The notes: a model not told the origin generated them from the sequence alone. A DNA stretch of 49,426 nt from Thermoanaerobaculia bacterium (GCA_044226625.1 JBGAGQ010000051.1:1-49426), one strand, 5' to 3'; positions 1 through 49,426 are shown, counted from the first letter of the stretch. Numbers and translations: made by a program.

Positions 1-915
1 GGCGAGCTGTTCCTCGCTCACCTGGCCCTGGAACGTGGGCATGATCGGCTGCCAACCGGCCACCAGCCGCGCGCCCGGGTTGAGGATCGACTCGCGCAGA
101 TAGGTGTCGTCCGCCTTCACGGTGGCGCCGTCGGCAAGCGCCACGTCACGACCGTAGAGACCGGCGAGCTGCGGCGCCCGCGCCGGGCGCGGATCGTTCG
201 CCGTGCGGTGGCAGGTGTCGCAGGCGAAGGTCTGGAAGAGCTGTGCGCCGGAGGCGACCGGGGTCTTGCCGGCCGGGCTGCCCGCGAGCCACTGCTCGTA
301 GTCGTTCGGCTCCATCGCGATCACCCGGCCGATCATCCGCGAGTGCTCGGTGCCGCAGTACTCGGCGCAGAACAGGTGATAGGTGCCGGGCTTGGTCGCC
401 TTGAACCAGAGCGTCGTGTAACGGCCCGGCACCGCGTCCTGCTTGGTCCGGAACGCCGGCACGTAGAGGCTGTGAATGACGTCCTCGGATGTCATCGTGA
501 CCTTGATCGCACGGCCGATCGGGACGTGCAGGTCGTTGATCTCGCGGACCCCTTCCGGATGCTGGAACTTCCACATCCACTGCTTGCCGACCGCGAAGTA
601 CTCCTGGGCGTCGGTCGGAGGCCGGTAGAGGTCGTAGAAGACGCGCGTGCCCCAGACGAACATCGCAAGGCAGATGACGAGCGGGATCACCGTCCAGCCG
701 ATCTCCAGCCACGGCGCCGCGCGCTCCTCGAGGCCGATGTCGTTCACGTGCGCCTCGTCGGTCGGGCGCCGGAACTTGACGAAGAAGAAGACCAGCAGCG
801 CCGCGATCAGGAGCGAGAAGAAAACGCTCACCGCCGCCCATACGAGGTACAGGGCGTCGACCTGGCCGGCCAGGCTCGACGCCGCGTCGGGAAAGAATTG
901 GAGCTCGCTCCGCAT
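1..915 (-). CDS. coxB: Cytochrome c oxidase subunit II with fused C-terminal cytochrome c (caa3 type); 3' end runs off the window
   Basis: Translated by hand from ATG at 915: MRSELQFFPDAASSLAGQVD, two TM helices, GKQWMWKFQHP, TSEDVIHS, CuA motif FCAEYCGTEHSRM, then heme c motif CDTCH and YLRESILNP. Absent from the ORF track because no stop lies inside the window. Confidence 0.95.
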   Translation of the reverse strand, partial: MRSELQFFPDAASSLAGQVDALYLVWAAVSVFFSLLIAALLVFFFVKFRRPTDEAHVNDIGLEERAAPWLEIGWTVIPLVICLAMFVWGTRVFYDLYRPPTDAQEYFAVGKQWMWKFQHPEGVREINDLHVPIGRAIKVTMTSEDVIHSLYVPAFRTKQDAVPGRYTTLWFKATKPGTYHLFCAEYCGTEHSRMIGRVIAMEPNDYEQWLAGSPAGKTPVASGAQLFQTFACDTCHRTANDPRPARAPQLAGLYGRDVALADGATVKADDTYLRESILNPGARLVAGWQPIMPTFQGQVSEEQLA

Positions 916-917
916 GG

Positions 918-1775
918 TCAAGCTGCCCTCAGCGAGTTGATCTCCCGCCGCCGCAGGATGAGGACCATCGACACCAGGCCGATGACCGTCAGCGCAGCCG
1001 CTACGCGGAGGATGTTGAAGGTCGCGGCGCTGTATTTGCCCACGGCCGGGTCATAGTGAAAGCAAAAGAGCAATAGCCGGTCCGAGACCGTACCGATCTT
1101 TTCGGATGCCGCCTCGACCAAGCCGAGCCGTACGTCGCGCGGCGGGTAGTCGATGCCGTAGAAATAGCGCGAGATCCGCCCGTCGGGGGTGAGCACGACG
1201 ACGCCCGCCGCATGGGCGTATTGCTTCGTCACCTCGTCCCACTGATAGCGAAAGCCGACCGCGCGGGTGAGGCCGCGAATCGCCGGCTCCTTGCCGGTGA
1301 GGAAGTGCCAACCGGCGGGGCTGGTCTCGGCGCCGTACCGGTCGATCATCTTCTTCTTGGCCTCGGCCGCCGCGGCGGGGGTGTCGCGCGGATCGAAGCT
1401 CGCCACCACGACGTCGTAGTCTTTGCCGGGCGCGAGCCCGATCGCGCGCAGCGTCGACGCCAGATCGTCGAGCACCACCGTGCAGAGCATCGGGCAGCTG
1501 TAATAGGCGAGGGCGAACACCACCGGTCGGCGGTCGAAGAGCTGAGCCAGCCGGACCGTGCGGCCCGACTCGTCCGCAAAAGTCAGATCGAGCGGCACCC
1601 GTTCGCCCAGGCGCTGATCGTAGCCGACCCCCGAGAGCTGCGGCGGTAGCTGCGTCGGCGGCGGCGGCGAAAGCTGCGCCCGTCCCGCGGTGACGCCGGT
1701 CCAAGCGGCGAGCGCGGCGAGCAGGGCGATCCGAGCCGTGGATCGCGCCGAGCGGCGGCGGCCCGAGCGATTCAA
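918..1775 (-). CDS. SCO1/SenC family copper chaperone
   Basis: Signal peptide, YYSCPMLC (CxxxC), conserved His in QYAHAAG, C-terminal TM; lies between ACIII genes and coxB. Confidence 0.92.
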   Translation of the reverse strand: MNRSGRRRSARSTARIALLAALAAWTGVTAGRAQLSPPPPTQLPPQLSGVGYDQRLGERVPLDLTFADESGRTVRLAQLFDRRPVVFALAYYSCPMLCTVVLDDLASTLRAIGLAPGKDYDVVVASFDPRDTPAAAAEAKKKMIDRYGAETSPAGWHFLTGKEPAIRGLTRAVGFRYQWDEVTKQYAHAAGVVVLTPDGRISRYFYGIDYPPRDVRLGLVEAASEKIGTVSDRLLLFCFHYDPAVGKYSAATFNILRVAAALTVIGLVSMVLILRRREINSLRAA

Positions 1776-2281
1776 CGAGCGCCTCCTCCCGGCGGAGCGG
1801 TCGGCGCAGGGGCAGCGGCCGGAGCCTCCGACGTGGGTGCCGTGGCGTCGGGCGCCATGGCACCGTCGGGTGCCGCGGTCTCTGCAGTGGGAGCCTCGGC
1901 ATCACCGAGTCCGCGCCGCGCGACGACGTCGAGCGCGAGGTCGATCGGCAGCCGGACGGTGCCCGCCGCCTGGTCGTGCCATTGCGGGGTGTCGAGCACC
2001 ACTGCCTCCTCCTTCCGCAGCTCCTCGAGGTTCGCCGGCGGCGAGATCTCCAGACGGGGAGCCGGGGGCGGCAACTTCTCGGCCGCTTCGGGCAGCGCCG
2101 AAGGCGCAGGATCCTGTCGGCTTTCGAGCTTGCGCAGGCCGATCAGCATCCACCAGACGATCACCATGGCTGCGATCGTCACCAAGGCGGTGGCCACCCC
2201 GACCTTGACGATCGCCGAGGTGTTCAGCTCGCCGTCGAATTCCTGGCTTTCCGTATGGGACGTCCCGTGCGTATCAATCAT
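1772..2281 (-). CDS. Single-TM protein, probable alternative complex III subunit ActG
   Basis: One TM helix, PPPAPRLE and VRLPIDLAL motifs, position directly after actF with overlapping start/stop, Ala/Pro/Thr-rich tail. Confidence 0.65.
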   Translation of the reverse strand: MIDTHGTSHTESQEFDGELNTSAIVKVGVATALVTIAAMVIVWWMLIGLRKLESRQDPAPSALPEAAEKLPPPAPRLEISPPANLEELRKEEAVVLDTPQWHDQAAGTVRLPIDLALDVVARRGLGDAEAPTAETAAPDGAMAPDATAPTSEAPAAAPAPTAPPGGGAR

Positions 2282-3494
2282 GGGCGATGGCCTCGGAGAG
2301 ATACGGCTCGTGGATCGGCACCAACGGACGCTTCTGGAGCTGGCCGATGAACGCCCAGAGCCATAGACCGAAGATGCCGACCAGCGCCGTGGGGAAGAGC
2401 CAATGGAAGTAGAGACCGTTCGGGTGGAACGTCGGCTCGACCTGCCAGAACAGGTCGAACCAGCGCATCGCGAGCAGCCAGATCGCGACCGCTGCGAGCG
2501 TCTTCGGCCGCCGCTTCAAGCCGCGGGACAACAGCAGCCCGAACGGGATGAAGAAGTGGCAGAGCGCGATGAAGATCGCGAGCGGCCCCCAGCCGTGATG
2601 GATCCGATGGTCGTACCACGAGGTCTCTTCCGGCAGGTTGCCCGACCAGATGATCAGGAACTGGGAGAACGAGAAGTACGCCCAGAGCATGGTGAAAGCG
2701 AACAGCAGCTTGCCGTAGTCGTGGAAGTGCTTGAGATTGAACAGGTCGTTCATCGGCGGACGGCTCGCCAGCCAGCGCGTCACCAGGATCAGGAACGCCA
2801 TCGCCGAGAGCGCATGGCCGCCGAAGAAGTAGACGCCGTAGATCGTCGAGAACCAGTGCGGCTCGATCGACATCAGCCAGTCGACCGCGGCGAACGTGGA
2901 GACCAGGCAGTAGATGATCAGCCCGGGCGCCGCGATCCGCTGCATGCGGCGGAACAGATCGGGATCGGCCTGCGCGTCCTGCTGCACCGAAAGGCGATCG
3001 AGCCGCCAGGCGAGCAGCATCCAGATCAGGAAATAGGCGACCAGACGGACGATGAAGAAGGTGGGGTTCAGATACGAGGCCTTCTCCTGGAGGATCGGAT
3101 CGTGCGCCGCCTCGGGCCGCGCCCATTCGTACAGATCCTTCATCCCGAAGACGATCGGCACGGCGAGGAGCAGGAGCATCGGCAGCGTGCGCGCCGCCGC
3201 CTCCCAGATCCGGCGCGCCATGACGCCCCATGCGCCGCGCGACAGGTGGTGCACCATCGAGAGCGCGAGCGAGCCCAGGGCGATCGAGAGCGCGAAGATC
3301 CAGGCGAGCAGATAGGCACGGAAGAAAACCGGCCGGGCGACGAAGAAGCCCACGGCCGAGAGCGCGATCCCGATCGCGCCGACGACGAGAGCCTTGGACT
3401 TCGCGCCCGCGAGCTCTCCGGGGGGAGCGAAGGTCGCGGCCTCCATCGGCAGCAGGCGTGTCGTGTGAGGGGTCGAGCTCATATCAGTGTCCAC
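2274..3494 (-). CDS. actF: Alternative complex III membrane subunit ActF
   Basis: About 10 TM helices; DWLMSIEPHWFSTIYG, HFHDYGKLLFAF, FSQFLIIWSGNLPEE motifs. Confidence 0.93.
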   Translation of the reverse strand: MDTDMSSTPHTTRLLPMEAATFAPPGELAGAKSKALVVGAIGIALSAVGFFVARPVFFRAYLLAWIFALSIALGSLALSMVHHLSRGAWGVMARRIWEAAARTLPMLLLLAVPIVFGMKDLYEWARPEAAHDPILQEKASYLNPTFFIVRLVAYFLIWMLLAWRLDRLSVQQDAQADPDLFRRMQRIAAPGLIIYCLVSTFAAVDWLMSIEPHWFSTIYGVYFFGGHALSAMAFLILVTRWLASRPPMNDLFNLKHFHDYGKLLFAFTMLWAYFSFSQFLIIWSGNLPEETSWYDHRIHHGWGPLAIFIALCHFFIPFGLLLSRGLKRRPKTLAAVAIWLLAMRWFDLFWQVEPTFHPNGLYFHWLFPTALVGIFGLWLWAFIGQLQKRPLVPIHEPYLSEAIAHD

Positions 3495-4185
3495 CTTCGC
3501 CTTCGGTTCCGGCGTGCCCGCCCTGCTTAGGCGCCTTGGCCGCCTCGGCCGCGGCGAACGCCTCGTCGAGACGCTGCCGTTCCTCGGCGGAGAGATCCGC
3601 CACCTGCGCGCTCTCGGCGTACTGGAGCACCCGGATGTAGGAAGCGATCGCCCAACGGTCCTCGGGCGGAATCTGCGCCGCGTAGCTCGGCATCTGGCCG
3701 AAGCCCTCGGTCATGTTGTTGACGAAGTATCCGAGCGGCGAATTGCGCAGCCGCTCGTCTTGGAAAGAGACCGGCTGCTTGAAACCGCGCTGGACGATCA
3801 TGCCGCGCCCGTCGCCGAGGCGACCGTGGCACGGCGAGCAGAAGACGTCGAAACGCTCCCGGCCGCGCACCAACAGCTCGCGCGTCACGGGCATCGGCGG
3901 CGTGGTCGCGAGGTCGCCTGCCTCGGAGAGCCCGGTATAGAAGACCGCGTCCTCGCGCAGCTCGCCGCGCGCGACCGCGTGGGCCGGCAGCGGACGGGCT
4001 TCCACACCGTCGGCGAAGAAGTCGCTCTCGCGGTAGGTCTTCGCCTTCGCCTGGTTGTGCATGTTTTGACGGCAGCCGGCGAGCGGCAACACGAGCAGCA
4101 GCCCGGCCGCCGCGAAAGCGAGGCGCGTCCATCGCTCGGGACGCACGGGCGTCGGGTTCGGGTTGGATCTCAAGTTAGGGCTCAA
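3484..4185 (-). CDS. actE: Alternative complex III monoheme cytochrome c lipoprotein ActE
   Basis: Lipobox LAGC followed by RQNMHNQ, heme motif CSPCH, GQMPSY, DRWAI. Confidence 0.92.
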   Translation of the reverse strand: MSPNLRSNPNPTPVRPERWTRLAFAAAGLLLVLPLAGCRQNMHNQAKAKTYRESDFFADGVEARPLPAHAVARGELREDAVFYTGLSEAGDLATTPPMPVTRELLVRGRERFDVFCSPCHGRLGDGRGMIVQRGFKQPVSFQDERLRNSPLGYFVNNMTEGFGQMPSYAAQIPPEDRWAIASYIRVLQYAESAQVADLSAEERQRLDEAFAAAEAAKAPKQGGHAGTEGEGGH

Positions 4186-4725
4186 CCTCGGACACCTCGC
4201 TCGGATTCAGGTCCTTGAGGAAGGTCTCGGTGCCGTTCCGGTCGAACTTCGGATCGGCCGCCTCGATGACCAGGAAGTAGCCGTCGGTCGAAGCGCGCTC
4301 GGAGAACCGCGGCACGTTGAACACCGGGTGATAGGGCATCGGCAGGCCGTTCAGGGCGAACATGCCGACCACCGCGGCCAGCGAGGCGCCGAGGATCGTG
4401 CACTCGAACGTCGGGATGATGAACGCCGGCCAGCTGATCAAGGGCCGGCCGCCGATGTTCATCGGATAGGCGATCAGGTTCGACCACATCTGCAGGCCGA
4501 AGCCGCCGAGGCCGCCGAGAAGGCCGCCGACCAGCACGATCAGCGGCACCTTCGAATGGTGATGGTCGAGCGCCTCGATCACCTCTTCGACCGGGAACGG
4601 CGTGTACGCCTCGACGTTGCGATAGCCGGCCTTGCGCGCCAGATGCGCCGCCTGGGCCAGGCTCTTCGGATCCGGGAATTCGGCCATCAGGCCGAACAGC
4701 CCGACGGAAGGGGCGACCGAAGGGC

Positions 4726-4729
<4 letters not shown>
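4175..4729 (-). CDS. actD: Alternative complex III subunit ActD (DUF3341)
   Basis: EAYTPFPV, two TMs, YPMNIGGRP..SWPAFIIPTFE. Confidence 0.93.
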
Positions 4730-6129
<1,400 letters not shown>

Positions 6130-6132
6130 TGC

Positions 6133-9284
<3,152 letters not shown>

Positions 9285-9342
9285 AGCGCTAAGGACCTCA
9301 TCGCTTGCTAGCCAGTTGGCTTCTAAGAAGTTCCTCTGCGAC

Positions 9343-9993
9343 CTACCGGTGGCAGGTCGAGCAGGTGATCTGAGGCTTGACGTCGTACTCCCGGATCAGC
9401 TTCGCCGCCTCCGCGCCAAAATGCGGCGGCCGCACCCAGGCCATGTTGAAGACCTCCGAGCGCGGGCGGATGTTCTTTTCCGGATTGCGGTGGCAATCGA
9501 GGCACCACTGCATGGTGAGCGGGGCGTTCTGCCTCATCAACGCCATCTGGTCGACCCGCCCGTGGCACGAGGCGCAGCCGATTCCCTTGGCGACGTGGAT
9601 GCTGTGGTTGAAGTAGACGTAATCGGGCAGGTCGTGCACCTTGGTCCACCGCAGCGGCTGGTTCTTCGCGAAGCTGTCGCGCACCGGGGCGAGCAGCTCG
9701 GCGTTGGTCCAGATGTAGCGGTGGCAGTTCATGCAGACCTGCGTCGGCGGGATCCCCGCGGTCGCCGATTTCTCGACCGAGGTATGGCAGTAACGGCAGT
9801 CGATCCCCAACCCGGCCACGTGATGCTCGTGGCTGAACGGGACGGGCTGCGCCCGCACCACTCCCTGCTGCGTGCCGTAGCCGGAATCGAGGAGGCTCGC
9901 ATAGACCCAGAAAAACAGGCCCACGAAGAGCACGCCCCCAAAGAGGCTCACCTTGGCGATCGTGTTCGTGCTGCGGTGGAAGATCTGCGCCAT
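9343..9993 (-). CDS. actA: Alternative complex III pentaheme cytochrome c ActA
   Basis: MAQIF start, N-terminal TM, QPVPFSHEHH, five CxxCH motifs (CRYCH, CMNCH, CASCH, CLDCH, CSTCH). Confidence 0.95.
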   Translation of the reverse strand: MAQIFHRSTNTIAKVSLFGGVLFVGLFFWVYASLLDSGYGTQQGVVRAQPVPFSHEHHVAGLGIDCRYCHTSVEKSATAGIPPTQVCMNCHRYIWTNAELLAPVRDSFAKNQPLRWTKVHDLPDYVYFNHSIHVAKGIGCASCHGRVDQMALMRQNAPLTMQWCLDCHRNPEKNIRPRSEVFNMAWVRPPHFGAEAAKLIREYDVKPQITCSTCHR

Positions 9994-10084
9994 CTCGTCC
10001 CCCGGGGCTACGGCGGCACCCAGCCCAAGGCCCAGCCTCGATCGAGCCTCCCTCCCCTCCAGGGGGCAGGCTCGGGGCTGGGCC

Positions 10085-10102
10085 TTGTGAAAATCGTCAC
10101 AA
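10085..10102. promoter_or_regulatory. Palindromic operator TTGTGAAAATCGTCACAA (Rex-box or CRP/FNR-family site) upstream of actA
   Basis: One mismatch to the Rex consensus TTGTGAAnnnnTTCACAA and an exact TGTGA-N6-TCACA; AT-rich motif in a very GC-rich background. Confidence 0.7.
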
Positions 10103-10104
10103 GC

Positions 10105-10134
10105 ATCCTAACAGCACGCATCCGCTTCCCGCAA
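10105..10134 (-). promoter_or_regulatory. Putative sigma70 promoter for the first ACIII-caa3 operon
   Basis: Minus strand TTGCGG-N18-TAGGAT with an extended -10 TGn, immediately upstream of the palindrome. Confidence 0.45.
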
Positions 10135-10437
10135 CCAGTCCGCGGCACCTCGGTCGCTTTCGCCCCGCTCCACCGGACGAAGCCTCCAGATCGAGCGCCG
10201 CGGGTCCAACGGCCCCCCCGTACGGATGGGGAGACGTCGCGAGCCGGCCTCCTATAATGCCACCCGGCCCGGGCAACCGCCAGGAGATCGACCCAGGGAA
10301 ATGAGGAACGGCTCGCGGCGCGCCGTCCTCCCCATTCTCCTGGGCTCCTATCACCGTTCGGACCCTCCGGAATCCCGGCCGAACGATGCCAGACCCGCCT
10401 CGGCCACTCCCAGGAACGCCAAGGAGACTTCGATCCC

Positions 10438-11262
10438 ATGATCCGCCGCCGTTTCCCGTACCGCTCCCTCGCCGGATCGGCCGCCGCCCTGTTCCTCCTC
10501 GTCGCGTTCGGCTGCGGTGGCAAGGCCGCCCCGGACGCCGCCGCTTCCGGCCCGGCCGCCACTCCCGCGGCGGGCGAGGCACCGTTCCCGCCGGCCGATG
10601 CCGGCCGAATCGAAGGGGTGGTCGCCTACTCGGGCCCCGACGACGACGCTCCGCTCCCGCTTTCCGCCGACCCTACCTGCGCGAAGCTCCACCCCGGCCC
10701 GCTCGAGTCCGAAACGATCGTGGGCGACGGCGCGGGGCATCTCGGCAACGTCTTCGTCTACGTCAAGGCGGGGCTTCCTCCCCGCACCTACCCCTCACCG
10801 ACCGAGAAGATAGAGGTCGACCAGAGCGGCTGCACCTACCTTCCCCACGTCGTCGGCGTCCGAACCGGCCAGACCGTCGTCATCAAGAACAGCGACGCCA
10901 CGATCCACAACGTCTACGCTCAGGCGTCCACCAACCCCCAGTTCAACCGCGGCCTCCCTCAGGCCGGCATGAGCTTCGAGAAGACCTTCGACCACCCCGA
11001 GGTCATGGTCACCCTCCACTGCAACGTCCACCCCTGGATGGCGGCCCACGTCGGCGTCCTCGACCACCCCTACTTCGCCGTCACGGGACCGGACGGCAAG
11101 TTCGAGATCCAGGACCTCCCCCCCGGGACCTACACCCTCGAGGCGTGGCACGAGAAGCTGGGGCGGAAGGAGATGGTGGTGACGGTCGCGAAGGGGGGAG
11201 CGGAAACATTGACTGTCGACTACGGAGCAGGCGGTGAGGAAGTCGGTCGCCCCGCAAACTAA
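10438..11262 (+). CDS. Lipoprotein with cupredoxin-like and carboxypeptidase-regulatory-like domains
   Basis: Lipobox AFGC, DQSGCTYLPHV, NSDATIHNV, HCNVHPWM (type-1 Cu-like ligand set), G.F.I.DLPPGTYTLEAWHE; TATAAT at 10253-10258 upstream. Confidence 0.8.
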   Translation: MIRRRFPYRSLAGSAAALFLLVAFGCGGKAAPDAAASGPAATPAAGEAPFPPADAGRIEGVVAYSGPDDDAPLPLSADPTCAKLHPGPLESETIVGDGAGHLGNVFVYVKAGLPPRTYPSPTEKIEVDQSGCTYLPHVVGVRTGQTVVIKNSDATIHNVYAQASTNPQFNRGLPQAGMSFEKTFDHPEVMVTLHCNVHPWMAAHVGVLDHPYFAVTGPDGKFEIQDLPPGTYTLEAWHEKLGRKEMVVTVAKGGAETLTVDYGAGGEEVGRPAN

Positions 11263-11394
11263 GGCCCCCTGGCGCGCTGCCGGGATCGTCCGTCCCCCAA
11301 GAGTCAAAGGGCGTTCGATCCTCCTGCCGGAGAGCCCCGGTTCGGATTAGGTCCGTCGGGCAAACGCCGCAATAGGCGCCCGCCCGGCGATCGA

Positions 11395-11715
11395 TCAGAA
11401 GTAGCAGCGGCAGCAGTGCACCGACTTGTCGCAGATGAAGTACTGGGGATCTCCGCCTTCCGCGCTGCAGATCGAGTAGCACTGGAGGTTCGCGAAACAG
11501 GTTCCGGTGCAGGAGGCCACCGGGTTGCAGTCGATGCGGTTGCCGTCGCAGTCGACCCAGTCCGGGCCCGAGGTGCAGACGGACGCACCCGAGCACGAGA
11601 CGCCGAAGGGTGGCGCCTGGCACGACTGGCTCGCGGTGCAGGTCGCCGAAAGCGAGCTCGCACCGAAGATCACCAAGAGCACCGACACCACCAAGATTCC
11701 CATCGTTCGACGCAT
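11395..11715 (-). CDS. Small secreted cysteine-rich protein (14 Cys)
   Basis: AAGGAG RBS 7 nt before ATG, Sec signal peptide, mature part with 6 + 8 Cys in two apparent modules. Confidence 0.75.
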   Translation of the reverse strand: MRRTMGILVVSVLLVIFGASSLSATCTASQSCQAPPFGVSCSGASVCTSGPDWVDCDGNRIDCNPVASCTGTCFANLQCYSICSAEGGDPQYFICDKSVHCCRCYF

Positions 11716-11860
11716 GGCTCATCTCCTTCTCGTTCGCCCGCTTGGTTGCCAGGCGGGCGGGAACGCGAACCTTCCCAATGCACGTACCTACTAAAGAGGG
11801 TACGGAAGGGTGGTCTCGGCGGGACAGCCACGCTCGCGCCAGGACGGTCGGAGAGATCCG

Positions 11861-14800
11861 TCACGCTCCGCGGTAGATCGTTTCCGGAATGGTCAGGGGA
11901 GTTTCGTGGACCCCCTCGTAGTCGGGCGAGGTGATCAGGTAGCGCAGCATCGACACCAACTCGCTGCCCGCCATCTGGAGCGCGTGGTTGAAGTGAACCT
12001 CGCGGTCGTTGAAGTCGTCGTAGAGGTAGAAGAGGTCGGAGATGCTCTCGTAAAACGCGCGGCGGAGCGTGTACATCTCCTCCGATCGCCGAAGGTCGAC
12101 CTGCGCCGCCCGGCGGACGATCTCGAAATCGCTCCGCTCGCAGCCGACGATCTCGACGAAATAGAGATAAACGAGAGCGTAGGTCGTTCCCGAGTGCATC
12201 GGCGTGAAATGGAGAGGCGAGCTCAACCGCTCGGTCAGGTCGTAGAGCTCGTGTGCCAAGACTCGAATCGGTTCGCGCCCCGCAGCGCCGAGCTCTTGGA
12301 GGACCGAGTCGTCGATCAGGACCTTGAGCCCTTGGAGGCGCGCGAGCATCGGATAGCTGTGACGCTCCAAGGTCTCTTCGAGGCGGCTCCGAAACGCCGT
12401 CTGGGTGCCGTCGAAGCGACCGGCCTCCGGACCGAGCCAACTGCGGACCAGATCCGGCAGCTCGGGGAGGAAAGCGTTTCGCTGATAATTCACCAGCCCG
12501 AGCGAGCAGGCGCCGATCAGACATTCGACCGGGACTTTGTCGCCGACGAGATAGCGATCCAGGCGGTCGGCTACCCGGCTTCGACGGAAGAGCTGATCCG
12601 CCTTTTCGAGACCGTACATGGCGACTCGGCCGAGATAGTCCCAAAAGGGATGCTCTCGAACCCGCTGCTCCTTGCAGAGCCGAGCATCCAGCTCGAGGAC
12701 CCGATACTGGAGGCACGGTCGAGGCCGCCGCTTACCGTTCGAATGCCAATCGACCAGACGGCGGATGGTTTCCCACCACCAGAGATAGGAGGTTGCGATC
12801 TCCGCGACTTTCAAGAACTCGCGCGCCGCATCCTCGATGTACCCGCCTTTTTCGAGGAACTTCCCGCCGACCAGCATCAAGTTGAGCGCCACGGTCAGGC
12901 GCTCGAGGTCGTCGTGCTGGCGCCATTCTTCGAATTCCACGAGGCGTCTGTCTTTGTCGTGCGGAACGCGCGATTCGTTCCAGCGCCCGAACCAGCCGCC
13001 GAGCGTGCCGCAGTCGAGCGCCTGATCTCCTAGGGCCGCGACGATCCGATGGCCGACAATCCGATCGATCTCCTCCTGCGTCTGACGGCCGTCCATCGGA
13101 GAGCCCGAGGTCGAGGCGGTGCGGTCGGAAATCAGCTCCATCCAATCGCGGCAGGCCTCTACCAGCGTCTCCGTGGCCCGCCGCTGTCCGGGAGGACGCG
13201 GATCCTCGAAACGCGGTAGCTCGCGATTGAGGTCGCGGAGCATTCCGTACAGGGAAACGCGGCCGATCATGACCTCGGCGAAATCGTTGAGCGTCCCTCC
13301 GAGCGAACGAAAGACGAAATCGGGCCACCCCTCCCTTTCGAGCGTCTCGGCGGGGGCGCCGTCCGGAAACGCTTCGCGGGACTTGATGTTCATCTTCGCC
13401 GCCGAGCTCCAACGGCGGTACGCCGTGAATCGACGGAGTTCGTGGAGGCCGACCGCGTAGTGGTAGTGGGCCTGGAGCAGGTATCCCTCTTGGCCGTGGC
13501 GAGGCCGGGAGAGCTCGGTCTGGGAAACCTCCTCGGCCAGCTTCTCGATCGCCTCGGTCGAGACGAGCTGGCGCCCCTTCAGGAAATAGAGGTCGCCCGC
13601 CTTGTTGTGGATCTCGGCGGCGATCAGCGCGAAGTTGCTGTGACCGACGGCGATCGGTCCTCCCGCTGGCGCGACCCTCGGCTCGCGCACGAAGGGCAGG
13701 ATCGCCCGCAGCTCCCAAAGCGTCGATTCGACGAGCGTGGTGCTCGTGTCGACCGCGCCGATCAGCTTTTCCGCCACCCAGGCGCCCGCGAAGACGGGTT
13801 GGAACAGGATGTTCAGATGCTTGAGGACGTCCAGGCGGTCCTCGCCCGAGTCGAGGAAAACCCGGGAGATGTCCGCCGCCACCGCGAGAGCCCGCCCTTC
13901 GTCGTCCAGGAGCGCGAGCTGCATCGCGCGGGCGAGCGTCGCCGCGTTGTCGTATTCGACACTCGCCCGCTCGTGGTTGCGGGCGAGCTCGAACGTCATT
14001 CCGACCTGGAGCATCAGTCGTAGGCGCGCGATCCCCCAGGTCAAATAGCGACGGGCCTGCTCGGGACCGGGCTTCCATCCGGCCAAAACCTGCATCATCG
14101 GCGAGGCCTTTTCGAGCAGCTCGCTGCCTCCGGTGATCGCGCGCAGCTCGCCGTCGATCAGCGAGATGGCGTTGCGGTAGTGGACGCGCGCGGTCTCGAA
14201 CTCCTGGTCGAACTCGTGCAGCTCGCCGAGGCCCGAGACGAAATCTTGCAGCTCGCGCCCCGGCCCGTCTTTGAGACGCCGGATCGTCGTCTCGTAGATC
14301 GATTTGAGTGCCCGCGATTCGTCGAGGGTGAAGTTGAACGCCGCCATCTCGGCTGGAGAGTGGCGAGAGATGTATTCGACCTCCCGCGCCAGCTCACTGC
14401 GGAATCGAAAGTCGTACATGCCGTTGCGAATCCGATGGAGGAACCGCTCCGCCCAATGCTCGACCATCGTCTCCATCACCTCGCGCAGATCGGGCGCGCG
14501 ATGGATCTGCACCATGTCCTCGACCCGCTCCAGGCTGCTCCAGGAAAAGGCGCGGCGATGGAACTTGAACAAGAAATCAGAAAGGTAGAAGACCGACACC
14601 GTCATCTTGTCGTCGTGCCGCGAAAACCCCTGATCGAACGTGAAGTTGATGTGGCGATAGATCCGCGCAAGCAACTGGATGCGGAACCTCTCCACCTCGT
14701 CGAACAGAAGGACGTGGTCGCAGCAGAACGATCGCTCGCGCAGATCGGTGGCGCCGACGTAGCGACCGACTGGGCGAACGAACCAAGCGAGCAGCTCTCG

Positions 14801-17800
14801 CAGCCGTTTTGGATTGCCGAGGCTGCGATAGGTCATGAATTGAAGGAAGTCGCGTAACAACTCGACCTGCCCGTGGACCCTGTTGCCCTCGAGATCCAGG
14901 ATCTTCAAGTTTTCGGAGAGCAAACCTCCTCGCCCGTCCGCTCTACCGTACTTTGCCGGATCGACGAACGATTCGACCCACCGCTCTTCGAGCCGCAGGG
15001 CGAAAGACGGCACGAACAGTTTGCCGTGATAGCTCTCGAACTGAGTCTGAGCCCGCTCTCGTTGGGCGACGAGGAACTGTTCGATACGTTCGGGAAGGCG
15101 TTCCGGGTCGTCCCGATTGGGCCGATCGGTGAGCAGGGACGGAAGGTAGACCTCGGACTGGAAGATGCTCGTGAGCAGGGGAAGGCGAGAGGTCTGGTCG
15201 GCGAGCCACTCGTCGTGCAAGTTGCGGCCACCGACGAAGATGAAGCGCGCGGGAGCGACCGACAGGAGGTTTTTCATGTCCGCGAGGAGCTTGTGAAGCT
15301 CCATCGAGCGGCGGCGTTCGGCGTTCAAGATCTCTGCCTGCTGCGGCTCGGTTCCTCCCTCAACCGCCGGTTCGACCCGAGTTCCCAGCTTATCCAACTC
15401 GTCGAAAAAGAAAGTGATCTCCGGCACCGGCAGGCTGATTCGTTGGCTACGCGCCCCGGGCAAATCGATCGCGGCTTCCTGGATCTCTTTCAAGACCTGG
15501 AGGAACTCGAACTCGATCGTCCGCGGATCGAACGGCTCGTGCTGGATCTGACGGACCTGTTCGCCGAGCGGGAAGCCTTCGAGCCATTTGGTCAACGGCC
15601 AGCGCCCCACCCTCGAAGTGCTGCTGGTGCTACCAGTCAGGTTCTCGAGGACGTTGTCGATCTTGGAGACGATGTCGCGGTACGGAAACAGGGGAATCCG
15701 ACGCAGGATCGTGCGGCCGAAAAAGAAGAAGGTGAGCAGAAGCGCCAGGTGGTAGACACGGAAATGGACGCCTCGGCGGACTAGCGCGGGGCGCAGCTCG
15801 CCGTTCCTACGCCGGAGACCTTCGGGTGGCCAGTCGGTCGGCTGGTAGGGAAGCAACATGAACAGCAAATGGCCGCGTCCCTCCTCGTAGCCGATATCCA
15901 CCTCCGTATCCAGCAGATTGAAGAAAAGGCCCTGAAGGATCTTGTCGCCCCACTTGAGACCGCACACGAGATGGACTGCGCTCGAACCGCTCTGCGCTCC
16001 GTCGAAAACCGAGCAGATGTCGCGATATCTGTGATCGACCGAGATTTGAACTTTCGCCATCTCGTGGCTCTCGATCTTCGGCAGCGCGAACCACCGCTGA
16101 CCAACCAGGGTGACGACGGCGAGCAGTGTCACGAGCGCGAGTCCGCGCCCGAGGTTTGCGATGCCACTGTTCCATGCCTGAAAAATTCGTCGATACTGCT
16201 CGCGCAGGCCGACCAGCATCGCTTGGATCACCCGACGGTGATCCAGCCTTTCGAATCCAAGATTGACCGAGACGTTGATCATCGGCAACCAGGCGCGATG
16301 GATTGTCCAAGGCAGGGTCGCTCGCGCGAGGTTGCGCAGACCGTGGGGCTCGATCCAAGGCTCACGTTCGAAGTTACGGCGAGCCCGTCCCTTGGGGTCG
16401 AGCGCGCGATCGGACCGCTCCGCCAAATAAGGCCGCGCCACCCACTCGTAGTCAAGGAAGTAGAAGGCGAGCATGGACAAGAAGGAGGCGAACACCCAAA
16501 GAATCTCTTCCCGCCGGCCATGGAACAGCCGGGGCTGCAATTCTGGTGCGGATGCCGTGACCTCGCATTCTTTCCGGTCCCAAAGCGGCGGCGCCCAGCT
16601 GCCGGTTCCGGTGAGGTAGCCCTGGTCGCAGAATTCCGGCGGGAAAAGGGGCGGTGCCACGGTCGCGATGCGCCAAAGGGGCGCCGGACAACGAAGCAAG
16701 GTGCTCTCGACCATCAACGAGCCGCAGTACTCCCCGCTAACGCCGCAACGGTCGATACTCAGCCATCGATCGGCGGCTCCCGTCAGTCGACAGAGTGCTT
16801 CGGCGACCGGCCGTGGCCGGACCAGCTTTCGCAAGAGCGGCTCGGCGACGGGGAAGATCAAATGCACACCGATCGTGAGCGAGATCGCCGCCTTGATTAG
16901 GAGAGCTTGACGTGGTCGCGGACGAAAGCCTGCGAAGGGGAAGGCTCCCCTTTTGACCTCCGGCGTTCGGCGACCTTCGATGCCCGACCACCATCGCCGA
17001 TACCATCTCCGGACCGCGACGAAAACGAGGGCGGACAGCGCGCAGACGATCAACGCAAAGATCGGGGTGAAGACCTCGCCGGAGCCCAATCCCAGAATCG
17101 TGATCAAACCAACCGTCAAACCGCCTCCCAAATAGACCAGGGCGCCGCTCTTGCGAACGGCGTGGCGCTCGCTGCCGTCGCTCCGCATCTGGTGCCACCC
17201 TTGAAGCACGGACCCCATGCCGAAGAAGATCAAGCCGATCGCGAGGTTGGCCCAGTACGAGCGATCGGGCGAAATCCGCTCGTGAAAGAAGGGGAAATTC
17301 CGAAGCCCCGGCAATGCGCCGAACGGAACGACTCCGAGCAGGAATGAGGGCAACACGGCGAGGAAGAACGGCGCAGGATGACCTAAAACCCGGGTGTGCC
17401 AGAAAAGCCGGCGCCGCTCGCGACGTGCCCAAACCCGTCGATTCCAAGAAGGAAGATGGCGCAGCCTCTGCCGCCGGACGAGATCGTTGCGCGGACGCTC
17501 GAACGAGCTGCTGCGAACCCAGAGATAGAGAGAAGCGAGTACGCAGAACCAGCGGCTCAAGCTGAGAGCCGGGGCTCCAAACGGCCGAACTCCCCAGATC
17601 AAGCCCAGGAGGATGACCGCTGAGACCGAGGCCCACAGCGACGCTTTGGGACGAGAGAGGGCGGTTCGAAAAACATCGGAGAGCAACTCCCAGCCATAGA
17701 GCAGCGGATAGACGCAGACGATGAGCAAGGGAGCGACGACCACCCAGAGCAGGAAGCTGGGCGGTGATTCGGTACCTCGCCCGCCGGCCTTGAGCGCCGC

Positions 17801-18172
17801 CAATGTAAGCAGCTCCATGAGCTGCGAGAGCATCAGAAGGAAGAGCGGAGCGGCGAACAACAACAGCAGGACGAGCGATCGATCCCAGAACAGGGTCCGT
17901 CCGACGTTGCTCCGCAGGAAGCGGTCGAAGACCTCGCTCTCATATTCCTTGAGGCAGTAGTAGACGAAGCTGCTCTTGCCGACGCCCCGATGGCCGGTGA
18001 CCAGGAAGGCGCCTCGACGGCCGGCGCGCAATAAGATGTCGATGAAATAGGCGCGCTGCCCTTCGCGCCCAATCAAGACCTCGTCGGCCGGAGACTCGGC
18101 TTCGGTGCTCGCCTCGAAACGTCCGAACGGCGCCGCGTAACGACGGTCCGAAAACCTCTCCGGCTTTGCCAT
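11861..18172 (-). CDS. Giant (~2100 aa) membrane-inserted P-loop NTPase (KAP/AAA-like) with long helical C-terminal region
   Basis: GGAGG RBS before ATG 18172 (ORF is open to 18319). Walker A GHRGVGKSS (~17969-17995), about 12 hydrophobic segments, Walker B FFFDELDK (~15390-15413), FIFVGGR, GNPKRL, TPR-like helical tail. Confidence 0.8.
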   Translation of the reverse strand: MAKPERFSDRRYAAPFGRFEASTEAESPADEVLIGREGQRAYFIDILLRAGRRGAFLVTGHRGVGKSSFVYYCLKEYESEVFDRFLRSNVGRTLFWDRSLVLLLLFAAPLFLLMLSQLMELLTLAALKAGGRGTESPPSFLLWVVVAPLLIVCVYPLLYGWELLSDVFRTALSRPKASLWASVSAVILLGLIWGVRPFGAPALSLSRWFCVLASLYLWVRSSSFERPRNDLVRRQRLRHLPSWNRRVWARRERRRLFWHTRVLGHPAPFFLAVLPSFLLGVVPFGALPGLRNFPFFHERISPDRSYWANLAIGLIFFGMGSVLQGWHQMRSDGSERHAVRKSGALVYLGGGLTVGLITILGLGSGEVFTPIFALIVCALSALVFVAVRRWYRRWWSGIEGRRTPEVKRGAFPFAGFRPRPRQALLIKAAISLTIGVHLIFPVAEPLLRKLVRPRPVAEALCRLTGAADRWLSIDRCGVSGEYCGSLMVESTLLRCPAPLWRIATVAPPLFPPEFCDQGYLTGTGSWAPPLWDRKECEVTASAPELQPRLFHGRREEILWVFASFLSMLAFYFLDYEWVARPYLAERSDRALDPKGRARRNFEREPWIEPHGLRNLARATLPWTIHRAWLPMINVSVNLGFERLDHRRVIQAMLVGLREQYRRIFQAWNSGIANLGRGLALVTLLAVVTLVGQRWFALPKIESHEMAKVQISVDHRYRDICSVFDGAQSGSSAVHLVCGLKWGDKILQGLFFNLLDTEVDIGYEEGRGHLLFMLLPYQPTDWPPEGLRRRNGELRPALVRRGVHFRVYHLALLLTFFFFGRTILRRIPLFPYRDIVSKIDNVLENLTGSTSSTSRVGRWPLTKWLEGFPLGEQVRQIQHEPFDPRTIEFEFLQVLKEIQEAAIDLPGARSQRISLPVPEITFFFDELDKLGTRVEPAVEGGTEPQQAEILNAERRRSMELHKLLADMKNLLSVAPARFIFVGGRNLHDEWLADQTSRLPLLTSIFQSEVYLPSLLTDRPNRDDPERLPERIEQFLVAQRERAQTQFESYHGKLFVPSFALRLEERWVESFVDPAKYGRADGRGGLLSENLKILDLEGNRVHGQVELLRDFLQFMTYRSLGNPKRLRELLAWFVRPVGRYVGATDLRERSFCCDHVLLFDEVERFRIQLLARIYRHINFTFDQGFSRHDDKMTVSVFYLSDFLFKFHRRAFSWSSLERVEDMVQIHRAPDLREVMETMVEHWAERFLHRIRNGMYDFRFRSELAREVEYISRHSPAEMAAFNFTLDESRALKSIYETTIRRLKDGPGRELQDFVSGLGELHEFDQEFETARVHYRNAISLIDGELRAITGGSELLEKASPMMQVLAGWKPGPEQARRYLTWGIARLRLMLQVGMTFELARNHERASVEYDNAATLARAMQLALLDDEGRALAVAADISRVFLDSGEDRLDVLKHLNILFQPVFAGAWVAEKLIGAVDTSTTLVESTLWELRAILPFVREPRVAPAGGPIAVGHSNFALIAAEIHNKAGDLYFLKGRQLVSTEAIEKLAEEVSQTELSRPRHGQEGYLLQAHYHYAVGLHELRRFTAYRRWSSAAKMNIKSREAFPDGAPAETLEREGWPDFVFRSLGGTLNDFAEVMIGRVSLYGMLRDLNRELPRFEDPRPPGQRRATETLVEACRDWMELISDRTASTSGSPMDGRQTQEEIDRIVGHRIVAALGDQALDCGTLGGWFGRWNESRVPHDKDRRLVEFEEWRQHDDLERLTVALNLMLVGGKFLEKGGYIEDAAREFLKVAEIATSYLWWWETIRRLVDWHSNGKRRPRPCLQYRVLELDARLCKEQRVREHPFWDYLGRVAMYGLEKADQLFRRSRVADRLDRYLVGDKVPVECLIGACSLGLVNYQRNAFLPELPDLVRSWLGPEAGRFDGTQTAFRSRLEETLERHSYPMLARLQGLKVLIDDSVLQELGAAGREPIRVLAHELYDLTERLSSPLHFTPMHSGTTYALVYLYFVEIVGCERSDFEIVRRAAQVDLRRSEEMYTLRRAFYESISDLFYLYDDFNDREVHFNHALQMAGSELVSMLRYLITSPDYEGVHETPLTIPETIYRGA

Positions 18173-18476
18173 CGAGACCTCCGATTCCGAAAAACGATGG
18201 AAAGCCCGTCGGGGCTTCTTCTCGGCCGAGGAAGGGGAAGCGACTACGACACTCGAAAGGATGTGCTTGAAGGCTGCCGCATCCTTCGCTCTCCTGTCAA
18301 GATGTTCCGCGAAAACCACGAGTCGATCGTGCCATCGGATCCCTGGAATCGGATCGACCGCTCGGCGAGTCGGTGAACGACATGCACCCGTCCCCTGTCG
18401 TCTTTCGCTTACCGTTTCCGATCTTCCTCGAGGCCGGCGCGATGTCGGACGTCGCGTCGGAAACCAGGAGAACGAG

Positions 18477-18617
18477 ATGCATCAGAAAAAGGAAACGAAC
18501 CGATCGAACGTCCACCCGACCCGGCAGGAGCGCCTCGCGCGGCTTTTGTTCGGCGCCCCGGCGAGCCCTGGGATCACGCTCGATCCCATCAAGTGGCCCG
18601 AAGCGCTCGGAGAGTAA
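18477..18617 (+). CDS. 46-aa hypothetical peptide, divergent from the giant NTPase
   Basis: AGGAG RBS 6 nt before ATG; MHQKKETNRSNVHPTRQERLARLLFGAPASPGITLDPIKWPEALGE. Confidence 0.5.
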   Translation: MHQKKETNRSNVHPTRQERLARLLFGAPASPGITLDPIKWPEALGE

Positions 18618-19073
18618 TCCGCGCGCGGGATTCCACACCGGCGCTCTGATTCCGTGATCCGGAATTGAATTGGATTGACGGGAGGTCGAGGGGAAAAAGC
18701 GCTCGCCCCCTCGATCGCTCGTTCGGCGGCGGGTCCAACCCACAGAGACGGTTGCGGCCCGCCGACTTTTTCAGCCAGCGATCTCCCACCCGCGGGAGCG
18801 AGCCCTCGAACCGACTCTTGGGACGAAGAACGAGGCGCTGCATGGAAAATTCGCGTAAGCTCTGGGCCCTCTCACCCCCGGCGGCCGGCTCGGATCCGCA
18901 TTCGGTTCCCGTCGTGCGGCGCCGTCGAGGCTGCAAGACCTCCGCATCGTCGAGGCGCGGAGGGACAGGGGGAACGAGGCATGGGAGTCAAGGCGCCTGA
19001 TTGGATTCGTGTCGTTCCTGCGCCAAAGGGATCGAGACGGGCCGGCCCGACTGGGCCGTCGCTCGAGCGCCCG

Positions 19074-19814
19074 ATGCCCCAGATCGATTCCCTGCCTTCG
19101 CCGGAAACGAGCCAGCTCCTCGCCGACATCGCGAAGCTCCCCGCCGATTGGCACGGCGCGGGCTCCCTTCGCTCCGATGTTCTCTCGGCGATCGCCCGCC
19201 ATGCGGCGTGTCGGGAGATCCGCCATTCGGCCGAGACGGGCACCGGGCGCAGCACCCTACTCTTCTCGCACCTATCCCCCGATCACCTGGTGTTCACCGC
19301 GGACGACCGGGGCAACGGCGACAGCCTCGATCGGGTGCGGCAATCGCCTCTGTTGCGGCAGGATGCCGTCCGGTTCGTCCTCGGGCCGACCCAGCGGACC
19401 CTCCTCCGCCATCCGTTCGAGCATCCGTTGCAGTTGGTTCTGCTCGACGGGCCGCACGCCTATCCGTTCCCGGAGCTCGAGTACTTTGCGCTCTACCCCC
19501 ATCTCAGCGAGAACGCCCTCCTGATCGTGGACGACATCGACGTGCCGACCCTCTTTCAGATGTACCGCTTCCTCAAGGAAGAGCCGATGTTCGAGCATCT
19601 CGAAACGGTACACACGACGGCGATCTTCTCCCGGACGAAACAAGCCCTCTTCGAGCCGTTGGGAGACGGCTGGTGGCTCCAGGGATACAACCGCAAGCGC
19701 TACCCGATCGTGGATCCCGAGATCCCGGTCTCGGCGACTGACGCTCTCAAGCGCCGCGTCCCGGCTCCAGTCAAGAAAGCGATCCGCAGGCTGTTACGCG
19801 GGTTTCGCGAGTGA
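19074..19814 (+). CDS. Class I SAM-dependent methyltransferase (Methyltransf_24-like)
   Basis: AETGTGRST motif I, LVLLDGPHAY, LLIVDDI; start uncertain (alternative ATG at 18981). Confidence 0.8.
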   Translation: MPQIDSLPSPETSQLLADIAKLPADWHGAGSLRSDVLSAIARHAACREIRHSAETGTGRSTLLFSHLSPDHLVFTADDRGNGDSLDRVRQSPLLRQDAVRFVLGPTQRTLLRHPFEHPLQLVLLDGPHAYPFPELEYFALYPHLSENALLIVDDIDVPTLFQMYRFLKEEPMFEHLETVHTTAIFSRTKQALFEPLGDGWWLQGYNRKRYPIVDPEIPVSATDALKRRVPAPVKKAIRRLLRGFRE

Positions 19815-19982
19815 GCGAGTAGGACGGAGGCGCGAAGCGCCTCTCCGATTGCCCTCCCTTCTTTGCTGCAAACCTCCATAGAACGTTTTCGCAGAACACC
19901 ACCGCGCGCTCGGCTTCGACTATCATCCAAGTCACTTCCCGGTCGCACAGTTCAACGCTTCGCCTCCAGAGGAGAGACAGCC

Positions 19983-20702
19983 ATGTCTCCGCGGGTTCGG
20001 CCGTCCAGCTTTTTCCGTGTCCTCGTCCTCGGTTGCGGTTTCACCCTGGGGATCGCTGCCCCGCTCCTTGCGGGGGATGGTTGCACCGACCAATCGCCCC
20101 GCCGCCTGGAACGTTGGAATTTCGAGGGGCTCCCTTCCAGGGTCGCCAAGGGCGACACGGAAAACACGATCGTCTTCACACCGAAGGACGGGGCGCCGGT
20201 GACGCTCACGCGGTGTAGCCAGCATTACCACTGCTGGATCGAAAACCTTCAGCCGAATTGCTCGGGCCAGCGCGCGACGGAACGAGGAGGCCCTCCGGGA
20301 GAGTGCCCGGTCGATCCGGCGAAGCTACCCGCTGGGAGCTGGGTCGAGATCCACACCGCCTATTCGAAAACCCCGACGACCCCTTGCAATAAACCCGAGT
20401 CGCTCGACTGCTGCGTGGGCGACCCGGTCGTCGTGATGGGCTACCACGCGCGGGTCCAGGCGGATACGAAACCGGCACCGACGCCGGTCGATTGGGGCCT
20501 GCCGGCCGCCGAGTGGTCGGGCTCGAACACGGGCCCCGACAACGGCGGCTGCAAGACAACCCGCGCCTGGTGGCGCTTCAGCCTCGGATGCGAGAGCCAG
20601 ATCACCCGGGGTCAGCTCAAGGAGTTCACCCACCCGGATCGAGCACGGGGGCTCCAGCCCCCGGCTCGGCTGAGCCACGACCTCACACGGGTCGATCCCT
20701 AG
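19983..20702 (+). CDS. Secreted carbonic anhydrase-like protein (alpha/delta fold)
   Basis: GAGGAG RBS, signal peptide, QSPR, CSQHYH..IEN, VEIH, WSGSNTGP, ITRGQLKEF, ARGLQP; three His as candidate Zn ligands. Confidence 0.6.
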   Translation: MSPRVRPSSFFRVLVLGCGFTLGIAAPLLAGDGCTDQSPRRLERWNFEGLPSRVAKGDTENTIVFTPKDGAPVTLTRCSQHYHCWIENLQPNCSGQRATERGGPPGECPVDPAKLPAGSWVEIHTAYSKTPTTPCNKPESLDCCVGDPVVVMGYHARVQADTKPAPTPVDWGLPAAEWSGSNTGPDNGGCKTTRAWWRFSLGCESQITRGQLKEFTHPDRARGLQPPARLSHDLTRVDP

Positions 20703-20735
20703 TCGATTTCTGACTGCCCCGGCGCCGCGCGGCGA

Positions 20736-21053
20736 TCACTTCGCCGCGCACGCCCCTTCGTGGTCGACGTTCACCCCAGCAACCGCCGCGAGACAGGCGT
20801 TGTCGTAGGTCTTGCCGTCGCAGCCGCACATCGGCTTCACGATCGGATGCCCGTGCTCGACGCACTCCTTGGGCCGAGCTTCGCACTTGCCCGCCTTGCC
20901 GCATTCGCCGAACAGACTGGCGCAGAACTCGTCGGCGCCGCACTGGTCGTTGGCGGTGCAGGTCCCCGCGCTCGCCAACGCTCTGAGCGGAGAGCCGAGG
21001 AGCAGCAGGGCGAGGGCAAGGGTTCGGGCTGTTTTCGTGTCGGTTCGTCGCAT
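20736..21053 (-). CDS. Secreted Kazal-type serine protease inhibitor domain protein
   Basis: Signal peptide; PMCGCDGKTYDNAC..A..G....HEGAC Kazal signature; 10 Cys. Confidence 0.85.
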   Translation of the reverse strand: MRRTDTKTARTLALALLLLGSPLRALASAGTCTANDQCGADEFCASLFGECGKAGKCEARPKECVEHGHPIVKPMCGCDGKTYDNACLAAVAGVNVDHEGACAAK

Positions 21054-21210
21054 GGAAGCCTCCGGCGTAGGGTTCGAGAGGCCGGAGTCTAACGGAGCAG
21101 GCGGCGGACCGAGCGCACGGCGCCACGGCTATACTCGCCGGCACTTCGCCCCCGTTTTTCTTGCCGGCAGATCGAGGCGATCGCCTTCGATCGATCGAGA
21201 GGAAGATCCG

Positions 21211-22839
21211 ATGAGAAGCTCCCGCACCCTCGTCGCCATGCTCGCGTTTTTCTGGATCGCCGGGATTCCCGGAGACTCCGCGCTCGCCGCAGCGACGGAC
21301 TCCTATCGAGAGCTCGTCGCCCTGTTTCAGGAATGGCGGACGTTCGAGGTGCCGCCGTCGCGCGACGGCGCGCCGGATTACACCGCGGCAACGTTCGCGA
21401 AGAGGAACGCGGCGATCCCGGGGTTCTTGAAGCGGCTCGAGGCGATCGACGTTGCGGGCTGGTCGGTCGAGCAGCAGATCGACCGCGAGCTGGTGCGCGC
21501 CGAGCTCAACGGCTTCGATTGGAACGTGCGCGTGCTCAAGCCGTGGGAGCGCGACCCCGCCTTCTACACCACCATCCAGATGGAGCAGAGCGATACGCCG
21601 GTGCACGAGGGACCGACCCACCACGGCCTTGCGGAGATCTGGACCTATACGTTCCCGCTCTCCTCCTCGGACGAGGCGAAGCTCGCGGCCGAGCTGCGGC
21701 CGATCCCGGCGCTGCTCGCCCAGGCACGGCTGAACCTCACCGGCGACGCGCGCGATCTCTGGATCACCGGAACCGGCACGATCCAGGGGCAGGCCGAGAA
21801 TCTCGCCGAGGTCGAGAAGAAGGTGGCCGCCGCCGGTCCGGCGCTCAAGAAGGCCGTCAGCGACGCCCGTCTAGCGACCGTGGATTTCGTCGGCTGGCTC
21901 CAAACGCAGGCGTCGAAGAAGACCGGCCCGTCGGGAGTGGGCAAGGAGGCCTACACCTGGAGCCAGCAGCACGTGCATCTCGTACCGATGACCTGGGACG
22001 ACGAGGTCGGCCTCCTGAAGCGCGAGCTCGCGCGGGCGCACGCCGCCCTCCGTCTCGAAGAAGAGAGAAATCGCGGCCTTCCCGAGCTCGTTCCCGCCGC
22101 TTCGCCCGAGGAATACGACAAGCGGGCGAACGCCGCCGTCACTCGCTATCTCGCGTTCTTGAAGGCCAAGGACCTTTACCCCATGCGCGACAGCATGGAC
22201 GCCGCCCTGCGCGCCCATCTGGGTGGGTTCGTGCCGATCGAGACGCGCAACTTCTTCGCGATCGCGATGCACTACGAGCCGCTCACGCTGTACACCCACT
22301 TCTACCACTGGTGGGATCTCGCTCGGCTGCGCGACGAGCCGCACGAAAGCCCCATCCGCCGCGGCGCGCTCCTCTACAACATCTGGGACGGCCGCTCGGA
22401 GGGGATGGCGACCGCGATGGAAGAATTCATGCTCCACGCGGGCCTTTACGACGACGAGCCACGCGTCCGAGAGATCGTCTGGATCATGCTCGCCCAGCGC
22501 GCGGCGCGCGGCCTCGCCTCGCTCTACGCCCAGGCGAACGTCTTCGACCTTCAGCAGGCGAAGGCCTTCCAGGTCGAATGGACGCCGCGCGGTTGGATGC
22601 GCCCGGATCTCGACCTGCTCGGTTTCGAGCAGCAGCTTTATCTGCGCCAGCCCGGCTACGGCACCAGCTACGTAACCGGCAAGGCGCAGCTCGACGAACT
22701 GATTCGCCTCCGGTCCCAACAGCTCGGGAGCGTCTTTTCGATGCGCCGATTTTTCGACGAGGTGAACTCGGTCGGCATGATCCCGGTCTCGATGATCCAG
22801 TGGCAGACGACGGGGCGGAAAGCAACCTCCGCGCCTTGA
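21211..22839 (+). CDS. DUF885 family secreted protein
   Basis: RBS GAGGAAG, signal peptide, PWERDPAFY, RSEGMATAMEE, QPGYGTSYVTGK, FSMRRFFDE...GMIPVS. Confidence 0.8.
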   Translation: MRSSRTLVAMLAFFWIAGIPGDSALAAATDSYRELVALFQEWRTFEVPPSRDGAPDYTAATFAKRNAAIPGFLKRLEAIDVAGWSVEQQIDRELVRAELNGFDWNVRVLKPWERDPAFYTTIQMEQSDTPVHEGPTHHGLAEIWTYTFPLSSSDEAKLAAELRPIPALLAQARLNLTGDARDLWITGTGTIQGQAENLAEVEKKVAAAGPALKKAVSDARLATVDFVGWLQTQASKKTGPSGVGKEAYTWSQQHVHLVPMTWDDEVGLLKRELARAHAALRLEEERNRGLPELVPAASPEEYDKRANAAVTRYLAFLKAKDLYPMRDSMDAALRAHLGGFVPIETRNFFAIAMHYEPLTLYTHFYHWWDLARLRDEPHESPIRRGALLYNIWDGRSEGMATAMEEFMLHAGLYDDEPRVREIVWIMLAQRAARGLASLYAQANVFDLQQAKAFQVEWTPRGWMRPDLDLLGFEQQLYLRQPGYGTSYVTGKAQLDELIRLRSQQLGSVFSMRRFFDEVNSVGMIPVSMIQWQTTGRKATSAP

Positions 22840-22993
22840 AATCCGGGGGCTCGGGCGACCCGTCGTGATTCTCGCCTCCGTCCGAGCCCCTCTCGGTTCC
22901 TCGCTTCGCCGACCTGTCGGGTTTTCCCCGCGCTTTTCGATCTTCCTCTCGTGGACGCGTGGCTCAACGTCGAGCCCGCGGGCGCCCGGAGGA

Positions 22994-23647
22994 ATGAGCT
23001 CGGTGCGATGGATCTTTCATGCAACCGGCGCGTTCGTCGGCCGGATCGAGGGGGAGACCCGCGTTTCGTTCTGGCCCGACGAGCCGTCCGAACACGGTTT
23101 CGATCCGGCGCGGCTGATCGCGATCGACCTCGCGCGCACGCCGACCGCCGCCGCGTTGGGGGAGATCGAGCCCGATGCCGTGGAGGTCGACGATGGCTTC
23201 AGCGGTCCGAGCGGCGACGTGCGCGGGACCACGCTGGGCCCCCGCTGGCCGGAGATCCAGATCGCCGGCGCCGTCTATCTGGAGAGCCGATTTCGAGACC
23301 GGCTTCCTTCCGCGTTACGGCCGGCGTTGCCGCCCCGGCTTCTGGGAGGACGGGCGCACGAATACACGACCGTCGTCTACGGACCGGGCCCTTCCGATCC
23401 GCGGGCCGGTCGGAGGTACGCGGGGCATCACGGCAAGATCCTCGAGGAGCGAGGCACGCTGGCGAGGGTCGCCGTGTTTCCCCAAGGAACTTCCGACCGG
23501 CCGACCGCTGGCCCGGCGGCGATGTGGATCGACCTCGCCGCTCCGGACCAGGTCGACGCCGGTCCGGACAGCCTCACCGAGATCGGCCTCGGCCGGGCCG
23601 GCGAAGGGGCGATCTTCCTGATCTCGACTCCGCTCGCGGCCGGCTAG
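22994..23647 (+). CDS. Hypothetical protein
   Basis: Plausible globular translation; stop 7 nt before the next gene; start uncertain (ORF open from 22865). Confidence 0.6.
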   Translation: MSSVRWIFHATGAFVGRIEGETRVSFWPDEPSEHGFDPARLIAIDLARTPTAAALGEIEPDAVEVDDGFSGPSGDVRGTTLGPRWPEIQIAGAVYLESRFRDRLPSALRPALPPRLLGGRAHEYTTVVYGPGPSDPRAGRRYAGHHGKILEERGTLARVAVFPQGTSDRPTAGPAAMWIDLAAPDQVDAGPDSLTEIGLGRAGEGAIFLISTPLAAG

Positions 23648-23654
23648 ATCCTTC

Positions 23655-24221
23655 ATGGCCACGCCGTCGATCCACGTCATCTCGGCCGATGCCTTGAGCG
23701 TCCTGTCCGAGCCGCTCCTGCGGTCCGCGCGCTCCGCCGTCGTCCGATCGCTCGCCGAGATCGGGCCCGTCCTGGAGGCGTACGCGGCGGAGCCGATCGG
23801 GCCCGCCGTCCACGTCGACCTGATCGGCCATTCGACGCGGCGCTCTCGGCTGCTGCAGATGGGCGGAACCGTCGTCGACCTCCACGACGTCCGCGTCCGA
23901 AACGTCTTCGAAGAGATCGCCAGGAGCCGGGTTCTCCCCCGGGCTCACGCGGTGTCGCTCCGCCTGCTCGGCTGCGAGACCGCCGTCTCGGACACCGGCA
24001 AGCGCACCCTTCGCCTGTTGTCGGATCTCCTGGGGTTGCCGGTCTTCGGCACTAACAGACGCCTGTCGAGGACCCACTACACGGTCGAGGGGTTCAACCC
24101 TCTGTTCGGCTTCGCGCTGGTCGAGGGTGCGCCGTCGCCGCTTGCCGGCGCATTGCCCGGCACGACCCTCCGGGCCTCCGCGCTCCGAGAACCGCGTTTC
24201 CCTGTCGGACCTGTAGGCTAG
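23655..24221 (+). CDS. Hypothetical protein with caspase-hemoglobinase (clan CD; C80/DUF4347-like) His-Cys motifs
   Basis: VDLIGHS and LRLLGCET strand-end motifs, then L..LLGLPVFG. Confidence 0.6.
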   Translation: MATPSIHVISADALSVLSEPLLRSARSAVVRSLAEIGPVLEAYAAEPIGPAVHVDLIGHSTRRSRLLQMGGTVVDLHDVRVRNVFEEIARSRVLPRAHAVSLRLLGCETAVSDTGKRTLRLLSDLLGLPVFGTNRRLSRTHYTVEGFNPLFGFALVEGAPSPLAGALPGTTLRASALREPRFPVGPVG

Positions 24222-24351
24222 CAACTGCTGAAAACTCCGTCGTCGCGGGAGATTCCCTGCGGGCGCCCCTCGTAACTCGCTGCGCTCAGACAGACTCGGG
24301 GTCGTCCTCGGGAACTCCGCGACGTGGAGAGAGTTTTCAGCCGTCTGCTAG
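24218..24351. mobile_element. MITE/REP-like 134-bp palindromic element bounded by CTAG
   Basis: Left CTAGCA-ACTGCTGAAAACTC versus right reverse complement CTAGCAGACGGCTGAAAACTC; inner arms CGTCGCGG/CCGCGACG; non-coding. Confidence 0.65.
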
Positions 24352-24412
24352 GCTGCCGCAGCCCCACCTCCGGGGGCGGTTTGGCCGGTCGCTTTCCGCG
24401 TTAAACTGGCGT

Positions 24413-25474
24413 TTGGCGCCTCGGGGCTCTTCCCCGGGGACCTCCTCGAGAGACTTTGCGATCTTGGCCGCCCACGACGCGAACCCCAACTCCCCTCCCG
24501 TTTCGCCGGCGCTTCATCGTTTCGCCTCGATCCTCGCCGGGCTGGTCGTCCTGCTGATCGCCGCCGGAGCCCTGGTCAAGAGCAAGGAGGCGGGCCTGTC
24601 GGTTCCCGATTGGCCGCTCTCCTACGGCAGCTTGAACCCGCCCGGCTGGTGGCATCTCGACGCCATCCGCGCCGAACACGGTCATCGCCTGTTCGCTGGG
24701 ACGGTCGCCCTGCTCACGGTCGGGCTCGCGATCTGGCTCAAGCGCTCGGAGCGGCGGTCAGGGGTCCGGCGGCTCGGCGGCTTCGCGGTCGCGGCGGTGT
24801 TCGCCCAGGCGCTACTCGGCGGCTTGACCGTCCTCCTATTCCTGCCCCCCGCGGTCTCGATCTCCCACGCCGCGCTCGCCGAGATGTTCCTCTGCCTCGT
24901 CACCTCGATCGCGGTCGCGACCTCTCCCCGCTATTGGGGCGGCGACGAAGAACCCGCCGAGCCGGTGCGCCCCCTCCGCTCGCTCGCGTTCGCCACCACC
25001 GCGCTCGTTTACCTCCAAATCCTCCTCGGCGCGCTCGTTCGCCACAACGGCGCGGGGCTCGCGATTCCGGACTTTCCGCTCGCCTTCGGACGCCTGGTTC
25101 CGGCGCAGTTCGATCTGAAGATCGGACTCCACTACGCCCATCGCGTAGGCGCGCTCCTGGTGCTGATTCTCGTGACCACCACGGTCGTCCGCGTGCTCCG
25201 TCGCCACGCCGATCTGGGAGCGCTCACCCGCCCCGCCCTCGCGATGGCGCTGCTCATCGTCGCGCAGATCTCGCTCGGCGCCGCGGTGGTGCTCTCCGGC
25301 CGCGTGGTCTGGATCAACACGCTCCACGTGGCAACCGGCGCCTCCCTGCTCGCGAGCAGCCTGATCCTCTCGCTCCATGCCGCCCGCCTCGCCCGGGCGA
25401 CGGAGGCGAGCGCCGTCGCGACCCGTCCGGCCCCGCGCGCCGAGACGCTGGGCACCCGGCAGGTGACCTTGTGA
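24413..25474 (+). CDS. ctaA: Heme A synthase (COX15/CtaA family)
   Basis: GLSVPDWP, EHGHR, Q..LGG.TV, H...A, GALVRH, HYAHR, LHVATG; 8 TMs; start uncertain. Confidence 0.9.
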   Translation: MAPRGSSPGTSSRDFAILAAHDANPNSPPVSPALHRFASILAGLVVLLIAAGALVKSKEAGLSVPDWPLSYGSLNPPGWWHLDAIRAEHGHRLFAGTVALLTVGLAIWLKRSERRSGVRRLGGFAVAAVFAQALLGGLTVLLFLPPAVSISHAALAEMFLCLVTSIAVATSPRYWGGDEEPAEPVRPLRSLAFATTALVYLQILLGALVRHNGAGLAIPDFPLAFGRLVPAQFDLKIGLHYAHRVGALLVLILVTTTVVRVLRRHADLGALTRPALAMALLIVAQISLGAAVVLSGRVVWINTLHVATGASLLASSLILSLHAARLARATEASAVATRPAPRAETLGTRQVTL

Positions 25475-26391
25475 AGACGGCCGAGGCGGTCGAGGCCGAC
25501 GGAATGGTAGCGCCGCGCCCCGCCCGTCAGAGCCGGCTGGTTTCCGATCTCTCGGTGCTCACCAAGCCGCGGATCACCACGATGGTGGTGCTCACGACCG
25601 GCATGGGCTTCCTGCTCGCCGAACAGGGGCCGATCTCCTTCTGGCTGCTGGTCCACACCCTCGTCGGTACGGGTCTCGTCTCGGCCGGCGCCTCGGCGCT
25701 CAACCAGGTGCTCGAGCGGGAGCGCGACGCACGGATGCGGCGCACCCTGGACCGCCCGGTCCCCTCCGGCCGCATGCATCCGGATCTCGCCCTCCTCTGG
25801 GGCGTCGCGCTCGGTATCGCCGGCCTGGGCTATCTCGCGCTCAAGGTGAACCTGCTCACGGCGCTCCTCGGCGTGGCCGCGCTCGGCGGGTACGTCTTCG
25901 TCTACACGCCGCTCAAGCCGGTGACCTCGCTCTCGACCCTGGTGGGCGCAATCCCCGGCGCGATCCCGCCGATGATGGGTTGGGCCGCCGTGCGCGATCA
26001 GGTCGGCCTCCCCGCCTGGGTCCTGTTCGGCATCCTCTTCTTCTGGCAGATGCCGCATTTCCTCGCGATCGCCTGGCTCTGTCGAGACGACTACCGGAGC
26101 GGCGGCTTTCCGATGCTCACCGTGACCGATCCGAGCGGCAGCCAGGCAGCACGCCAGGCGATCCTCTACGGCGCGGCGCTCGTTCCCGTCTCACTCCTGC
26201 CCACCCCTCTCCGTCTGCTCGGCGGCCTCTACTTCGGGGCGGCGCTCGTGCTCGGGCTCGCCTACCTCTGGTTCGCCCTCCGCTTCGGCCGCGACCGGAG
26301 TGACGCCTCGGCACGGCGCCTGATGTTCGCCTCGATCCTCTACCTTCCCGCGCTGCTCGGCGCAATGCTCGTGGATCGCATATTGTTCTGA
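25471..26391 (+). CDS. ctaB: Protoheme IX farnesyltransferase (heme O synthase)
   Basis: GTG start overlapping the ctaA stop (GTGA); LTKPRI, NQVLERERDARMRRT..RPVPSG, YTPLK, WQMPHFLAIAW..RDDY. Confidence 0.95.
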   Translation: MKTAEAVEADGMVAPRPARQSRLVSDLSVLTKPRITTMVVLTTGMGFLLAEQGPISFWLLVHTLVGTGLVSAGASALNQVLERERDARMRRTLDRPVPSGRMHPDLALLWGVALGIAGLGYLALKVNLLTALLGVAALGGYVFVYTPLKPVTSLSTLVGAIPGAIPPMMGWAAVRDQVGLPAWVLFGILFFWQMPHFLAIAWLCRDDYRSGGFPMLTVTDPSGSQAARQAILYGAALVPVSLLPTPLRLLGGLYFGAALVLGLAYLWFALRFGRDRSDASARRLMFASILYLPALLGAMLVDRILF

Positions 26392-26415
26392 GCCCGGGAG
26401 GCGAAGAACGAGAGG

Positions 26416-27183
26416 ATGGACGACGACGGGCATCTCGAGGCTCGGCCGGCTGAACCTACGCCAACTGAGCCTATGAAGGTCATGAGCGAAGAAGGTCCCT
26501 CGCAGGCCGGGCCCGCCACGGAAGCGAATCGGCCGGCCGAGGAGCCGTTCGAGGACTTCAAAGGCGAAGGGGGACGCTGGCGCCGACGGCTTCTTTGGGC
26601 GGTTCTGATCGCGGCGCTCGCGGGGGTCGTCTTCTCCGCGGTTTCGAGCCGCCTCTGGCTCAAGCGGCCGGGGACCCCACCGCCGATCCTCGGCCAGGTG
26701 CCGGAGTTCGAGCTCACCAACCGGGATGGCCGGCGGGTCGGGCCCTCCGACCTCGCGGGATCGCCGTGGATCGCCGATTTCGTCTTCACCCGCTGCGTCA
26801 CCAGTTGCCCGATGATCACCGAGCGGATGTCGCGGCTCGAACGCGAGCTGCCGCCCCGAATCGGCGCCCGGCTCGTCTCGTTCTCCGTCGACCCGGAGCA
26901 CGACACTCCGGCCGCGCTCGAAGCCTACGCCGAGAAGTTCGCGGCCCCGGAGCACTGGTGGTTCCTCACCGGCGACCGAAACGCGATGTACGACCTGATC
27001 CGGAACGGCTTTCACCTCGCGGTCGACCCCAACCCGCCCCCCACCGTGGGCGAGGTCACCGAGCCGATCGTGCACAGCACGAGGTACGTCCTGGTCGACG
27101 CCCAAGGCGCGATCCGCGGCTATTACGACAGCCAGGACGAGTCGTCGATCAAAAAGCTCAAGCGGGATCTGGAGGCGCTGTAG
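26416..27183 (+). CDS. SCO family protein
   Basis: TM anchor, FVFTRCVTSCP (CxxxC), FSVDPEHDTP, WFLTG, IVHS. Confidence 0.92.
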   Translation: MDDDGHLEARPAEPTPTEPMKVMSEEGPSQAGPATEANRPAEEPFEDFKGEGGRWRRRLLWAVLIAALAGVVFSAVSSRLWLKRPGTPPPILGQVPEFELTNRDGRRVGPSDLAGSPWIADFVFTRCVTSCPMITERMSRLERELPPRIGARLVSFSVDPEHDTPAALEAYAEKFAAPEHWWFLTGDRNAMYDLIRNGFHLAVDPNPPPTVGEVTEPIVHSTRYVLVDAQGAIRGYYDSQDESSIKKLKRDLEAL

Positions 27184-27727
27184 GGGGCGGAGCGGAAGAC
27201 CTGAAGAAGGCGCGCCGGATCAGAAGTCCCAGGATCGCGACGATCGCCGTCGGGAGCCAGATCCAACGAAGCTCCGAGGCGAGGACCACGAGTCCCGCCG
27301 GTCCGAAGAAGCGATGCGCACTCAAGGGGGAGACTTCGATCACCTGGGCCGGGAGGAAGAAGCGCTCGGCGCTTACCGGCCAGAAGAGTGCGACGCCGCG
27401 CCCTCCGTTGGTGAGCATGTCCAGTAAGCCGTGGGAGACGCAGGCGAGGCCGATGAAGACCGCCGCCCGGGCTCGGGTAGCACCGAGCCAGGACGCCGCG
27501 GCGGCCGCAGCGAGCGCGAGCAGCGCCGCGAAGACGAGCGAGTGGCTGAAGCCGCGATGGCCGAACGGGCTCCCGTAGGGCACGCCCAGGCGCAGCCCGA
27601 GAACGTCAGCGTCCGGAAGGACCGATGCGAGGACACCCGCGAGCAGGAGCCGACCGCCGACGCGCTCGCGCCCCGCGACCGCGGCGAGCGCGAGAGGAAC
27701 GGCCGGATGGGTCAAGACGGTCGGCAT
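27158..27727 (-). CDS. Membrane-bound metal-dependent hydrolase (YdjM family)
   Basis: TH, LPDAD, HRGFSHS, SHGLLD motifs. Confidence 0.9.
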   Translation of the reverse strand: MPTVLTHPAVPLALAAVAGRERVGGRLLLAGVLASVLPDADVLGLRLGVPYGSPFGHRGFSHSLVFAALLALAAAAAASWLGATRARAAVFIGLACVSHGLLDMLTNGGRGVALFWPVSAERFFLPAQVIEVSPLSAHRFFGPAGLVVLASELRWIWLPTAIVAILGLLIRRAFFRSSAPPPTAPPDPA

Positions 27728-27852
27728 GGGAGGCGATCTCCAGAAAGTGTTCGTTCGCGCCGGTCAGGCCTCGAACCGCTCGTCCGGCCGGTCCAGGCGT
27801 ATACTCAAGTCGCCCGAGGGGTAGCTTAGGTCGCATCCGGGAGATTCGAACG

Positions 27853-28074
27853 ATGGCAGGCAAGAAGCCCACAGGCAAGACCGAGCAGAAAGAAAAGAAG
27901 ATCGTCATCAAGGTCCTCGCCCCTGAGAAGGCCCCCGCCCCGACCGACTTCTCGCTGGCGCTCCCCAACGAGGTGATGTTCAAGAGCCTTTCGAAGCGTG
28001 CGGCCGCGGTCAAGAAGAACATCGGCGCCAGCCAGAGCCTGAGCGATTTCCTGAACAAGGCGGGCTGGGAGTAG
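27853..28074 (+). CDS. 73-aa Lys-rich ORF in frame with the downstream S41 peptidase (possible N-terminal part of it)
   Basis: GGGAG RBS before ATG, host-like codon usage, ends at TAG 28072-28074 in the same frame as 28093. Confidence 0.6.
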   Translation: MAGKKPTGKTEQKEKKIVIKVLAPEKAPAPTDFSLALPNEVMFKSLSKRAAAVKKNIGASQSLSDFLNKAGWE

Positions 28075-28092
28075 CCCCCTACCGAGCGCGCC

Positions 28093-29913
28093 GTGCCTCT
28101 CGGTACCGAGGAACGCCGGCTCGTCGTCGATCAAGCGCTGGCGCTGATCGAGCAAATCTACGTTCACCTCCCATTGAAGCGTGCCATGCACGCGGTCGAT
28201 CCGATCCAGCGGCTCAAGCTGCTGCGGTACCACGCGGCGAACCTGTCCGAATCCGGTTTTCACGCCGAAATGGTCTCGATCTTCAACGGCCTGCGCGACC
28301 TCCACACCAACTACATCCTCCCCGCGCCGTTTCGGAATTCGACGGCGTACCTGCCATTCCGCATCGAGGAGTATTTCGAGGGGGACCAGCGGCGCTGCGT
28401 CGTGACCGAGGTCTCCCCGGGCTGGGCGGATCGCTATTTCAAGCCGGGCGTCATCGTGACCCATTGGAACGGAACTCCGATCCAGCGGGCCGTGGAGATC
28501 AACGCCGACCGCGAAGCGGGCAGCAACCTGGAGGCTCGCCACGCCCGCGGGCTGGGGGCGATGACGATCCGATGGCTCGCGATGTCGCTGCCGCCGGACG
28601 AGGCATGGGTAACGGTCACCTACCAGGGCGACGACAAGGCTCGCGATCGCCGGTTCGAGTGGCAGGTGTTCGACTCGAGCGGCGACGACGATCCGCTCGC
28701 GGTCTCCGGCGAGGTCGCCCTGATGCTCGGCCTCGACGCCAAGGCGGAAATGGAACGCCAGACGCGAAAGCTCCTCTTCGCGCCGGAAGCCGTCGAAATC
28801 GCCAAGCAGGTGAAGCTCCAGACCGATTCGAATTGGGTCGGAGCGCCCACGGGGGCGGGCTCGGCCTCGGTCGATTTCAACGCCATCAGCAAGCTGCCGG
28901 ACGTCTTCACCTTCCGGCCGATCGAGACGCCGTCGGGGCGGTTCGGGTATGTGCACATCCACACGTTCGTCCACTGGGACGACGCGGAGTTCGTGGAGGA
29001 GTTCGTGCGCATCCTCGGCCTACTGCCGCAGAACGGCCTGGTTCTCGACGTGCGCGGCAACGGCGGAGGCAACATCATCGCGGGCGAGCGCCTCCTTCAG
29101 GTCCTCACCCCGCAGAAGATCGATCCCGAGCGCTTCTACTTCATCAACTCGCCGCTCACCTTGAAGATCTGCGAGACCCTGAACGCCTTCGAGAGCTGGC
29201 GCGAGTCGATCGCGCAGGCCGTCGAAACCGGCGCCCCCTTCTCCCACGGCTTCGCGCTTCGGCCCCTCGAGAGCTACAACGACCTCGGCCAGAAGTACCA
29301 GGGTCCCGTCGTGCTGCTGACCGACGCGCGCTGCTACAGCACGACCGACATTTTCTGCGCCGGATTCCAGGACCACGAGATCGGTCCGATCCTCGGCACC
29401 AGCGGAGCCACAGGCGCGGGCGGCGCGAACGTCTGGGATCACTCCACCCTGGTCGGGATGCTCCCGGGGGCCATCTCTCCGTTCAAAGCCCTGCCGAACG
29501 ACGCCTCCTTTCGAGTCGCCGTCCGCCGCTGCACGAGGGTGGGGAAACGCCTCGGCGTGCTGGTCGAGGAACTGGGTGTCGTTCCCGATCACATCCATCG
29601 TACGACCCGGCAGGACGTCCTGACCGGCAACGTCGACCTCCTCAACCGCGCGGGTGAGCTACTCGCCGAGAGGCCGGTGTATGCCGTCTCGGTCCAGGTT
29701 CCGCAGCCGACCGCGCCGCATCAGATCGAGGTGACGACGAAGAACGTCGATCGCCTGGACATCTACCTGAGCTCCCGGCCTCACGGGAGCCTCGACATCG
29801 CCGACGGAACCCGCACGATCGACCTCTCCCCCCTGCCCTCGGGATCGAACGTCCTCGAGCTCCAAGGCTTCCGCGAAGCCAAGCTCGTCGCGAGCACGCG
29901 CCTACAGCTATAG
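28093..29913 (+). CDS. S41 family (tail-specific/CtpA-like) peptidase
   Basis: LRDLHTNY, PDZ-like middle, FGYVHIHTF, LVLDVRGNGGG, LTDARCYSTTDIF, TGAGGA, GVVPD. Confidence 0.9.
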   Translation: MPLGTEERRLVVDQALALIEQIYVHLPLKRAMHAVDPIQRLKLLRYHAANLSESGFHAEMVSIFNGLRDLHTNYILPAPFRNSTAYLPFRIEEYFEGDQRRCVVTEVSPGWADRYFKPGVIVTHWNGTPIQRAVEINADREAGSNLEARHARGLGAMTIRWLAMSLPPDEAWVTVTYQGDDKARDRRFEWQVFDSSGDDDPLAVSGEVALMLGLDAKAEMERQTRKLLFAPEAVEIAKQVKLQTDSNWVGAPTGAGSASVDFNAISKLPDVFTFRPIETPSGRFGYVHIHTFVHWDDAEFVEEFVRILGLLPQNGLVLDVRGNGGGNIIAGERLLQVLTPQKIDPERFYFINSPLTLKICETLNAFESWRESIAQAVETGAPFSHGFALRPLESYNDLGQKYQGPVVLLTDARCYSTTDIFCAGFQDHEIGPILGTSGATGAGGANVWDHSTLVGMLPGAISPFKALPNDASFRVAVRRCTRVGKRLGVLVEELGVVPDHIHRTTRQDVLTGNVDLLNRAGELLAERPVYAVSVQVPQPTAPHQIEVTTKNVDRLDIYLSSRPHGSLDIADGTRTIDLSPLPSGSNVLELQGFREAKLVASTRLQL

Positions 29914-29995
29914 CCTTCGAAGGATAGCCCGTTCATCCAGGGGCGGCTGCCCCTCGACCGCCGGATGTCCTAGAATCTCCTTTGAAGCTGGGCAC

Positions 29996-30072
29996 GCACC
30001 CTTAGCTCAATTGGATAGAGCATCAGACTTCGGATCTGAGGGTTGGGGGTTCGACTCCCTCAGGGTGCACCA
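29996..30072 (+). tRNA. tRNA-Arg(TCG)
   Basis: Acceptor stem GCACCCT/AGGGTGC, D arm GCTC..GAGC, anticodon stem TCAGA/TCTGA with loop CT-TCG-GA, GGTTCGACTCC T arm, encoded CCA; TAGAAT -10 at 29971. Confidence 0.96.
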
Positions 30073-30210
30073 GGTCCGGCTCTCCCTCTCGGAGGGCGTT
30101 TCAGACCACCGATTTCCCCGTGGAGATCGAGCCGGCAGGCCGCAGGCTCAATCCTTATTCTTTAAATCACCGCACGCCGGATGACTGCTTGAAAAACTCC
30201 ACCACGCCTA

Positions 30211-30963
30211 CTATATATCGACTTGACTCTGATCGAATGTAGGCCCAACACAAACTTTATAAGGAAACTGAAGCTCAGCTCCTGTTCTACTACCGCGAAC
30301 CACAACAACACCGCGCTGCCAAATTTGCTTCCAGTGAAGGACCAGCCGTACCTTCGTCTTTGCAGGTACCTCAATAGTAAGCTCCTCACTGTAGGTCTTC
30401 TTCTCTGCGACAGAGATTTCGTAGCGTTTCCGAATCGCCCCCTCGGCCGAGGCCTTGAAATCTACAGCCCACGCGCCCCTAACACTAATCTCAGCCCCAC
30501 CCGTGATCGAAGTTTCCCGCTCAAGTACGTAGGCCTGTGTCCACTCCCTCACGACGCTGATCGTCCTGTGAATCCCGGCCACGCTCTTGGAATTGTCAAT
30601 GATGCGCACTTCCTCGCCAAGACTTTCTTCGACTCTCTGGACCTCCACAATGCTCGTTTCAAGATCCAGAGAAGACTCGGTTGCGGGAAGCGAAGGTTGA
30701 CGAGTTTCAAGCTGAACTGAGTCAACACCGTCGACCAATAACCCAAGCCTCCCTAGGGCTCCATACCCAATGACCTTTATTGCTAGGTCGTGGCCAAGGA
30801 ATCCAACCCGCCCTATCACCCCCAAGAGCGCGAACACCTTTTCTTCACGGACCAACGTCCCATCTACAAGGATCGTCAATCGCATTGGCAGCGCCCAAAT
30901 CTTGACCACCGCTTTTACTGAGTGTGACTCATCGTTAATCTTGATAAACCAGCTTCCTTCCAT
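30211..30963 (-). CDS. Hypothetical protein with aerolysin/ETX-MTX2-like beta-strand C-terminal domain
   Basis: GAGGAG RBS; Ser/Thr-rich strands flanking the amphipathic hairpin ITGGAEISVRGAWAVDFKASAEG, then TIEVPAKTKVRLVLHW...RG. Confidence 0.6.
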   Translation of the reverse strand: MEGSWFIKINDESHSVKAVVKIWALPMRLTILVDGTLVREEKVFALLGVIGRVGFLGHDLAIKVIGYGALGRLGLLVDGVDSVQLETRQPSLPATESSLDLETSIVEVQRVEESLGEEVRIIDNSKSVAGIHRTISVVREWTQAYVLERETSITGGAEISVRGAWAVDFKASAEGAIRKRYEISVAEKKTYSEELTIEVPAKTKVRLVLHWKQIWQRGVVVVRGSRTGAELQFPYKVCVGPTFDQSQVDI

Positions 30964-31432
30964 CTATCTCTCCTCGGACTTTTCCTGATGAAAGTGAGCT
31001 GGCGCAGCAACACCTCTCGAACCTATTGACGTGAAATCGACGAAACCCAATTACGCCGCACCCCGAACCCTTAGAACCTACCAATGCTAAAGCAATGTTC
31101 TCGAGGTGTCAAAAGGCCCCCGGACCTCTCCTCGCTCGGCCCCGCACGTGAAGCCACAAGCTCTTGCCAAAGTTTCCGACGCAGGAATGAGTTATGAATA
31201 AGACCGCCTCTTTCCAGTGAGCACGCCCATTTGTTGGCGTCTCCCTGTTATCCGGGCTCGAAGAGCGTTTCACCCTGATGATTTCGAGTATGACATCTCC
31301 TCCGCTGGAGGTTTACCAGTGCTATCGACCCGACCGGGTTCGCCTACTTCCAAAATTGGCCGAATCGCTGGGACTCCCCCATAAGACGCAGATGAACCTC
31401 TATTTCACGGACTCCGCCACGTCGAAAAGGAG

Positions 31433-31468
31433 GTTAATGACTAAGCTACAGTTAATGACTAAGCTACA
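31433..31468. repeat. Perfect 18-bp tandem duplication GTTAATGACTAAGCTACA x2
   Basis: Read directly at 31433-31450 and 31451-31468. Confidence 0.95.
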
Positions 31469-31549
31469 CTGGGGAAAATGACGTAGATCTTGTGTCCCCG
31501 TTGAGGGGCTTACGAGGATGTCTGATGGGGCGATCAGAACGAATTCGCA

Positions 31550-32977
31550 CTACGTCCCTCTGGTCCATTCCAGCAACCGCTCCGCCGCGCCTTCCCCCGC
31601 GGAGATCGAGTCGGGCAGTCCGTAAGCTCCGAACGGGCCTCCCGCGAATTCGAGCCCTGGTTGATCGGCGAGGCCCTGCTTCAGCCGCTCCACGACGTCT
31701 AGATAGCCGACCGAGCGCTGGGGGATGGCGAGGGGATGACGCCAGACGCGGCTCCAGGCGGCGGGGCGGCGGAGGCCGAGGAGGGGCCCGACGGTCCTCT
31801 GGGCGAGGTTGAGGAGGTCTTCGTCGGAGCGGTCGGCCGCCTCGGGGTGGAGGGCGCCTCCCAGGAAGATCCGGGCGACGATCTGGTCGGCCGGAACTCT
31901 TTCGGGAAATTTGACGCTTACGAAGGTCGCCGCGACGACCGGTAGGCCCGCCGCACTCGGAACGAAGAATCCGTGCCCTCGAGGCGGACGCGCGACCGCG
32001 TCGCGGTGCCAGCCGAGGTTCACCGTCACGCACGAGGCGTAGGAGATCTTCCGCAGGTCGTCCGAGAGCGGCGCCGAGAGGCCCGCCACCAGCGGCGCCG
32101 CCGCGTGGGCGGGAACGGCGAGCAGCACGGCGTCGGCTAAGTAGGTGTCGCCTCCGGACAGGTCGAGATGGAAGCCCGTCCCCCCGCGTCGTACCGCGAC
32201 GACCGGGCGGTTCTTGCGCAGCACGCCCGGCGGCAGCGCCTCGACCAGGGCGTCGACGATCTGGCCGAGACCGCCGGACAGCGTTGCGATCTGCGGCGGG
32301 AGCGGTTTCTTCCCGGCTCCCGGTCCGGGGCGATCTTTCGACCCGCCCGGCGCGGGGCGCTTACGCCAGCCGCCGGAGACCCGGCCCGGTTCGTGTTCTA
32401 GGCTCGCGAGGCGTGGAAAGTTCGCCGCCAGGCTCAGCGTCTCGACGTCGGCCATCGTGATCCCGCCTACCACCGGCTCGCTCAATCTCGCATAGAGCTC
32501 CCCGCCGAAGCGCCTCCGTACGAAGGAGGCGACGCTCTCGTCGGCCGCCGATCTCTTGGGCCCGAGTAGCGGCTCGGCAAGCGCGCGGAGCTTGCCGCGC
32601 CAGGAGAGCAGCGGGGTTTCGAGCAGCGGTTTCCAGCGGGTCGGGGCGAGGAACGCGAACCCGGCGGGGAGCGGCAGGAGCCGGCCGCGATCAAGGATCT
32701 CGATGTGGCCGCTTTCGGGGTAGACGATTCGATCCGCAAAACCGAGTCGCTCGCAGAGCGCGAGCCCCGCCGGCTTGTGGGTCACGAGAGTGTCGGGTCC
32801 CCGTTCGAGCAGAGCCCCTTCGCAGCTCTCGGTCGCGAGCACGCCGCCCGCCCGATCCGCTCCTTCGAAGATCGCGACCTCGACCTCGCGACCGAGAGCG
32901 TCCGCCCGGCGACGGAGATGATCGGCCGCGGCCAGGCCGCCGATCCCGGCGCCGACGATCGCCAACCGGTGAGTCAT
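31550..32977 (-). CDS. hemY: HemY-type FAD-dependent protoporphyrinogen/coproporphyrinogen oxidase
   Basis: ATG 32977: MTHRLAIVGAGIGGLAAA, ERGPD, ESVASFVRRRFG, AIPQ, GLPDSI..G; 2 nt downstream of the hemH stop. Confidence 0.92.
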   Translation of the reverse strand: MTHRLAIVGAGIGGLAAADHLRRRADALGREVEVAIFEGADRAGGVLATESCEGALLERGPDTLVTHKPAGLALCERLGFADRIVYPESGHIEILDRGRLLPLPAGFAFLAPTRWKPLLETPLLSWRGKLRALAEPLLGPKRSAADESVASFVRRRFGGELYARLSEPVVGGITMADVETLSLAANFPRLASLEHEPGRVSGGWRKRPAPGGSKDRPGPGAGKKPLPPQIATLSGGLGQIVDALVEALPPGVLRKNRPVVAVRRGGTGFHLDLSGGDTYLADAVLLAVPAHAAAPLVAGLSAPLSDDLRKISYASCVTVNLGWHRDAVARPPRGHGFFVPSAAGLPVVAATFVSVKFPERVPADQIVARIFLGGALHPEAADRSDEDLLNLAQRTVGPLLGLRRPAAWSRVWRHPLAIPQRSVGYLDVVERLKQGLADQPGLEFAGGPFGAYGLPDSISAGEGAAERLLEWTRGT

Positions 32978-32979
32978 TT

Positions 32980-34080
32980 TTAGGAGGGATTCGGACTCGC
33001 CGCCGCGTTGGCCCGATCCGTCGGGGCATCGATCGCGGCATCGAGCCAGCGGGTGTTCTCGCGGCAGATCGTGAGCAGCGCCTCGACGAAGAGGTCGTCG
33101 TCGTTGACCGCCGGGGCCACCTCGAGCGTCTCGCCGCCGTGTTCCTTCCAGACTTCGACGCCGCGGATGCCGAGCTCCTCGAGCGTCTCCAGGCAGTCGG
33201 TCGCGAAGCCCGGAACGATCAACGCGCGACGGGCGCCCTTCTTCGCCTCCTCGGCGAGCACCTGATCGGTCGCCGGGGTGAGCCAGGGGGTGCGCCCGAG
33301 ACGCGACTGGAACGTGACGAGCACGCGATCTTCGGGGATCGCGAGCCGCTCCGCCAGCTTCTTCGCCGTGGCGAAACACTGCGCGCGGTAGCAGAAGCGG
33401 TTCACGTCGCCGATCGAGGCGCAGCAGTCGGCCTTCGCGAGGCAATGCGCGCCCGAGGGGTCGCTCTTCCGGATCTGCCGCTCCGGCAGGCCGTGGAAAC
33501 TCATGAACACCCGGTCGGGCATGGGATCGAGGAACGGCCGCACCCTCGCGGCCCGCGCTTCGAGATAGGCGGGGTGGTCGTAATAGGGCGGCACGATCTG
33601 GAGGTAGGGCGTGTTCCAACGCGTGCCGGCCACGCGCAGGATTTCCTCGATCGAAGAGCCGGTCGCCGCCGAGCTGTATTCGGGGTAGAGCAGGAAGACG
33701 ACGATCCGGCTCACCCCCGCGCCGACCAAACGCTCGATCGCACTCTCGATCGACGGGTTGCCGTAGCGCATCCCGAGCTCCACCCGTACCGCCCTTCCGA
33801 GCCGCCGCTGGACCTTCTCGACCAGCGCGCGATCCAGCACTAAGAGCGGCGATCCCTGCTCGCCCCAGATCTTCGAATACGCCTCCGCGGAGGCGCGCGG
33901 CCGCCGCGGCAGGATCGCCAGCTCCAACACCAGGAACCGCGCGAGCGCCGGGATGTCGAGCACCCGCGGATCGGAGAGGAACTGCCGCAGATACCGCCGC
34001 ACCTCCGGCGGCCGCGGAGCGTCCGGAGTGCCGAGGTTGACGATCAGAAGGCCGACGCGATCGGCGCTGGAATCGAGCAT
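32980..34080 (-). CDS. hemH: Ferrochelatase with internal CX5CCX9C [2Fe-2S] motif
   Basis: NLGTP, FLSDPRV, MRYGNPS, SFHGLP, FQSRLG, DCLETLEE; CLAKADCCASIGDVNRFC. Confidence 0.95.
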   Translation of the reverse strand: MLDSSADRVGLLIVNLGTPDAPRPPEVRRYLRQFLSDPRVLDIPALARFLVLELAILPRRPRASAEAYSKIWGEQGSPLLVLDRALVEKVQRRLGRAVRVELGMRYGNPSIESAIERLVGAGVSRIVVFLLYPEYSSAATGSSIEEILRVAGTRWNTPYLQIVPPYYDHPAYLEARAARVRPFLDPMPDRVFMSFHGLPERQIRKSDPSGAHCLAKADCCASIGDVNRFCYRAQCFATAKKLAERLAIPEDRVLVTFQSRLGRTPWLTPATDQVLAEEAKKGARRALIVPGFATDCLETLEELGIRGVEVWKEHGGETLEVAPAVNDDDLFVEALLTICRENTRWLDAAIDAPTDRANAAASPNPS

Positions 34081-34237
34081 GAGCGAACGTATCGTATACG
34101 CAACGCGGCGCGACCGAAGGCGCCTCGGAAACGCATATCGCCACGCGTCGAAGTCCTCGATTTCCATCGTGATCCCATCGCGCTTCCAACTCGCTTTGAT
34201 CAAGCCGATGCGATGCGAGCCGAGTTCAAAATCCGCC

Positions 34238-34266
34238 TTGACCGGCTGAAATACGCCAGGTAGACT
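34238..34266 (+). promoter_or_regulatory. Putative sigma70 promoter of the second respiratory operon
   Basis: TTGACC-N17-TAGACT, about 110 nt before the second actA. Confidence 0.6.
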
Positions 34267-34377
34267 CCGCCCGCCTTAAAGATCGAGCCAGAGCCGGTAG
34301 TCGTCGGGAGATGCCCTTGAGGAAGGTCTGCAAGCGCTCACGCGTGCAGCTGATCGAACGGGAGCGGGGCTAGGCGC

Positions 34378-35025
34378 GTGGCGCAGATTTTCGAGCGCTG
34401 GACCAATGAGTTGCCGCTGCGTATCGCCGTAGTGGCCCTGGTTGCAGGTGGCCTCGTGATTGGGGGCATCTGGTACTACTTCTCCCCCCAATACACCGAC
34501 GTCGGATATCAACCGGTCCAACCGGTCCCCTACAGCCACAAGCTGCACGCAGGCGATCTCGGCATCAACTGCCTGTATTGCCACGCCACGGTGGATCGGG
34601 CGCCGGCCGCCGTCGTTCCGCCGACGCAGATCTGCATGAATTGTCATCGCTTGGTGAAGCGCGATTCGCCGCTGCTCGCGGCGATCCGCGACAGCGCGTC
34701 GACCAACCGGCCGATGCGCTGGGTGCGGGTCCACAACCTTCCGGGCTACGCCTACTTCGACCATCGCCCGCACCTGCGCGCGGGGGTCGGCTGCGCCTCC
34801 TGCCACGGCCGCATCGATCAGATGGAGGTGGTCGCGCAGGCGCAGCCGCTGTCGATGAGCTGGTGCCTCGACTGCCACCGGAATCCGGCACCTTTCTTGA
34901 GGCCCGCGCACGAAGTGACCAATATGGATTGGACGCCGGGCAAGGATCAAGCGGTCGCCGCCGCTCGCATCATCAAGGAGAAGCGACTGGCGCCGCCCCA
35001 GGATTGCACGGGGTGCCACCGATGA
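34378..35025 (+). CDS. actA: Second ActA pentaheme cytochrome c
   Basis: GTG start MAQIF, TM, QPVPYSHKLH, motifs CLYCH, CMNCH, CASCH, CLDCH, CTGCH. Confidence 0.93.
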   Translation: MAQIFERWTNELPLRIAVVALVAGGLVIGGIWYYFSPQYTDVGYQPVQPVPYSHKLHAGDLGINCLYCHATVDRAPAAVVPPTQICMNCHRLVKRDSPLLAAIRDSASTNRPMRWVRVHNLPGYAYFDHRPHLRAGVGCASCHGRIDQMEVVAQAQPLSMSWCLDCHRNPAPFLRPAHEVTNMDWTPGKDQAVAAARIIKEKRLAPPQDCTGCHR

Positions 35026-38000
35026 TCGAGCCTCTCTCTTCACCTCACGGTGAGCCCGAAGCACTCCCCGCCGAAGGCGGCCCCTGCGGCCCGGGCTGTG
35101 GTTGTTCGCAGCCTCAGCCGCGTGAGCATTGGCGCAGCCTGGAGCAACGGGCCGGCGATCCGGAAGCTCGCGAGTTCCTGGAGCGCGAGTTCCCGGTCGG
35201 CGCCTCGGAGCTGCCTGAAGGGATCGACCGCCGGTCGTTGATCCAGATGCTCGGCGCTTCCGTGGCGCTCGCGGGCGCCGCCGCATGCCGGAAGCCGGTC
35301 GAGAACATCGTCCCCTACGTGACGCCGCCGGAAGAGACGGTGCCCGGCATTCCGAAGCAGTACGCGACCACGATGCCGTTCGGCACCGAGGGATACGGCC
35401 TGCTGGTCGAAAGCCACGAGGGACGCCCGACCAAGATCGAGGGCAACGAGTTGCATCCGGCGACCGCGGGGAGCGCGAGCGCGCAGATGCAGGCGGCGAT
35501 CCTCCATCTCTACGATCCCGACCGCTCGCAGCACGTCCTCTCCGGCCAAGACCCGAAGGATCGAGCGAAGAAAGAAAAGAAGACCTGGGCCGATTTCGTC
35601 GCCGCCTGGAAGACGCTCGAAACCGAGCATCTCGGCGACGGCGGTGCCCGGCTCGCGGTCCTCGCGCCGCCCTCGTCCTCCCCCACGGCGTACCGGCTCG
35701 CCGGTGCGTTCCGCGCTCGGTTTCCGCAGGCGAAATGGGCCTCTTGGGAACCGGTCAACGACGAGAACCGCTTCGCCGGTACGGCGATGCTCGCCGGCCG
35801 GCCGCTCGCGGTCTCCTACGATCTCGGCGCGGCGAAGGTGATCCTGAGCCTCGACGCCGACCTCTTCCTGACCGAGAGCGGCGCGGTCGCCAACGCCCGA
35901 GGTTTCGCCGCCGGTCGCAAGCTCGCTTCGGTCCAGGACGAGATGAACCGGCTCTGGGCGGTCGAGAGCGCCCACACGACGACCGGCGGCATGGCGGACC
36001 ACCGCCTGGCGCTGCCGAGCGGGCAGATCGGCGCGTTCGCCGCCGCGCTCGCCGGTGCGCTCTCCGCCGCGGGCGTCGCCGTCGCCTCGCCGGCTCCGGC
36101 CGCGCCGGTTCCGGGCGTGCCGGCGAAGTTCCTCGGAGTGCTCGCCAAGGATCTCGCGGCGAACCCGGGCGCGAGCCTCGTGGTCGCCGGACGCCATCAG
36201 CCCGCCGCGGTCCACGCGCTCGCCCTGGCGATCAACGCCGCCTTGGGCAACATCGGTAAGACCGTGCGACTCGCCGAGCCGCAGGACGTTCTCGCGCCGA
36301 GCCTCGCGGACCTCTCCGCGCTCGCCGAGGCGGTCGCCGCGGGGCAGGTCACGACACTCTTCATCCTCGGCGGGAATCCCTGCTTCGACGCTCCGGCGGA
36401 TCTCGGGTTCGCCAAGGCGACGGCCAAGTGCACGAACGTCGTCCATCTCGGCCTCGCGGCCGACGAAACGGCGGAGACGGCGACCTGGCATCTGCCCGAG
36501 GCGCATTTCCTCGAGGCGTGGGGCGATTGCCGCGCCGCCGACGGCACGGCGAGCATCGTCCAGCCGCTCATCGAGCCCCTGTTCGGTGGCAAATCGGCGA
36601 TCGAGGTGCTCGCCCTGCTCGCGACCGGCGAAGAGAAGCCCGGCCACGACTTGGTGCAGGAGACCTGGCGGACGATTCTCCCCGCGGCGCCCGACGCGCC
36701 CGACGCGCCCGATCCGGACCTCGCGTTCGAGACGGCGTGGAACCGCGTGCTCCACGACGGCCTGCTCGCCGGCAGCGCTTCGGCTCCGGTGGAGCTCGCC
36801 GCCGCCGCGCCCCCGGCGATCCCCGCCGCGGCCAGCTCCGGGCTCGAGATCTCGTTCCGCCCCTCGCCCGCCGTCCACGACGGCCGGTTCGCCAACGTCG
36901 GCTGGCTCCAGGAGCTGCCCGACGCGGTGTCCAAGATCACCTGGGGCAACGCCGCGCTCCTGTCGCCCAAGACGGCGGAGCGGCTGAAGCTCGGCAACGA
37001 GGACGGCGCGAAGCTCACGCTCGGCGGCGCGAGCGTCGAGCTGCCGGTTTGGATCGTCCCCGGCCAGGCCGACGAAACGGTCGTCGTGACCCTCGGCTAC
37101 GGCCGCCGGGCCGCCGGCCGGATCGGCGACGGGGTGGGCGCGGACGTCTATCCGTTGCGCACGCGCGCGGCGCTCGGCTTCGCGTCCGGCGCCACGCTCG
37201 CCGCCTCGGGCAAGGATCACCGGATCGCCCAAACCCAGGACCACGGCACGATGGAAGGGCGACCGATCGTCCGCGAGGCGACGATCGAGGAGTGGCGCAA
37301 AGAGCCCGCGTTCGCCGCCGAGAGGGTCGAGATACCGAAGGTCGCGCCGCTCTGGGACGAGCACAAGTACGACCAGGGGCCGCAGTGGGCCATGGCGATC
37401 GACTTGAACGCCTGCACCGGCTGCAACGCCTGCGTGATCGCCTGCCAGAGCGAGAACAACGTGCCGATCGTCGGCCACGAGCAGGTCCGGCGCGGCCGCG
37501 AGATGCACTGGCTGCGGCTCGACCGCTATTTCGCCGGCTCGACCGAGAGTCCGGAGATGGTGTTCCAGCCGATGCCCTGCCAGCAGTGCGAGAACGCCCC
37601 GTGCGAGCAGGTCTGCCCGGTCGCGGCGACCGTCCACACCTCGGACGGCCTGAACGCGATGGTCTACAACCGTTGCATCGGCACCCGCTACTGCTCGAAC
37701 AACTGCCCCTACAAGGTGCGCCGGTTCAACTTCTTCAACTACACCAAGGACACGCCCGAGCTGGTCAAGATGGCGGCGAACCCGAACGTCACCGTCCGCT
37801 CGCGCGGCGTGATGGAAAAGTGCACCTACTGCGTGCAGCGCATCCAGCGCGCGAAGATCGACGCCAAGATGGCCGAGCGGCCGGAGAAGGACGGCGACGT
37901 CCGCACCGCCTGCCAGCAGACCTGCCCGACCCAGGCGATCACCTTCGGCGACCTCAAGACGGCGGACGCCCAGGTGAACGTCCGCAAGGCGAACCCGCGG

Positions 38001-38105
38001 AACTACGTGCTCCTCGCCGAGCTCGGCAACCGCCCGCGTACGAGCTACCTCGCGCGCATTCGCAACCCGCATCCGGAGCTCGCCGAAGCGCGGGCGGAGG
38101 CGTAG
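35022..38105 (+). CDS. actB: Second ActB (intact)
   Basis: ATGA overlap with actA; WRSLEQ, Tat signal DRRSLI...[14 protein letters not shown], four Fe-S motif groups, complete tail [10 protein letters not shown]...[13 protein letters not shown]. Confidence 0.93.
36687..36713 (+). repeat. In-frame 9-bp tandem repeat (GCGCCCGAC)x3 encoding APDAPDAPD in the second actB
   Basis: Read directly; the last unit ends GAT. Confidence 0.85.
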
Positions 38106-38109
38106 AGCG

Positions 38110-38829
38110 ATGCCCGCGCGAAACGCCCGAAACGCCGGACTCGCCCTGGTCCTCGTCGCCCTGGGCGGCTGCGCCCGCGGCTGCACCTCCAGCCGGCCGC
38201 CGATTCACCTGAACCCGAACATGGACGTCCAGCCGCGCTACGAGCCGCAGGCGGCGAGCGCCTTCTTCTATGACGGCGCAGCGATGCGTCCGCCCGTGCA
38301 GGGAACGATCGCGCGCGGCGAGCTGCGCGACCTCCTGAACGAGGGCCCCTATTGGACGGGCATGACCCCCGAGGGGGAATTCGCGACCGAGGTGCCGATG
38401 CCGGTGACCGACGCCGTGCGCGCGCGCGGCCAAGAACGGTTCGACATCTACTGCGCCGCCTGTCACGACACCCACGGCGACGGCAAGGGCATCCTCTTCG
38501 AGCGCGCCAAGGTGCCGACCCCGACCTTCCACAGCGACCGGCTGCGCCAGATGCCGGTCGGCCAGATCTTCGACACGGTCTCCAACGGCTTCGGCCTGAT
38601 GCCGGCGTACAAGTACCCGATTCCCGTCGCCGACCGCTGGGCGATCATCGTCCACCTGCGCGAGCTCCAGGCGAAGCGCCTCGAGCGGACCGGCGGCCAA
38701 GCGCCCGCGGCGCCCGCGGCGCCACCGGCGACCGAAGCGGCACCGACAGCGGCCGCTGGAGACGCCGCGACGGCGGCTCCGGCCGCGACGCCTGAGGCGG
38801 CGACGCCGCCCACCCCGGGGACTCCATGA
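38110..38829 (+). CDS. actE: Second ActE monoheme cytochrome c lipoprotein
   Basis: Lipobox LGGC, PPIHLNPNMDVQP, CAACH, GLMPAY, DRWAI; Ala/Pro/Thr tail. Confidence 0.88.
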   Translation: MPARNARNAGLALVLVALGGCARGCTSSRPPIHLNPNMDVQPRYEPQAASAFFYDGAAMRPPVQGTIARGELRDLLNEGPYWTGMTPEGEFATEVPMPVTDAVRARGQERFDIYCAACHDTHGDGKGILFERAKVPTPTFHSDRLRQMPVGQIFDTVSNGFGLMPAYKYPIPVADRWAIIVHLRELQAKRLERTGGQAPAAPAAPPATEAAPTAAAGDAATAAPAATPEAATPPTPGTP

Positions 38830-40691
38830 AGAAGAGGCTGCCGCTCGCCGTCCTGGCCGCCGTCGTCGCCCTCGCGGTGACGGCGGGGATCGCCAAGTTC
38901 CTCACTTCACGCGAATATCAAGCCCCTTATCGGCCGACGGCCGCGACTGTCGCGGAGACGCCCCGGGATCAAGGGATCGCCGACGAAAAGGCCGAGCAGG
39001 AGAAGGTCGACCGCGAAAAGCCCTACAAAGAGGTCGAGTATCGCGCCTTCCCGAAGGTCGGCAGCCGCGTCGCGATCTGGATCGTCGCGCAGCTCCACCT
39101 GCTGTTCGCCGCGTTCGTCCTCGCCGTGCCGCTGTTCGCGCTGATCATCGAGTTCATCGGCTACCGCACGAAGGACCCGCGCTACGACCGGCTGGCGCAC
39201 GAGTTCACGAAGCTGCTCTCGGTCTCGTTCTCGCTCACCGCGACGTTCGGCGCGTTCCTCACCTTCCTGCTGATCATCCTCTACCCCAAGTTCACGAACT
39301 ACCTGGTGAGCGTCTTCTCGCTCACCTTCCTGCCCTACGTCCTGCTGTTCTTCGCCGAGGCGTTCTTCCTCTACACCTACTACTACGGTTGGGGGAAGTT
39401 CTCGCCGCGCGTCCACCTTCTACTCGGGCTCGGCCTGAACCTGGTGGGCACGGCGATCATGCTGATCGCGAACGCCTGGGTGACCTTCATGACCTCCCCC
39501 GCCGGGATCTCGGAAAAGGGCGCGCTGATCAGCACCTGGCAGGCGGTCACCAACTACACCTGGATGCCGATCAACATCCACCGCATCATCGCGAACGTCG
39601 CTTTCGGCGGCTCGGTGGCCGCGGCCTACGCCGCGTTCAAGTTCCTCGGCGCCACGACCGACGAGGACCGCGCGCATTACGACTGGATGGGCTACATCGG
39701 CAACTTCGTCGCGATCTGCGCCTTCCTGCCGTTGCCGTTCGCCGGCTACTACCTGGCGAAAGAGATCTACGCTTACTCCCAGACGCTCGGCCTAACCATG
39801 ATGGGCGGCGCCTTCTCCTGGCTGTTCATCATCCAGGCGGTGCTGATCGGCAACCTGTTCCTCGCCGCGAATTACTACCTCTGGCTCGGCATGGGGCGGA
39901 TCGCCGGGGCGGAGCAGTTCCAAAAGTACATCAAGTACCTGCTGATCCTGGTCGCCCTCTGCTTCGCGGTCTGGGCGACGCCGCGCTCGATCATCTCGAC
40001 CGTCTCGGAGGTCCGGGCGATGGGCGGCTCGTCGCACCCCGCACTCGGGTTCCTGGGCGTGATGTCGGCGAAGAACACGGCCGTCAACATCCTGATCCTC
40101 ACCACCTACGTGAGCTTCCTGCTCTATCGGCGGAGCGGCAAGACCGCGACGGTCAAGTGGGCGAAGTCGGGCAACCGCGCGCAGCTTCTGATCTTCCTCG
40201 TCGCCGCCTCGATCGTCATCTTCCTCGGCGTCTACGGCTACTTCGTCGAGGCCGCCGTGCGCATCGCGTTCTCGATCCCGCAGGTGCTCTCGGTCCTGTT
40301 CGCGATGATCGCGGTGACGGTGATCGACGTCTTCCTGTTCAAGAACGCGAAGAAGGCGGGCGAACCGCAGTGGGGAAAGATCGCGCCGGTCTCCCAGTAC
40401 GTGCTGATCTTCATCGCCGTCACCTTCACCTGGCTGATGGGCCTGATGGGCTACGTCCGCTCCGGACTGCGCCAGCACTGGCACGTCTACGGCGTCATGC
40501 GCGACACCTCGCCGGACGCCTTCACGCCGACGCTCGGGTTCGCCACCAAGGTGGTGTCGGTCACCGTGCTGATCTTCTTCCTCCTGATCAGTTTCGTGTT
40601 TTGGCTCGCCTCGCTCGGCGGTAAGAAGGACTGGGAGCCCAAGCCGAAAAAGGCGAAGGGGAAGGCGATCGAAGAAGGAGCCGTCGCGTGA
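38826..40691 (+). CDS. Divergent cytochrome bd subunit I-like (CydA-like) membrane protein
   Basis: QLHLLFAAFVL (His19-like), FFAEAFFLY.YYYGW (Glu107-like), IANAW..FMTSP, NIHR (His186-like), MGYVRSGLRQHWHVYGVMR (GRQPW-like); many TMs; no cydB nearby. Confidence 0.85.
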   Translation: MKKRLPLAVLAAVVALAVTAGIAKFLTSREYQAPYRPTAATVAETPRDQGIADEKAEQEKVDREKPYKEVEYRAFPKVGSRVAIWIVAQLHLLFAAFVLAVPLFALIIEFIGYRTKDPRYDRLAHEFTKLLSVSFSLTATFGAFLTFLLIILYPKFTNYLVSVFSLTFLPYVLLFFAEAFFLYTYYYGWGKFSPRVHLLLGLGLNLVGTAIMLIANAWVTFMTSPAGISEKGALISTWQAVTNYTWMPINIHRIIANVAFGGSVAAAYAAFKFLGATTDEDRAHYDWMGYIGNFVAICAFLPLPFAGYYLAKEIYAYSQTLGLTMMGGAFSWLFIIQAVLIGNLFLAANYYLWLGMGRIAGAEQFQKYIKYLLILVALCFAVWATPRSIISTVSEVRAMGGSSHPALGFLGVMSAKNTAVNILILTTYVSFLLYRRSGKTATVKWAKSGNRAQLLIFLVAASIVIFLGVYGYFVEAAVRIAFSIPQVLSVLFAMIAVTVIDVFLFKNAKKAGEPQWGKIAPVSQYVLIFIAVTFTWLMGLMGYVRSGLRQHWHVYGVMRDTSPDAFTPTLGFATKVVSVTVLIFFLLISFVFWLASLGGKKDWEPKPKKAKGKAIEEGAVA

Positions 40692-41347
40692 AGGTCCCCG
40701 TCCCGCTGAAGATCGCCGCCCTCGCGGTCGCGACGACCGGCTTCTACACCTACGTCGGCCAGTTGGTACCGCAGAAGGAAGTGCATCCGCCGGAGGAGAT
40801 CGCCCTCTCCCAGGACATGAAGCCGGAGGAGATGCAGAAGGTCGGCCGCCAGATCATGGAAGGCAAGGGGCTCTGCCTCACCTGCCACACGATCGGCAAG
40901 TCGTCCGGCCCGTTCCGCTTCCCCGACCTCGGCGGCGTCGGCTCGCGCGCCGGCAGCCGCGAGCCGGGCGTCTCGGACGTCGAGTACCTGGCGCAGTCGC
41001 TGTACGAGCCGAACAAGTTCATCGTGCCGGGCTTCAATCCGGGCATGCCGGAGATCAGCAAGCCGCCGATCGGCCTGACCGACCAAGAGATCCTCGCGGT
41101 GATCGCCTACCTGCAGAGCCTCGGCGGGACGACCACCGTCACCATGCAGACCAAGCTGCCCTGGCAGGCGGGCGGATCCGGTGAGACGGGCGACGCCGGT
41201 TCGGCTCCGGCGACCGATGCCGCGCCGGCCGACGCTGCGCCGGCCGACGGTACCGCCGCGCCGGCGGGAGACGCCGCCCCCGCCGCTCCAACGGACGCGG
41301 CCCCCGCCGACGCCTCCGCGCCGCAGACGGGCGCGGCGGGCAACTGA
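40688..41347 (+). CDS. Membrane-anchored monoheme cytochrome c
   Basis: GTGA overlap; N-terminal TM, CLTCH, YLAQSLYEP..FIVPGF.PGMP; acidic Ala/Pro tail. Confidence 0.9.
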   Translation: MKVPVPLKIAALAVATTGFYTYVGQLVPQKEVHPPEEIALSQDMKPEEMQKVGRQIMEGKGLCLTCHTIGKSSGPFRFPDLGGVGSRAGSREPGVSDVEYLAQSLYEPNKFIVPGFNPGMPEISKPPIGLTDQEILAVIAYLQSLGGTTTVTMQTKLPWQAGGSGETGDAGSAPATDAAPADAAPADGTAAPAGDAAPAAPTDAAPADASAPQTGAAGN

Positions 41348-41380
41348 GATCGCTTCGGAAACCGGGGGGATGACGACCCG

Positions 41381-42208
41381 ATGAGCCTGCCGATCGTCTT
41401 GTGGGTGGTCCTGGCGCTCGCCGCCGTGCAATTCCTGTTGCGCCAGCGCCGCGCCGGCACGTTCCTCTGGACCCTGGTGACCTGGGTCTCCGTCTGGATC
41501 TTCCTCCGCTTCGGCTTCAAGGTGCCGATCCCTCACTCGGTGATCGTCATTTATATGGGGATCGTGACGCTCGCGACCGTCGCCTACGTCACCTCCAGCC
41601 GCGAGCGGCTCCAGGCGTTCTCCGCCCCCCTGATCCGGCTGTGCGTCGAGCCGAAGCGCCGTCCGCTCCTCTACGCGCTCATGCTGCTGATCCCGGCGGC
41701 GGTCGCGGCGCGGGTTTACCAGAGCCTCACCGTCAAGCTCGAGGCGCCCGCCTTCGGCCGCACGATCCACCCGGCGCCGCCCGACTCCGTGACGGTGCAC
41801 GGCAAGCCGTTCGATCTGGTGACGCTCGACAACCCGTTCCGGCCGCTCGAGAAGAGCGACCCGAGCGCGTTCGCCACCCACCTCGAGAACGGCCGTCGCG
41901 TCTACTACGAGAACTGCGTCTACTGCCACGGCGACGCCCTGCGCGGCGACGGCATGTACGCCCGCGGTCTGAACCCGATCCCCACCAACTTCGCCGACGG
42001 CGGCGCGATCGCGCTGCTCCAGGAGTCGTTCCTGTTCTGGCGCATCTCCAAAGGGGGCCCCGGGCTCCCCGAGGAAGGGGGACCGTGGGACACCGCGATG
42101 CCAAGTTGGGAAAAGTTCCTTACCGAGGACGAGATGTGGGACGTGATCTTGTTCCTCTACGACTTCTCCGGACAGAAGCCGCGGGCGCGCGAGGGGGTGG
42201 AAAAGTGA
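41381..42208 (+). CDS. Four-TM membrane protein with C-terminal cytochrome c domain
   Basis: Four hydrophobic segments, then CVYCH, LFWRISKGGPGLP, TAMPSW. Confidence 0.88.
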   Translation: MSLPIVLWVVLALAAVQFLLRQRRAGTFLWTLVTWVSVWIFLRFGFKVPIPHSVIVIYMGIVTLATVAYVTSSRERLQAFSAPLIRLCVEPKRRPLLYALMLLIPAAVAARVYQSLTVKLEAPAFGRTIHPAPPDSVTVHGKPFDLVTLDNPFRPLEKSDPSAFATHLENGRRVYYENCVYCHGDALRGDGMYARGLNPIPTNFADGGAIALLQESFLFWRISKGGPGLPEEGGPWDTAMPSWEKFLTEDEMWDVILFLYDFSGQKPRAREGVEK

Positions 42209-43911
42209 GCGGGCACCGGGTGCTCCTTCGCGCGGCGGGAACCGCCGCGGGCCTCGCGGCCTCCGTCGTCCTCTCGCTCCCCTCGGCCGCGCACGCCGCC
42301 GATCAGGTCCCCGGCGGCCCCCTCTACCAGAAGCTCTGCTCGCAGTGCCACGGCGTGAAGGGGGACGGCCTCGGCGTCGCCGCGTACCGGCTGGATCCCA
42401 AGCCGCGCGACTTCACCGCCGGAAAGTTCAAGATCCGCCATACGCCGAGCGGCTCGCTCCCGACCGACGAGGACCTCACGCACATCATCCGCGAGGGGAT
42501 GCCGTACACCTCGATGCCGCCGTGGAAGCATCTCTCCGACGAGGACATCAAGACGCTGGTCGCGGCGGTCAAGTCGTTCTCCCCCGATTTCGCAGACGCG
42601 GCGAAAAAGCCGAAGGCGATCTCGATCCCGAGCGCGCCGAGCTTCTCCGCGGACTCGGCAAAGAAGGGCAAAGAGGTCTACGCCCGGATCGGCTGCACCG
42701 CCTGCCACGGCGAGCTCGCGCGCGGCGACGGCCCCTCGGCGACCACGCTCAAGGACGACTGGGGAAACCCGATCCGCCCGGCCGACCTCACGATGCGCTG
42801 GACCTTCCGCGGCGGCCCGACGCGCGAGGACATCTACCGCACTTTCACAACCGGCTTGAACGGCACGCCGATGCCCTCGTTCGCCGAGTCGCTCACCGAC
42901 GCCGAGCGCTGGCAGCTGGTCGACTACCTCGCTTCGCTCGACCCGCGCGACGCCCCCGGCTACTCGAACCTGGTCCAGGTGAAGTGGAGCAACGAAGAAC
43001 TAGATCTCGCCAAGGCCAAGGACCTGTTCGCCGGCGCGCCCGCCTCGCTGTTCCCCGTGATCGGCCAGGTCACCGAGCCCGGCCGCGCTTTCCACCCGGC
43101 GGCGAGCGCGGTCCAAGTCCAGGCGGTCTACAACGCCAAGGAGATCGCGTTCCGCGTCACCTGGCACGACCTGCGCTCCGACACCGTCGGCCACAACGCC
43201 CCCGATCTGGTCGTGCCACCCGAAGAGGAGCAGCCGCCGGCCGCCGTGCCCGCCGCCGATTCTGCCGCGAGCAGCGACCCCTGGGGTGGCGAGGAAGCGG
43301 CCGAGCCGGCCGCGGCTCCCGCGGGGGATTCCGGCGGCGACGTCTGGGGCGACGAGGCGGAAGGCGCCACCCCCGCGGTGACGCCCGAGACCGAATTCTC
43401 CGACGCGTTGGCGATCCAGCTGCCGGTGACGCTCCCGACGGGCAACCGCAAGCCGTACTTCCTGTTCGGCGATTCGCAGAACCCGGTCGATCTCTGGTTC
43501 CTCGACCTCGCGAAGAGCGCCGTCCAGCGCTACACGGGCGCGGGCGGCACGAGCCTCACTTCGCTCGAGGGCGAGGACGTGACCGCGGTCGCGAGCTACG
43601 ATCACGGCGAGTGGACGGTCGTGATGAAGCGCGCCCTGCGCGGGGGCGGCAGCGTCTCGTTCGCGCCCGAGCAGTACGTCCCGATCGCGTTTTCGGTCTG
43701 GGACGGCTACCACCGCGAGCGCGGCAGCAAGCGGGGATTGACGCAGTGGATGTATCTGTACACCATGCCGCAGGAGGCGCCCTCGCCGATCGTGCCGATG
43801 GCGAAGGCCGCCCTCGCGGTGTTCGCGGTCGAAATCTTGCTGGTTTACTGGGTACGGCGGCGCCAACGGGTCAGCGTAAGCTCAAACGAAGAGGTCCAGG
43901 CTCATGTATAG
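42205..43911 (+). CDS. Diheme cytochrome c fused to an EbdC/NxrC-like (DOMON-like) domain, C-terminal TM anchor
   Basis: GTG 42205 overlapping the previous stop; signal peptide; CSQCH, PKPRDF, CTACH, GTPMPSF; then AVYN..EIAFRVTWHD, FSDALAIQLP, GEWTVVMKR, IAFSVWDG...ERG. Confidence 0.85.
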   Translation: MSGHRVLLRAAGTAAGLAASVVLSLPSAAHAADQVPGGPLYQKLCSQCHGVKGDGLGVAAYRLDPKPRDFTAGKFKIRHTPSGSLPTDEDLTHIIREGMPYTSMPPWKHLSDEDIKTLVAAVKSFSPDFADAAKKPKAISIPSAPSFSADSAKKGKEVYARIGCTACHGELARGDGPSATTLKDDWGNPIRPADLTMRWTFRGGPTREDIYRTFTTGLNGTPMPSFAESLTDAERWQLVDYLASLDPRDAPGYSNLVQVKWSNEELDLAKAKDLFAGAPASLFPVIGQVTEPGRAFHPAASAVQVQAVYNAKEIAFRVTWHDLRSDTVGHNAPDLVVPPEEEQPPAAVPAADSAASSDPWGGEEAAEPAAAPAGDSGGDVWGDEAEGATPAVTPETEFSDALAIQLPVTLPTGNRKPYFLFGDSQNPVDLWFLDLAKSAVQRYTGAGGTSLTSLEGEDVTAVASYDHGEWTVVMKRALRGGGSVSFAPEQYVPIAFSVWDGYHRERGSKRGLTQWMYLYTMPQEAPSPIVPMAKAALAVFAVEILLVYWVRRRQRVSVSSNEEVQAHV

Positions 43912-46033
43912 CAAGATCTACGTTCCGGTCGACAACTCCGACTTCTCGAACCGCGCCATCGCGAACGGCGTAGCCCTGGGCGGCGCGTTCGGCTCGTCGC
44001 TCGTGGGCAGCCACGTCTACGCCGCGCGCATGCACGACTACCGCTTCAAGCAGATGGAGTACACGTTGCCGGAAGAGTACTTGGACGAGGTCGAGCTCGA
44101 GCGGCAGCGGAAGATCCACGACAGCCTGATCACGCTGGGCCTGAAGCTCATCTCCGAGAGCTATCTCGACCAGATGCAGAACCTCTGCCGCGACCGCGGG
44201 CTCCCCTTCGAGCCGCGGATGATGGACGGCAAGCACCACACCGAGCTGGTCAAGGACATCGAGAGCGTCGACTGCGACCTCGTCGTGATGGGCGCGCTCG
44301 GCATCGGCCGGGTAAAGGACAGCGAGATCGGCTCGGTCTGCGAGCGGGTGACGCGTAGCGCCAAGCGCGACGTCTGGGTGGTCAAGCGCCTCTACAAGAA
44401 GGACGAGCCCGAAGGCGACACGATCCTCGTCGGCATCGACGGCAGCCCGCAGTCGTTCGGCGCTTTGAAGACCGCGCTCGAGCTCGCCCAGCGCTTCGAC
44501 AAGAAGGTCGAGATCATCGGCGTCTACGACCCGTACCTCCACTACTCGGTGTTCCACGGCATCGTCGGCGTCCTGTCCGAGAAGGCGTCGAAGGTGTTCC
44601 GCTTCGAAGAGCAGAACCAGCTCCACGAGGAGATCATCGATACCGGCCTCGCGCAGATCTACCAGTCGCACCTCGACGTCGCCGAGCGCATGGCGCTCGA
44701 CGCGGGGACGGTGGTCGGGAAGACTCTCCTCGACGGCAAGGCCTTCCAGAAGATCCTCGACCACGCCCGGAAGACGAACCCCTGGCTCCTGATCGTCGGC
44801 CGCATCGGCGTCCATAGCGACGCCGCGGAGACCGGCCTCGGCAGCAACACGGAGAACCTCCTCCGCCGCTGCCCGTGCGACATCCTGCTCTCCACCCGGC
44901 TCGCCTACCCGGACATCGACGTCCGCGCGGAGGAGAGCATCAAGTGGACGCCCGAGGCGGAAGAGCGGATGCACCGCGTGCCGCCGCAGGTCAAGGGGAT
45001 CGCCCGCACCGGCATCCTTCGCCTGGCGCTCGAAAAAGGGCACAGCGTGGTCACCAACTCGGTGATCGACGAGGCGATGGAGCGCTTCATGCCGAAGCAG
45101 TCGCGCGACCTGACCTTCGAACTGGCCGAGAAGATGGCCCTCGAGCTCGCCTCGCGCCAACCGGTCGCCATCTGCAAGAGCTGCGGAATCGCCGCGAGCG
45201 AGCCCGGAGCGGTCCGCTGCGGCGTCTGCGGCAGCGACCAGATGGAGACCATCGACCGCGAGATGCTCGAGCGAATCGCCCGCGCCGAAGGGGGCTTGAC
45301 CGAGGAGGTCACCTACGACGGCAAGAAGCTTCAGTGGAGCGAGGCGGCCCGCAAAGCGCTCTGGACCCTCAAAGACGCCTACAAGCGCCGCCGCGCGAAG
45401 GCCCGGATTGAAAAAACCGCCCGCCTGCGGAAGCTGCCCACCGTGACGCTCGAGCTGGCGCAGCAGGTGGTCGAGGACGAAACTGGCGTGCCGCTCGACT
45501 CCGGATTTGCCGCGACCGGTGACGCACTAGCCGCCGGTTCGCTCGACGAGGCGCCGGAGGCGGAAGAGAGCACCCCCATCCGCCCGCAGTTCCGCGAACC
45601 GAACGGCGAGAAGCGCCTGATCGCCCGCGACGCCAAGAACGTACCGCTGCTCTCCGCCTTCGCCTGGAGCGGCGAGGCGATCGAGCGGATCCTTCGGGTT
45701 CCCTCGGGCTTCATGCGGAACCGGACGCAGGACCGGATTGAAGCGCTGGCGGCGGAGCGGGAGATCGACTCGATCGGGCTGGAGCTGGTCGAGGACGGGA
45801 TTGCGATCGGGCGGCAGATGATGGAAGAGATGCTTAAGAATCAGGCGGCGTCGCAGGGGGCGGGGGCTGCGGCGCATGCGAACGGGCATGCCGCGGGCGC
45901 GACTGACGCGGCCGAGGCTGTTGCGCCGATGGCGGCTTCAGAGCACGTGCCACCGATCAATGAGGTCGGCTCGCCCTCGGCGCTACAGGCACGTCGGGCA
46001 GGGCCGCACCCGGAGCTTGAGGACGCGAACTAA
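43904..46033 (+). CDS. Tandem universal stress protein with three PCP_red-like helical repeats and a rubredoxin/Zn-ribbon motif
   Basis: YSKIYVPVDNS and ILVGIDGS USP starts, DLVVMG..G.G, LGSNTE; WTPEAEERM.RVP, WSEAARKAL, WSGEAIERI.RVP repeats; CKSCG...CGVCG. Confidence 0.85.
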   Translation: MYSKIYVPVDNSDFSNRAIANGVALGGAFGSSLVGSHVYAARMHDYRFKQMEYTLPEEYLDEVELERQRKIHDSLITLGLKLISESYLDQMQNLCRDRGLPFEPRMMDGKHHTELVKDIESVDCDLVVMGALGIGRVKDSEIGSVCERVTRSAKRDVWVVKRLYKKDEPEGDTILVGIDGSPQSFGALKTALELAQRFDKKVEIIGVYDPYLHYSVFHGIVGVLSEKASKVFRFEEQNQLHEEIIDTGLAQIYQSHLDVAERMALDAGTVVGKTLLDGKAFQKILDHARKTNPWLLIVGRIGVHSDAAETGLGSNTENLLRRCPCDILLSTRLAYPDIDVRAEESIKWTPEAEERMHRVPPQVKGIARTGILRLALEKGHSVVTNSVIDEAMERFMPKQSRDLTFELAEKMALELASRQPVAICKSCGIAASEPGAVRCGVCGSDQMETIDREMLERIARAEGGLTEEVTYDGKKLQWSEAARKALWTLKDAYKRRRAKARIEKTARLRKLPTVTLELAQQVVEDETGVPLDSGFAATGDALAAGSLDEAPEAEESTPIRPQFREPNGEKRLIARDAKNVPLLSAFAWSGEAIERILRVPSGFMRNRTQDRIEALAAEREIDSIGLELVEDGIAIGRQMMEEMLKNQAASQGAGAAAHANGHAAGATDAAEAVAPMAASEHVPPINEVGSPSALQARRAGPHPELEDAN

Positions 46034-46256
46034 GTGGTGCGCTCCGGTCGCATGAATAGCATTTTGGTCCTTTGAAGGAGTAGGCGGCCGGCGTGCTGCT
46101 GGAAGCTACTAAGCGGGCAACGAGAATCCCTGGTCTACAGGCTGCGGGTCCGCGGGAAGGGGCATGCCTGGCATCTCCTGACTTCTCTCAGTTCAAGCTT
46201 GCGATCCTGGGGCTCCCCAAACTCGTCGCAGAGGTTCCGGCCGAGTGCCTTTAGGG

Positions 46257-47243
46257 CTACTTTGGGATGAATCGCACGTTAATCCAACGAAGCAAATCTG
46301 GCCTTTCCCCGTTATAGTCCACAGCGTTTAGCTCCAATCGATCACAGTTACTAATGTCAATATCTACCTCTGCAGGAGGGTAGCCGACTCGAGCGCGACC
46401 TTCAAATAGGAGACGATCTCTTTCCTCTCGAATCCAGAAGCGCTTGCTGCCAGCCCCCTCTGAATTGTCCTCAACACCGACGGTCATAAGAAGACGGCTG
46501 TACAGCTTCGCCGTCCTCACGACAAGCTTCTCAGTATCAAAGAAGTAGGCGTCGGCCTGAGCTTCCCCAAAAACCACTGCTTTCGGCTTCCGCGAAATAC
46601 GTCCCTCGAGAATAGGGAGGGCAGTAACTGGAACAGGCACTGTTTCCCCAAGCGAAGCCGCGTTTGTCTTAACCAACCTACCGGGGCCGGCAGCCTGCTT
46701 GCGAACAAGAGTAGCGCTTGGCGAAGATGTTTCCATGATCGCGTTGACGTCTGCGTCTTTCGCAATCTTCACCTGAGCGGCGCCTAGTATCTGCCCGTTC
46801 TGGGCATCAATGACGCGGCAGTTCACTGCGACAAAGGTCGCCAGATTGGTGATTGTTCCCGAGAGAACTGCATCGGCACCAGACAATCGGCCAACTTTCC
46901 TTGCGCTTTCGGGATCGATCAGTCCCGTTTGGTCGAGCTTGAGTTCTCCGAGAACCTTGTCGAGCATGGCCCGTTCGACAACATCTATCTGGTTGGTCTG
47001 CACCAGCCGAGTGACCAACTCTTCCGCTATGTAGGAGCCAAAAACGGTAGACTGGCCTGAGAGTTCGCGGAAGGGGAGCACAGCAATCCTGTGCTTCTCA
47101 GCCCGCCCAATACTGGCAGAGATCTGATCAGAGAGTTCCTTAGCGCCATCTGCAAGAAGCTTTTGCGCGGCCACCCTCTCGCTCAGTGAGAAAAGCGCCC
47201 CGATTGTTACGATCAAGAATCGCATCTTGAGTCTCTTGCGCAT
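46257..47243 (-). CDS. Exported CsgG/FlgO-like protein with probable C-terminal NPCBM-like carbohydrate-binding domain
   Basis: GGAGG RBS, signal peptide, IAVLPF, VVERA.LDKVL.EL.L..TGLID..SA.KVGRL.GAD; tail VGVED..G...F.I...P.EVDIDI..C..LEL; lower GC. Confidence 0.75.
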   Translation of the reverse strand: MRKRLKMRFLIVTIGALFSLSERVAAQKLLADGAKELSDQISASIGRAEKHRIAVLPFRELSGQSTVFGSYIAEELVTRLVQTNQIDVVERAMLDKVLGELKLDQTGLIDPESARKVGRLSGADAVLSGTITNLATFVAVNCRVIDAQNGQILGAAQVKIAKDADVNAIMETSSPSATLVRKQAAGPGRLVKTNAASLGETVPVPVTALPILEGRISRKPKAVVFGEAQADAYFFDTEKLVVRTAKLYSRLLMTVGVEDNSEGAGSKRFWIREERDRLLFEGRARVGYPPAEVDIDISNCDRLELNAVDYNGERPDLLRWINVRFIPK

Positions 47244-47259
47244 GAATATCCTCCCTGGA

Positions 47260-49041
47260 TTATTTCAATCTATTGATTTTTATATGGATTAGGCGATCAA
47301 CCTCGTCGACATCGAGGACCGACGCGACATAGTGATTCCCGCCGCTCTTGAATTCGATCCGCATTCCAGCATTGAGAAGCGCATAGTTCAGCTGCTCTGC
47401 ACCATCCGTCCATAGATGTACTGTTGGAACTTCCACCTCGCCCACGCGGCTAAACTCAGCCGCCACTGACGCGCGCCCGCCGAGAATGACCAGTTGCTGT
47501 CCGTCCTGAAGGAATGCCTCAAATGGCTGTTCAAGCCCAGTCGGCCACGGTGTTGGCCGTCGGGTTTTGACAACGTTCTCCGATAGTCCCGTTTTTGGGA
47601 CCGCTCCTTGCATCTCTACTGGCTCGGGAGCCATCCCGATCCCGGAAATCGAGCGATTACTCGAAGTCCCGGAGTTTATCGAACTCTTCTGGCTTGAACT
47701 GCACCACAAACCCACCATGCCCCAAAGTACGGTGGCCGCAAGAGCAGCAACCAGAAGCCCTGCAACCCACGTCCTCGAATTTGGTGGACAAGTTAGGTCC
47801 CGCTCACGTCGATGCGCCAAAACTCTTGAGGTGCCTTGAGCGTTCTCGAACCTTTCGGAGTAAACACCCTCTCTGGGTCGAGAAGAGCAGCGGCCGAAAA
47901 GGATGCGGGCGCTTGGGCTCCCATAAACTGCGTAGGCTAGTGCAGAGGGGTCTCGCCGACTCGCCTGAAATCCCTCCTGGCGTGCTGCGAGAACCGCTGC
48001 TCCAAGGGTGGCACCCTCCCTGATATTCCGATAGAAGACTCGGGCGAAATTCGCTGCCGTACTATCTCGCACCAGCCACATCGGAGCGACAAAGGCGCCG
48101 CAACCACAGATACTCACAAGCCTCGTCGCCCAACCTCCAAGTCGGGTCAGGGCTCGGCCTTGGCGCCCGGCCCAGCAGGCGTTAAAAAAGATTAATGGTC
48201 GCTCTTGACCGATTCGAGTAGCGACCTCTCCGCTGAGATCTGTCGGGCGTAGTACGCTTCCATCTTTAAGCTGAAGGCCCGCCTCTTCGGGTTGGCCTGC
48301 TATTTGTACGCCGTGCCCTGCGAAGTGGATGAGGTCGGCCGCTCCTTCCCGAAGAAACTCCAAAACCTCAGTTGTAGAAAGGGCCTGTGGAGTGACGTCG
48401 GTCATGTCAGGATAAGCTGCGGCTATTTCCGCCAGAAAATCTCTCTCGCTGAAAGCTAGCGGTAGGTTGTGCGATGCATCTATCGCCGCCCAGTTTTCGA
48501 CAACGACTTGAAAAGCGGGGATTTTGTCGCCAGCCAACCATCGAGTAAGCTCAAATTGAAGCGCTAGAAAGTCGTCGTTCAGGATGTCTTCCGGATCGTT
48601 GGCGTCGTAAGGTTTGATGAGCTCCCACGGGATCCATGGTTCGTCCGACACGATTGTCCAGGTGCGAACCGATCGCCGAATTCTCCTATATGCTGACCGA
48701 ATCTCCTGCGGTAGCAGATCGCGCCAAAGATCCTGCCCAAGGCTCTCGAGCTTGTGATCTCGCTCAGAAATGGACAGCTTAGTGCCGTCAACATCTTCGA
48801 GTCGACTAAGTCGTTCGATCTTCTTCCAGAGGCGAGCCTGAAGCTCTTCGCTGCTTCCTTGAAAATCAGGCCCCGTGATCTCTCGATGCGCGAAGGCCAC
48901 GGCCCCTGTCGGGGAATGGAGATTGAAAGTGAGCCGCGTTCTGCCCTGGTCGAACTGAGTCCGAACTTGCATTTCCAAGTCGATCGCTTGCACCTCGTGC
49001 GTTGTCATTCCTGTCCCTGACGATTTTCGGTGGAGGACCAC
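47260..49041 (-). CDS. CHAT-domain (caspase-like) protease with one TM helix and a C-terminal extracytoplasmic domain
   Basis: SDEPWIPWEL, IHFAGHG (catalytic His), IFFNACWAG (catalytic Cys), FVAPMWLVRD, LAYAVYG; TM WVAGLLVAALAATVLWGMVGLW; alternative start ATG 49008. Confidence 0.88.
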   Translation of the reverse strand: MVLHRKSSGTGMTTHEVQAIDLEMQVRTQFDQGRTRLTFNLHSPTGAVAFAHREITGPDFQGSSEELQARLWKKIERLSRLEDVDGTKLSISERDHKLESLGQDLWRDLLPQEIRSAYRRIRRSVRTWTIVSDEPWIPWELIKPYDANDPEDILNDDFLALQFELTRWLAGDKIPAFQVVVENWAAIDASHNLPLAFSERDFLAEIAAAYPDMTDVTPQALSTTEVLEFLREGAADLIHFAGHGVQIAGQPEEAGLQLKDGSVLRPTDLSGEVATRIGQERPLIFFNACWAGRQGRALTRLGGWATRLVSICGCGAFVAPMWLVRDSTAANFARVFYRNIREGATLGAAVLAARQEGFQASRRDPSALAYAVYGSPSARILFGRCSSRPREGVYSERFENAQGTSRVLAHRRERDLTCPPNSRTWVAGLLVAALAATVLWGMVGLWCSSSQKSSINSGTSSNRSISGIGMAPEPVEMQGAVPKTGLSENVVKTRRPTPWPTGLEQPFEAFLQDGQQLVILGGRASVAAEFSRVGEVEVPTVHLWTDGAEQLNYALLNAGMRIEFKSGGNHYVASVLDVDEVDRLIHIKINRLK

Positions 49042-49133
49042 TTATGCACCTGCGTTTTGGCGGCCGAATGGTCCGCAGCGACTTCTCATGGACCCGACCA
49101 AGGACTTGATCCTAGTCTAAAGAGCGCCTCGGG

Positions 49134-49226
49134 TGGGCCCCTCCCCCGAAACCTGATCCAGTCTGAGCGTCAATCTTGACCAGGGCGAAGCCCGGAGGCA
49201 GCGGCGTGTCGCGAGCCGGCCGGAGG
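49134..49226 (+). mobile_element. Possible IS3-family left-end remnant
   Basis: TGGGCCCCTCCCCCGAAACCTGATCCAGTCTGA resembles IS3-type terminal repeats; followed by GGAGG and [11 protein letters not shown]. Confidence 0.35.
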
Positions 49227-49391
49227 CTCACCAACAAAGGCATCCGCGATTGGTCGGAGATCTTGGCCGGCGACGAGGTACTCGCGACGGCGATCTTGGA
49301 CCGCCTTCTTCATCGAAGTCACGTGCTCAACATCAAGGGACGCAGCTACCGACTGCGCGAGCTGGAAGCGTCCGCGGAGCGAGGACGCTGA
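49227..49391 (+). pseudogene. istB: IS21-family helper ATPase IstB C-terminal fragment
   Basis: [44 protein letters not shown]; Walker A/B part and istA missing. Confidence 0.9.
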
Positions 49392-49426
49392 TGTTTTTCG
49401 GAGCCCCTCCCGTGCCCGCGCGCGCC

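Follow-up and report, generated by a model that had tools for sequence, protein, structure and literature searches.

How does the periplasmic electron-transfer arm of ACIII operate when it is encoded without a membrane core and next to a bd-like gene? This question is raised by eight co-oriented, tightly packed genes at positions 34378-46033 (+ strand) of DNA from a soil or sediment acidobacterium; we refer to the whole 49,426-nucleotide stretch that was analysed as the window. A preliminary description of this DNA had placed eight co-oriented and mostly overlapping genes here, with ten CxxCH motifs and without actC, actD, actF or cydB, and our results agreed with it on each of these points. 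The coordinates showed overlaps of 4-8 nt at five of the seven gene junctions, the remaining two being gaps of 4 and 33 nt, and the assignment of every one of the eight genes was backed by both Pfam and NCBIfam. From actA2 to the USP gene, the CxxCH motifs are distributed as 5, 0, 1, 0, 1, 1, 2 and 0, a total of 10, whereas 2000 residue shuffles gave 0.04 on average and never more than 2. In the Pfam search of the eight operon proteins, no match to NrfD, ActD or CydB was found at E <= 0.01.

The suggestion that all of these genes lie behind one promoter did not hold up as well. The single sigma-70-like match in 33900-46400 (TTGACC-17-TAGACT, 9/12, at 34238-34266 on the + strand) compares with 0.8 expected by chance and is no more than a placement hint, although it falls inside the 174-nt intergenic gap between hemH and actA2. 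None of the 17 FNR-type box matches in the window lies within the promoter region (34204-34377). The divergent hemH (32980-34203, - strand) and hemY-like genes are present as previously described, and hemH was found upstream in only 7 of the 45 ActABE-bearing loci surveyed below.

The ACIII arm and the bd-like core

The first three genes encode an ACIII arm. The actA2 product (34378-35025, +) is a pentaheme cytochrome c with five CxxCH motifs and one N-terminal TM helix (residues 14-32), and actB2 (35022-38105, +) encodes a molybdopterin-like B1 part fused to a four-cluster FeS B2 part, with a Tat-type N-terminus, as recognised by Pfam and NCBIfam models including TIGR04519. The third gene, actE2 (38110-38829, +), encodes a monoheme cytochrome c with one CxxCH and an LGGC lipobox, and its product is a probable lipoprotein. 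The best solved-structure match of each protein was the corresponding chain of the Rhodothermus marinus ACIII (6f0k_A, E 4e-71; 6f0k_B, E 9e-294; and 6f0k_E, E 2e-51, respectively). Across 31 orthologues, the five heme motifs of ActA2 and the one of ActE2 are kept, RR70-71 and all 15 Cys beyond residue 780 of ActB2 are invariant, and the lipobox Cys21 of ActE2 is conserved in at least 90%. The number of cysteines in ActB2 (3x4 + 3) suggests that it carries one 3Fe-4S and three 4Fe-4S clusters. Judged from these sequences, ActA2, ActB2 and ActE2 are genuine ACIII subunits that constitute a diverged paralogue of the periplasmic arm, sharing 47%, 45% and 41% identity with ActA1, ActB1 and ActE1, respectively. 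The retention of the FeS cysteines, the twin arginine, the heme motifs and the ActE lipobox argues that the FeS wire is under selection and needs a quinol-side partner. The operon thus has the ActA, ActB and ActE features of an ACIII, and no ActC, ActD or ActF is encoded with the arm.

The window also contains a first, complete ACIII operon on the - strand, consisting of actA1 (9343-9993), actB1 (~6039-9284), actC1 (4726-6129; Pfam NrfD), actD1 (4175-4729; Pfam ActD), actE1 (3484-4185) and actF1 (2274-3494; matching 6f0k_F at E 4e-94), after which come SCO1 and COX2. The actC, actD and actF genes are present in the window in one copy each, all of them in this canonical operon, 28 kb from the hybrid operon. 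The 3' end of actB1 appears damaged (~6250-6257); this may reflect a sequencing or assembly error, and it makes statements about two competing arms more difficult.

The fourth gene of the hybrid operon (38826-40691, +) encodes a solitary CydA-like membrane protein, identified by Pfam, an AF2 model and Foldseek, for which hydropathy and the AF2 model (pLDDT 80) predict about 14 TM helices. Pfam Cyt_bd_oxida_I covers only residues 80-317, corresponding to profile positions 2-240 of 418, and the PDB alignments end near residue 315; these limits indicate that the Q-loop is absent, and the loops after TM6 are short in the AF2 model. All 10 Foldseek matches of the model in the PDB at E <= 0.001 were CydA. 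The possibility of an NrfD-like C-terminal part was rejected, as NrfD, ActC and PsrC were absent among the 50 matches listed. Residues H91 and H252 fall on the CydA heme ligands His19 and His186 (E. coli numbering), and in the alignment to Geobacillus thermodenitrificans CydA, Tyr171 occupies the position of E. coli Glu99. H91 matches the TM1 His of solved CydA chains; its conservation reached at least 90% among 22 diverse relatives, and all 31 close ones have it. Neither the Q-loop nor the CydB partner gene that characterise canonical CydAB (qOR) was found in the window, with no CydB (Cyt_bd_oxida_II) match in the operon or among the window ORFs scanned. The TM1 His, the ~14 TM helices, the solitary gene and the CydA fold, rather than a tree, lead us to classify the protein as putatively OR-N-type. 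In the Atlas, look-alikes of this protein were commonest in Nitrospirota and Nitrospinota, which we note as a lead only.

Immediately downstream are genes for a monoheme cytochrome c that is anchored in the membrane and has an Ala/Pro-rich tail (40688-41347, +; Pfam Cytochrom_C) and for a monoheme cytochrome c with a 4-helix membrane domain (4TM-cyt c; 41381-42208, +; Pfam and AF2 helices). They are followed by a gene whose product joins a diheme cytochrome c to an EbdC/NxrC-like heme-b domain and carries a C-terminal TM anchor (42205-43911, +; Pfam EB_dh, TIGR03477) and by one for a cytoplasmic USP/PCP_red protein with a zinc-ribbon-like stretch (43904-46033, +; two Pfam stretches each of Usp and PCP_red). 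The diheme part matches the Kuenenia protein 6h5l_B (E 2e-55), and the EB_dh part matches 7b04_C (NxrC) and 2ivf_C (EbdC). Outside ActABE, the bd-like core therefore has four c hemes and one heme-b domain. The 4-TM domain of 4TM-cyt c was also considered as an ActD-like or known quinol-binding bundle, and neither idea gained support: Pfam ActD did not match it and it gave no PDB fold match at E <= 0.001, so that we assign the domain to no known family.

Conservation of the operon and of a linker that accompanies ActABE

The CydA-like protein has close relatives in at least 598 species-level genomes. Our synteny survey covered the best 80 loci and is biased towards relatives with 63-92% identity, so that it contains no distant groups, Nitrospirota among them. 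Complete chromosomes among these loci include OY970399.1, OZ241363.1, OZ220688.1, OZ244786.1, OX638294.1, OZ242167.1, OZ242353.1 and OZ246956.1. One cydA-like copy was found in 78 of the 80 loci, and two in L054 and L062. Among the 59 loci with enough upstream DNA, actA-actB-actE lies immediately 5' of the CydA-like gene in 45, and the median gap between ActE2 and the CydA-like gene is 14 nt (n=42). In the loci with enough downstream DNA, the genes for the monoheme cytochrome c (72/72), 4TM-cyt c (69/69) and the diheme c/EbdC-like protein (61/61) were always present, and the USP/PCP_red gene was present in 49 of 54. The preliminary description had made its proposal depend on this gene order recurring in other genomes and on the absence of an assembly join at 38826; the order did recur, and its conservation together with the tight gaps ruled out such a join.

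In the other 14 of the 59 loci, the bd-like core occurs without ActABE and with unrelated genes upstream, and the CydA-like and 4TM proteins have the same length there. Its occurrence by itself in these loci marks the core as an autonomous module of the kind known from OR-N or from the Nitrospirota 'TO_1', with ActABE as an addition that is seen mostly in Acidobacteriota. In tblastn searches of the 80 loci, ActC1 and ActF1 had no match inside any hybrid operon, and the matches of ActD1 and ActF1 were confined to separate canonical operons. The hybrid operon of locus L004 contains canonical-type ActA and ActB, with 72% and 56% identity to ActA1 and ActB1, respectively, and reads as if arms were exchangeable, although L004 may be a chimeric MAG assembly.

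The CydA-like protein contains a predicted periplasmic linker between TM0 and TM1 (residues ~28-70; 38907-39035, +), with the motif REYxAPYRP...TPRxQGxAD and an AF2 pLDDT below 50 over residues 27-45 and 63-70. An HMM of this linker was trained on 32 ActABE-linked sequences, and 16 linked sequences were held out. The held-out linked sequences scored 63-78 bits, nested unlinked sequences 12-25 bits, and other unlinked sequences, including L035, -2 to 8 bits. By relaxed motif and HMM score, the linker was present in 49/49 ActABE-linked rows versus 0/14 unlinked ones, an association that comprises only two phylogenetically independent contrasts (sign test p 0.5). This co-variation hints at docking of the two complexes and suggests, though only indirectly and within the limits of these two contrasts, the 'supercomplex' of the preliminary description. 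Co-folding of CydA-like residues 1-125 with ActA2, ActB2 775-1027 and ActE2 20-200 returned a score of 0.00, 'no answer', which speaks neither for nor against binding.

Electron source and acceptor of the hybrid operon

We tentatively prefer the explanation, to which we give somewhat less than an even chance, that ActA2B2E2 borrows the ActCDF of the canonical operon and feeds the bd-like oxidase. One module, actA2-actB2-actE2, would provide an FeS wire and six c hemes without a quinol site of its own. The other module, comprising the CydA-like protein, two monoheme cytochromes c, the diheme c/EbdC-like heme-b protein and the cytoplasmic USP/PCP_red protein, would be a self-sufficient, cytochrome-c-fed terminal reductase, probably of O2, in the OR-N branch of the cytochrome bd superfamily. 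ActA2B2E2 would take the place of ActA1B1E1 on the ActC-ActD-ActF membrane core, where quinol would be oxidised at ActC and electrons would pass via FeS1 and the ActA2 hemes to ActE2. From ActE2, they would move through the c and b hemes of the second module to the di-heme site of the CydA-like protein instead of to caa3, and the ActABE-specific periplasmic linker may tether the two complexes.

The solved ACIII structure, as reported in PMC5928083, has a large ActC-ActB contact and places the ActC quinol site 10-12 Å from FeS1. Because ActC is the quinol-side partner in that structure and the window contains a single ActCDF, these data support the exchange of arms on one core. A precedent is available in Chloroflexus aurantiacus, in which the Cr operon (Caur_2133-2144) is described as containing actB, actE, actA, actG, SCO1 and COX genes and no actC, actD or actF (PMC3150298), and the proteomic results in PMC9316378 led their authors to propose that ActABE sets are exchanged on a shared ActCDF. 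As in our hybrid operon, actB, actE and actA are reported there directly beside terminal-oxidase genes without actC/D/F, and the same genome carries a complete actABCDEFG operon as well. The Cr operon differs in that it encodes a heme-copper cytochrome c oxidase and ActG, whereas here the genes are ordered A-B-E and adjoin, in an acidobacterium, an OR-N module of the bd-like type that brings c and b cytochromes of its own. Five of the 45 ActABE-bearing loci (L014, L023, L027, L032 and L074) have canonical ACIII genes at a distance of no more than 10 kb from the hybrid operon. The first option of the preliminary description, an arm swap onto ActC1D1F1, is therefore strengthened by the Chloroflexus precedent and by these five loci; direct binding is a part of it that we infer. 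In the remaining 40 loci, no canonical act gene was visible within 10 kb, which counts against the arm swap.

These 40 loci are more readily accommodated by the other option of the preliminary description, in which the CydA-like protein replaces ActC/F. Here, ActA2B2E2 would dock on the CydA-like protein and/or 4TM-cyt c, which would supply a new quinol site next to FeS1, and a complete quinol:O2 oxidoreductase would be formed without any NrfD-type subunit. If this were true, a CydA-superfamily protein would, together with 4TM-cyt c, have replaced the NrfD-type ActC both in providing the quinol site and in docking the FeS subunit, giving a single-operon enzyme from two unrelated respiratory superfamilies that is widespread in soil and sediment Acidobacteriota. 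The tightness of the eight-gene operon, which leaves no room for a further subunit, the conserved FeS ligands, which demand some quinol-side partner, and the restriction of TM0 and its linker to ActABE-bearing loci all fit such an arrangement, and a possible interaction of 14-TM bd-like proteins with quinone, and an ACIII-like role for them, were raised as a speculation by Lucker et al. 2013 (PMC3578206). We nevertheless consider it unlikely, as the CydA-like model matches CydA and never NrfD, ActC or PsrC, the canonical Q-loop is absent (the Pfam match ending at profile position 240/418), the 4-TM domain has no fold match, and both proteins serve at equal length in the 14/59 loci where the core lacks ActABE. 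Furthermore, the Nitrospirales ACIII genes described before OR-N5 bd-like genes keep actC and actD (PMC12342949).

That ActA2B2E2 needs no quinol at all, and is a periplasmic conduit or store passing electrons from donors at FeS4 or the hemes to the bd-like oxidase, with the ActA helix and the ActE lipid as its sole anchors, appears improbable to us. The core has its own four c hemes and heme-b domain and works without ActABE in 14/59 loci, the operon has no linked gene for a candidate periplasmic donor, and the membrane-face FeS1 would lack a role, even though the TM helix of ActA2 and the lipobox of ActE2 are retained and the core already works with c-type donors. The FeS2-4 branch of the solved ACIII does end near the surface, and an external partner was raised in that report (PMC5928083).

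An explanation that changes the acceptor rather than the donor, with the bd-like core reducing something other than O2 (e.g. NO) or running in reverse as a cytochrome c:quinone reductase that ActABE links to the quinone pool in reverse or branched flow, is in our view just as improbable. It would agree with Tyr171 at the Glu99 equivalent and with the Kuenenia match of the diheme domain (6h5l_B), but the His19 and His186 equivalents (E. coli numbers throughout) are retained. In addition, the operon lies near the aerobic respiration genes ACIII-caa3, ctaA/ctaB and SCO1 in the window and in several loci, and the window showed no genes for lithotrophic donors. On the other side, according to PMC10839748 no OR-N enzyme has been assayed and O2 reduction by any of them is unproven, and PMC3578206 describes related bd-like clusters that adjoin NXR genes and occur also in the anaerobe Kuenenia, with reverse flow proposed. 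The unproven O2 reduction, Tyr171 and the occurrence in Kuenenia also count against the preferred explanation.

Related systems and implications for acidobacterial respiration

The bd-like core resembles the OR-N proteins of Murali, Gennis and Hemp (2021), which include the NIDE0901-like 14-TM bd-like oxidase of Nitrospira/Nitrospina, in its CydA-like first helices and His19 equivalent, the lack of a Q-loop, the ~14 TM helices, the lack of cydB and the occurrence alone in operons beside other electron carriers, as these are described in 10.1101/2021.01.16.426971 and PMC3578206. It differs in its host, which here belongs to Acidobacteriota rather than Nitrospirota, and in its TM0 and linker, which are specific to the ActABE-linked clade. 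In its parts and their layout, it also resembles TO_1 of Ca. Manganitrophus (Nitrospirota), reported to combine a bd-like oxidase, two cytochromes c and a periplasmic CISM-type cytochrome b (10.1101/2021.11.15.468770); here, in contrast, the heme-b domain is fused to the diheme c, the USP/PCP_red gene follows and ActABE precedes. The Atlas points to clusters in Nitrospirota and Nitrospinota as look-alikes only.

ACIII genes followed by bd-like oxygen-reductase genes are also described for the Nitrospirales ACIII with OR-N5 and for Ca. Manganitrophus TO_3 (PMC12342949, 10.1101/2021.11.15.468770). The Nitrospirales operon is reported as actABCDE, with actC and actD, actB split in two and a paired 10-TM OR-N5 CydAA' (PMC12342949), and TO_3 only as having two clade V bd-like proteins and encoding an ACIII (10.1101/2021.11.15.468770). 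The hybrid operon has no actC or actD, a fused actB and a single 14-TM subunit. In the ACIII-caa3 supercomplex of Rhodothermus marinus and Flavobacterium johnsoniae, the ActA/B/E arm is described as delivering electrons directly to a downstream-encoded oxidase, a likeness to the present arrangement, although that complex contains ActC, ActD and ActF and its acceptor is a heme-copper oxidase (PMC5928083). In the literature, we found no description of actABE without actCDF beside a bd-like gene in Acidobacteriota; Figure 1 or the supplement of Murali et al., on OR-N contexts, may already depict it.

Two questions can be addressed with this operon: whether a single membrane core can accept different ACIII arms, and what the OR-N 'bd-like oxidases' do and from where they receive their electrons. 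For such tests, concrete constructs are available in the core, which occurs both with ActABE and in its absence, and in the ActABE-associated linker. The classes in which we found it, Thermoanaerobaculia, Vicinamibacteria and Polarisedimenticolia, are common in soils and sediments, and the oxygen respiration of these Acidobacteriota is usually deduced from no other genes than those of caa3 and canonical bd. With a conserved extra branch, the way in which oxygen use is inferred from their genomes would change.

Gene content of the hybrid operon and its surroundings

The eight genes of the hybrid operon, all in the same orientation on the plus strand (34378-46033), are tightly packed, with five of the seven junctions overlapping by 4-8 nt and the remaining two being gaps of 4 and 33 nt. 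The first three encode an ACIII arm, namely ActA2 (215 aa; five CxxCH motifs, with a single helix at the N-terminus), ActB2 (1027 aa; a molybdopterin-like domain and a ferredoxin-like domain with four clusters, behind a Tat-variant N-terminus) and ActE2 (239 aa; one CxxCH and an LGGC lipobox). They are followed by a CydA-like protein (621 aa; Pfam Cyt_bd_oxida_I over residues 80-317 only, profile positions 2-240 of 418), a monoheme cytochrome c (219 aa), a second monoheme cytochrome c with a membrane domain of four helices (4TM cytochrome c, 275 aa), a diheme/EbdC-like protein (568 aa; two c-heme motifs, an EbdC/NxrC-like heme b domain, EB_dh, and a C-terminal anchor) and a cytoplasmic USP protein (709 aa; 43904-46033) in which USP and PCP_red each match two stretches, alongside a zinc-ribbon-like stretch. 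PCP_red, found in this conserved last gene, is the C-terminal domain of the tetrapyrrole enzyme BchB. Ten CxxCH motifs were counted across the operon, whereas 2000 shuffles averaged 0.04, and none of the eight proteins matched NrfD, ActD or CydB. Gene calls and domain searches thus confirmed the preliminary description of an eight-gene operon without ActC, ActD, ActF or CydB. The single promoter proposed there was not upheld, as its sole support was one consensus match at 34238-34266, no more than expected by chance in the scanned region.

A complete ACIII operon (actA, B, C, D, E and F), followed by SCO1 and COX2, is located on the minus strand at ~2274-9993. Identity to its ActA1, ActB1 and ActE1 was 47% for ActA2, 45% for ActB2 and 41% for ActE2, indicating that the hybrid arm consists of old paralogues and did not arise by recent copying. 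Among solved structures, the best relatives of ActA2, ActB2 and ActE2 were chains A, B and E of the Rhodothermus marinus ACIII (6f0k). The region 24413-27183 holds ctaA, ctaB and a second SCO1, and hemH (32980-34203, minus strand) and a hemY-like gene are divergent from actA2. A divergent hemH was also present upstream of actA2 in L001, L002, L003, L006, L026, L028 and L068, amounting to 7 of the 45 loci that are ActABE-linked and have 4.7 kb or more of upstream DNA; L032 carries a hemY-like oxidase and SCO1 at this position instead.

Between the two respiratory regions, a minus-strand ORF of 2152 aa (11861-18319), with a weak AAA_16 match only (E 1.6e-4), encodes a very large protein with no assigned family. 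The G+C content of the window is high (0.56-0.72), falling to about 0.56 past the hybrid operon at 46257-49041, where the minus strand encodes a CsgG/FlgO/NPCBM-domain protein and a CHAT-domain protein. The palindrome TTGATNNNNATCAA, with at most 2 mismatches, occurred 17 times in the whole window versus 5.04 expected, a count reached in 0 of 100 shuffles; the act2 promoter gap contains none of the 17 sites, most of which fall within coding sequence by gene calls.

Conservation of the gene order and of the core

The CydA-like family is large, represented by 7411 of 8000 scored candidates at E <= 1e-5 among 90% clusters, and by 1629 at E <= 1e-3 and 255 at E <= 1e-30 among 50% clusters; the source names of the closest relatives are Thermoanaerobaculia or Acidobacteriota. 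A one-genome-per-species scan confirmed at least 598 relatives, from at least 609 matched stretches, and we surveyed synteny in the best 80 of these loci (63-92% identity), a sample biased to close relatives, in which the nearest was a Thermoanaerobaculia MAG with 92% CydA-like identity. Neighboring genes were scored by tblastn with the window's proteins, counting only loci with enough DNA. Our results showed that actA2-actB2-actE2 was directly upstream in 45 of 59 loci (at least 4.7 kb upstream; 14 had none and 0 a partial set), which bore out the gene order originally described. Downstream, the first cytochrome c was found in 72/72 loci, the 4TM cytochrome c in 69/69, the diheme/EbdC-like protein in 61/61 and the USP protein in 49/54. 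This conserved order, with a median gap of 14 nt between actE2 and the CydA-like gene (n = 42), rules out an assembly join at 38826. ActC1, ActD1 and ActF1 had no tblastn match within the hybrid operon at any surveyed locus.

Upstream genes were sampled at 10 of the 14 loci without ActABE (28 ORFs). None was related to ACIII; they included genes for efflux pumps, an arginine deiminase-like gene, a peptidase and, once, COX genes. A quick IQ-TREE analysis of 70 CydA-like proteins gave two clades. The smaller, of 15 rows, comprised 10 without ActABE and 5 with upstream DNA too short to judge, its record titles being Rhodothermota, Calditrichota, Fibrobacterota, Myxococcota, Bdellovibrionota and one Spirochaetaceae. 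The larger, of 55 rows, was mostly Acidobacteriota and held 49 ActABE-linked rows, including the window; the unlinked L035, L020 and L040/L041 were nested within it, and L039, whose upstream DNA is too short to judge, grouped with L040 and L041. The distribution of ActABE requires 2-3 state changes on this tree, which, together with the unlinked loci, indicates that the four or five core genes form a self-sufficient module. ActABE is an add-on to this core, gained or lost a few times.

Some loci without ActABE have other respiratory genes immediately upstream of the core, namely COX1-COX3-COX2 in L069:5798-9836, NnrS and a cytochrome c in L051:7935-10102, and a plastocyanin/azurin-like cupredoxin in L034:8742-9287. 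In L077:2087-4811, this position is occupied by a NUBPL/ParA-like ATPase, a PCP_red protein and a radical SAM/SPASM-PCP_red protein; these PCP_red genes and the last gene of the window operon may hint at cofactor maturation or sensing. Two further loci (L054:3796-8612 and L062:3867-8716) carry an inverted, divergent second copy of the whole core beside the first, with a CydA-like gene of 40-50% identity (in two pieces in L062) and a 4TM cytochrome c, diheme/EbdC-like gene and cytochrome c in a different order.

The CydA-like protein and its linker

The AlphaFold2 model of the CydA-like protein (pLDDT 80, pTM 0.79) has about 14 helices. In a structure search, all 10 PDB matches at E <= 0.001 were CydA chains (E 1e-9 to 1e-6), and no NrfD, ActC or PsrC chain was among the 50 PDB matches listed. 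The conserved H91 and H252 align with the heme-ligand histidines of CydA (His19 and His186). By our own reading of the alignment to the Geobacillus chain, the Glu99 equivalent is Tyr171 and the Glu107 equivalent is Glu178; the Q-loop region is absent. Murali et al. (bioRxiv 10.1101/2021.01.16.426971) describe an OR-N family with no quinol site that keeps the first four helices with His19; its N1/N2 groups have 14 helices, and N2 members frequently occur singly in an operon. The helix count, histidine ligands and missing Q-loop fit this family as described there. The same features also agree with the 14-TM "bd-like oxidase" described from Nitrospina and Nitrospira (PMC3578206). Furthermore, the "TO_1" cluster of Ca. 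Manganitrophus, described as consisting of a bd-like oxidase, a periplasmic cytochrome b and two cytochromes c (10.1101/2021.11.15.468770), has the same parts list as the window's core when compared by description. Atlas look-alikes of the CydA-like protein and the 4TM cytochrome c were commonest in Nitrospirota, Nitrospinota and Acidobacteriota, which bears on subfamily placement as a lead only.

ActABE-linked CydA-like proteins begin with an uncleaved N-terminal helix (TM0) and a periplasmic stretch of about 50 residues bearing the conserved motif REYxAPYRP...TPRxQGxAD, whereas unlinked proteins either begin with a signal-peptide-like segment or carry a linker that lacks the motif. A linker HMM trained on 32 linked sequences outside the Vicinamibacteria subclade gave 63-78 bits for 16 held-out linked sequences, 12-25 bits for the nested unlinked L020, L040 and L041, 11 bits for L039 (upstream DNA too short to judge) and -2 to 8 bits for the remaining 10 unlinked rows, namely L035 and 9 from the unlinked clade. 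The strict TPRxxG pattern was found in 40/49 linked and 0/14 unlinked rows; by HMM score or a relaxed pattern, the linker was present in 49/49 and 0/14, respectively. A conservative test left 2 independent contrasts, both concordant (p 0.5), so that the association, although complete within this sample, is statistically still a lead. Co-occurrence of the linker with ActABE is a hint of docking between the arm and the CydA-like protein.

Electron entry into the hybrid arm

Across 31 orthologues, all 15 FeS-domain cysteines and the twin arginine of ActB2, the hemes and helix of ActA2, and the heme and lipobox Cys of ActE2 were kept, a pattern of sequence conservation that indicates a functional ActA2/B2/E2 electron wire. 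In the solved ACIII (PMC5928083), FeS1 faces the ActC quinol site, 10-12 A away, and ActC makes a large contact with ActB; the hybrid operon encodes no ActC-type subunit. Two facts, a Chloroflexus precedent and gene linkage, favor use of the canonical ActCDF in trans. The Cr operon of Chloroflexus aurantiacus contains actB, actE, actA, actG, SCO1 and COX genes without actC, actD or actF (PMC3150298), and a proteomics study proposed sharing of the other operon's ActCDF, with exchange of the ActABE(G) sets (PMC9316378). Of the 45 ActABE-linked loci, 5 have canonical ACIII genes no more than 10 kb from the hybrid operon. In L014 and L032 these genes are divergent, in L074 they immediately precede it on the same strand, and in L027 and L023 they are found upstream together with SCO1 or COX2. 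The corresponding distance in the window is about 24 kb, or 28 kb to actC. However, no canonical act genes were visible within 10 kb in 40 of the 45 loci, which counts against ActCDF use in trans.

Two observations bear on the exchangeability of arms. The first comes from L004, which the CydA-like tree places as a close relative. Its hybrid operon (L004:2410-7152) encodes an ActA sharing 72% identity with ActA1 (over 156 residues) and 50% with ActA2, an ActB that is 56% identical to ActB1 and 46% to ActB2, with only its last ~85 residues of the ActB2 kind, and an orthologous ActE2 (77% identical); the upstream 2.4 kb has no match anywhere in the window. This arm is either a natural recombinant or a chimeric MAG assembly. 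The other is an apparent deletion and frameshift at the 3' end of the canonical actB1 (~6133-6272, minus strand). The frame is lost past "...ACPTE" (~6250-6257), 8 nt intervene, ~17 residues kept in the canonical ActB of L014 and L074 are absent, the conserved tail continues in a different frame ending a few bases short of the actC start, and the listed actB1 ORF runs 90 nt into actC. This defect may equally be a real lesion or a sequencing or assembly error; if real, ActB2 would be the sole intact ActB in the window.

Previous studies already report ACIII with bd-like genes, an actABE-only cluster and an autonomous OR-N/TO_1 module. ACIII is combined with bd-like genes in TO_3 of Ca. Manganitrophus (10.1101/2021.11.15.468770), and in Nitrospirales the ACIII genes include actC and actD and are followed by bd-like OR-N5 genes (PMC12342949). 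Unlike these Nitrospirales clusters, with actC, actD and OR-N5 subunits, the window operon has actABE only and a single 14-TM OR-N-type module; the actABE-only cluster of Chloroflexus adjoins a heme-copper oxidase, whereas that of the window adjoins the OR-N-type module. The combination was not found in the literature searched, and Figure 1 or the supplement of Murali et al. may show such a layout. Altogether, our results indicate that the pairing of an actABE-only arm with a single 14-TM OR-N-type module in one operon is conserved across acidobacterial classes; its mechanism is testable.
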